DNA of 64,000 bases from Geosiphon pyriformis uo1 (lineage: Eukaryota > Fungi > Glomeromycota): assembly GCA_016748015.1 (NCBI GenBank), contig JAAOMT010000708.1:343968-407967 (forward strand), written 5' to 3'. The translations under genes were made by a program, and so were the position numbers. A model generated the notes under the pieces. It did no database searches, was not told where the DNA came from, and saw nothing but the letters and a program-made list of their open reading frames with translations. Each line of letters opens with the position of its first letter. Within the stretch, counting starts at the first letter, position 1. Below, one piece after another: positions 1-64,000 of the stretch.

Positions 1-876
1 CAATGAGCAGATGCAAAATCAGTAGCAAATTTCATTTACGAAGACATCATTTATAGACATGGATGTCCAATTGAACTTTTATCTGATCAGAGAACACACT
101 TTGTGAACAACCTGATACAAGAAATTTGTGAACAATTCAGTGTCAAAAGACCTCTGTCTTTGCCCTACTATCCACAAACAAACAGACTTGTGGAACGTTT
201 TAACAGAACATTGTGTGAGTCATTAACCAAAGTCTCAACCGATTTTGGGCAAGAATGAGATCTCTTTATTCCATCAGTGTTACTAGCATATAGGACATTA
301 AAACAAGATACCATGAAACACACACCATTTGATTTAACTTATGGAAGGACAGCAACGTTACCAATTAGTTTTACAGTAGAAACATACTCAGCACAACTGA
401 TTGATGAAAACAATTTCCAAGAAACACTTCAGCGAAGAGCCTACACTCTGCTTAGCACATTGGAAGGAAAACGACAAATAGCAGCCATCCATATTGAACA
501 CTCCCAAGCTCAACAAAAAGAATGGCATGATGACAAATTGCCTTCAGTCACCAATAAATTCAAAATTGGAAACAAAGTTTTCTTACACAGAACTAAAGCT
601 GAAAAACAATGAAGTGGAAAATTTGAAAATAAATAGAATGGACCATTCTTTATCCATAAAGTCTTAGGCAATGGATCATACAAGCTAAGACTTGATGACA
701 AAATCCTAGCAAAAGTTGCATATGGAGATTGTTTGAAACACTATCATTCCAGAAACAATCCTGAACCATTAATTCCACAAATTGGTACACATTCTCCTTT
801 GATCAGTTCCGAAGATATTCCCCGAAACTTAAAACCAATAGTTGTCATTGAACAACCTTTCAACCTAAACACTTAA
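1..876 (+). pseudogene. Integrase C-terminal part (E1), several premature stops
   Basis: LLAYRT..HTPFDLTYGR, K*SGKFENK*NGPFFIHKVLGNGSYKL; stops at former Trp codons; no chromodomain. Confidence 0.85.
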
Positions 877-991
877 TTTAATTTTACTAGTTATTCTCTT
901 ATAATTTAGAACAATCTCACAAAAACAAAACAAAAATAACATAAAAACCCATAAACCAAAAATAAAATTTTTTTTTTTTCAAGTGCTTATA

Positions 992-1711
992 ATGACTATT
1001 TCTCAAAACATTCAACAATTATCCCAAAAACTAATGTTAGCTTTAAAAACAATACCTGAATTATCCATTACTATTACTGGAAACCACATAAATTATACTC
1101 AAACAGAAGTAGTTACAAATTTAGCCCCAAATTTACGAAAATATCACCCATATAAAAAGAACACAAGAAGTTATACTGGAATTTACCTGCCAGAACTTTT
1201 AAAGCTTGCTTTAAGAGAAAACCTAATGCTCACTCCGATTAGTATCCCACCAAATACTACAAGTCAACAAAAACTTCAACTGTGTCTCAATGAGGAAAAC
1301 ACTGAATATTCTCCAATCTATAGATATTTTCACATTGGAAAAACACTCTACGAACGGAAACTGGAACTTACAACAGCAAACCTCACAAAAAAAGCTATTC
1401 AGAAACAACTCCACAACAAATTCAAGACAACAGCTGAATCAACAAACAGTCACTATAGGCTTAGAGCTGCTCTTAGACTTTATGACTTATTCCACACCTG
1501 TAAAAACGTACTACAAAACCCAATTTTTCAACCTTTGAAGATTCAATACATTGGAAAGCTTACAGAACTGAAATTTCAACAATTTTCAGACCAAATTTCT
1601 TCAATAATTTTGGATTATTATCTGGAAATAACAGACAGTACTTGGACTTCAATGGAGCTCAGTCTTGAGGAGGAGGTTATGTTACCAGACAAAATTAGAG
1701 ATATCATTTAG
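992..1711 (+). CDS. ORF3 of E1, ~239 aa protein of unknown function (intact; runs through the PPT into the LTR)
   Basis: Open ORF 983..1711 with ATG at 992; homologous by eye to ORF3 of E2-E7. Confidence 0.75.
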   Translation: MTISQNIQQLSQKLMLALKTIPELSITITGNHINYTQTEVVTNLAPNLRKYHPYKKNTRSYTGIYLPELLKLALRENLMLTPISIPPNTTSQQKLQLCLNEENTEYSPIYRYFHIGKTLYERKLELTTANLTKKAIQKQLHNKFKTTAESTNSHYRLRAALRLYDLFHTCKNVLQNPIFQPLKIQYIGKLTELKFQQFSDQISSIILDYYLEITDSTWTSMELSLEEEVMLPDKIRDII

Positions 1712-2661
1712 CATGAAACTATCTCATAATTCCTATCATTAATTAGCATATATTATCATTTCAAATTATCACTTATTACATTAGCAAAGAATATCCAAAA
1801 TTATCATTTAATTAATAACCCAAATTGTACACAACACAAATGTAACCTAATTGCGATGATCAATCATGCAATACCCCGAACTATGTAACATTCAAAAGTT
1901 TGCCGAAATTTATAGAAATTTGCCAAAATAATTGATAGTTCACCAAAATATCTAATAGTTCACAGAAATAACTTGTAGTTTGCCGAAATGTATCTTTAGT
2001 TCAGCGAAATTGTAGAAAATAGTAAAGTTCAAGTTCATAGAATAGTGTTATAACAAGTTGTATAAAAGAAGAGCTTCTTTTTTCGAGAAAATGTATCTTA
2101 CTTTAGATTTATCTCTTAAAACCATTCCTATATACACAAAAAGAAATAAATATCAAATAATTCAAAAAACCAAATTTTTTAATTATTGTACTTGGAAAAA
2201 CCCCCAAAAACCCAATTAACATTTTGAAATTGATTAGTTACCAATTTCAATAAACTATTAGTGACTCCAGGCCTGGATAGAAAACGTTTCTCTTGACAAA
2301 AATTTTATTTCTTTTATATTTCTTTTATTTTTCTTTTCTTTTCTTATTACAATCATTAGGGTAGCCTACAGACGAGATTCCTGTAGAAAAGTTGACTTTC
2401 ACAGCAAAGTAACTATACATTTTAGTGAGCTTCCAAATGAGCAATTCCTGGGAAAGAGTTGACGTTTACTACAATGTAACTACATAAAGTAACTGGCAAG
2501 AAATTGGCCATTTCACTTATAAGCCCAGCAGTTCAAATTATAGGAGATAATTTGAAGATAAATTCAGTTACTGAAGGTTCAACTACATCCAGAAAACGTG
2601 AATTCACAACAGACAGGCATCAACAACATTTAAGAAAAGAGACCAAAAACCTCCGGTAACA
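1680..2661 (+). repeat. 3' LTR of E1 (family A, ~980 bp)
   Basis: TGTTACC/GGTAACA terminal inverted repeat; homologous copies at 24921, 27830(-), 41690(-). Confidence 0.92.
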
Positions 2662-2999
2662 CTGGTCAAACAATTTTCATTTCACCATATAGCTGATACA
2701 TGTTAGCAATAGAAAGGAGAAAGAAGAAGCAAGAACAGATTTTTGAAGCAGAAGCAACCCTTTGTGAATCAGAAAAAATTGGACTTATCAATCTACACAT
2801 ACCAGCCAAGAGCCATAACCATATCAAAATTCCCATCTACAATAACACCGGAAATATTGTAAAGATACTGGAAAAAACCACTCTTGGATATTTAACCACA
2901 GAAATTGAAGATTAAGCACCAAGCAGCATTCCAGATTTTCTACAGCTTTGTGAATATGTGGACATTACATCACAAATCATCTATGGACAAAACAAATGT

Positions 3000-4428
3000 T
3001 ATCTGTTACAGCCAGAACAATTGAAACAGATGAACATAAGAAATCTAGACCCACTTCAACAGATGCAACTAAAAATGTTACTCAATAATTTCAATGACAT
3101 CTTTGCCAGTGAAAACAAATTTGGCAGAACTGATATTATCCAGCATCAGATCAAGACTGGAGATGCAATGCCAATCAAACAGTGAGCATATAGGGTATCA
3201 TCAGCCAGCCATGAAATCATTTGTTAAGAGATCAACCAAATGCTTGACAATGGGTTAATTCAGTCATCAATGAGCCTATGGTTGTCACCAGTAGTACTCA
3301 TTTATAAGAAGAATGGAAAAATCCGATTTTGTGTAGACTACAAGAAACTCAATGGTGTAACTCATGGAGACAGCTATCCAACTTCACAAATACAAAAACT
3401 ATTTAACGCTTTTGGTGGAAACAAATGGTTTTCAATGTTAGACTTGGATAGTAAGTACTGGCAAGTAGCCATAGATCCAGCCAACAAAGAAAAAATAGCG
3501 ATCACTACAAAAGAGGGAAACTTTGAGTTTGAAGTTATGTCATTTGGCTTAACCAATGCTCCAGTTATATTCCAATGGCTAATGGAAATCATGTATACCG
3601 GCTTATTGTGGAAATCAGTAGTTGTATACTTGAATGACACCAATGTGTTCTCAAAAACATTTGATGATCATCTATGTTATTTCTAACAAGTGTTCGAAAG
3701 ACTACGATAAACAGAATTAAAATTGAATGCAACAAAGTGTTTTTTTGGCAAAACAGAACTAAAATTCTTGGGACACATAGTTAGCAAAGACTGCATAAAA
3801 ACAGATCCAGAGAAAATAGAGATAGTAAAGAACTTTCCAATACCAACCAACGTAACTGAGCTGAAATCATTCTTGGGATTTGCAAACTATTATAGACACT
3901 TTATAAAAAACTTTTTAAAGATAGCACAACCACTCAATAATCTTCAAACCAAAATGCAAAGTATGAATGGACTAAACCCAGCAAGAAGCATTTGACATCT
4001 TAAGAAAAAAGCTTATTCAAGCTCCAGTATTGATCTATCCAGATCATAGTAAACCATTCATTATCACCACTAATGTATTAGGTTAAGCATTGGGAGCAGT
4101 ACTATCTCAGAGAGGATTAGATGGAAGAGAACATCCAGTCACATATGCCAACTGAGGTTTGACTCCAGCTGAAAAGAACTATAGAACACCAGAATTAGAA
4201 CATCTAGTAATCTATTGGGCAGTTATGAAATAGAAAGAATACTTGAGTCAAAAGTTTGAGGTGTATACAGATCACAAAGAATTGACATCACTCCAAAAAC
4301 AAAAATTTGGAGATGGAAGACAGTCAAGATGGAAAATGGCTCTTTTGATATACACTTATACTATACATTATAAAAAGGGAAAAGACAATGGAAATGCTAA
4401 CAGTTTGTTGCGAATGAGACAAATCTAA
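3000..4428 (+). pseudogene. Reverse transcriptase and RNase H (E2)
   Basis: ORF fragments 3240..3686, 3723..3995, 4243..4428; ends NANSLLRMRQI*. Confidence 0.85.
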
Positions 4429-4489
4429 GAACATTTCAACCCAAAAATATAACAAAACCAAAACAATACTCACGAAAATATAACAAAAA

Positions 4490-5872
4490 ATGAACACACA
4501 AAAATATCAACAACTTCAACATTATATAAATACTCAATAGTTTAAAGAGAAATTATCTCAACCAGAACAAAAAAGAATCAAACAACAATCCAAATATTTT
4601 ATCACTCACCAAAATATACTTTATTGGAAAAATAAAAAAGATTCAGATCAACCAACCAAAGTAATTACAAAACCAGAAAAGGAGATGATACTATTCAATA
4701 TGCATTCAGACCCAACTGCAGGACATTTTTATAAAGAAGCAACCATAGAAAGAACCAGAAAGAGATACTATTAACCATCAATGTATTCAGACATCATCCA
4801 ATATGTGCAAAATTGTGATGCTTGTCAAAGAAGAGAAAGAACAAGACCCAGCAAACCATTGAGACCAATCAAAGTGGGACAACCATTTGACCGTATTGAA
4901 ATCAATTTAGTCAGACCATTAACAATTACCAACAGAGGCAACAGATATATTGCAGTAGCCATAAACTATCTTACTAAATGGCCAGAAGCCAAAGCAATTC
5001 AAAAAGTGGATACAGAATCCGTTGCCAAATTTGTCCATCAAGATTTGATTTGTCAACATAGATGTTCAAAAGAACTATTATCAAACTAAGGAACCTATTT
5101 TGTGAATAGAACATTAGCAGAACTAAGCCAAAGATTCGGAATTAAGAGACTACTATCATCACCATACCATCTACAAACCAATGAATTAGTTGAAAGATTT
5201 AATAGAACATTGTATGAAGCAATAGCAAAACTCAGCCAAAAAAACCAGGACAAATGGGATTTGTTTATACCATCAGTATTATTTGTTTATTGAACAATGA
5301 AGCAAGACACCACACAAGCAACATCATTTAAATTAATATACAGTAGAACAGCAATATTACCAGTTGAGATAGAGGTTAACACATATCTAACTAAATCAAT
5401 AACAGAAAAGAATTTTCAAGAAATATTGTTAAGAAAAACATATAACTTAATGGAAACATTGGAAAACAAACAAAGAAGAGCAGCTGATAATATACAAAAG
5501 TCACAAGAGAAACAGAAAGAAAGACATAATAATTAATTACCAGACAAACCAGTTAAATTCAAGATTGGAGACAAAATACTTTTACATTGTACCAAAGTAG
5601 AAAAACAATAGAGTGGAAAATTCGACCCCAAATGGGATGAACCATTTCACATAGAAAAAATTCTAGGGAATAGAGCTTACAAATTAAGACTGGATAACAA
5701 AATCTTAACCAAAGCAGCACATAGAGATCGACTGAAACCATATCACAACATCACACTACCATCCACCAGTAATATTCTACAATTAGGAGTACAGAAGATA
5801 CTAGTCTAACCAGAGAAAATTCTACAAGATCTGAAACCAATCATCATCATTAACAACAACACATTAAATTAA
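4490..5872 (+). pseudogene. Stand-alone integrase ORF (E2)
   Basis: Own ATG (MNTQKYQQLQHY); HSDPTAGH..CDAC zinc motif, YLTKWPEA, GPF-like region. Confidence 0.8.
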
Positions 5873-5926
5873 TCTATCAAAAGAATATATAAAAACATGG
5901 TAGACGTGACAAGAAATAGCAGAAAA

Positions 5927-6556
5927 ATGGATATTACAGATAACATCTACTCATTAGCATAACAACTTTTTCAATTGATTCAACATCAAGAGATGAAAAT
6001 TATAATTAATCAACAAACCATCTGATATCAAGACACTAGAAAGACATTACCACATAAAACACAGAAGAAAACAGAAAATACCATTGACAAAATCATTGTG
6101 AAAATAAAGTTAGCAATAAAAGAGTTGACAAAAGAGTTACTATACCAAAAGTTAACTAAAAAAACTTGGAATTGGTAGATACAACAATTTCCAAGAAACT
6201 ATTGTTATTTTTACTTGGAACAACACGTGAATATCCAGAATCTATATATGGATAAAACAAAGCAATTATTTGACACAAGAATACTACAACAATTAGAACA
6301 TTTTGTGAGAAAGAACAACTTATTCACACAGGTCTGAGCCATATACCAAATACACACAGCATTTCAGGATCAACCAGAAATCTTACTTAACAAAGCAATA
6401 AATACGGTTACCAGTAATCAATTAGTAAAAATCACCAATGCTCAATTTGAAGAATTACAGACTCAAATAACACAAGTAATTCTCGAAAATGAAATTCAGA
6501 AAATACTTCAAGAAGAGAAATTAACAGAGTTAGATTTTGACAGAGCTCAAAATTAA
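5927..6556 (+). pseudogene. ORF3 of E2 (stops at former Q/R/W codons)
   Basis: MDITDNIYSLA.QLFQLI...YCYFYL...AIYQIHTAF...KITNAQFEEL; stop just before the PPT. Confidence 0.75.
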
Positions 6557-6569
6557 AAGGAGAGAATAA

Positions 6570-7439
6570 TGTTATTTATAGAAATATAAGAAATATATAT
6601 TAGCATAGTTATTAATTAATCAGAAGTAGACATAGTAAAATGTGGAATTCCAGTATTCTTCTCAGGAATTACAGGATTCCAGGAATTACAGAATTCTCAC
6701 AAGAAATTGCAGAATTCCAGAATTCCAGGATTTTTCTCAAAGGAATTGCAGGATTCCAGAAATTTCAGGATTCCTGTTGTGAAGAATTGAGAAATTGAGG
6801 AATCTCAATTATGTATATATAGCAGTAGGATTAGAAGCTAAAAAGACAGACCTCTCAGTTTAGATTTTATCTAGACAACTTTCCAAACCACAAATAAATA
6901 ACTGTTTGTTATCTCAAATCTGCTGCCATTATCAACACTTCATGTTGATAGTAATTGATACTTAACCATACTGGAACAATAGCTCTTGATCACAGCTATT
7001 GACAGAATACTAACTTGCAAATTGCCTTGGCTTATTTCTTTTCTTTCTTTATTTTCTTTTCTTTTCTTTATTTCTTCTTTGATTTTATTGTTGTTTACTA
7101 ACTCTATTGAGGATTAATGCACGGAGTACTAACATCTGAATAAACATAACTGGTAAAAGACCCAGAAATAAGGGTAGAACACTCAATTGAGGATAGCTTA
7201 CCAGAAGGAATACTGGCCATCAAGTTGAGAAAGAAATTGACAAAACTGCGGTTTTGGAAAGCTATGAATAAAACTATTACCATTAAATCTCTGTTCATTA
7301 TACAAAGAACTCAACCAAACCCTTTGAATACAGACTTTTTAGACACCAATCTTCAGATCACTATCAACTGCAATTAGATTTGAGCACCAAGTTATGGGTT
7401 TATTATTTAATTTAACACCAGAAATAGTCACCTGTAACA
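6570..7439 (+). repeat. 3' LTR of E2 (family B, GGAATTCC-type U3)
   Basis: TGTTA...TGTAACA, TATA (TGTATATATAG), R/U5 shared with other B-type LTRs. Confidence 0.9.
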
Positions 7440-7521
7440 ATGACACCAATGTCTTCTCTGAAACGTTTGACAATCATTTGCTTCATCTGTAACAAGTCTT
7501 CAAATGCTTTTGTAGTACTGG

Positions 7522-8344
7522 TATTACTCATAGAAAAAGAAAACAGATATAGAAAAATAGGAGGCCAATAGAAGAATAGTAGTTAGCACATGAGCATATT
7601 GCTCAGCAATATGGAGCAATGTCAGAAATCACAGCACATCACTCAGCAATGTGGAGCAATGTTAAGAAAATACAGCACATTGCTTGAGAAATTATAGCAC
7701 ATTGCTTGGAAATGTGAGCAATTTTATAGAATCCAAATTATGTATATATAGCGGTAGCATTAAAAGTAGAAAAGACAGACCTCTCAGTTTAGATTTGATC
7801 TAAGCAATCTTCCATTCACAAATATCAATAAATAATTATTCACTATTTTAATCTACTCTCCACTATCAACACTTCATGTTAATAGTAAGTGATACTTAAC
7901 CACATGAAAACAATAGCTCTTGATTATAGCTATTAATGGGATATTAACTTGCAATTGCTTTCATTTATTTCTTTATTTTTTTCTTTTATTTTCTTTGTTT
8001 TGTCATTTCATTAGTTTTACTAAACTGATTAAAAATTAAATACTGAGTTATTGACATCAAGGATAGCCTGGTAAAAGACCCCAAAGAAAGGATATAGGAA
8101 TTGAGAATTTAAGGATAGTTTACCAGAAGGACATCTCTGTCAAGATTACCAGCCATCATGCTGAGAAAGAAATTTGATAGAATTGCGATTCCGGGAGGCT
8201 ATGGAAAAGACAACACTTGAATCTCTGTTCATTATACAAAGAACTCCACAACAAAACCTTCAGATATTGACACCAGAATACCAACCCAGCACCAAGTTAC
8301 AGATTTGTTATTTGACTTAAGACTCCAAATAATCATCTGTAACA
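7522..8344 (+). repeat. 5' LTR of E4
   Basis: Direct repeat of 16742-17563. Confidence 0.95.
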
Positions 8345-8346
8345 TT

Positions 8347-8363
8347 TGGTGCTTCCTGTGAGG
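8347..8363 (+). other. tRNA primer-binding site TGGTGCTTCCTGTGAGG (resembles the 3' end of elongator Met or Ile(UAU) tRNA; identity uncertain)
   Basis: Starts TGG after a 2-nt spacer following the LTR end; similar site in E7 at ~40894. Confidence 0.8.
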
Positions 8364-8407
8364 TATAATCCTACAGAAAACCAGCACCAACTACACTCAT
8401 CCCAAAA

Positions 8408-11400
8408 GTGGCAGAATCAAAAAGTATAGGAGCAAACCATTTAGGATTCGCAAAATCCTTATTTTAACATTACTGTTAACACTTAGGATTAAACCAAAAT
8501 CATATATTAGCAAAATCAGCCTTTGATTTTTATGTCAATGAGAGAATTGCATATTTGTTAGGAACACCAGTAAATACTGAATCAGCAAGAGAAACTTTTT
8601 ACCATGAATTAATCCAAAACACCAGCCTACCAACAAATTATAATTTTACATTCATCATTACTGAGATTAATAAAAAAATTAAACATCACACACAACAAAG
8701 ATATCCAATCACTTATGCTAGTAAAGGCAAAGAAAAATTACAAATACTAGCAGTGACACCAAAACAAATACAACCACTCACTTGAAAGAAAACCAGAGTT
8801 GAATCACCAACAAATTCATCATACTACTATACACCTGGAAGTGCCATCAACATCACATCAACAGGTGTGTTCACATTACACATGACATCAATCTTTGGAC
8901 AATTTCTATTTCAGAGTAAACAAAAGAAAGAAGATCTTTTAGGACCATACAGCATGTATTTTGAAAAATTTAAGTCCCGATCACCAATGCCATCAGGACT
9001 TCGATCTCCACCACTCCAACCAGATTTCAGAACCACGAGTCCCTGAAAAATAATGAAATCGGAAGAAGAACAAGAAAAAAAGGAAGAAGAATCTGAAGAT
9101 CAAAAATTTACTTACCAGAATCTGATCTCAGAGAACCCGAACATTAAAACTCCAAATTTTCAGACTTAGTAAAATCTAAATTTAGAAAATCCAGAAATTG
9201 AAACTCTGAATTTTCAAACACAGCCAAATCAGAATGACCGAAACCCCAACTTAATTAATCAACAAAACTTACCTCTTGGAATCATTATTAATTAGCCACT
9301 AGCCAAACCCATATAACAGCCACCCCAACAACCACTTCAACAAATTCATCAGCTGTCTGTATCGCAACAACAACAACAAATGGCATATGTACCAATCATA
9401 AAGCTCGATAAATTCACTGGCAAAGAAGATGACACCCAAGTCTGGCTGAATGATGTAGCTAAAGCAATTACAGCCAATAACTGGGATGATGATAGAGCCA
9501 TGCAAGCAATCCTCTATTTTCTTCAAGACATTGCCAATGCATGGTACCAAAGTCTTACCACCAAACCCCAAAATTTTAATGAATTCAAAACCGAATTCTT
9601 GAGGTATTTTAGTAATAATAATAGCATCAACAAGTTAACCAACACCTTCACCACAATCAAACAAGAGAAAACTGAAGCAGTTACCACTTACTTGCGACAG
9701 TTCTACAGGAATCTATGCCAAATTCAAGCAATCCAAGCTGACTATTTTACAGCACCACAAATTCTAAACCAGTTTATCTGTGGGTTGTGTAGTAGCATCC
9801 TCCAATGCATACACCCAATACACCCACAAACTCTCCAGAACACAATTACCAATGCATGAGATTTCGAAGCAGCTAAACTAGAAGCCAATTATGCTCAAAC
9901 TGTAAATCTGGTCATAAATGGATTATCTGAATTGAATTCCAAATTGAAACAATTCAGTGATTCAATTAATCAGAAATTGAAAAGATACTTAGCTAACAAT
10001 TGCACAATATATCAACCACCACAATGACACAATAATTCTGGAAACACAGATTGTTTTCAGAATCAGTCACATCCAACATCCTTGACCAATCAACAGTGGC
10101 AGCAGGAAACACGTATTTGCCACTATTGTGGTAGACAAGAACATTTGCAATTTGAATGTCAAAAAAGAATAAGTGACCAGAGATCAGTTAATCAGTATTG
10201 AAACTTTGATTGCCGACTACAAACTCAGAATTACATCAGTAATCAATCAAACCCAGCTCTATATCAACAAGATTACTTACCTATGATGCAGCTGATATAT
10301 CAAACACCAATGACGCAGCAATTATACTTACCTTCAGTCTATCAGCCTCCAACAGCAATTTATCAACTGCAGTTCTAACCCAATTATCAGCTGCAGTCTC
10401 AGGTAAATTATCCATTCCAACAACATCAAACACTGCCACAGAACTTACCTCAAAACAGAACTCAAAGACCAAGATTAACACAGCAAAGCTGGAGATCATT
10501 GATGGCAGTCCATTAACTGATCCCCAGTTCCATAGCACAACTATCAAGATCTCGACCATGGAATTCAGGCACTGGATATGCCCAAAACCCAAATTCCCAA
10601 AACTATTTAAGTTTTCTGGTTACCCCAAAAAACGCCCCACCCAATAATCCGGAAACCAACCAAAAACAATCACTCACCAACAACATACCTTCAGCCACCA
10701 TCACTAACAACGAATCATTAGCAGTGATCTTTCCATTTGAACTTGAAGAAATTATACCAGTCCCATTATTCAGTGGAGCCACTCTTAACACCAAACCAAT
10801 CACCACTATGTACACTGATGCCAAAATCAATAGCCACTTCATCAAACTGATTCTAAATAGTGGATCAGCTGGCAGCATTATTACAAAGCAACTCATGAAC
10901 CAATTAGGTCACTAAGTTGATCACGCTGCCAGTGCCAGAATCATAACTGCTGATGGAACAACCAAAACTCCCATTGGTGAGATTGATGACTTCCCTATAG
11001 AAGTTAACGGCATCATTGTATCAATCAAAGTATTAGTCATAGAAGCCACCCAATACCAAGCACTTGTTAGTAATGATTAGTTATCTAAAACCAACACATT
11101 GCTTGATTGGAATATGCAGGAGCTTCAAATCAGCCAGAATGGATAATACACACATGTACCAGCCATGTATGGCCACTTTATAACCACCAACTTGACAGCA
11201 CCACTCATAGAGTTCAAAGAAAAAAAAAAATCTACCTGAGAAACTTATCAAGTATTCTGGGCTAACAAAGAACACAACAAGCTACTGCCAGTACCTTTGT
11301 GGGACAACAATAACAGGAAAGAAAAGAAAAGAGAAGAACTTATCTGGAACACTGACCAAAACTGAGAAACCTATAATGATCAGAATGAATTATCAACAAT

Positions 11401-14400
11401 CTGGAAATGGGAAGAGAATAAAATAAAAGAAAAAGAGAAAGAGAAAAAAAAAAATTCTATACCAACCCCTATTCACCCTACATATACATACACAACACCA
11501 CAATCAAGCTATCATTGTCCAAAACTCATATGTGTCAATTGTGACAAGAAATTGTTGTCAATGGGCGCATGTTATGGCGACAATGAGAAATACTCAACAG
11601 TAACCAAATTCTATTGCCACATGTGTGTCATAAAACACTTTGGATGTCCAAAACAAAAAGGGAAATGGGACAATAAATCATGCTTGGCTTGTGGTGAAAC
11701 TCTTCTGGATGAAAGAAAGTGAAACGACATTCCTGGGCAAAGAGGAACGTGTGACAAATTGTGTCAATACATGATTCTTATAAGTGACTGGGTAAGAAAA
11801 AAAATGTCCATAGACACTGCCTGAAGATGAGCTGTCAAATGTCTAGACAGATGTTCACACGATAATGATGAAATCTGGTAAATAGCACTTGCCAAAATCG
11901 AAGGAGCAATCCCAGAAGAAATAAAAACAATCAAAGACAACTCACCTGAACCCATAGAACTTGACTGAAATTCAGAACCAGTCATAAATCTACTAGATCC
12001 AAAACAATTTCATAAATACTACCAGAAATTAGCACCCACTAGAAAGGAATAAGAGCAATGGTTGGAAGAAATCAATACTTGACTATGTGACTATTGTTTA
12101 ATTCTCTGTGACTTCCAATATTGTAATGAGTGTGACCTTATTTACAATTCACCACCACGCATGATCTACACAATTCCAAAGGAAAAAGAACCAATCAGCA
12201 GCTGCACATTGGAATTGGAATCAGTTTCCAATCCTGATTTAAACTCCGACAACAATGATGACGAAAATAATGATTCCAGTTCTGTTCAAAATGGCAATAA
12301 CAATAACAACAATTCCAACTCAGATTCAAACTCCAATTCAAATTACGAACAATATATTGTGCTCTCTAATCTCACCAAAGAGCAGAAACTAAAATGTATT
12401 ATGCCAGAACACATGCATGATACCAATGCAGGGTTTGATCTAAAATATCCAAAAAAAGATTCCATCAAATTAGAACCATATTCGTGCACTTGTATTGATC
12501 TGAAAATAGCACTGGAAATTCTAACAACAACAATGGTTCAACTAGCATCCAAGAGTAGTTTAGTGAAAAAAAGAATTAACATTAGAGAAGAAATAATTGA
12601 TGCAGGATATGTAGGAAATATTATTGCTATGCTACAAAATGATTCAGAAAAGGCATATACCATAGATCCAAATGAAAAGATAACACAGGCAATATTCCTA
12701 CCTCTGGTGAAAATAGCTCAATTAGTGTCAGTAAGAAACAAGAAGGAATTAGGGATTACAGCTAGAGGGATATAGGGATTTAGATCAATGAGTAGAATAG
12801 ATATACCAGTCAATATAGCAAAGAAAGAAATTGTTGACAAAAGAGAAATTATCTCAACCCATCAAGCAATTTTCATTCCACCATATGACTAGTATATGTT
12901 AGCCATAAAAAAAGAAGTAAAGAATCAAGCTCAATTGTTTAAAGCAGAAGCCACCATTTGTGAATCAGAAGAGATTGGACTCACCAATCTCTATATCTCA
13001 GCCAACAGCCCCAAAAATATTAAAATTCCCATTCATAACACAACTAGAAACATCATTAAAATACCAAAGGAAACTATCATTGGATATTTAACCACTGAAG
13101 TTGAGGATCAACCACCAAACCACATTTCAGATTTTCCACAACTGTATAGATATGTGGACATCACATCACAAATCATCTACAGACAAAGTAAATGCTATCT
13201 GCTTCAACCAGAACAATTGGAACAGATAAACATGAAAAATTTAGACTCACTCCAACAGATGCAACTAAAGATGTTACTCAGCAACTTTAATGACATTTTT
13301 GCTAGTAAAAATAAATTTGGCCACACCAACATCATCCAGCATCAAATCAAAACTGGAGATGCAATGCCAATTAAACAAAGAGCATACAGAATACCACCAG
13401 CTAGCCATAAAATCATTCATCAAGAAATCAATCAGATGCTTAACAATAGGCTAATTCAGCCATCAATGAGTTCATGGTTGTCATTAGTGGTACTAGTCCA
13501 GAAGAAGAATGGAAAAATTTGCTTTTGTATAAATTACCAGAAATTAAATAGAGTAACCAAAAGAGACAGCTACCCAACTCTAAAGATTCAAGAACTATTC
13601 AACGCTTTTGGAGAAAACAAATGGTTCTCAACATTGGATCTAGATAGTGACTACTGGCAAGTAGCCATGGATCCAGCTGACAAAAAAAAGACCACATTTA
13701 CAACAAGAGAAAAGAATTTCAAATTTGAAGTCATGCCATTTGGCTTGATGAACATTCCAACAACATTCCAACAGCTCATGAAAATTGTATATACTGGATT
13801 ACTATGGAAATCAGTAGTCATATACTTAGACAACACCAATATATTCTCAAAAACATTTAATGATCATCTGCATCACCTCTAGCAGGTGTTTAAAAGACTA
13901 AGAAAAGCCAGATTGAAACTAAATGCAACAAAGTGTTTCTTTGGAAAAACTGAACTCAAGTTTTTGGAACATGTTGTAAGCAAAAATAGTATCAAAACAA
14001 ATCCAGATAAGATTGCAATAATAAAAAACTTTTTAGTACCAACAAACTTGCCAGAACTAAGGGCATTTTTGGGATTCGTAGACTATTATCACCACTTCAT
14101 CAAGAACTTTTCCAAACTAGCTCAGCCACTTCACCAGCTACAAACTAAGAATGTAAAATATGATGGACTAAAGCTTAACAAAAAGCATTCGACACATTGA
14201 GAAAAAAGCTTATTCAAGCTTCAGTATTAATGTATTCAAACCACAGCAAACCATTTATCATCACTACGGATGCATCAGGTCAAGCATTGGGAGCAGTACT
14301 ATCACAAAAAGGACCAGATGGAAGAAAAAATCCAGTAGCTTATGCCAGTAGAAGCTTAAGTCCAGCTGAAAAAAACTATGGAACTCCAGCACTGGAACAC

Positions 14401-14625
14401 TTAGCAATCTATTGGGCAGTTATAAAATGGAGAAAATACTTGAGCCAAAAGTTTGAAATATACACGGATTACAAGGAACTGACTTCAATTCAGAAACAAA
14501 AATTTGCAAACAATTGCCATGCCAGATGAAAAATAGAACTTTCACCATTTAACTATACAGTACATTATAAAAAAGGAAAAAATAATGGAAATGCTGACGG
14601 ATTGTCATGAATGAGACAAATCTAA
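8408..14625 (+). pseudogene. gag-pol polyprotein of E4: N-terminal domain, capsid, CCHC knuckle, aspartic protease, Cys-rich module, dUTPase, RT, RNase H
   Basis: Capsid-like 9380-9859; CHYCGRQEHLQFEC ~10118; LILNSGSAGS (D>N); RT 12896-13882; RNase H TDASGQALGAVL; ends RMRQI*. Confidence 0.88.
12400..12790 (+). pseudogene. dUTPase domain within E4 pol
   Basis: Trimeric dUTPase motifs AGFDL, S(R>K)SS, IDAGYVG, Q, RGI*GF(G>R)S. Confidence 0.88.
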
Positions 14626-14655
14626 AAACATTTCAACCCAAAAATATAATAAAAA

Positions 14656-16032
14656 ATAAATATACAAAAATACCAACAATTACAACATTATATAAAGACT
14701 CAATTGTTCAAGGAGAAATTATCTCAAAAAGAACAAAGAAACATAAAACAACAATCCAAATATTTTATCAATCATCAAAATATACTTTACCAGAAAAACA
14801 AAAAAAATTCAGATCAACCAACCAGAGTAATTACAGAACCAGAGAAAGAGACAATATTATTTAATATGCATTCAGATCCAACAACAGGGCATTTTTACAA
14901 AAAAGCAATTATGGAAAGAACCAGAAAAAGATACTATTGGCCAGCAATATATCCAAATATTATCCAATATGTGCAAAATTGTGATGCTTGTCAGAGAAGA
15001 AAAAAAGCAAGACCAAGTGAACCATTAAGACCAATCAAAGTGGGACAACCATTCGATTGCATTGAAATTGACTTAGTCAGACCATTAACAATTACCAGCA
15101 GAGGCAACAGATATATCACAATAGCCATAGACTATCTCACCAAATGGCCAGAAGCAAAAGCCATTCAAAGAGCAGATGCAGAATCCATTGCCGAATTCAT
15201 TCATCAAGATTTGATTTGTTGATATAGATGTCTAAAAGAACTATTATCAGATCAAGAAACTCACTTTGTAAACAGAACACTGGCAGAATTAAGTCAAAGA
15301 TTTGGAATTAAAAGACCATTATTATCACCATATCATCCACAAACCAATAGACTAGTTGAAAGATTCAATAAAACATTGTGTGAAGCAATTGCCAAAATCA
15401 GTCAAAAAAACCAAGACAAATGGGATTTGTTCATACCATTAGTATTATTTGCTTATCAGACAATGAAGCAAGATACTACACAAGCAACACCATTTGAACT
15501 AGTATATGATAGAACAGCAACATTACCAGTTGAGATAAAAGTCAATACATATCCAACTGAACCAATAACAGAAGATAATTTTCAAGAAACATTGTTGAGA
15601 AAAACATATGACTTAATGGAAACACTAGAAGACAGACAACAAAAAGCAGCTAACAACATACAAAAGTCACAAGAGAAACAAAAAGAGAGACATAATAACC
15701 AACTACCAAACAAACCAGTTAAATTCAAGATTGGAGACAAAGTACTTTTACATTGTACTAAAGCAGAAAAACAATGGAGTGGAAAATTTGACCCCAAATG
15801 GGACAGACCATTTCACATTGAAGAAATTTTTGGAAATGGAGCTTACAAATTAAGATGAAACAACAAAATTTTAGCCAAAGCAGCACATGGTAATTGATTG
15901 AAACAATATTACCAGATAGTATCATCATCTACCAATAACATTCCACAACTAGGAGTACAAAGAATACTAGTTCAACCAGATGAGATTCCACGAAATCTGG
16001 AACCAATCATAGTTATTGAACCAAACACATAA
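14656..16032 (+). pseudogene. Stand-alone integrase ORF (E4; start codon mutated ATG>ATA)
   Basis: ORF fragments 14704..15222 and 15376..15858, HHCC and core motifs, LEPIIVIE tail. Confidence 0.82.
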
Positions 16033-16091
16033 AATCAAACAATCAGAAAGTATATAAAGACACAGTATACATGACAAAAGCAATCAAGAAA

Positions 16092-16727
16092 ATGGAAATA
16101 CCAGATTATATTCACACTATAGCTCAACAACTGTTTCAGGCCTTAAGTTAACAACAGTTAGACATGGAAATTATCATTAACAACCAAACAATTTGCTATT
16201 GAAACACTAAAAAAAAGACAAAGAACACACCATATTAGCGGGTACCAAAAAATGATAAAAACTGGTCAGATAACATAATAGAAAAAGTAAAGAACATATT
16301 TGGGAAAATACTTATTATAGCACCAACAGAAGAACTTACAAAAAAGAATTAGAAGCAATGGACAGAACAACTTCCAATATCATACTGTTACTACCAGTTA
16401 GGTCGAAAGTTGAATATTCAGGAGTTGTATATCAACAAATTCAAGAGAATATTTAACCAAGACATAATACAACAAATTGAAGAATTTATTGGAAAGAAAA
16501 CAAATTCAACACTACATGTTAGAACAATATACTGACTACACAACATATTTTGAAACTATTCAGAAATACTGTTACACTCTGACATGGAAATCATAACCAT
16601 TAACCAATGGAGAAGAATAAACAATACACAAGTAAAAAACATGAGAAACAGAGTCAAACAAACAATACTTGAAAAAAAAGTATTAGAATTAATTCAAAAC
16701 AAAGATTTTGACAGAGCTCAATATTAA
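16092..16727 (+). pseudogene. ORF3 of E4
   Basis: MEIPDYIHTIAQQLFQAL...TPY...YCYYQLGRKLNIQELY...RTIY*LHNIF; TATATAAA 41 nt upstream. Confidence 0.75.
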
Positions 16728-16741
16728 AAAGGAGGAGATAA

Positions 16742-17563
16742 TATTACTCATAGAAAAAGAAAACAAATATAGAAAAATAGAAGACCAATAGGAGAATAGT
16801 AGTTAGCACGTGAGCACATTGCTCAGCAATGTGGAGCAATGTCAGAAATCACAGCATATCACTCAACAATGTGGAGCAATGTTAAGAAAATACAGCACAT
16901 TGCTTGAGAAATTATAGCACATTGCTTGGGAATATGAGCAATTTTATAAAACCCAAATTATGTATATATAGTGGTAGCATTAGAAGTAAAAAAGACAGAC
17001 CTCTTAGTTTAGATTTGATCTAAGCAACCTTTTATTTACAAATATCAATAAATAATTATTTATCATCTTAATCTACTTTCTACTATCAACATGAAATGTT
17101 GATAGTAAGTGATACTTAACCACACGAGAACAATAGCTCTTGATTACAGCTATTGATGGGATACTAACTTACAATTGCTTTTATTTATTTCTTTATTTTT
17201 TTCTTTTATTTTCTTTGTTTTGTCATTTTGTTGGTTTTACTAAACTGATTAAAAATTAAGTGCTGAGTTATTAACGTCAAGGATAGTCTGGTAAAAGACT
17301 CCAAAGGAAGGGTATAGAAATTGAGAATTTAAGGATAGCTTACTAGAAGGACATTTCTGTCAAGATTACCAGCCACCATGCTGAGAAAGAAATTTGATAG
17401 AATTGCTATTCTGGGAGGCTATGGAAAAGACAACACTTGAATCTCTGTTCATTATACAAAGGACTCTACAAAAAATTTTCAGATATCAACACCAAAATAC
17501 CAACCCAGCACCAAGTTACAGATTTGTTATTTGACTTGAGACCCCCAATAATCATCTGTAACA
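16742..17563 (+). repeat. 3' LTR of E4
   Basis: Follows PPT AAAAGGAGGAGA; repeat of 7522-8344. Confidence 0.95.
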
Positions 17564-18292
17564 CCAGATTAAAACTCAACTCCAATAAATGCTTCTTTGA
17601 AAAAACTGAGTTAAAGTTTTTAGGACATATAATTGGCAAAGATGAAGTTAAACCCAATCCAGATAAGATCTGAAAAGTCAAGGATTTTCCAGCTCCAATC
17701 AACCTCAGAGAATTATGAGAATTTCTAGGATTGACAGGCTATTATTATCAATTTGTCAAAGGTTTCTTGAACATTGCAAAACCACTCCATCATTTGTTGT
17801 CCAAATATGTACCATACTTGTGGAAGGAAGATCAACAGAAAGTATTTGACTATCTTAAGCAGTGTTTGATCACATCTCCCATTCTGATTTACTCAGATTT
17901 TACTAAATAGTTTATTGTCGCTACAAACATCTTGAAAAATGCTCTAGAAGCAGTATTATCTCAGATAGGACCAGACAATAGAGAACATCCAGTTGTCTAC
18001 ACCAGTCGTAGCATGAGCCCAGCAGAAAAAAATTATAGCACAACAGATTTGGAATGCCTCACCATTTATTGGGCCATACAGACTTGAAAACATTACCTTA
18101 GTCAACCATTTGACTTATATACTGATCATAAAGGACTTATTTGGTTACTCAATAATCCACAATTAAAAGGAAAATATGTGAGATGGAGTACTTATCTGTA
18201 ACAATTTCCACTCAAAGTCTATTACAAGAAAGAATCCAAGAACACCAATGCCAACAGTTTGTCGAGGATGTCACAAACCTAATTTCAAACCC

Positions 18293-19660
18293 ATGAACAC
18301 ACTCACTTATCAATGACTACATTAGTACTTATTGACACTACGTTTCAAGGAGATACTATCTTAACAAAAATAAAGTATCATATGAAAACAAGCCCAAAAT
18401 TATTTTATTCAAGACAACCAACTATATCAATGAGAACGTTGAAACTGCTCCACCTCACAATGAGTTATAAAGAACAGTGAAAAGAAAACTATATTACATA
18501 ATATGCATTTTGATCTAACCACAAAACACTTTAACAAGGATGCTACCCTCAAAAGAACACTAAATTTATATTATTGGCCAACAATATACAAAAACATTTT
18601 CGAATACATGCTCAATTGTAACACATGTTAGTGAAAAGGAGGAGCAAGATCAAGAGAACCACTTCAACCCAATCCAGTTGGAAATTCATTTGATAGAATT
18701 GGGATCAATTTGGTTGGACCTCTCTCAATTACATCCCAAAGAAATCACTATATTACTGTAGCTGTAGACTATCTTACAAAATGGCCAGAAGCCAGAGCAA
18801 TCCAAGTGGCCAATGCCAAAACAGTAGCCAAATTTGTGCATCAAGACTTAATTTGCCAACATGGATGCCTGAAAGAATTATTATCTGATTAGGGAACACA
18901 TTTTGTTAATAATATGCTAACTGAACTAAGCTAATAGTTTGGAATAAAACAACCCTTATTGTCACCATACCACCCACAAATGAACAGACTGGTAGAACAA
19001 TTTAACTGAACACTGTGTGAAGCACTAGCAAAAATAAGTCATAAAAACAAACAAGAATGGAACTTATTCATACCTTCTGTACTCTTTGCATACCAAACAT
19101 TGAAACAAAATACAACTCAGTTCACATCCTTCAAACTAGTCTATGGAAGAAAAGCTACATTATTGATTGAACAAGTGATACTATCATACCCAACAAAAAC
19201 AATCAATGAAAAAAATTTTGAAGCTACCTTATCCTGAAGAACGTACCAGCTAATGAAAACGTTGAAAGGCAATCAAAAAACAGCAGCTGACAATATTAGT
19301 CACACTCAAGAATGACAAAAAGAAAGACATAATAACTGTCTACCAGAACAACCAATGGAATTCAAGATTGGAGACCAGATACTGTTACATCATACAAAAG
19401 TGGAGAAACAGTGGAGTAGAAAGTTTGACCCAAAGTGGGACAGTCTATTCCACATATACAAAGCATTAGGAAATGGAGCTTACAAATTACAATTGGAAAA
19501 CAGGATTTTAAAGAAAATAGCACATGGAAATTGGTTAAAAATTTATCATGCAAAACAAGAATTATCGTCATCAGTACTTCAACTAGGAACACAAATTTCA
19601 TTAATCAGACTAGAAGATATATCACAAGATCTGGAACCAATTATTGTCATCAAAACATAG
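18293..19660 (+). pseudogene. Stand-alone integrase ORF (E3)
   Basis: ATG (MNTLTYQ) 10 nt after the RNase H stop; VDYLTKWPEA; LEPIIVIKT*. Confidence 0.82.
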
Positions 19661-19740
19661 ACAACATACAGCAAATTAAAGTGGGGAATTTAAATATATA
19701 TAGCATCCAAAAAGCAGCAAGAAACAATAGAAATTTCAAC

Positions 19741-20478
19741 ATAGATCTTTTAGATCAAATTTTAAAATTATCTAAACAATTATTTGAAACAATTCAAAAA
19801 TTGACATCTCAAATAGAAATTATAATTGATAGAAAAAAAATAAGATATAGAGATAAGGAGAAAAAAGGGATGGGCAAAAGTTCAACTAGAATTAACCATT
19901 CCCATTCCTACACCCTGCCCAAAAAAAGAATTTTACAAAAAAGAATTAATTTGTCTCGGGCGGGACTTGAAGAAAGTGTGGAGGAATGAGAATTATTTTA
20001 TAAAAGAAGATACTTGGTCCCCAAGCTAGAAGAAATAAAAGAAGTTTTAGCTTGTGGGACCAAACTCCCCAAAACAGGGGAGTGGACACCTGACAATGCC
20101 CAGGAATAGAAAAAAAGACTTCCTCCAGCATATTAGTTCTACAAAATTGGTGAACAACTAAATTTGAAAACACTATATGGAAACCTCAGCCAGAAAACTT
20201 TCAACAAAGAAGCAATGCAACAAGTAGAAAAATTTGTAGGAAGAAGCAACCTGACCCTATACTACAAAGCAGCATACTGATTATATGCTGCTTTCCAACA
20301 TTGTCCAAATGTATTGTTGTATGGATCTATAAAAATGATAACAGTTAACAACATAGAACAAATTACTAATCGACAGTTTGAAGACTTACAAAAAACAATA
20401 CTTGATGCAACCATTGAATATTACATAAACAAAGACATAGAAACAGATACATACAATTTCATAGGAGCTTAATACTAA
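19741..20478 (+). pseudogene. ORF3 of E3
   Basis: (M)DLLDQILKLSKQLFETI...FYKIGEQLNLKTLY...KAAY*LYAAF...QITNRQFEDL. Confidence 0.72.
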
Positions 20479-20492
20479 AAGAAGAGGGATAA

Positions 20493-21557
20493 TATTACCT
20501 GAGTAGAAAAACCGATCTGAAGTTAAAAAAAACATGACCAGAATGTGACATAATACAGAATAGCATACAATAATGTTGGATAATGCATTATAACTTAGGA
20601 TAACACAGGATAATGCATTATAATATAGAATAACACAGAATAACATGTAATAACACCAGATAATGTGTTATAATAGAGGACAACACAAAATAACATGTAA
20701 TAACACCAGTGTTATAACATAGGATAACTGGGAATAATGTAGAAAAACAAAGTAATAACAGAAATAAAAAAAGCAATAGTTAGCAATAACAAAACAATCA
20801 GAAGCAATCCTGTAAAACCAAAAGAATGTATAAAAGTAAGTAGTTGTAGAAGAAAAAAAACAGACAGATAGATATGAACTACTAGACAAGAAACAAATAT
20901 CCATCACTCCTCCTCATTTATTATATTTTCATATTCATCTTCTAAAATAAATCAATTATTAAAAAAATCAGAATCACGAATTCATGTTTTCAAACTGGGT
21001 GAGATTTATGTGAATTAACTATTGTTTCATATTTTTGTTTTAGGACAAATGCTCTTAATATAACCATCTTGGACTATTAATAATTTGGATTAATTGCTCT
21101 TGATCATGATGATTGATGATACTAATTTATCTTTTTCTTTTTTTTCTTTTTCTTTCTTTCTTATTTTCTTTTGTGGAGTGACAACATAGTAAAATTGGCT
21201 GTTTGGAAATAGACTTTGTGATAGCTTGGTAAAAGAGGAAAGCTCCTTCTAGGTTTTGGATATTAACGTTATTTTGTTAGCTTACCAGAAAGGCAAAAAA
21301 ACACCACCAGACCCTAATAACTGTGCTTGTTAGCTTGGAGAAGAAAGCTCACATTTACAGAAGATATTGCAATCAACAAAAAATGAACTCTGTGTCTTAT
21401 AATCAAAAAACTTAACAGGTAAATTCACATCCAAAAATAGATCTTCAAAGACTGATAATTGAGACTAAGCTAACAGAATTATGTGGAAGATACATTACCA
21501 ATAATTGAGAGCACTAAATGCTACCATTTCTATTACTCACCAAATTTACTTGTAATA
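20493..21557 (+). repeat. 3' LTR of E3 (family C, ATAAC 10-mer U3 array)
   Basis: Follows PPT AAAAGAAGAGGGA; TATTAC...TGTAATA ends; host E5 pol resumes at 21558. Confidence 0.85.
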
Positions 21558-21953
21558 ATGTATATAGCTCAAAATACTACTCAACAATTTTACTGATATC
21601 TTTGCCAATAAAAATAAATTTGGCAAAACTAATATTATTTAGCATTAAATCAAAACTGAAGATATAATGCCAATCAAACAAAAAATATACAAAGTACTAC
21701 CTGCCAGTCATAAAATTATTTAACAAGAAATCAATTAAATGTTAGACAATGGGTTAATTCAATTATCAATGAGTTCATAATTATTACCAGTAGTATTTAT
21801 TCAGAAAAAGAATAAAAAAATCTGTTTTTGTGTAAATTACAGAAAACTTAACAGTATTACTTGTAAAAACAACTATTCAACTTCATAGATTCAGAAATTA
21901 TTCAATGTTTTTAAAGAGAAAAAATAGTTTTTAATATTAAACTTAGATAATGA

Positions 21954-22890
21954 TATTACTTATAGAATATAGGAATTAAATATTAGTACATAAATTAGCT
22001 AATCAGAATAAATATAGTAAAAGTGGAATTCCAAGATTCCTCTTAGAGGAATTGCAGGATTCCAGAAATTTCAGGATTCTTGTATGAGAAATTGCAGGAT
22101 TCCAGAATTCTAGAATTTCTCTTAAAAGAATTGCAAAATTCCAGAATTCTAGAATTCCTCTTAAAGGAATTGCAAAATTCCAGAAATTCCAGGATTCCTG
22201 GTATAAAAAATTGAAAAATTGAGGAATTTTAATTATGTATATATAGCAGTAATATCAGAAGCTAGAAAATTAGTCAAGTAGACTCCCAAAGTCAATTAGA
22301 TTCAAAATTAAGAAGACTGAGAGTCAGTAGAACTTTTAGAGTCAATTAAACTCACAGGTCATAATTATTAAATACTCTTCTTTCAAAAAATAAAATACTA
22401 TAACTTGAAGTAAAATTACTCCCATATTAATAAAATTATCCATTATCCTTAAATCCATGTTATTATCCACTACTTAACCTGCTGGCACAATAGCTCTTGA
22501 TCATGGCTATTAACAGGACACTATTTCTTATTTTATTTTTTTTATTTTATTTTATTTTATTTTTTTTTGTTGTTTACTAAATTAATTAAAAGAGAAAAAG
22601 CACTAAATTATTGACGTCAAGGATTGTTTGGTAAAAAACCCCTGCAAATGGGTAGAGTATGTAAAGGAATTACAGATTACTTATCAGAGAAGTACTGGTC
22701 ATCAAGCTGAAAAAAGAAATTGACAGAATTACAATTCTGGAAAGCTATGGATAAACAACTATTGAATCTCTGTCTATTATACAAAAGACTCAACCAAAAT
22801 CTTCAGAAACCAACACCCATCATTTATCAATTGAGCACCAAGTTATGGATTTGTTATTTAATTTGAGACCCCAAATAATCACCTGTAATA
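21954..22890 (+). mobile_element. Solo LTR S1 (family B) inside RT of E5
   Basis: Similar to 6570-7439; host L-D-S|G-Y continuous; flanks ATGA/GTGG. Confidence 0.88.
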
Positions 22891-24920
22891 GTGGTTACTA
22901 ACAAGTAGCTATAAATTCAGCAGACAAAAAAAAAACAGTATTTATTACCAGAAAAAGAAATTTCGAATTTGATGTTATGCTATTTAGTTTAATCAATGCT
23001 TTAGCTACCTTCTAATAGCTTATGGAAATTATCTATACTGAATTATTATAAAAATCAGTAATAATCTACTTAAATAACACTAATATGTTCTTTAAGACAT
23101 TTAACAATTATTTCCATTATTTCTAACAAGTATTTGAAAGATTAAGAAGAGCTAGACTAAAATTGAATGTTATTAAATGCTTTTTTAAAAAAACTAAACT
23201 CAAGTTTTTGGAATATGTTGTAAGCAAAAATAACATAAAAACAGATCCAAACAAGATTGAAATAATCAAAAACTTTTAGTATTAACAAATCTTACAGAAT
23301 TAAGAGCATTTTTGAAATTTACTAAATACTATTATTATTTTATCCAAAATTTCTCCAAACTGGCTCAACTATTTTACCAGTTTTAAGCAAAAAATATTAA
23401 ATATAAATAGACTAAAACTCAGCAAAAAGCTTTTAACATCTTGAAAAAAAAGCTTATTTAAGCTTTAGTATTGATTTATTTGGATTACAATAAGTCATTT
23501 ATCATTACTACTAATACATTTAACCAAGTATTGGGAGCTATATTGTCACAAAAAAGAGCCAACAAATAAAAACATTTAATGGCATATGCCAACCAAAATT
23601 TAAGTCCAGCTGAAAAGAATTATAGAATTTCAGCATTAGAACATTTAGCTATCTATTGGATTGTCATTAAATAAAAAAAATACTTAAACCAAAAATTTGA
23701 TGTATATATAGATTACAAAGAATTGACATCAATTCAGAAATAAAAATTTGGAAACAATTATTATACAAAATAAAAAATAAAATTATTATAAAAAAGGAAA
23801 AAAAAATAGAAATACTAATGATTTATTACAAATAAAACAAATCTAAAAACATTTCAACTTAAAAATATAACAAAAAATAAACACACAAAAATATCAACAA
23901 CTCTAATATTATATCAATACTCAATAGTTTAAGAAGAAATTATCTTAAAAAAAAACAAAACAACATAAAACAACAATTAAAATATTTTATCACTTATCAA
24001 AATATATTATATTAAAAAAACAGAAAAAATTCAGACTAACTACTTAGAGTAATCACAAAACCAGAGAAAAAAACTGTTCAATATACACTTAAATTTAACA
24101 GCAAGACATTTTCATAAAAAAACAACTATGAAAAGAATCAAAAAAAAATACTACTGGCCATTTATATATCCAGATATTATCTAATATATTTAAAATTGTA
24201 ATGTTTATTAGAAAAAAAGAGAAACAAAATCCAGTAAACTACTAAAACCAATTAAAGTAGAACAACTATTTAATTGAATTAGAATTAACTTAGTTGGATT
24301 ATTAACAATAATCAGGAAAGAGAATCAATTTATAACAGTAATCATAAACTATCTTACAAAATAGCCAGAAGCAAAAACAATTCAAAGAACAGACACAGAA
24401 TTTGTAGCCAAATTTATATACCAAAATTTGATTTGTTAATATAAATGTTCAAAAAAATTGTTATTAGACCAAAAAACTCACTTTGTGAATAAAACATTAA
24501 TAAAATTAAGTCAAAGATTTAGAATTAAAAGACCATTATTATTACTATATTATTCACAAACCAATGACTTAATTGAAAAGTTTGACAGAATATTGTATAA
24601 AGTAATAACCAAAATCAGTTAAGAAAACTAAGATAAATAAGATTTGTTTATATTATCAATATTATTTGCTTATTAAACAATGAAACAAGATACTACATAA
24701 GCAATATCATTTGAATTAGTTTATGATAAAACAGCCATAATACCAGTTGAGATAGATATCAATACATATCTAACTAAACTAATAACAGAAACTAATTTCC
24801 AAGAAACATTGCTAAAAAGAATATATAACTTAATAGAAACTTTAAAAAATAAAAAATAAAAAGCAGTTGATAATATACAAAAGTTACAAGCAAAACAAAA
24901 AACAACAACATAATAATCAG

Positions 24921-25858
24921 TGTTATCAGTAAAATTTTAGCTATTAATTAGGTTGAAATTATCCTCATAATTCCTATTATTAATTAGCATATATTATTAT
25001 CATTTTAATTAATAGTATTTAATCAAATTAGCAATTATTATCATTTAATCAATAATCCGATTTGTACCATAGAAATTAAGATGATCAAATTACACAATAC
25101 TTTGAACCATTTAACATAATCAAAATTCGCCGAAATTAATGAAAATTGGCCGAAATAATTAATAGTTCAGTGAAATAACTTGTAGTTTGCTGAAATGTAT
25201 TTTTAGTTTACTAAAATTATAGCAAAAAGAAAAGTTCAAGTTCAAAGACTAGTATTACAACAAATTGTATAAAAAAAGAGCTATTTTCTTTAAAAAAATA
25301 TATCTTCTCATAGTATCTTATCATAGTATTTTACTTTAGATATCTTAATTAGAACAAATCACCTTTTACATATCTCAAATAAAAATTAAATATTTGAAAA
25401 CCAAATTCTTTAAATTATTATACTTGAAATTCCCTCAAACACAACTAACATTTTGAAATTGATTAGCTACCAATTTCAGTAATCTGTTAATAACTTCAGA
25501 CTTAGATAAAGAACGTTTCTCTTGATAAAATTCTATTTTTTTTACATTTTTTTTCTTTTTTTATCATAATCATTAAGGTAGCCTACAGACAAGATTCCTG
25601 TAAAAGAGTTAACTTTTACAGCAAAGTAACTACACATTTTTGTAAGCTTCTAGACAAGCAATTCCTGGAAAAAAGTTAATATTTACTACTGGCATAGAAT
25701 TGGCCATTCTACTTATAAGCTTAGCAGTTCAAATTATAAGAGATAATTTGAAAATAAATTCAGTTATTGGAGGTTCAACTGCTTTCAGAAAACGTGAAAT
25801 TAACAACAGACAAACATTAACAACATTCAAAAAAAGAGACCAAAAACCTTTAATAACA
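24921..25858 (+). mobile_element. Solo LTR S2 (family A) inside integrase of E5
   Basis: Similar to 1680-2661; flanks TCAG/CCAG. Confidence 0.9.
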
Positions 25859-28800
25859 CCAGTTATCAGATAAACCAATCGAATTTAGGATTGAAAACAA
25901 AGTATTCTTATATTATATCAAAGAAAAAAAACAATAGAATAGAAAATTTGACTCCAAATAAAACAGACTATTTCACATTAAAAAAATTTTAAAAAATAGA
26001 GTTTATAAATTAAGATAAAACAACAAAATCTTAGCTAAAGCAACACATAAAAATTAACTAAAATCATATTACAATATAGCATTATTATTTATCAATAATA
26101 CTTCATAATTAAAAATACAATAAATACTAATCCAACCAAATAAGATTTCATAAGATCTAAAACTAATCATAATCATTAACACAAACATGTCAAATTAATT
26201 TACAAAAACAGTATATAAAAAACCAATAGATATAACAAAAGCAAACAAAAAGATAGAAATTACTGACAATATTTACTCACTTAAACAACAACTATTACAA
26301 CTTATTTAACATCAAAAATTAAGTCTAAAAGTTATCATTAACAAACAAACTATCCAATATAAAAACAAAAAAATAATTCAAAAATTCCAAAAAAAAGAAC
26401 AATATCTCAGATATTATATTTCTAAAAATCCAGTAAACAAAATAATAGGAAAAGTGGAAAAAATATTGGAAATTTCAAAGATAGTAATACCAAATAAAAA
26501 AATAATACTAAAAAATTAGAACCAATAAACACAACAAATTCCCAAAAACTTTTGTTATTATTAGTTAGAACAAAAACTGAATATTTAAAACTTATATACA
26601 GATAAGACCAAAAGAATATTTAATATAACTATATTACAACAAATTAAACAAGTTATAAAAAAAACAATTTATTCACATATGCAAAAGCCATCTACTAACT
26701 ACAAATAAGATTTTAAGACTGACCAAAAATATTACTACATCCAATAATAAATACAGTAACTATTAATCAATTGGAAAAATTAACTAATACTTAATTCAAT
26801 AAATTGCAAACCAAAATTACAAAAGCAATTCTTGAGAAAGAAGTTATAAAGCTAATTCAAGAGAGAGATTTAAGAAATTTAAGAGATTTTAACAAAGCTT
26901 CATATTAAAAAGAAAGAATAATATTATTTATAAAAATTAGAAATTATAGACAGTAAAAAAAAAATTCCAGAATTCTTAAAAAATTGCAGGATTTCAAGAT
27001 TTTTTTCAAGAAATTGCAGAATACCAGAATTTTTTTTAAAAGAATTAAAAAATTTCAAAGAATCTTATATAACATAAATTATGCATATATATAAAAAGTT
27101 TTAGAAGCAGAAAAAATATATTTAATAGAGTTTAAAACAATAATACCTCTTTTTTCAAAAGATAGTTTTCTATAATTTAAAATAAAATTACATTAATATT
27201 AATAAAATATTCAATTATCATTAAATCCATATTATTATTACTTGATTAAAAAATTATTAATCTATTTTACACTATCAACATAGAGTGTTGATAGAATCTA
27301 ATACTTAATTACATTGAACCATAGCTCTTAATTACAGTTATTGACAGGATACTAATTTTTTTTTTTTTGTTTCATTTTTTTGTTGTTTACCAATTGATTA
27401 AAAAAATCAAATACAGAGTATTTGATATTAAGAATAGTCTGGTAAAAAACCTGAAAACAAAAGTAGAAAACTTAAAAATAGCTTATCAAAAGAGCATAAT
27501 TGCCAAAAAAAAAATTCACAGAAGAAATTATCAATTAAATCTCTGTTTATTATATAAAAGCCTCAACCAAAATCTTTAAAAATTATCATCATTTTTAGCT
27601 ATTAAACATCAAGTTATAGGTTTATTATTTGTTCTAACATCTTAAATAATTATTTGTAATAGTGTTTTGGTATTTTTTCTATAATAATTATTCTAGTGAT
27701 AGCTATATAATTTACTTAATAACCTAATTGATTCATAAACTGATTTGTAATTATGTTGTCTGTTAATCTATTGTTAAGTATTAATTTAATGTTTATTTAT
27801 CTTACTTTATTATTAATATATATTATCATTATTATTAAAGATTTTTGATCTCTTTTTCTAAATGTTGTTGTTATTGTTTTGCTGTTTTAATTCCTAATTA
27901 TTGAAAACTATTAAATCTTTAATAACTGAATTTATTTTCAAATTATCTTTTATAATTTAAACTGCTAAGCTTATAAATAAAATAACCAATTTTGTGTTAG
28001 TTATTTGTATAATTACTTTGTAGTAAAAGTTAATTCTTTCTTAAAAATTGTTTATCTAAAAGTTTATTAAAAATATGTAGTTATTTTGCTATGAAAGTTA
28101 ATTTTTTTTCAGAAATTGTTCATCTAAAAGTTCACTAAAAATATGTAGTTACTTTACTGTGAAAGTTAACTTTTCTACAGAAATTTTGTCTATAGACTAT
28201 CCTAATATATATAAAAAGAAAAGTAAAAGAAAATATAAAAAATATAAAAAAAAATTTTATTAAAAAAATTATTTTTTGTTCAGATTTGAAGTAATTAATA
28301 AATTACTGAAATTGGTAGTTAATTAATTTTAAAATATTAGTTGAATTTTAAAAAATTCAAGTATAATAGTTAAAAAATTTGTGTTTTTAAAGTATTTTAA
28401 TTTTTATTAAGTTGTAAATATAAATAAAATAATTTTGAATAAGATTATTATTTTAAGATAAAATATATTTTTTCAAAAAGAAAAGCTTTTTTTTTTAAAT
28501 TTATTGTAATACTAGTTTTTAAACTTATACTTTTTTTTTGCTAGTATTTTAATAAATTAAAAGTATATTTTGGTAAACTATAAGTTGTTTCTTTATACTA
28601 TGAATTATTTTGGTAAATTAGTGAATTATTTTGCAAAATTCTATAAATTTTGGTAAATTCTTGACTATTATAAAGTTTAATATATTGTATAATTTGATTA
28701 TCACAATTTGTGTATTATATAAATTGAGTTATTAATTAAATAGTAGTATTTAATAATTTAATTAAATAATAAGTGATAATTAATATAATGATATTATATG

Positions 28801-30848
28801 TTAATTAATAATAGGAATTATAAAATAATTTTTGTTACTTAATGGCTAAAATTCTATTAGTAACATAATTTTTTTCTTAAAACTAAGCTCCATTAAAGTC
28901 TAAATACTATCCATAATTTCTAGATAATAATCTAAAGTAATTTGGTTTGAAAATTGTTGAAATTTCAGTTTTGTAAATTTGCCAATATATTGAATTTTTA
29001 TTGTTTAAAATATTGAATTTTGTAGAACATTTTCACAAGTATTGAACAAATTATAAAGTTTAAAAACTGTTTTAAGTTTGTAATAAGTATTTATTGATCT
29101 AGCTGTTATCTTAAATTCATTGTAGATTTGTTTTTGTATAGCTTCAGAAATGAGATTGATTGCTTCAAATTCCAGTTTTCATTAATATAGTGTTTTTTTA
29201 ATTTAAAAGTATTAATAAATAAGAGTATATTTACTGTTTTTATTAAGATATATTTTAAGTTTTTGTTGTATTGTGGTATTTAGAAAAATATTTATAGAAT
29301 TAAACAGTAAGTTTTCTTTTAAAGCTTGTTTTAAAAATTTTGGTAAGTGATTTCTAGAATAATTTCTTGTATTTTTTCTATAAAAGTGATAATTTTAAGA
29401 ATTATTTATTATTAAAGCTATAGTTTTTTTTTAAATGTAATTAATTTAACTTCTATTAATTATTATAGATAAATTAAAAAGTGTTTTCAAAGTTAATATT
29501 AATTTTTAGAATATTTGTTAAATGTTTTGGTAAATAAATATTATAAAATTAAAAAAAAATAATAAAATTTGGTAAAAAATAAAAAAAAATTATTTTTGAA
29601 TATAAAAGTTTTTTTTATATATATTTTTAATTTGGTTATTTTTTTTGTAGTTATTTTAAAAAAATTACTAATATAAATAATTTAAATATTCAGATTTAGT
29701 TATTATTTTATTACAACTATTGATTCTAAATTTTAAAGAATATTTTCAAGATTAATTAAGAAGAATGTATACTAATTTGTGAAATTAATAATTTAAGATT
29801 GATTCTAAAGTAATAATATTTTAATTAATCTTTATGTACAACTTTTGCTAAAATTTCGTCATTAAATTTTAACTTATATAATTCATTGCTTAGAACTTTA
29901 TAAATATAAAATATTCTATTTTATTTGTGATTAAATTTTCTATTTTACTATTTTTCAGCTTTAATTCTGTATAAAAAAACTTTATTTTCAATTTTAAATT
30001 TATTAAAAATTTATTGTCATGTTATTTTTTTGTTAAACTTAGGAGTGTTTAATATAAGTAATTGCAATTTGTTATTTTTTTTTAACATACTAAGCAGAAT
30101 ATAAGCTTTTTGTTAAAATGTTTCTTAAAAGTTCTTCTCTGTAATCAGTTGTATTAAATATGTTTCTACTATAAAATTAATTAGTAATATTGCTGTTTTT
30201 CTATAGTAAAGTCAAATAATAAGATAATAATAATAATCTTTTAATGTTAAATTATTCACAAATTTTTTGTATTAAATTATTTACAAAATGTGTTTCTTGA
30301 TTGAATAAAAATTTGATTGAACATTCATGTTTGCAGATAATATCTTTATAGATGAAATTTGCTATTAATTTTGTATCTATTCTTTGAATGGCTCTAATTT
30401 TAAACCATTTGGTAAAATAATCTACTGTAATTATAATATAATAGTTTTTTTGAATTGTGATAAATAATGATTTAACTAAATTAATTTCTATTTTGTTAAA
30501 GAGTTGTTTAACTTTAATTAAATTTAAAGATTTAGTAAGACAAATTTCTTTTTTTTTAATAATTATTATATAATTCTACATATTATTAAATTTTTTTTGT
30601 ATGTAAATCCAAAAATAATGTTCTAATATTCTTTAAATTATACTATTTTTTTCTAAATATGCTAAAAATAAGTCTGTGTACATATTGTAAAAAATGGTTT
30701 TTTTTTATTTTTTTATTTTTTTATTTTATTGCTTAACGAGTAAGGTCCAAACACTACCTAGCACTATACATCATGGAATTAATCTAAACTAGGCGTGAAT
30801 CATGCACTTTCTACACATAACCAGCCACTCGGGCCGATCAGAACAACA

Positions 30849-33800
30849 CTACACAGCTATATGAACTGATACTAATTCACCTATACCTGAAAAGAACAAG
30901 CAAGTCTTGCGAAAACCAAAATAAACACCTAAAGCACTAGTAATGCCAAGTAACCTAACCACTCCTGCAGAGAACCTCGAAGCCAAACCATGAACTGAAA
31001 TGACAGCTGAACTATCTAGTGGGATCAGTTCATTCTTCTCCATATACGCACGATGCTTAGCATGAATCGACCAGACATCCTTCCTGAAAGCAAGACCAAG
31101 AGAGCGCACAAACTTGACAATTTCCAAAACAGCAATCTTGGGGTCGTGAAAGATGGAAACAGCCTCGCTAAACTATCCATTGAAAACAAAGTCCTTAAAA
31201 AGAGCCATAGACACAGAGGAATCAGAAACACTGGATGACAACAGCTGCAATATATCTGAGGGGGAGTGAGAGGAGCCAGAAAGCGCCTTCCAAGACCCTA
31301 CATAAGAATTCAACAACTGGTGCTGAACAGACTCGTCAACCTTGCAAGAGAACACATGATCCGACACCTCCACCTCACCACAATACAAGCACAACACGCT
31401 AGGATAACGTTTATTATAGAGGCGCTTCCGAACAGCAACCGGCAGCCGATGGTGCAAAGACTTCATAAAATAAGTACACACACTGGACGAATACCTGCTG
31501 GTAAATCCTGCAGCCATGTGCAAATCAGGATGCCACACCAACGACGAACGGGGCCAATCAACCTTAGAAGACAAGCTGCCAACCAAAACCCCAGAACCAA
31601 AACCAATCTCCCACCACACACGACAAATATCACGAACAAAATGCTTCGAATTTTCAGAAACAACATCACCATCAGCTGCCAAGAAGTGCTCACTCAAGCA
31701 AGGGGGAAGATACCAATTGGAGAGAGAAGCGGCACCAGCAATCGCATCAGCACGCTTATTTCCCAAAACACCAGAATGACCTTTCACCTTGCGAAAGCTA
31801 ACCCTTAACTTCTTACTGTGAATTACATTGACAATATGATGACGTTTGATCCAACACTGATTACAAAAATTGGGACACACCAGATCTAACTCCGACCTGC
31901 AAGCATCCAACGCCGATTGACTATCTGAGAACAAACAAACAGAGCTTGACGGAGGAACACACTCCAGAGCTAAAGCAACAGCCTGCAATTCCGCCAAAGT
32001 AGACGACATCAAACTTAATACCCTTATGTCCAAACCCAAACCAATGTCCTCAAAAAAAACAGCAGCACCAGCTCTACAGCCAACCATGCCAAGACCACTA
32101 AGAGATCCATCCGTATACACTGACAGGCTGCTAGCACCGGTCACCAAGAGACGATCATGAATAGACACAAATTCACCAGACTTAAGAATGTTTGAAGGAT
32201 TACCATCCCCCAAAACTAGAGATTGATCACGAGAAGATCTCACACTATTGAGAAACAAAACAGAATGCTTGAACCACTCAGGAACTGGGCCACGGGAGTC
32301 CAATCTCTTCCACTGCTTGAAAGTGTACCAATCATAAACAGCACCATGACGGTCACGAAGTTGATTCACAAAGGCAATACCATACCACTGAAGAGAAGGG
32401 AGAAACTTAAGAAATCTTGACTCGCCCAGAACCTCAGACATAGGCACTCTACCATGAGACCGAAAAGAACTAACCAAAGAGCCACTCAGAGACACATTGC
32501 AATCGACAAGAACATGAACCATGCCTGCCAGAAAGTTATTAGAAGCACTGATACAAATACGAACAGGAGAACACAATAGATGAACAGGGCACCAACACAG
32601 AACTTGCAAGTCATAAGACCTGTGGAAAAACAAACGACCCAAGATACCACCAGAGTTCGCAAAACTGACAAGGGAAGCAATCTTGCTTTCAGATTGAACT
32701 TGAGAAAATGACTTCAAACCATAAAACGAAGGGTGGTAAACCACATTATTGGAGAAATCGAGTGGCAAACCAGACTTGAGCTTCAAACCTTTACAAATCA
32801 GAGCATCCCACTTCCCGCACACACCAACAGGAATAAAACTGAACTGAGTTCTATAGCTGACTATCGGATGCAGAACTGCCGACACCAAATACAAAAACTG
32901 CTTATCTGAGACCGCCTTCCTCAACACCAGATTGGTAAAAAAGCGAATGTCCAAATGCGCCTTAGCCAAGCTAGGCTTCAAAAGACCCTCAGTTGACAGA
33001 AAAATGCCCAGATATCGGTGAGATTCGCTCTTTTTGGCAATAGAAATGGGCGAACCACTGATAAAAAGGAAAAGACTGCTGACTCTGCTATTGATAGGAA
33101 TGGCTACTGTTTTGTCGTTGTTAATAGAAATCTCATTGATAAAAAAAATTCACTAGCAACATCGAGAATATGTTGAGTAGCCATCTGACTGCTACCAACC
33201 CAAATCGTATCATCAACAAAAGCACCAGCGGCAAAAAAAGAAGAAAACCCAGCCTGAGATTCGGAACGACCATTCTTGGAAACAAAGTGAGAGTTCAACC
33301 TATACCCACATACACTCTTCTGTCTTTTGACTTCACACAAAAGAGGATCATAAAATATGCGCCAGAGAAGAGGAGAGAAGACCTCTCCCTGGTCCAAACC
33401 ATCGTGCACACGGTAACCGTTTGTCAGTCCAAAATCAGTCATGACTTGATTGGTACGATCCCTATGAATACCACCAAAAAACCGAATAAATTTGCTACAC
33501 ATCTTAATCCTAACCAAACTTTTCTCGAGATGCTCCCAGCCAACCAAGTCATACGCCTTTCGCATGTCCTACAGAACCAGCCATAGCTCCCTGTTTTTTT
33601 CCAAAGCATTTTCGACCACTGAACCAATTGCAAAAATAGGGGACTGGGTTGTTATACCCTTCAAAACTGAGAAATTAGCCCTTCGAAGCACATCAAAAGT
33701 ACTGCATGCCAAAGAAATCCTGTCCGAAAATATCTTGGAAAGAACCTTGCGAGCTGTTTTGATCAAGGCAATAGGATGTGTGTTCGTTAAAACACCTTTC

Positions 33801-35501
33801 CACTCATAAGGTTTCGGAATCATTGAGATCCATGCTTCCTTCCAAGAGCCGGGCACTGACTCACTAGACAAACAAGAGTTCAAGAGCACCAACAACATAT
33901 CCAAAACTGACCTATTACAATGTTTCCAAAGCTCATTTGAAATACCCGACAAACCAGCCGCTTTACCCTCCGGAAGATCAGAAATTACCCCAAGGAACTT
34001 ATCATACCCAATCGAACACATAACACCAGAAAAAGCTTCGTCAAAAACATACTCCAGCGGCTGATATTGAAGGCACCAATCATCCAAGACATTATCGACC
34101 ATCCGACGCTTCCTAGTCCAACCTCCCATGATCGCATCTACCTTGGATTTGACCTGCTCAGGTTCCAAAATCAATTCATCATCAACCACCAAATGATCCA
34201 GCACAATCTTATGAAATGGGCGCTCCAACACGCTTCTTATTGTATAACCTTTATTTACCTCAAAGCTTTCCATCCTCTTGTCTATTGCAGATCTGATGCA
34301 TGCTTCTTTAGCACTCTGAGATTCAATGAGCTTGGACTTTCGATAAAATTTCCTGGCACCAAAAAGAGCAGAACAAACACGACCAGATTCCACCAGATCC
34401 TGAACGACCAAAGCCTTGACACTGTTCAGAGAAGCCCAACACCTCATGAGAGAAGCAAAATCCACAGCACACCTCACACAAAATGCCTTAATAATTTTTG
34501 AAACCAGAAGCTCCAACTTGTGGAACCTTGATGACTCTTTGGTAAAGACACCATCAAATTCTTTGAACCACTTTTTCTTGAACACTTTATTAGCCGAAAA
34601 AATCATTATTCTGCGAACAACATTCCACATTGCGTCCAAATCCAAAAACCTCACAGAAACAGCAAACTCATCTGAAAACATTGTTGCATTAGCCAATGTG
34701 GCACACTTAAAATCGATCCATTTACTCTCATCAGCACCCTTGAAATCAAACTTCCATCTGTCTCTGTTTGCTTGCTTGCGAAAAGAGCTCAATTGCGTAT
34801 CCAGAAGCCCACCCAAACCCAAAGACACTGAGACAGCTTGATGATCCGTGTCAAAGTGCTTACTAACACCCGAAACATTACGATGTACCATCGCATTGAC
34901 TAGATTCGGAGTAATCAATTGTTCTTTTGACACCCCTAGAGTTCTCCCAAGTGGGCATTTTCACAGCCGGGCTCCCGACCAAAGAGTTAATCAATCCCAA
35001 ATCAAGGCACTTCTTGAAACTTGCACACTTATGAGAGCCGTCTTCATTAAAATCGCCACCGAAGATAACAAAGAAGGACTTATTAACAGCCTTTGCGATG
35101 ATAGAGTTGATTTTGCCTGTCTGAGAGAACTGGACTGCCGAAGAAGCGCCAGCGTACAGTCCCAAAATTGACACAGAGAGTCTGTTCTTGAAAAGTAACT
35201 TGATAGACAACAACCGACCCAGGACCTCAGACACTTTGCATATATGTCTTGCCAAAAAAAAGTTTATAACTACTGCCACACCAGCACCCAGATACCCAGA
35301 ATCCAAACCAGTAGTAAACATCCGAACCCCATCAAACTTGTTAATGATCCAGGGCTGAACCTTACCTTTTAACTTAGTTTCAGTAAAAATCGAAATTGAA
35401 TTGTCCATGTCCTTATGCCAACAAACGACATCACCCTGCTTTGCAGGGTTGTTCATTCCTCTAACATTGCATGTAGTGACTCTCCATACTAATTCACTCA
35501 T
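30849..35501 (-). pseudogene. LINE ORF2 (endonuclease-RT-RNase H-zinc finger), disrupted by stops and frameshifts
   Basis: TCNVRG, ETK, GGDFN (APE); DMRKAYD, QGEVFSP, FVDD (RT); VYTDGS, AELQA, DSQS, KVKGHSG (RNase H); CLYC..HVFSC. Confidence 0.92.
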
Positions 35502-37297
35502 TGGGAGGGGGATTGGAAGTTTGCACCACCAGCCAAAGCCAGACTATCGAAACAAGCGGACAAGATCAACACAGATTTGGAGAGGCCCTTCAACATATTT
35601 TTCAACTTGACAACATGGAGGGACGTGGATGAGTCCACAATTGTAGCAAACTCATGGCCATCAGCCATACTCAAGTCCATATCCAATGTCACATCACTTT
35701 CCAAATTCTGTGGCGGGGTGACCACTGGCAGCCAGCATCCTTGACCAGGCTGGGGAACCACTGGCACAAGCAAATCTAACCTCTTGGCCAACCCATCAAT
35801 TTGTTTTGTGAGACTGACAAGACCATCCTTGATACTGACCAGTCTTTTTTCCAGATTTTTTGCAACAGGAGGGATAGGTTTACCATCGATGACAGAACCA
35901 AAACTTGCCTTACCACCAGAAAGAGAGGGAGCAGAGGGAGCGCTAACCACCGATGCCTAAGTTTTACCACCAAAAGCCAAAGGACGAGAGATAGGCGCAG
36001 ATCTCCTTGCATAAATTTTCGCCAATCTGGATTGGTCCTGAACCAAAAGGTGAGCCTTTCTGCCTCCTGCAATCCCAGCACCTTTGACTGTTCTGCAACC
36101 AAGAGAAGTATGACCAAATTTCTTACAAACCGCACATGAAGCTAAAGAAAGACGGGACCAACGGAGACCAAAGCTCTTTATAACTGAAGTTGTTGCTATT
36201 GCATTAACTAATTCCACTTCCGAGCTAAAACACACAGTGGCACAGCAGGCGCAAGAATAACTGACAGGATTGCAATCGATGAAGCAGGTTTTCCCACCAA
36301 TAGAACCAATAAAATCCCACAAATTATGAGCAGTGGTTCCCATGAGAAGAGTATATAGCAAAGCCTTAAAATTATCTCTGGTATCCCACGATTGTTTGTC
36401 GATATCAGCCCTGGCCACCCGAATCACGTCCTTCCCAATGAGGATAGACCACTTAGAGGCCAGAAAATCAGCCTGGTCTTGATCTTCCAATTCGATGATC
36501 GCCTTTTGCCATAAACCCACCAGCTGCATTTTGATCGACTTAATGATGCCAAATTCGGCTACAGCCACACGCACAGCCTCCAAAGATGTTCTCACAGGAA
36601 TTTCTTTCAGCACAATTGCCCGATTTGTATGATTGTTGACAGGGTGCTTGAGATTGGTGTTTACTACAACACCATGGTCATTAGCCAAATTAGCTGCAGT
36701 CATCATTGTCTCCTCAGAAGTGAAAGTAGCCCGAATAATTCCACCAAATTTTGAGGGGGTAGAGGCCCCCCCAAAACTATTTACACCTGAAAAGATTTTT
36801 CTGACAAAATTGACTTTTTCCTGAGAGGATTTACCCACCACTGCCACCAGATCTATATCCAAAGCGAAGGACTTGCAAACAGGCACCTGAACGGACGGCT
36901 TGACTGGAAAAGGAGGCGGGAGAAGAAGAGATTCATCCAACACATCACCATCCGCATCGACAGCATCATAATCAATCACACCCAATGGCTTCCCTAATAC
37001 TTTTTTGGTCTTTACACACAAACCTCTAGGCGTTTGATCAGGATCTCCTCCCGCGAAAGGACCATCATCACCATAGTCCACACTGGTTTCTTCCACCAAG
37101 CATTCTTCCTCCATGTCAATACTCTCAGATTCCGTAGTGTTACCAGTCTCCAAACTCCATGAACAAACACCAAAAATTTCAGCAGCAACCCTTCTGTTAT
37201 CAACACCCTCTGCCAACACACCTCCCTTCCTCTTTTTCCTTAATGCAACCGCTTTAAAACCACTCTCAGAACCAGAAACTTTAGCAGTCTTTTTCAT
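35498..37297 (-). pseudogene. LINE ORF1 (gag-like; RRM-like region, CCHC knuckle, coiled coil), one TGG>TAG stop
   Basis: ORFs 35957..37297 and 35498..35950 are in frame; CAVCKKFGHTSLGC. Confidence 0.85.
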
Positions 37298-40051
37298 AAC
37301 AGTAATAACAGAGCCAACAGTGGCCTCGTAATCGAAAAACGGTTTTGATTTATCATACTGAATGGTAAAAAACTTCTTTCAAAAAAAAACTCTTGACTCT
37401 TTTTTGGGAATTTTGAACAAAGGAAAAAAAGAAGTTTTTTATTTTTTGTACTATTCTAAGTGAATTGATTAAATTTTTCTGGTTTCAATAATAAATTTTG
37501 TTGTAATAAAGAAAGTATTGTTTTAATTGGTGTTGTAAATAATGTTTTTTAATTGGAAATTAATTCTATAATATAGTAAAAGTTTTCAAATAATTTTTAA
37601 TGTTGTTGTAATTTTTGAAATCTATTATTTAATTGTTTATTGTTAAGTTAATAAATTGTGATATTGGTAAATTGTTGGTATTAATTTTAATTTTGCCTTA
37701 TTTTAGAAAGACTATTTATATTAATATGTAATTTTTTGGTTTGTAATAGACAATATATTTGTAGTTGGCTAAAAAATTAGTTTATTAAGATTATTTAGTA
37801 TTGAGTTTGGAATTTTTTTTGTTAAGCTATTTAAGATCAATATTGTTAATAATAATGTCAATTTTTTTTTCTTTATAAATATTGTTAAAAGTATTTAAAA
37901 ACTAATATAATAGCTGCTATTTTTAATTTAATTGAGCCATATTTTGTTTTAGTAGATTTGAGTGTTCTGTTAATATAAACAATAACTTACTTATTGCTAT
38001 TGTTATCTAATTGTAATAAAATAATACCAAATACTATATATAATATATTAGTAATCAATTAAAACTGTTTGTTGAAATTAAAGTAAACAAAAATTGAAAT
38101 TGTTGTTAAATTTTCTTTTAAAATATCAAAAACTTTTTGTAGAGTGGGGTCTATTGATATATAATATCTTTATTGGTTAAATAATTGAATAGTTTGGCAA
38201 TTTTTAAAAATTTTTTATTGAATTTTCAATAATAATAGGTTAATCTTATAAATCCTCTTAATTTAGTAGTATTGCAGAAAATTTAAAAGTTTTTTACAAT
38301 ACTAATAGTTCTTAAATTGAATTGGATTCCATCTTTGTTAATAATGTATTCAAAAAAATTAAACTTGTTTTCTCAAAGTAGTATTTCTTAATGTTTAGCT
38401 TTAATTTTATTTTCTATAATTATTAAAAAACTTCTTACAAATAAATTAAATAAGCTTTAAAAGTTAGAAAATAGATATTAATATTATCCAAATAAACAAC
38501 TACTGATTGCTATAAAAAATTTTATATATAATATTTATAAGTTACTAAAATATTGCTGGTATATTGCAAAGTTTAAAAGATATTACATTGAATTTGTAGT
38601 TTTTTTTTGAGTAGTAAAAGCTGTTTTGAGTCAGTTTTTTGAATTTATTTTAACTTGTCAGTATTTACTTTCTAAATTTAAAGTTGAAAAAAACTTGATT
38701 TTCTTTAAGGCATCTAATATGTTGTTAATTTTTTGTAAAGAGTATATATTTTTAATTGTTATATTGTTGAGTTAATAATAATCTACACAAAATCTGATCT
38801 TTTTATTTTTTTAATTAGAATTACTAATAAGATTCAAAGATTTTTAATAGTTAAATTAATCTATTATTAAGTATTCATTAATTTTTTTTCTAATAAATTG
38901 GTGGCTAACAAGTAGAATTCAATATATTTGTTAACATTTTAATAAAGCATTTTCTATATAAATTTGGTATTAAATAATATTTGTTTTCTTTAGATCATTG
39001 TTGTTTCTAACAAATATATTAGCATATTCAATAATAATTTGTTTTAATTGTTTTTGTTATTAAAGTTTTAAAAGATTTATGTTAATTCTAATTAGTTTTT
39101 TTTATAAAATAGTAGTTTTTAATGCTTAAGATAATATTTGGATTTGAAAAAAGAATGTGTTTTACAATTTTGATAAAATTAAAAACAATTTGAGAAGTTT
39201 TATTTTGAAAAATATTGCTATGTATAATTTCAATTTCTAGTTTATTCAATAAAATAATTAGATAATTGTTGAGATTATAAAATATAACTTGAAACTTTTT
39301 CATTTTTTTAGAAATATAAATGTTTAAAATTAAAATTTTATATTTTAAACAAATTTGTTTGTTTGATTCAAATATTTATTATTTGGTAATAAGTTTTGAG
39401 CAGATGTAGATTTTTTGATATTTTTTAAAAAATAAAATAGTAATTGGTTGTAAAAGTTAAAAAATCTGGTGAGATTTATTCTGTGCATTAAAAATTATGT
39501 TAACTAAAACTGTAAATTATTTAGTTAAACCAAAACCTTGAATTTTTATTTTATTTTTGCCTAATTGTTCTATGTAATTAATTGATTATAAACTTGAAAT
39601 ATTGATTAAGGATAAATAAATAGCTTAAGCAATTTTGAAATTGATTTATATTAAAAAATTTGGTTAAAAGACCAAAGTATCTTTTTCTAAATATTGTAAA
39701 TCATATCTCACATTAATTTTGTGTGCTTTTTTTGGCTTAATTTCTTAATTTTTATTATCAAAATACTTAAATTGTATAGCAGACTAATTTTTGGTAAAAT
39801 AGATTGATGTAATTGCAATTTTTTTTTTGGTTCAAGTTCTCCAAATTCAATTTTGTATTTGTTGTTTTCAAGTAATAATATGCTAAGAGCATAATATTTT
39901 GGATATTATTAGTTATTACAAAACATAATACATTTTTTATATTACTGAATATTTATTTATTTTAATTATTGAATTTGAACCTTTTTGGTTAAATAAACAT
40001 AATTTGTAATCTGGTGATAAGTTTTTACTTTATCTTTATAATCAAATCCAG

Positions 40052-43000
40052 TATTACTTATAGAAAAAAAGTACAAAAAAAAATAGAAAAAACAGATCAT
40101 AAAATAGACCAATAAAAGAATAATATTTAATAAGTAAGTATATTTTTAGAAAATCATAACACATTTTTAAGAATAAATATATTTCTAAAAAGTAGCATAG
40201 AAAAAAATAGAAATATGTGAGATCTTATATAATATAAATTATATATATATAGCAAAAATATTAAAAGCAGAAAAGACAGAACAATAGTTAAAAACAAGTA
40301 ATTATCAAATAACTTTTTTTTTAAAAAATAGTTTTCTATAATTTAAAGTAAAATTATGTTCATATTAATAAAAATACTTATTATTATTCAATTTATATTG
40401 TTATTACTTAATTAAGAAATATTAATTATTTCTATACTATTAACAATTTATATTGATAAAATTTGATACTTAACTATACTGGACTAATAACTCTTAATCA
40501 TAATTATTGATGAAATACTAATTTTTTATTTTTTTTTTCTTTTTGTTTTCTTTTTGTTTTCTTTTTGTTTTCTTTGTTGTTTATTAATTAATTAAAAAAT
40601 TAAGTTTTAAGTAATTAATATCAAGAATAACCTAGTAAAAAATCTATAAAACAAGAATTAAAACTTTAAGAATAGCTTATTAGAAAAACAAAACTGCCAG
40701 AATAAACTAGCCATTACACTAAAAAAAATTCACAAAAGAAACTATTAATTGAATTTCTGTTCATTATACAAAAGATTCAACAAAAATCTTTAGATAATAA
40801 AATCTTCAGAAATTACTATTATTAATAGCTATTAAGTACCAAATTACAGATTTGTTATTTATTCTAATATCCCAAATAATTACTTGTAATATTTGGTGCT
40901 CTTTGTAAGGTATAATCTAATAAAAAATTAATATCTACAACAATTATTCAGAAAAGTGGCAGAATTAGAAATAATAAAAACAAATTATTTAGGATTTACC
41001 AAATTTTTATTCTAATAATATCAACAATAGTTAAAATTAACTAGCAACTATTTTCTAGTCAAATCAGTCTTTAATTTTTACATTAACAAAAAAATTATAC
41101 ATTTTTTAAGAGAACAAACAAATTTTGAATCAGCAAAAAAAAATTTTTACAGTAAATTATTCCAATATATTAGCTTATTACTAAATTATAATTTTATTAC
41201 AATTATCACTGAAATCAATTGTGAAATTAAAAAATACACTCAACAAAAGTTTTTAATTATATTTATAAATAAAAACAAAAACAGAATACAAATATTAGCA
41301 AATATGCTTAAAACAATATAACTGTTTAACTAAAAGAAACCCAAAGTTATTTTTTTAATACATCTATTATATCATTATATACCAAAAAGTAACATTAACA
41401 TACTATCAAATTTTGTGTTATTATCTACAACAAAACTAACTGTTACAAGAATTTTATTTTAAAACAATCAGAAGAAATTTAAACTATTAAGAACCTATGC
41501 CAATTATTTTGAAGGATTTAAATTGTAATTAACAATTTTATTAGAACTTTAATTACTACTATTTCAACCAAATTTTAAATCTACTAATAATTGGAAAAAA
41601 ACAAAATCAGAAAATAATAATAATAACAATTAAGAAATTAATAATTAAAATCTGATCCCAAATAATCTGAAAATTTAAACTTTAATTGTTGTTACCGGAG
41701 GTTTTTGGTCTCTTTCCTTAAATGTTGGTAATGTTGATTTGCTGTGAATTCACGTTCTCAGGAAGTAGGTAAACCTCCAGTAACTGAATTTATCTTCAAA
41801 TTATCTCTGATAATTTGAACTGCTGGGCTGATAAGTGGAATGGCCAATTCCTTGCCAGTTACTTTATGTAGTTACGTTGTAGTAAACGTCAACTCTTTCC
41901 CAGGAATTGCTCATCTGGAAGCTCACTAAAATGTGTAGTTACTTTGCTGTGAAAGTCAACTCTTCTACAGGAATTTCGTTTGTAGGCTACCCTAATGATT
42001 GTAATAAAAAAAGAAAAGAAAAATAAAAAAAATATAAAAGAAATAGAATTTTATCAAGGAAAACGTTTTCTATCCAGGCCTGGAGTCACTAACAGTTTAT
42101 TGAAATTGGTAGCTAATCAATTTCAACATTTCCTTGAAGAGAAAAGCTCTTTTTTTATACAACTTGTTGTAGTACTAGTCTATAAACTTGCACTTTTTCT
42201 CTTTGCTCAAATTTCGGTGAATTAAAGATACATTTTGATGAACTACAAGTTATTTCACTGAACTATTGATTAATTTGGGTGAACTATTCATAATTTCGGC
42301 GAATTTCTGTAAATTTCGGCGAATTTTTGAATATTATAAAGTTCAGAGTATTGTGTAATTTGATCATCCTACTTTCTGTTATACTAATTAGATTATTTTG
42401 ATTGAATTGTGATATGTGATAATTGATTAAATAATAAATGATAATTTGAAATGATATTAATATACTAATTAATTATAGGAATTATAAGGGTAATTTCATG
42501 TTAATTAATAGCTAAAATTCTACTGGTAACATTGTTTAATCTTAGCAAAACTTAAATAATTCAAATCTTATTCTTATTATTCAACAAAACCTACTTTTAA
42601 TTATTTAGATTAATCTACCACCAGTTATACCAATAGTTCTTTTATTATAACAACACTAATAACAATTACTACTAGTATTAATAGTTTATATATTAATTAC
42701 AAAACTAAAAAATTTATTGGAAAAGAAAACAACATCCAAGCATAATTAAACAATATGGCAAAAATCATCACAGCCAACAGATAAGATAATGTCAAAGCTC
42801 TTTAAATTATTTCATATTTTCTACAAGATACTGTCAACTTATATTATTAGGATCTTATAAACAAACTTAATAACTTTAACATATTTAAAACTGTGTTTTT
42901 ATAGTATTTTAGTAATTATAATAGTATCAATTAGCTATTAACTGGTTTTATTATAATCAAATAAGACAATATAAAACAGTCATCACTTATTTAAAATGCT

Positions 43001-46000
43001 TTTACAGAAATTTGCACCAAATCTAAGCAATTAATGCTAATTACTTTATAGCATCACAGATTTTAAATTAATTTATTTATAAATTATGCAGTAATTTATT
43101 ACAACAAGTATACTTATTACATCTAAACATATTTTAAAACATAATTACCTATATTAAAGATTTTAAATTAATAGAATTCAAAACCAAATATGCTTAAACC
43201 ATAAATTTAATAATAAATAGATTATCTGAATTAAATACCAAATTAAAGCAATTTAGTAAAACAATTAATCAGAAAATTGAAAGATACTTAATTAGCAATT
43301 AGACAATTTATTGATCTTCTTAATATTATAATCATTAAAAAAACTTTAATTAGTTCCAAAATCAGTTGTATTTATTATAATTAGCTTTAGCAACTCAATT
43401 ATAATAACAAAAAATATGTATCTGTTATTATTGTAATAAACAAGAAAACTTAAAAATAAATTATAGGGCAAGATTAAATAACCAATAATCAAGAAATCAA
43501 TATTAAAATTCTGATTGCAGATTTCAAATTCCAAATTACACTAACAATTTGTTATTAAAACTATACTAATATCAACTTTATTATGTGCTAATAATACAAT
43601 AACTAATATATTTATCTCTAATTTATTAAATATTAATATCAATAATCTTTTAACTACTGCAATCACAGATAGTTTACCAACTTTAACAAATTCAAGTGCA
43701 GTCTCAAATTTTAGCTCAAATCACTAATAAAAATCAAAAACTGAGAATTATCTACATCCAACAAAATTAAAAATTGGCAATAATTATATATCAACTAATT
43801 TTCAGTTCTTTAAACCAGCCATTAGGATTATGTTCAAAAAATTTAGAAAATGAGTATGCCCAAAACCCAAATTTTCAAATCTATTTAAGTCTTTTAGCTA
43901 CTCCAATAAACAATCTATTTAATAACTTAAAAATTCAAAAAACACTTGTCAATAATATTTTACTTGTTATTATTATGAAAGACAAGTTGTTTACCACAAT
44001 ATTTCTTTTTAAACTTAAAGAACCAATAATAATATATCTTCTTAGTAAAGCTGTTCTTAATATTAAACTAATTACTATTATGTATACTAATACCAAAATT
44101 GATGGTCATTCTATTAAAATAATTTTTGATAACAGATTAGCAAACAGTATTATTACATAACAATTTATGAACTAATTAGATTATTGAATTAATTATGCTG
44201 TTAACACTAGAATTATTACTACTAATAGAATGATTAAGGCTTTTATTGGCAAAATCAATAATTTTCTAATTGAAGTTAATAGTATTATTATGCTCATCAA
44301 AGTTTTAATAATAGAAACCATATAATATCAAGCTTTTATTGATAATAACTAGCTGGCTAAAACCAATACTGTGCTTGATTAAAACACTTAAAAACTTCAG
44401 CTAGCATATATTAGACAACATAATTGGGTTTTAGATATCTGTGGCCACTTTAAAACTACTACAACTACCTAATTACAATCATTGATCAAATTTAAGAAAA
44501 AAAAAGAAATTTATTTGGAAAGTCTATTAAGTATTATGAACCAAAAAAAAACACAATAAGTTATTACTAGTATTTACATAAAACAATAAAGACAAAGAAA
44601 AAAAAGATAATAAACTACAAGTTACTACTTCTATAAAAAAACTAGCAAGCAATTAAAGTATCTTATACTTAATACTAGTACTAAAAAAATACTCACTTTA
44701 TATCTCATTTAAATACATAAATTGCAAAAAAAAGCTTTTATCTATAAGAGCTTGTATATTATCTGAGAATAAATACAAAACACATATCTGTTATTATTAT
44801 AAAACATATTACCAAAAATAATTTAAATAACTAAAAAGACAAGACAAGTAAAACAACAAATCATGTCTTATTTGTAAAAAGATCTTACTTGATAAAAAAA
44901 TATAAAATGATATTTTTGATTATAAAAAACATGTGATGTATTATGCCAATACATAATTCTTATAAACAATTAGATAAGCTAAAAAATGTTTTTTAATACT
45001 ATGTAAAACAAGATTTTTTTATGTTTAGATGATTATTTATATAATGAAAACAAAATCTAACAAATAGTAAGTATTAAAATTAAAGACACTTTATCTAATA
45101 AAATATTGACAATCAAAAACAACCTACTAAAATCTGTTAAAATTATTCTTGTTTTAAATCCAGATATTTTTGTTAATATTATAAACAACTTAGAACAATT
45201 TCATAAATATTATTAAAATCTAGAATTTACTCAAAAAAAGCAAGAGCAGTATTTAAAACAATTAAATATTAAACTTTGTAAACATTGTTTAATTTCTAGT
45301 AACTTCAAATATTATAACAATTATAACATTATTTACAATCTATTACTATATATAATCTATTTAATTCTTAAAAAAAAAGAACTAATTAGTGAATGTGTCT
45401 TAAAATCAAAATCGAAATGTAATTACAATTCAGACTTTGATGATAATAACAACAATGGTTTCAATACTATCCACAATAAAAACAACAACAATGATAATTA
45501 AAACTCCAATAAAAACTCTGAACAATATATCATGCTTTTAAATTTTATAATAAAGCAAAAACTTAAATAATTTAACAATAACAATAAAGATATTATGCTA
45601 GAATGCATATATAATATTAATATAAAATTTGATTTCAGATATTTTGAAAAAACTGTTATTAGATTGAAATCTTATTTATGCACCAGCATAGATTTAAAAT
45701 TAATATTAGAAATTCTAACAATAATAATAGTACAATTAGTATCTAAATTTAGTTTAGCAAAAAAAGATTAATATTAAAAAAAGAATAATTGATACAAGAT
45801 ATATAAAAAATATTATTGTAATACTACAAAACAAATTAGAAAAAGCATATACTATTGAACTAAATAAAAGGACAACACAAGCAATATTCTTGCTTTTGAT
45901 AAAAATAATTCAGTTAGTATTAGTAAAAACAAAAAAAAACAGAAATAACAGCAAAAAAAAAAAAAAATTTGAATTTATGAGTAAAATAAAAATACCAGTC

Positions 46001-49000
46001 AATATAATAGAAAAAAAAACAATAGATTAAGAAAAAATTATTTTTACTTATTAATTAATTTCTATTTTATTATATAACTAATATATATTAACTATAAAGA
46101 AGAAAATAAAAAATCAATTCCAAATTTTTGAAGTAGATCTTACTATTTGTGAATCAAAAAAAATTGCTATTACTAATTTTTATATATTAGCCAAAAATCA
46201 TAAACATATTAAGATTTCAATATATAATATAACTAAAAACTTAATAAAAATACTAAGTGAAATTATTATTGAATACTTAAATATTAAAGTTGAAGATCAA
46301 ATACCAATTATTATTCTAAATTTTTTACAACTTTGTGAATATATGAACATCATATTAAAAATCATTTATAAACAAAAAAAATGTTATTTGCTATAACCAA
46401 AACAATTAGAGCAAATAAACTTAAAAAACTTAAACTCACTTCAACATATGTAAATTAAGCTATTATTTAACAATTTTATCAACATTTTTGTAAGTAAAAA
46501 TGAGTTTGGTAAAACTGACATCATTTAGTACCAGATCAAAATTAAAGATGTAATATCAATTAAACAAAAAGCATACTAAGTATTACTTATCAGTCATAAG
46601 ATTATTTGTTAAAAAATTAACTATATATTAAACAATAGATTAATTTAACTATTAATAAGTCCATAGTCATTACCAGTAGTACTCATCTAAAAAAAATGGA
46701 AAGATTTGCTTTTTTGTGAATTATAAAAAATTCAACAGTATTATTTATAAAGACAGTTATCTAATTTTACAAATCCAAGAGTTATTTGATGTTTTTAGAA
46801 GAAAAAAATAGTTTTTAACATTAAATTTAAATAGTAATTATTGGCAAGTAACCATAAATTTAGCTGACAAGAAAAAAACAGCATTTACTATCAAAAAAAA
46901 ACTTTGAATTTAATATTATGTCTTTTGGCTTAATTAATGTTTCAGTTATTTTTTAATAGTTAATAGAAGTTGTTTATATTAGATTACTATAAAAATCAAT
47001 AGCAGTTTACCTAAATAACACCAATGTATTCTTCAAAACATTCAATAACTATCTCTACTATCTTCAATAAGTGTTCAAAAAATTAAAAAAAGCAGAATTA
47101 AAATTAAATATTACTAAGTGTTTCTTTGAAAAAACTGAATTCAAGTTTTTAAGACATGTTTTAAGCAAAGATAGCATTAAAACAGATTTAAATAAAATTA
47201 AGATAGTTAAAAACTTTTCAGTAATAATAAACTTAACAGAACTAAAAGTATTTTTAAGATTTTTTGGATATTACTGTTACTTTATTCAGAATTTTTTCAA
47301 ATTGGTTTAATTACTATATTAGCTCTAAACAAAAAACACTAAATATAAATAAACTGAAAAACAACAAAAAAGTTTTAATACATTAAGAAGAAAGCTTATT
47401 CAAGCTCTAATATTAATTTACTTAAATCATAGCAATTCATTTATTATTACTACTAATGTATTAGATCAAGCATTGAAAGCTATATTATTACAAAAAAAAT
47501 CAAATGAATAAGAATATCTAATGGTATATGTTAGCCAAAGTTTAAGTTCAGCTAAAAAAAACCATAGAACTCCAATACTAGAACATTTAGCTATTTATTA
47601 GGCTATTATCAAATAAAAAAAATACTTAAACCAAAAATTTAATATATATACTGATTACAAAAGATTAATATCAATTTAAAAACAAAAATTTAAAGATAAT
47701 TACCATATAAGATAAAAAATAGAACTATTATTATTTAATTATACAATATATTATAAAAAAAAAAAAAAAATGCTGATGATTTGTTACAAATAAGACAAAT
47801 CTAAAAACATTTTAACCCAAAAATATAACAAAAAATAAACACACAAAATATTAACAACTTTAATATTATATGAATACTTAATAGTTTAAAAAAAATTATC
47901 TTAAAAAGAACAAAACAACATAAAACAACAATCAAAATATTTTATTATTTACCAAAATATACTATATTAGAAAAACAGAAAAAATTCAAACCAACTACTC
48001 AAAGTAATTACAAAACCAAAAAAAGAAACAATACTGTTCAATATGTACTTAGATCTAATTGCAGAATATTTTCATAAAGAAGCAATTATAGAAAAAATCA
48101 AAAAAGATATTATTGGCTATTAATATATTTAGACATTATTTAATATGTTTAAAATTGTGATGTTTATTAAAAAAAAAAACTCAATAAACCACTAAAACCA
48201 ATTAAAATAAAACAACTATTTGATTAAATTAGAATTAACTTAGTAGAACTATTAACAATAACTAACAGAAACAACTAATACATAACAATAATTATAAACT
48301 ATTTTACAAAATAGCCAAAAGCTAAAGCCATTTAAAAAACAGATGCAAAATTTGTAGCCAAATTCATATACCAAAATTTGATTTATTGACATAAAAGTCC
48401 AAAAAAATTGTTATCAAACCAAGAAACTTATTTTGTAAACAGAACATTAACAAAATTAAGTCAAAAATTTAAAATTAAAAAACTATTATTATTTTTATAT
48501 TATTTACAAACAAATAGCTTAGTTAAAAAGTTTAATAAAATATTGTGTAAAACAATAGTCAAGATTAGCTAAAAAAACCAGAATAAATGAAATTTGTTTA
48601 TACTATCAGCATTATTTGCTTATTAAATAATAAAACAAGATACTATACAAACAACACTATTTGAACTACTCTATAATAGAACAACAATATTACCAGTTGA
48701 AATAAAAATCAATACATATCTAATTAAACCAATAATAGAAGTTAACTTTCAAAAAACATTACTAAAAAGAACATATAACTTAATAAAAACTTTAAAAAAT
48801 AAAAAATAGCTAATAATATACAAAAATTACAAAAAAAATAAAAAAAATAACATAACAACCAGTTATTAGATAAACCAGTCAAATTTAGAATTAAATACAA
48901 ATTATTCTTATATTATACCAAAGCAAAAAAACAATAAAGTGAAAAGTTTAACTTCAAATGAAATAATTTATTTTATATTGAAAAAATTTTAGGAAATAAA

Positions 49001-50681
49001 GCTTATAAATTAAGATAGAACAACAAAATTTAATCAAAGCAGTACATAGTAATTAACTGAAATTATATTACAATATAATATTATTATTTATTAATAATAT
49101 TCTACAACTAAAAGTACAAGAAATATTAATTAAACCAAATAAGATTTTATGAGATTTGAAATTAATTATAATTATTAAAGAAAACACAAAAAGTAAATTA
49201 AGATAAAAGTATATAAAAACACAATATATGTAACAAAAGCAACAGTAAAAGATGGAAATTCCAGACCACATTTACATAATAATACAACAATTGTTTTAAA
49301 CCATAAATTAACAATAATTAAACATAGAAATTATCATTAATTACTAAACAATTTATTATAAAAACACAAAAAAACAAATATTATTTTATATTAGCAACCA
49401 CAAAACTAAACAAAGCACTAGTTAAATAAGATGATAAGAAAAGTAAAAAATACTTTTGAAAAAATATTAATTACTATTCTAATAAAAGAATTAACTAAAA
49501 AAACTGAAAGCTATAAATAGAACAATTTTCAATAGTATACTGATACTATTAGTTGAAACAAAAGCTAAATATTCAAGAATTATATACTAATAAATCCAAA
49601 AAAATGTTTAATTAAAAAATAATACAATAAATTAAAAACTTTATCAGAAAAAAAATAAGTTTTATACTATATATTAAAACAAATTATTAACTATATACTG
49701 TATTTTAAAATTATTCAAAAATATTACTACATTCAAAAATAAAAACAATAACTATTAACAGTGAAAAAGAATAACCAATTTTTAATTTGAAGACATAAAA
49801 ACCAGAATTAAATAAATAATATTAAAAAAAAAAGTAATAAACTTAATTTAAAATAAGAATTTCAATAGAGCTTAATATTAAAGAAAAAAATATTATTATT
49901 CATAAAAAAAGAGTACAAGAAAAAGATAAAAAAAACAAATTATAAAATAGACCAATAGAAGAATAGTACTTAATAAGTAATTATATTTTTAAGAAATTAT
50001 AGCATATTTTCAAAAATAAGCACATTTTTAAAAAGTAGCATAAAAAAAAAGTAAAAATATGTAGAATTTTGTATAACATAAATTATGTATATATAGTGAG
50101 TATATTAAAAGCAAAAAAAACAGAACAGTAATTAAAAACAAGTAATTATTAAATACTTTTTCTTTTAAAAAATAGTTTTCTATAACTTAAAATGGAATCA
50201 TATTCATATTAATAAAAATATTTATTATCATTTAATTTATGTTTTTATTGCTTAATTAAGAAATATTAATTACTTTTGCACTATCAATAACTTATGTTAA
50301 TAAAATCTGATATTTAACTATACTAGATCAATAGCTCTTAATTACAACTATTGATGGAATACTAATTTTTTTTATTTTTTTTTATTTTTTTTTTGTTGTT
50401 TACTAATTAATATTAAGAATAGCTTGGTAAAAAATTTGTAAAACAAAAGTAGAAACTTTAAAGATAGCTTATTAAAAGAGCATAACTGTTAAAATAAACT
50501 GGCCATTATACTAAAAAAAAAATTTATAAAAGAAATCATTAATTGAATCTTTGTTTATTATATAAAAAACTTAATTACCTTTAGATTAAAAATTTTTAGA
50601 AGTCACTATTATTGATAGCTATTAAGTATTAAGTTATAAATTTGTTATTTATTCTAATACTTCAAATAATTATCTATAATA
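40052..50681 (+). mobile_element. Full-length but strongly decayed Ty3/Gypsy element E7; LTRs 40052-40891 and 49894-50681; ORF3 ~49252-49880
   Basis: Two homologous LTRs, PBS TTTGGTGCTCTTTGTAAGG, collinear with E4 throughout; flanks CCAG/CTGG. Confidence 0.9.
41690..42531 (-). mobile_element. Solo LTR S3 (family A, relatively young, internal deletion) in gag of E7
   Basis: TGTTACC...GGTAACA, perfect 4-bp TSD TTGT, CpGs retained. Confidence 0.93.
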
Positions 50682-51296
50682 CTGGCTAATTTTATTGTGT
50701 ATTTGATATATTCTACTTTTTTCATTTAGCAAACATTTTTCTGGATGGCTTTATTGATTAAGACTGTGACAAAATTATTAATCATTTTGGTATTGTGTAG
50801 ATAATAATAGAGTTTGTTAAAAATATTGATATATATTATATTAAAAAGTATTTTTTGTCTGACTTTTTTAGAGATTAATAAAGCATATTGGCAAGTTTAA
50901 TTATATACTTTTTTTCTTATTACAACATTAATTCAGTTGTATTTCTTTGGTAATAATTTTTTACATATAAGACAAAATGTATTATTCTATTTTTTGTTTT
51001 GTTTTGTTTTGGGCTGTCAAATTATTCTCAGTAGTAGGTCTTATAGTAATAGCAAATACAAATTTTATATTTTTTTTTAAGTAATATGTAAGCTTTTATT
51101 AATAAAAACATTTTGTTGTAATTTTTGTATCTGAATAAAATATATGATAGTTGCTTATTTGGTTCTGATTTTGAATATAGCACATACTAATTATTAACTG
51201 GTTTGGTTGTAAAAATAGATTGTTAACTGATTTTTTTAATTATAATAATATTGGTATAATATAAATAGTTCAAATAACTGCTTTGTTTCTTCAGCC

Positions 51297-54200
51297 TAAA
51301 GTTTTAATTAAATTAAACTAAACCAAACTTTGAGTGTTGTTTAAGTTTAATTTAAATTATGAACCAAATTTAAATTAAACCAATTTTTTAAAGTAAGTTC
51401 AGTTTAAGTTTGGTATTAAACTTTTTTAACAAGTTTAAGTTTGGTTTAACTTTAATTCAAAGTTTAAAAACTTATTCAAATTTAATAAAATTAAAAAAAA
51501 TATAACTTGTATTATTTGTTTATTAATCATTACTTTGTTTAATTACTATAATCAGTTAAAAAAATATATAAAATTATACATGTATAACAACTTCACTTTT
51601 CAACTTACCAAAATGAATTTATTGTTAGTATTATTCAATGTTATTAAAGATTCAAAATTCAAAATAACAAAATTTAATAATTCAAATAATTCAAATATTA
51701 ATATATTTGGTAAATGTAGTTTTTAGAGTAAAGTATAAGACTATTTTAATAAGTTTGAGTAAATAAAAAAAAAACCAGCCAAATATACAGTCCTAAAATA
51801 TGTGTATAAACTATTTTTTTGTAGAATTATAAATATTACTAAATCTTTATGGCACTATTTAAAGGCTTTTTATTAGACAGTATATATTACAACAGAAAAA
51901 TATCATAAAAAAAAGCAAAATATTCAGAAAAATTGTGAATTAATTAAAAAAATGTTTTAATGAGTAAAATTGTTATTTTTTTTATAATTTTTGGCCAATT
52001 TAATTAAAAAACTGCTCTAGTTTTTTGTAATAACTGTTATTAATGTTGATAATAAAAAACTTGTGATATTATTACTATTTGGCTTATTAATTACCAATAA
52101 CTACTTTTTATAATAAAAGACTCTAAATTAATCAAAATATTTTAATATTTGAAATCTATTTCTCAACTTGTTTGTATTAATATAATTAAAAATAGAGTTA
52201 TAGAACTCCTATGTTTTGAGTAAACAAGAATTAAAAATAAGTACTATCTTTATTATGAAATATTTTTTTCTTTTACTTATATTTATAATATAATAAACAT
52301 ACTTAGATACTATTAAGTTTAAAAATTTTTTTACATCAGATTTCTGAACATCTCCCAATAATAAAGTTTTTGTTTCTATTATTACTTATTATATTAATAA
52401 CAATTGAAATCTTCAATAAACAATAATTGATTTTGGATTAATAAATAGATAATATAATAAAATAAATATTGCAAACAGATTTTTTAAAGTATTAAAAAAT
52501 TATAGAATTATATCAAAAATATGTATATATATTTTTGTATGAATTTGAATTAGTCAATAGCCAATGATAAAATTGATATACTATATAGCATATTAGTATT
52601 ATCTGAGACTTAGAGTTATCACAGTGCTTATATTATTAAAAATTGTGTTTTTTTAATATTGGCTTAAATTGATTTTTATTATTGCTCCAGAGCTGAATTT
52701 TCAGCATTAATATTATCTAAAACTCAGAATTACTACAGTGCTCATATCATTAAAAATCACACTTTCTTCATTATTGCTTCAAGCTGAATTTTCAGCCAAA
52801 AAGTTTAAAAAAAGTTTAAAAAAGAGTTATATTTACTTTCTTTTTATACAAGTTTACTATTAATTTTATTAGTTATAATCTAATTTTTTTTAACAGCTTT
52901 TTGCTATTACTCTTAATAATTTTGCAAATAATAGTACTTTTATAAGAGATTTAGTAAGAAAATTAGAAGAAAAAAACATTCAATAAAACTCAAAAGATCT
53001 TTGATTTTAATGCTTTGATTATATTCTAAACTTGGCAGTATAGATGATTTTAGATAAAATAAAAAATAATATTTTCAAGATATTTGTTAAAAACCCAAAC
53101 TGAATATATTTATCTGAAATTTTTTTAATGTAAACTTTGTATAAATTAAAGATTAAGAAACTTAACTTTGCAATTTGTATCTTATTTTAATGTTTTGAGT
53201 TCTTTAAACATATCTGTAATATATGTCAAATTAAATACTGTAAACTCATTCTGAATTGTTTTATCTGATAGGATTTTATTTATAATATAGTCAAAAATAA
53301 GTTATCTCTTAAATTGACAAGTTGTTTATTTTTAATTCCATATATTTTGAATACAAAAATTCTAACTATAAATTTATAGACATTAAATACTCTTATTAAC
53401 ACTTATATTGACTTTTATTAATATGCTATTTTACACAATCAGTGAGCTGTCTTTAATAAAATTGCTAAATTTCTTAAACCATTTAAGAATATTATGATTA
53501 AAATATTAGTCAGTTCAAATAATATTGCCTTTTCAATTATTCTTCTCTTTAATATTATTTTTAATTACATTAAAGACACAATTAATAATAATAAATTTGG
53601 TAAAGTATTATAATCTTAATTGTATTTATTTAGTTATTTATTTAACATATTTAATATTAGATTTATTACTTGTTATAGCAGCTAGGGCAGTAAAAAAAAG
53701 TTGATTGAATATTACTCTAAAACAAATACAACTATAATACTCTGCACTGTATTAAATCTAAAATAAAAGAATTGTAAGTTATTAATTTATTTAAATAGTT
53801 TTATTTTTTAACTCTTATATAATAAATAAATCTTTAAAATACATATTTTTTTTAAAATAAAGTATACACTAAATATTATATCAAAATTAAATGACAGTTT
53901 TTTGTTGAATGACAATTTTAATAATATTATAGTATTAGTTATACAATTTATATTAGAGACAGATTTTAATAATAATGAAGAAAAAAAACTTGACAAAATT
54001 GATTATTATATTTCTAAAAAAATAGCCAATAGAGAAATAAATATAATAGCATAGTAAAAAATATATTACAAAAAATATTTATCTAAATTAACATTTTATT
54101 AATAATTTGATATTTAGGTACATTAAACACAATTTTTTCATTTTGCATATATGGTTTGTAATTATTTGACAATCCAAAAATTATTTGTTGTTTCTAAATA

Positions 54201-54516
54201 CATATTTTTTGCAAGTAAAAATATAATTACAGATATGAAGTCTTGCTTAGTGTCTTTAATTATGAATACAGAAACTATTAAAAGAAAAATTAAATAATAA
54301 TATAGTATAATATAATGTTTTTAATAATTAAACCTAAACATGTTCATGAACTTTAAACCAAACTTATTGTATATGTTTAGATTTAGTTTAAGTTTGGTAA
54401 TTTTAAGTTTGGTTTAAGTTCAAGTTTGAAATTTTGCCAAATTTTCTATTTAAGTCTAGTTTAATTCAGTAATTTAATTAAATTTAAACCAAATTGGACT
54501 GAACATTAGAATTTTA
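51297..54516 (+). mobile_element. Decayed hAT DNA transposon
   Basis: 8-bp TSD CTTCAGCC (51289-51296, 54517-54524); TIR TAAAGTTTTAAT / ATTAGAATTTTA; AAACC/GGTTT subterminal repeats; remnants of TSDF(W)TS, CF..ILNLA and the C-terminal dimerisation motif. Confidence 0.85.
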
Positions 54517-54524
54517 CTTCAGCC

Positions 54525-55466
54525 TAATTAAATGTTAATTTTGTTTTTGAATAAACAGATTTAAATAATAAATTTAATTATTAATTTTTGAAAATTTTTT
54601 TATTTAAAATTCTAACTATTAGGTTTTTTTATTATAAAACACAGAAATATTGCTTTTTTAATTGTGTAATTATCATTATATTTTTTTTAAACTAGTAAAC
54701 ACAATTACTAAAATCTAATATTATCTTTTCATTTTTTTGGTAAATTAATAAGATAAAATTAATATTTAAACTTAAAGAAATTTTTTTTTACCAGATATTA
54801 TAAAATCTATTCTCAAACAATCAATTTTCAATGTTATTGTTTTACAAATAAGAAAAAAAACAAAAAATAATTAGTATTTTATTAATTACTATAATTAAAA
54901 ATAATTAGTTCTAGTTATTAAAATTTTAAAAGTATTTATGCTAATTATATCTGGTCTAGAATAAAAATAAGCAAAACAATTAATTGGATTTTAATATTTA
55001 AAGCATTTAAGATTATAAACTTATAAATTTGAATAATAATATTTTATTTGGTGAATTTAGAATATAAAAGATAAATAAGAGAAAAAAGTTTTTAAAACTA
55101 AAGATAAGATAGAATATAAATTAAATTTTTGTATGTTTTGTTCTTTTTTTATTTATTAAAACTATTTGTTTTTATATATATATTTTAATTTTACAAAATT
55201 GCTTTTAATTACTTATTATTATTAACTATTATTTACTATTTTAGCTATTGCTTTATTTTTTTGTATTATAACTAATTATTTTATATTATTATTAATTATT
55301 TTGTATTATTTTGTATTATTGTATATTATTTTAAGTTATTTTATGTTATTCTGTATTATTTTATATTATTTTGTATTATTTTGTATTATTACATATTTTC
55401 TATGTTATTACATTATAATTATATTTTTTTTAATAGTTTCTAATTGGTTTTTCTATTTAGATAACA
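54525..55466 (-). repeat. Decayed family-C-like LTR (probably continues left of the hAT to ~51192)
   Basis: Reverse-complement similarity to 20493-21557, including the 10-mer array (55260-55400) and the terminus GATAACA. Confidence 0.7.
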
Positions 55467-56502
55467 ATATATTAAATATAAAATAATATAAAATAATAAA
55501 TTATAATTAACAATAAAAAATAATAATAATAATAATAAGTTTTTAAAAAACCATTTTATAAATTAAAATATATATATATATAAATAGCTTCAGTTTAAAA
55601 AAATTAGTTAATTATAAAATAAAATAAATTTTTTTTTAAAAGCTTACTTAAAATAATTAAATTTAATATAATAATTATTTTTATAATTTAATAAACTTAT
55701 TTTTAAAATTTATAACTTTTTTAAATTGAAACTTGTATTATTATTACAAAAAAATTTATTTATTTATTTATTATAAAACATTAAATATAATTAATCAATT
55801 TTTTTTAAAAATTTTTTTAATTAAAACAATTATTTTTAATTATAATAATTAATAAAATATTAATTTTATTTATTTATTTATTTTGTATTAAAAACTTAAA
55901 CTAAATAGAATAATAATTTAATTATAATAACAAATAATTTAATATTATAGTAATCTAATAAAAAAAAATATTTTAAAAATTTTATTTTATTATTAAAAAA
56001 TTAAAAAAACAACACAAAATTTTACTAATTGTAATTAAATAGAATAAAATAAAATAAATATAAAGTAAATAATATTAATTATATAAAACAAATATTATTG
56101 ACAATATTAATATTTTTGTTTTTTATAAAAATAATAATATTAACAAAAAATCAAAAATATTTAAATTATATAAAACTTTTAAAAATTAATATATAAATTA
56201 AATATTAAAAGTTACATAAATTTATTCAAATAAAATATTTATTATATTATTAAATTAATTATTCAAAATAAACTTATTATAGAATTATTTTTTTAGTATA
56301 TTATTATGTAGTTATAAAGTTTTTTAAGACTATTTTTACAATTATTTAAAGTATTTTTCTAATCTAAAAACACAAAATATTAATATTTTTTAGTTTTTTT
56401 TTTAATTTCAACAATAAAACTTTTATTAATTAATAATAATATGAATAATTTTAAATAAAAATTATTTTTTTAAAAAATTTATTTAATAAATAATACAAAT
56501 AA

Positions 56503-56960
56503 GTTTTTTTTTTTTATTGGAATTTTACAAGTACAGTCTAATCACTATCTAAATACATAAAATCAAACAAAATTCTAAATTAAATATGGCTCATGTTTTT
56601 TCTACACATAACTAAACACTCAGCCCAATTAAGACAGCACTATATATTTATAGAATCTATTAAAAAAATACTGCCCAAAAAACCAAAGCCCAAACCAGCA
56701 ATATGAGAACACAAACCAAAACACATATAGATATCCAACCTAAAACCAAAGCTGTAAATAACATCAACAGCCCAAATGTCCAACAAACCAGCAACCAATA
56801 GTACAGCAGATCTATCACATGACAAGAAATCATGTTTTTTATAGAAGACTTTCAACTTGGCAACAGACAACCAAATATTAGACTTATGATTTTTAATAAG
56901 ACTGCAAACTAACTTAACAATTAAATTGCCACCAGAATTAGAGCCAAGAATAAGTTTTTT
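56503..56960 (-). mobile_element. 5'-truncated LINE 3' end
   Basis: Poly(T), 3' UTR and ORF2 C-terminus (56640..56870) homologous to 30730-31130. Confidence 0.8.
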
Positions 56961-56974
56961 AATACTTTTATTGT

Positions 56975-57785
56975 AATAATTTAATTTAATTTTTAATTTT
57001 TTTAATTAAAAAATAATTTAAATAAAAAATAAAAAATTAAATTGTTGTTTTTTTAATATTAAAACTATTATATATATATGTTTATAATTCTATAAAAAAC
57101 CATATTATAATATTTTATTTTAACATTTTAATATAGTATTTATTATTATTTTACTATAATTTTTATTGTTATTATAAGATAGTATTTATTATTAACATTA
57201 TTTAATAATTGTTGTTATGTCAATTATTACTTTTCTAAAATTATTATTGTATTATATTATAACTTTTTATTAAATTTTTAAATCATAACAATATTTAAAA
57301 ATTTATGAATTGTATTAAATATTAGTAAATTATTTATTTAATTTGTTTTATTTAATAAAAACAACAAATATTAATAATATATATTTAAAAATTTTAATAT
57401 ATTAAAACAATAATTCTTAATTATAACTATTAATAAAATATTAATTTCTACTTTTTTTAATGTTTTTTTTATTTTATTTTATTTTTTTATTTTATTTTTT
57501 ATTTTTACTAAATTAATTAATAAGTATTAAAATTATAATATTATAAATAGTTTAATAAAAAATACAAAAATAAACATAAAATTAATTTATTATTAATTGA
57601 ATAATTTATTAAAAAAATAAAAACCATTAAAATAAACTAATTATTATGCCAAAAAAATAAAATACAAAGTGTTAAAAACTATTAATATTAAATTTTTGTG
57701 CTTTATACAAAAAATTCAACTGTAAAAATTTTTAGATAATAATTAATTTTTACAGTACTAAATTATAATATAATTATTTATAATA
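56975..57785 (+). repeat. Extremely decayed family-B LTR relic
   Basis: Ordered remnants: TATATATATG, T-tract, TTATACAAAAAATTCAAC; boundaries approximate. Confidence 0.5.
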
Positions 57786-57799
57786 GTATTTAATCTAAA

Positions 57800-59530
57800 T
57801 TTGGCTGTAAACAATATTTTTTTATTAGATAATAGCAATAATAATATATTTATCAAATTTAAATTTAATTAATATTCAATCAAATAATTTAATATGTTGA
57901 ATTTTGGTTAATTTTTTTTAGTTTTAAAAACTAAACAAATTATGTTTTTATATAATTTTAAATAATTAATCTATTAAGTTATTTGGTTTTAAAAATTGAA
58001 TTAATTAAATAAAAACGGAATTTTTTTTTAATAGTATTATGTTTAATAATCTTAAAAAATAATTATTAATTATCAAAATTTTTTAAAATAAATAATTTTT
58101 ACTTTAATATTAATACTTTTTTTAAAATTAAATTGGCTTATATTAATACTGGTTTTTTAGTTTTATATAATTTTATTAATATAAAATCAGTTTTTAAAAC
58201 AATATTAAGCTTTTTTATATGAAATTTTACATCTTAAATTTTTTAAATATTGTTTTATTATTAAAAAAATTTTATTTTTATTTGTAAAATTACAAAATTT
58301 TTTGTGGTTTTTGTATTTAATTTTGTTTTTGTTGTTATTGTTTATTATAATATTTTTTTAAATTACTATAATAATATTAAGTTAAAATTTGTTAATTAAT
58401 AATAATAATATAATATTGATTATTTTAAGTTATATATATTTTGTTTTAATTTGTTAATTAGTTTTTATTAAAAAAATAGTATTTAAATTTTTTTATTTAA
58501 ATTAAAAAACGATTTATTTTAAAAAAACAAATTTAAAGCCAAGTTAATAAATTTTATATTTAATTATACTGTTTTTAAGATTAATAAACTGGTTTTTTAA
58601 ATAAATAAATATATTTGTTTTATTTTTCAATTTTTTAATTTTGTTTAATAATTAAAATATATTATTAATATTTTTAATTTTTAGAAAAAATTAAATATTA
58701 TAATTATTAAAACTAGTATTTTGAAAAAAAAATTAGATTTAATAAAATATTTTTGGTCATTAATTATATTTTAAATATTAAAACTTGTTTTTAATTGTAA
58801 AATATTTTTATCTTTTTTTTCAAAGGTTTTATTAAGTTAATAATTAAATTTAAAGTTTTTAAATTTTATTTTATTATTATAAAATTTTATGTTAAAATTA
58901 TTGTTTTTTTGTTGTTCTTATTATTATTAAGTTTAAATTGGTTTTAAATTAATATTCTTGGAATTTAAGTTGATTAAATTGAGTTTTTAGTTAATTTTAT
59001 TGTAAAACTTATTAATATTTTGGTTTTTATAATAAATAAGTTTATTAATAATTATATTTCTGCAAAAATTAAAACAAAAAATAGGATTTTTGCAATTAAA
59101 AAATATTAATATTTTTGTAAATTTTGTTAATGATTTAACCAAAAAAATAATAAATCTTAAAATAAAATATAATATAAATAATAATAATAATAATAATATG
59201 TTTGATAAAAACCCAGATTTTTATGTAAATAAGAAAAAATTGTTAGAATAATGATACTTTAAAAGTTATAAACTTTTAATATTAAATTTAATACAAATAA
59301 AACTGTTGTATAATTGGCTAGTTTAATTTTTTTTAATAATAATTTAGTTGTAATTATATATAAGATAACTATTTTAGATAAATTTGCTTTTATAAATTCC
59401 TAATAATTTAATTTAAACTAAATTTGTGTCTGATTACATATAAAAAACACATAAATTATGTTTAATTTAGAATATTTTGTATTGTATTAGATAATAATTA
59501 GATTATAGATTAAAAAAATAATAATAAAAA
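57800..59530 (+). mobile_element. Extremely decayed LINE relic(s)
   Basis: 59400-59525 resembles the LINE 3' UTR plus A-rich tail; ~58215 resembles FMK.LH; boundaries uncertain. Confidence 0.4.
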
Positions 59531-59841
59531 ATTACTTGTTGGCATTTACATATATTTTTTCTTTTTTTTGATTTGTTTTATTAATTAAAAAGTACAATAA
59601 CATTTATTAATATTATAATTTTTATTGCTCTTTTGTGATTATTTTCTATTACTTTCTATTAGCTTGTTACTTCAATCCATAATAATATATACTAAATGTA
59701 GCATTTTCTGTGTAGGTTGTAATTGGATTACACTTATTAATTATTATTTATTAATTTAATTATTTTTTTAAACAAAAAAAAATTTAATTTTAATGCTGTT
59801 AGTCATCGCTTTTCCAACATATAGAGTATACATTTTCTGCC

Positions 59842-61759
59842 ATGCACAAACGAGTTCGTTACTCTGAGCTTCCTAATTCACTTCCAGATGAACAGAAAGA
59901 TAGGCTTTCCACGATTAATCCTCAGACAGACCCACAGACAAATACTCCTACCCGAGCAAAAATCAAAACTCCCGGTCGAACCAAGACTTCTCAAAAACTT
60001 GCACTTTTCCCTGAAGAGTCTATAGATCAAATCGATGAAAGTGAAATCTATATTAAGCAAAATCTCCTAGGGCCCGCTCTAGTTGAAGCCGAAAGTTTCA
60101 CTCGTGAAGAACGAGAGAAACTTCCAAGAGTGACCGCTTATTGTACTGCGTCGTATGTATTTCTTTTAAAATATGTTCATGAAAATGACAAACAAAAATT
60201 TAATGTCATTGATATTTATTAGAGCTTATAAATTGGACGAACTGATGAAAAATATTCAAGGGCGCAAAATTCGTAATAGCACTTCGCCACGAAGATTTGA
60301 GGAATGGTATTTAAGTTGAAGTAAATATGAAACCAGCTTTTAATTCTTATCGAAAATTCTCTTTTCCCAGTGTATATACACCATTTTCTTTCACAGTACC
60401 TGTATCTCCCCCTATTACCGCCGACCTTTTGGGTATCAACGATTCGGAAATTTCGACACAGGTTCAGGAAATCTTGCCCGAAGTTTTCTTTTTTGATTAT
60501 GGGGTGGTAGTAATTTGGGGTATGAATGAACGTGAAGAGAAAAATCTTTTACGTGAACTGATCCCGTTCGAGCAAGATAGACTAGGTATTGGTTTTTATA
60601 ATTTAAATTATTATTCTATCAAATCCAAATTATTGATTTTGATTATTAGGAAATAATGATTTTTCTAGCTGCGAAAGATATCGTTACCGAAGAGTTTCAT
60701 TATCATTATGCTGCCTCATACCACCCAAGGTATTTACTCGATATCTAAATTACGTTCTCTTTTTACCTATATTCTAATGTAAATATTTCAATCGATCTTC
60801 TCACAGGATCTATAATGATGTGATCACATTAAAAAATCCTGCAAACTACATGATCAAGCTTACTATTTCTCATGCGGTGGCCCAATCGGTTAAGATGAGT
60901 TTTTTTGAAGAATTAATCGAAGAGACTATCGAAACCACAAAACATATTCCCAAGACAATGGCAGAGACTGGCAAAGTTTTCATGACCCGGTTCGTGTTAA
61001 AGTTTTACGCTATATATTTTAAATAATAAATTAACTCCTTATATTTTTGTAAACCCATAGAACTGCTATTACTCAAAAGATTGGCCAGGTAAATAACTAT
61101 ATTGATAAAACTATTAGATTAATATCTTGACATGTGTATAACTTGTTTCTTTGTTGGTCTTAGCTGTTCATCATGCGGATCAATATAAATTTGGTCAGTA
61201 ATATTTTAGACACACCAGAAATCTTTTGGTCAGAACCGGTTTACGAGGGATTGTATAAGACTATAAGAGGTTAGAGTTTTATTTTCAAATGCTTACATTT
61301 AATTTTCTTATTCAAAACTTAATTTATCTTAATGCAGGATATTTGGAGATATCTAATCGCGTAGATTTGTTGAATCAAAGAGTCAGCGTAATAAGTCAGA
61401 AAATTTTCAAATATAAAAAAAATTTGTTTCATGTTGATATAATCTAAATAAAATTTTGTTTTATAGGTGATCTTTTGGATATGTTGAAGGATCATTTGAC
61501 TAGTTCGCACGGTTTGTGTTAACTTTTCAAAATCTTACTCATTTCATGAACTTTTTTAACTTGTTTTCTTTATAAAGGTGAGGTATTAGAATGGATTATT
61601 ATCGTCTTAATTGGTACGTATGACACAAAAATATAAAAATTCGAAATAACTTCAATTTCCTCACTTTTTGAATTGAAATATTTAGGCGTTGAAATCTTGG
61701 TCGGCTGTATGACTATCTTCATTGAAGCTTTACGCTACTCCGCCAAAACTAATCATTAA
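59842..61759 (+). CDS. RMD1: RMD1/Sif2-like DUF155 protein, multi-exon
   Basis: RVTAYCTA, EVFFFDYGVVVIWG, KLTISHAVAQSVK, NILDTPEIFW, LEWIIIVLI; GT-AG introns (e.g. 60153-60222, 60307-60370). Confidence 0.88.
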
Positions 61760-62019
61760 TCTTGAGATGAATTTTTGGCCAAATATTTTTCTATTTAATT
61801 GATCTATACTCTCAATGTATAGTAGCTGGCTCTTTTCCATTTAAATAAAGCTTTATAGTCTCAGAACCAAAAGTAGTTTTGATTGGTTTAAGTAAGTTTT
61901 TAGGTGATGGTATTCCTCCCCATTTATTTTGGAATACATGACATTTGGTAACTAAGAAATAAGTAGGCCGAAGAAAAGCTTTTCATATCATGTGCTACAT
62001 GATATCTTTAAAAGGTAAT

Positions 62020-63435
62020 CTATGAAGAACTTGCAACTTTTTTCAAATTATCCATCTTGGTTGTCTCTACTGGTGAACTATAAACAAATATATAAATAAC
62101 GGAGTTAACCTAAAAGAAATATATTAAATATATTGACAATACGAACCCAATGAATGCCAATTCTTTGATGATCGTCGTATCTTCATCGCCAAGGTTATCT
62201 TGAACGAATACCTTAATTTAGAGCAAATATTTTACTCAAATGAGTGCGAATAGAAAGCGCTGATTTTTTTTAATTGTTAAACTTCATTTTTGTCCCTTAC
62301 CACTAAATTAGTAACGATTTGAAATTTGACAAATCTCAAAGGTACAAAAGCATTCTCCTCGTAATCATTTTCAGTCAATTCGAGAATCTGAGTTGCTTGA
62401 ATCGACTCAGTCTCATCAAAACCCAAGTTGAGCCGGTTCACGTAGAGTTTGATTGTTTTTGGAGCATGTTCTGCAACCAAGATAGGTTAGAAACTCCTTC
62501 AACAAATTGGGTTCAAAAAATTGAGTTTGCTAGGTTCATACTAATATCCTTGGCTACCAGTTTTAGAGAGTGTAGTTTTACAGCTTGATTAAATGGGATC
62601 GAGATCAAAAGTTGTTCGTCAACATCAGATTCTAGATACGAGTCATCTTTTGTAAAGATTGAACGCACTCGATGGTTCTCTTTTTCATTGAGACAATCGA
62701 TTTGGTTAAGGGTTATAAATTCATTGATATCGGTCTGCATTATTAAGAAATTTTTTTTTAGAATTCAAGCGATAGCAACCAGAGCAGACCCCCTATATTG
62801 ATTCATACATGACCCTGGATGTTGAGCAAGCTTGAGCCACTCTCTTCCGGAGTTCCAGCAAATTGTAAAACAAGTTCTTCGAGCCTTCTTGGATCTGCAC
62901 CTTTAAGTTCAGCAACTTGCTGGCCACCCTTGAAAAACTTAAAGGTGGGCCTATTGAACATGAAAAAGTAGAAAAGCCCAATATACTAAGATGTTGAAAG
63001 GTCTTTTTCCGGTTTCCTAAAAGTCCTTAATGTGCGACTTACATAGCGGTCACATGTGCATGTTGCGCAGTTTCCTTGTTAGCTTCAACGTCAACCTAAA
63101 ACAAGAACGCAAATACTTGATTAACCACTTTTTAGTTAACGAATAAAATAGAGTTTCGGCCGAAAGTATGACCATACCTTGGCGAAAGTGACATGTCTAT
63201 GTTGGGAACTGAGATCTTGATATTTAGGTGCAATAGCGTGACAGGGTTGACACCATGTAGCATGGAAGTCCACGACCACCTAAATGAGAGTCAGACGAGA
63301 AGCTTATTAAAAGACATCTTAGATAACGGCAAGCTTTTACACTCCAAAGAAGAAACAGACCAGTTTTTTAGCTGGAGTAGAAGATAAAAGTTGTTGGTAT
63401 TCGGCAAGAGTATTGAGGGTTTTAAGATAAGACAT
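62020..63435 (-). CDS. TXNL1: Thioredoxin plus PITH-domain protein (TXNL1/Txl1-like), multi-exon
   Basis: Spliced exons give [29 protein letters not shown], then [39 protein letters not shown]. Confidence 0.88.
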
Positions 63436-63745
63436 GTTTAGAGCGATTTCAATATTGATGAAACAAATTCAAAAAGATACACGACTTTTTCGTGATGATA
63501 TTTAATTAGATGATCATTTTGAAAACTTTGCTATCTTAGATTAAATGTTGGATTTGATCTAGTCAGGCCAATTGGATACGTAATGAACATCCTTAAATGC
63601 ATCTATATAAATAAAACTTCAATTTTAAACCAGATATCAACTTTTTTTTTAGACAAATATTGTCACAAAAATATGATAATAGTAAAAGGAAATAGGTGTT
63701 GCAGGAAGATTGGGACAATATTTTCAGGCAAAGCATTTTTACCAT

Positions 63746-64000
63746 TTATAACATATCGGCTGACTGTCGAACCAAACGTTGGACGCGTTTCTTGAAAGCA
63801 GGATAACTGTCTCGCCATTCTTTCTAATAAATTTATGGGAAAAGGTATATGAATTAGTTAAGTATTTTCCAGCTAATAATGAAAAGGTTGAGTTTTCAGG
63901 TTTCACAAAATTTCTTACAGCTGCTTCGATATTAGCCGGAGATTCGTCGTTGGGTGTTGATAGCATGGAAATTACGCTGAGTAAAATAGTTTCCACCGTA
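63746..64000 (-). CDS. Ubiquitin-conjugating enzyme E2 (Ubc7/UBE2G/Cdc34-like), 3' end only
   Basis: TVETILLSVISMLSTPNDESPANIEAA | intron ~63824-63918 | KEWRDSYPAFKKRVQRLVRQSADML*. Confidence 0.88.

Follow-up and report, generated by a model that had tools for sequence, protein, structure and literature searches.

The locus analyzed here raises the question of what lies between integrase (IN) and the 3′ LTR in a group of fungal retrotransposons: is the third open reading frame found there (ORF3) a gene, and, if so, what might its product do? The window, meaning the whole 64-kb stretch of DNA that was analyzed, comes from Geosiphon pyriformis (Glomeromycota), the host of the elements. It is AT-rich (GC 12-43%) and, by self-comparison, made up largely of related Ty3/gypsy LTR retrotransposons, decayed and nested in one another. 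A striking LTR expansion has been reported for the Geosiphonaceae (PMC11952901). The best-preserved copy in the window is E4, whose LTRs (7522-8344 and 16742-17563) are 91.7% identical. Pfam searches of the window fragments (chiefly E4) and of the fetched loci identified Gag, dUTPase, aspartic protease (PR), RT and RNase H, as well as the zinc-binding and SH3-like domains of integrase. The families matched were Retrotrans_gag / Ty3_capsid, RVT_1, RT_RNaseH, Integrase_H2C2, rve and dUTPase; no chromodomain was seen in these elements with Pfam. Gag followed by Pol in the order PR, RT, RNase H and IN, direct LTRs and a PPT right before the 3′ LTR place the elements in Ty3/gypsy (Metaviridae).

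Related loci were fetched for comparison. Their LTR pairs are 96% (L001), 88% (L002), 91% (L003) and 95-97% (L005) identical. L005 is young and has an intact ORF3 along with long ORFs for gag, dUTPase and RT-RH; an apparent deletion of its IN core was rejected as an assembly gap of Ns. L003, on an ENA contig, is a complete element with gag, PR, dUTPase, RT, RNase H, IN and ORF3. It carries a further 136-codon ORF (ORF-X) between IN and ORF3. ORF-X was considered as an ORF3 duplicate, but the comparison gave an E-value of 0.19 and it was treated as unrelated.

A reading made from the sequence alone had placed ORF3 in all seven elements of the window. The window was searched by tblastn with natural intact ORF3 proteins as queries (L005 10001-10666, P0151, P0146 and E1). 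Homologous regions were present in all seven elements, but only the E1 copy is open:

992-1711, plus strand: E1 ORF3, 239 codons and a stop, the sole open copy in the window
5927-6556, plus strand: E2 ORF3 pseudogene (E2/E4 type), four internal stops and no frameshift; tblastn with L005 ORF3, E 6e-25
16092-16727, plus strand: E4 ORF3 pseudogene, six internal stops; tblastn E 5e-31
19741-20478, plus strand: E3 ORF3 pseudogene (E3 type), start codon now ATA, four internal stops
26256-26900, plus strand: E5 ORF3 remnant, many stops and one frameshift; E 7e-10
28849-29547, minus strand: E1-type ORF3 of E1b, the seventh copy, 11 internal stops; HMM 7e-93
49252-49887, plus strand: E6 ORF3 remnant, 24 internal stops; E 1e-8

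The coordinates first proposed for E1, E2, E4 and E3 were exact. The tblastn matches, with E-values from 1e-160 to 1e-5, covered 992-1708, 5933-6553, 16098-16721, 19768-20469, 26547-26833 and 49523-49762 on the plus strand and 29529-28861 (E1b) on the minus strand. E1 ORF3 is an existing GenBank "hypothetical protein" gene model (P0182), and its protein is 92% identical to Geosiphon KAG9298349.1. The E3 region is matched by P0151 (E 1e-56).

The six copies that are not open contain 4 to 24 in-frame stops each. Because this decay is almost entirely base substitution, chiefly C-to-T and G-to-A, the frame is otherwise kept. E1b, which retains 54% amino-acid identity to E1, has about 15% GC after C-to-T hypermutation; 368 of its 665 G/C positions are changed C-to-T or G-to-A, with little dependence on neighboring bases. 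A ciliate-type genetic code was rejected as the source of the stops, as reading frames with TGA as the only stop fail to span pol, and each of the three stop codons occurs. In L003, an environmental contig, the 15 in-frame stops are TGA without exception, and a code with TGA as Trp was also considered there. It was rejected: at four of the five TGAs in the L003 integrase the relatives encode Arg or some residue other than Trp, and TGG codons have not disappeared. The source change for these stops was likely CGA to TGA at CpG.

The E1-type HMM detected E1b and E3 (i-Evalue 1e-6) in the window, while E2, E4, E5 and E6 were not significant, their weak alignments being collinear. Among 1.84 billion representative proteins, the E1-type profile matched the intact E2/E4-type proteins P0149 (2e-10) and P0150 (3e-10) over their whole ORF3 part, the E3-type proteins P0151 (3e-5) and P0152 (7e-4), and the environmental proteins P0146 (3e-15) and P0148 (2e-12). 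From the spliced GenBank models P0149, P0150 and P0169, alignments and searches took only the residues of the first exon (1-200 to 1-228), which equal the plain ORF. Spliced models of the L005 type, 259 residues long, seem to be wrongly annotated. All types are linked by pairwise BLASTP (1e-13 to 1e-38) through the intact L005 ORF3 (10001-10669, 222 residues), and homology between the proteins can still be seen at 22-30% identity, beyond the point at which the DNA aligns. The claim that the proteins are very divergent yet share one layout was borne out by this profile and BLASTP homology, and the four motifs proposed for that layout are visible in the alignments. Judged from these comparisons, the homology among the ORF3 types is real.

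The family is narrowly distributed. Only 35 of the 1.84 billion representative proteins match the E1 profile, and a profile of the divergent types has only 11 protein matches. The named matches are all Geosiphon "hypothetical proteins"; the others come from one ENA contig (L003), JGI contigs (L004 and L007) and short fragments. The E1 ORF3 protein had 198 matches, and the 120 listed are all "hypothetical protein G9A89_..." from Geosiphon, with 63-92% identity. The Geosiphon genome has more than 190 annotated open copies, and ORF3 proteins are already in GenBank as unnamed hypothetical proteins. Of two metagenome scans, the first gave no match and the second nothing beyond the JGI contig already known and a single relative of 1.3 kb. 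No homologue in the proteomes of other organisms and no non-element paralogue were seen in the profile searches and fetched contexts, and literature searches found no description of the gene. In these searches ORF3 is, as had been suggested, lineage-specific, being found in Geosiphon and a few environmental contigs only.

Coding status was assessed through substitution patterns. Between E1/L001 and the L002 subfamily, the ORF3 proteins have 66-67% amino-acid identity, with dN 0.20, dS 1.04 and dN/dS 0.19 (NG86). The adjacent integrase of the same subfamily pair gave dN 0.095, dS 0.55-0.66 and dN/dS 0.15-0.17. Nei-Gojobori estimates are crude on an alignment that is AT-rich and in part saturated, and dS is higher in ORF3 than in the adjacent IN (1.0 versus 0.6), so the ratios are rough; their direction is nevertheless unambiguous. 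As a control, the ORF3 alignment read in the other two frames gave ratios of 0.65 and 1.3-1.4. The ORF3 differences fall on codon positions 1, 2 and 3 in the proportions 53/35/89, and ORF3 is gap-free over 687 nt, compared with 33 gap columns in the 146-column spacer upstream. Pairs of decayed E2/E4-type copies gave dN/dS values of 0.18-0.32 and the environmental pair L003/L007 a pN/pS of 0.26. By segment, pN is 0.13 (1-37), 0.41 (linker, 38-64), 0.25 (65-107) and 0.11-0.12 (108-212), and no segment exceeds about 0.7 in pN/pS. The idea that ORF3 diverges faster than integrase was also correct: for the same pairs, ORF3 has 37% identity and the C-terminal half of IN 71-75%, and protein-level change is 2-3 times faster in ORF3, in line with the dN values above. 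The dN/dS of 0.19 and the codon-position pattern point to purifying selection, and ORF3 is very probably a real, selected accessory gene of these elements, as the sequence-only reading had supposed.

The 3′ end of the elements shows how this gene is placed:

1-873, plus strand: 3′ part of E1 pol (C-terminal half of integrase), four in-frame stops; pol stop codon at 871-873
874-991, plus strand: A-rich non-coding spacer from pol to ORF3 in E1, 65% identity and 33 gap columns versus L002
1667-1676, plus strand: PPT GAGGAGGAGG, inside E1 ORF3, over Glu-Glu-Glu codons of the C-terminal tail
1680-2661, plus strand: 3′ LTR of E1, starting TGTTACC; the 5′ LTR of L001 begins identically
16728-16740: E4 PPT, immediately before which ORF3 ends
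16742-17563: E4 3′ LTR
24921-25849: solo LTR copy of the E1 type

The E1 integrase part aligns without gaps to the L001 and L002 integrases, and the L001 ORF homologous to this part has an SH3_Tf2-1 match. In the window, L001, L002, L003 and L005, ORF3 always comes after IN and either abuts the PPT and LTR or overlaps them; in L004, IN is followed by ORF3. The proposed placement between integrase and the PPT holds for the E2/E4 type, but the E1-type ORF3 contains the PPT and the start of the LTR. The last 10 codons and stop of E1 ORF3 lie in the first 32 nt of the 3′ LTR. The PPT and LTR start lie inside ORF3 in L001, L002 and L003 as well, where the GAGGAGGAGG tract is also present, and P0148 (L004) carries the same C-terminal tail. 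E2/E4- and E3-type ORF3s stop just before the PPT, without this tail. The tail of the E1-type ORF3s is conserved because coding there overlaps cis-acting DNA signals (PPT and LTR end), and pS is lower in it (0.41). In E1-type and environmental elements the tail is probably just a by-product of reading through the PPT and LTR end.

In the seven window copies and the five fetched loci, ORF3 is a sense-strand ORF separate from pol. The spacer between the two varies from 70 to about 890 nt. E1 ORF3, starting at 992, is in a different frame from pol, as is that of E4, while the E2 copy is in the same frame. This frame relation is not conserved, which makes read-through or a frameshift fusion to pol unlikely. 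In E1-type copies a pyrimidine run and then AG stand a few bases before the ATG; in E1 itself the spacer closes with a T12 run and then CAAG, 8 nt ahead of the ATG, which is a possible candidate 3′ splice site. E2/E4-type copies have a TATA-like TATATAAA about 45 nt before the ATG in five of five. Either signal could mark a separate message, and we treat both as leads only. The splice-acceptor-like and TATA-like motifs are not the same from subtype to subtype, and AT-rich DNA commonly contains motifs of this kind.

What kind of protein is it? No Pfam family matches any of 22 ORF3 members, and a PDB sequence search gave no match. FtsQ appeared in that search but was rejected, as its E-values of 0.05-0.3 are not significant and the predicted ORF3 fold is helical. 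AlphaFold2 with a 22-sequence alignment of all subtypes gave a mean pLDDT of 63. In this model residues ~80-210 are all helices (pLDDT 78-92), while residues 24-79 have pLDDT below 50, with a DSSP hairpin (24-37) inside that low-confidence stretch. The use of E1-type sequences alone gave a pLDDT of 41, which was unusable. The earlier description of the protein as helical is thus matched by a confident helical prediction for the C-terminal two-thirds. Foldseek found no match below E 0.05 in the PDB (best E 0.36) or among the BFVD viral models (best E 0.056, TM 0.18), and neither Pfam nor Foldseek detected similarity to an import, DNA-binding or RNA-binding protein. The proteins are rich in lysine and arginine (25-28 K+R each), have only 1-3 cysteines each and contain no zinc knuckles. 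The transactivator, anti-silencing and targeting roles offered earlier found no support, as the searches linked ORF3 to no protein whose function is known.

One short P-Y motif is conserved in the linker. All five subtypes have R/K/H-x(2-5)-P-Y at a matching site within the predicted disordered linker (residues ~43-56 in E1, P0146, P0148, P0150 and P0151), and Y54 is nearly invariant in the subtype alignments. The exact motif is present in 51 of 109 annotated copies, and in 89 of 109 if P to S or L is allowed; these are decaying copies. A PY-NLS combines disorder, positive charge and R/K/H-x(2-5)-P-Y with an N-terminal basic or hydrophobic epitope (PMC6627039). The ORF3 linker has the C-terminal consensus, predicted disorder (pLDDT below 50, residues 24-79) and positive charge, with a net +3 to +7 over 35 residues around the motif. 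Basic clusters upstream of P-Y are clear in P0146, P0148 and P0150 and weak in E1-type proteins. The linker possibly carries a candidate PY-NLS, and of the earlier label "nuclear" the part that stands is this agreement at the motif level (PMC6627039).

The best explanation of these data, to which we give a probability of about 0.45, is that ORF3 is an element-encoded accessory gene ("additional ORF") of a dUTPase-bearing Ty3/gypsy clade expanded in Geosiphon pyriformis, its product being a soluble, non-enzymatic protein of about 210-240 residues. The protein would have three parts: a small conserved N-terminal module (helix and beta-hairpin), a fast-evolving, disordered, basic linker with the conserved R/K/H-x(2-5)-P-Y, and a conserved helical domain of about 130 residues, for whose fold there is no known match. 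Because purifying selection acted while the subfamilies diverged, ORF3 appears to be needed for the element's own propagation. We infer that it acts as a non-envelope accessory adaptor, possibly a nuclear one. The protein would have a message of its own, produced by splicing or from an internal promoter, and the transportin/Kap104 pathway would carry it into the nucleus via the P-Y motif. There the helical domain may serve as an adaptor for the element's nucleoprotein, meaning the pre-integration complex or integrase, or for its RNA. In such a two-module adaptor the import signal would lie in the linker. A need for active nuclear import is plausible in a coenocytic fungus, if the nuclear envelope is assumed to stay closed in division. 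This nuclear step is more tentative than the accessory gene itself, and we regard it as somewhat doubtful. A more ambitious version is unlikely: the elements would be "complex" retrotransposons, with ORF3 (and ORF-X in the environmental lineage) made from a subgenomic message and acting as a shuttling nuclear adaptor of previously unseen fold. Such an adaptor would import the pre-integration complex or export unspliced RNA, a fungal, env-less parallel to Vpr/Rev-type accessory proteins.

Another possible explanation is that ORF3 is a cytoplasmic structural or chaperone part of the virus-like particle, such as a second Gag-like protein or one that binds nucleic acid. The richness in lysine and arginine would fit this, as would purifying selection on a domain that is helical and non-enzymatic, and the constraint seen suits any protein needed for replication. 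We consider it unlikely, though the most serious of the competing readings. Profile-profile comparison found ORF3 unrelated to the elements' own Gag (hhalign E 0.099, probability 0.6%), so that a duplicated Gag was rejected; zinc knuckles are absent, Foldseek gives no capsid-like fold, and this reading does not account for a P-Y island conserved within a disordered linker. Less likely again is a counter-defence factor evolving in an arms race with host silencing (RNAi, DNA methylation or C-to-T hypermutation). The elements have clearly been hypermutated by the host, ORF3 has a narrow, lineage-specific distribution, and its protein changes 2-3 times faster than integrase. Against it stand an overall dN/dS of 0.19-0.3 and a pN/pS that stays at or below about 0.7 in every segment. 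The fast part is the disordered linker rather than the surface of the folded domain, and there is no homology to known suppressors.

The remaining alternatives are effectively excluded. A captured or domesticated host gene that merely adjoins the elements is very improbable. Additional ORFs of other retrotransposons are often host-captured (PMC5408684), but every ORF3 homologue with fetched context sits between IN and the 3′ LTR, with no homologue in other organisms' proteomes and no non-element paralogue. ORF3 may still descend from an ancient capture from an unsampled source. It is harder still to hold that no protein is made, the E1 frame being open by chance and the conservation reflecting RNA or DNA signals that act in cis and lie upstream of the PPT. 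Overlap with the PPT and LTR end would account for the conserved C-terminal tail (pS 0.41), but the third-position excess, a dN/dS of 0.19 in the annotated frame only and the lack of indels across 687 nt argue for coding. So do the more than 190 annotated open copies and the protein homology that outlasts DNA alignment. The least credible idea is a degenerate envelope-gene remnant. ORF3 occupies the env site of errantiviruses and retroviruses, and small env-remnant ORF3s have been described in bdelloid elements (PMC5408684). None of the five subtypes has a signal peptide, membrane segment or fusion-peptide-like stretch, and their maximum 19-residue Kyte-Doolittle mean is 0.8-1.3, below the usual cut-off of 1.6. 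There is also no similarity in sequence or fold to a viral fusion or attachment protein by Pfam and Foldseek, no structural match to a viral glycoprotein in BFVD or the PDB, and only 1-3 cysteines per protein, so the initial conclusion that ORF3 is not env was right. Overall, the copies align significantly with one another, dN/dS is far below 1, and no env, structural or host protein was matched.

The accessory-gene reading is best placed beside known systems. Env or env-like ORF3 genes, as in errantiviruses (gypsy) and plant Athila/Tat elements, hold the same position as the Geosiphon ORF3 and are usually expressed from a spliced subgenomic message, with which the T-run and AG just before the ATG of E1-type copies can be compared. 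Unlike them, ORF3 has no signal peptide, membrane anchor or glycoprotein fold, and about 230 rather than 450-600 residues. Retroviral accessory and regulatory genes such as HIV nef, foamy virus tas/bet and MMTV sag are located 3′ of the structural genes, extending into U3. ORF3 resembles these as a small non-structural 3′ gene that in the E1 type crosses the PPT into the 3′ LTR, and expression from a spliced message or internal promoter is possible for it too. It has no sequence or fold similarity to them, and vertebrate viruses are being set against an env-less fungal retrotransposon. For Rev/Rex/Tas-like regulators the analogy is positional only, with no homology found. ORF3 also differs from brtn, which is antisense, whereas ORF3 is on the sense strand. 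The brtn gene is, like ORF3, an extra gene of unknown function in the gypsy element Boty/BcGypsy1 of Botrytis cinerea (bioRxiv 10.1101/2021.04.13.439636).

Closer parallels come from the Vesta/Juno/TelKA elements of bdelloid rotifers, which carry non-envelope ORF3 types (PMC5408684). These are likewise family-specific, sense-strand third ORFs downstream of pol and upstream of the 3′ LTR, in elements that share a dUTPase domain in pol with those of Geosiphon (PMC5408684). The bdelloid ORF3s are GDSL esterases, DEDDy exonucleases, membrane proteins and coiled coils, none of which the Geosiphon ORF3 matches, and the hosts are rotifers rather than a glomeromycotan fungus. Among fungi, dUTPase-containing Ty3/gypsy elements occur in Postia, Phanerochaete and Tuber (PMC2864245), and the Geosiphon elements resemble these as gypsy elements of a fungus with gag, dUTPase, PR, RT, RNase H and IN. 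A figure legend in that paper marks an "add. ORF" of unknown function in some elements (PMC2864245). At the level of the candidate import signal, the linker resembles transportin/Kap104 PY-NLS cargoes in its disordered, positive segment ending in R/K/H-x(2-5)-P-Y (PMC6627039); PY-NLS is a motif class rather than a protein family, and the upstream epitope is weak in E1-type proteins. ORF3 is a new family within the known "additional ORF" class of LTR retrotransposons (PMC5408684; PMC2864245).

Extra ORFs in LTR retrotransposons are common and almost never understood. ORF3 is unusually tractable, as there are hundreds of natural copies in one genome, purifying selection and a confidently predicted helical domain. 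Its one conserved short motif gives a cheap, falsifiable prediction, namely nuclear import via transportin/Kap104. The finding is solid but moderate: the observation that started this work is real, and it had been read about as far as sequence allows. If ORF3 is just another orphan additional ORF, the practical value is smaller, and the gene models should be flagged as transposon-derived. If the proposed adaptor role is true, it would show how, in an early-diverging and coenocytic fungus, a retrotransposon with neither chromodomain nor env manages to enter the nucleus or to control its expression. Several hundred Geosiphon "hypothetical protein" entries, which are transposon genes, would then gain a function.

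The elements bearing ORF3, the accessory third gene after integrase, all carry a dUTPase domain in pol, in the following regions:

window 12161-12775, dUTPase region
L001 (a Geosiphon element locus) 5386-6753, dUTPase region
L005 (a Geosiphon element locus) 6250-7467, dUTPase region
L003 (an environmental contig), inside 3851-7045, dUTPase region

Fungal gypsy elements with a dUTPase are known from basidiomycetes and Tuber (PMC2864245). The L001 region contains a perfect tandem duplication of 259 nt (6136-6394 and 6415-6673). An additional post-pol gene of 136 codons, ORF-X, lies immediately upstream of ORF3 in the environmental lineage:

L003 9588-9998, and the corresponding region of L007 (another environmental contig), ORF-X

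The L003 and L007 copies of ORF-X give a pN/pS of 0.14. No Pfam match was found for ORF-X, and its similarity to the helical part of ORF3 was weak and non-significant (hhalign E 0.19).

About 45 nt before the ORF3 start, the motif TATATAAA is kept in all five E2/E4-type copies, in these upstream segments:

window 5880-5926, 16045-16091, 49205-49251 and 26215-26255
L002 (a Geosiphon element locus) about 12470-12520, minus strand

E1-type copies have a T-run followed by AG at 975-985 in its place. The GenBank models of the L005-subtype ORF3 (L005 10001-11467) have 259 residues, occur in at least six near-identical copies and contain a splice running from ORF3 over the polypurine tract into the LTR. 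These models look mis-annotated, because the plain ORF3 of L005, with 222 residues, stops 10 nt short of the LTR.

The window also holds a GC-rich (~43%), seemingly young non-LTR (LINE-like) element at 30700-37400, minus strand, with these parts, all on the minus strand:

33104-33565, RT fragment
31173-32981, RNase H ORF
33569-34933 and 35957-37297, two long ORFs, neither with a Pfam match

The integrase region of copy E5 is interrupted by an inserted solo LTR (24921-25849) that belongs to the E1-type family. The minus-strand E1-type copy E1b (28074-30217) is hypermutated C-to-T/G-to-A nearly regardless of context, as more generally are the low-GC (12-22%) tracts at 24-30 kb and 38-60 kb. In E1b, 55% of G/C sites are altered, with rates of 50% at CpA, 43% at CpT, 52% at CpC and 65% at CpG. 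The pattern is not that of classic CpA-biased RIP.

All 15 in-frame stops in the L003 gag-pol (3025-9298) are TGA, and gene calling at ENA continued across them, treating TGA as a sense codon. A variant genetic code was rejected since four of the five integrase TGAs fall at positions where relatives carry Arg or some other residue that is not Trp. These integrase stops probably arose by a CGA to TGA change at CpG, and the L003 TGAs are methylation-type decay.

One main origin of G-to-A stops is the Trp codon. The integrase part of E1 (window 1-873) has four stops and about seven Trp positions, while its ORF3 (992-1711) has no stops and one Trp codon. With so few Trp codons, the intactness of E1 ORF3 need not imply selection after insertion.
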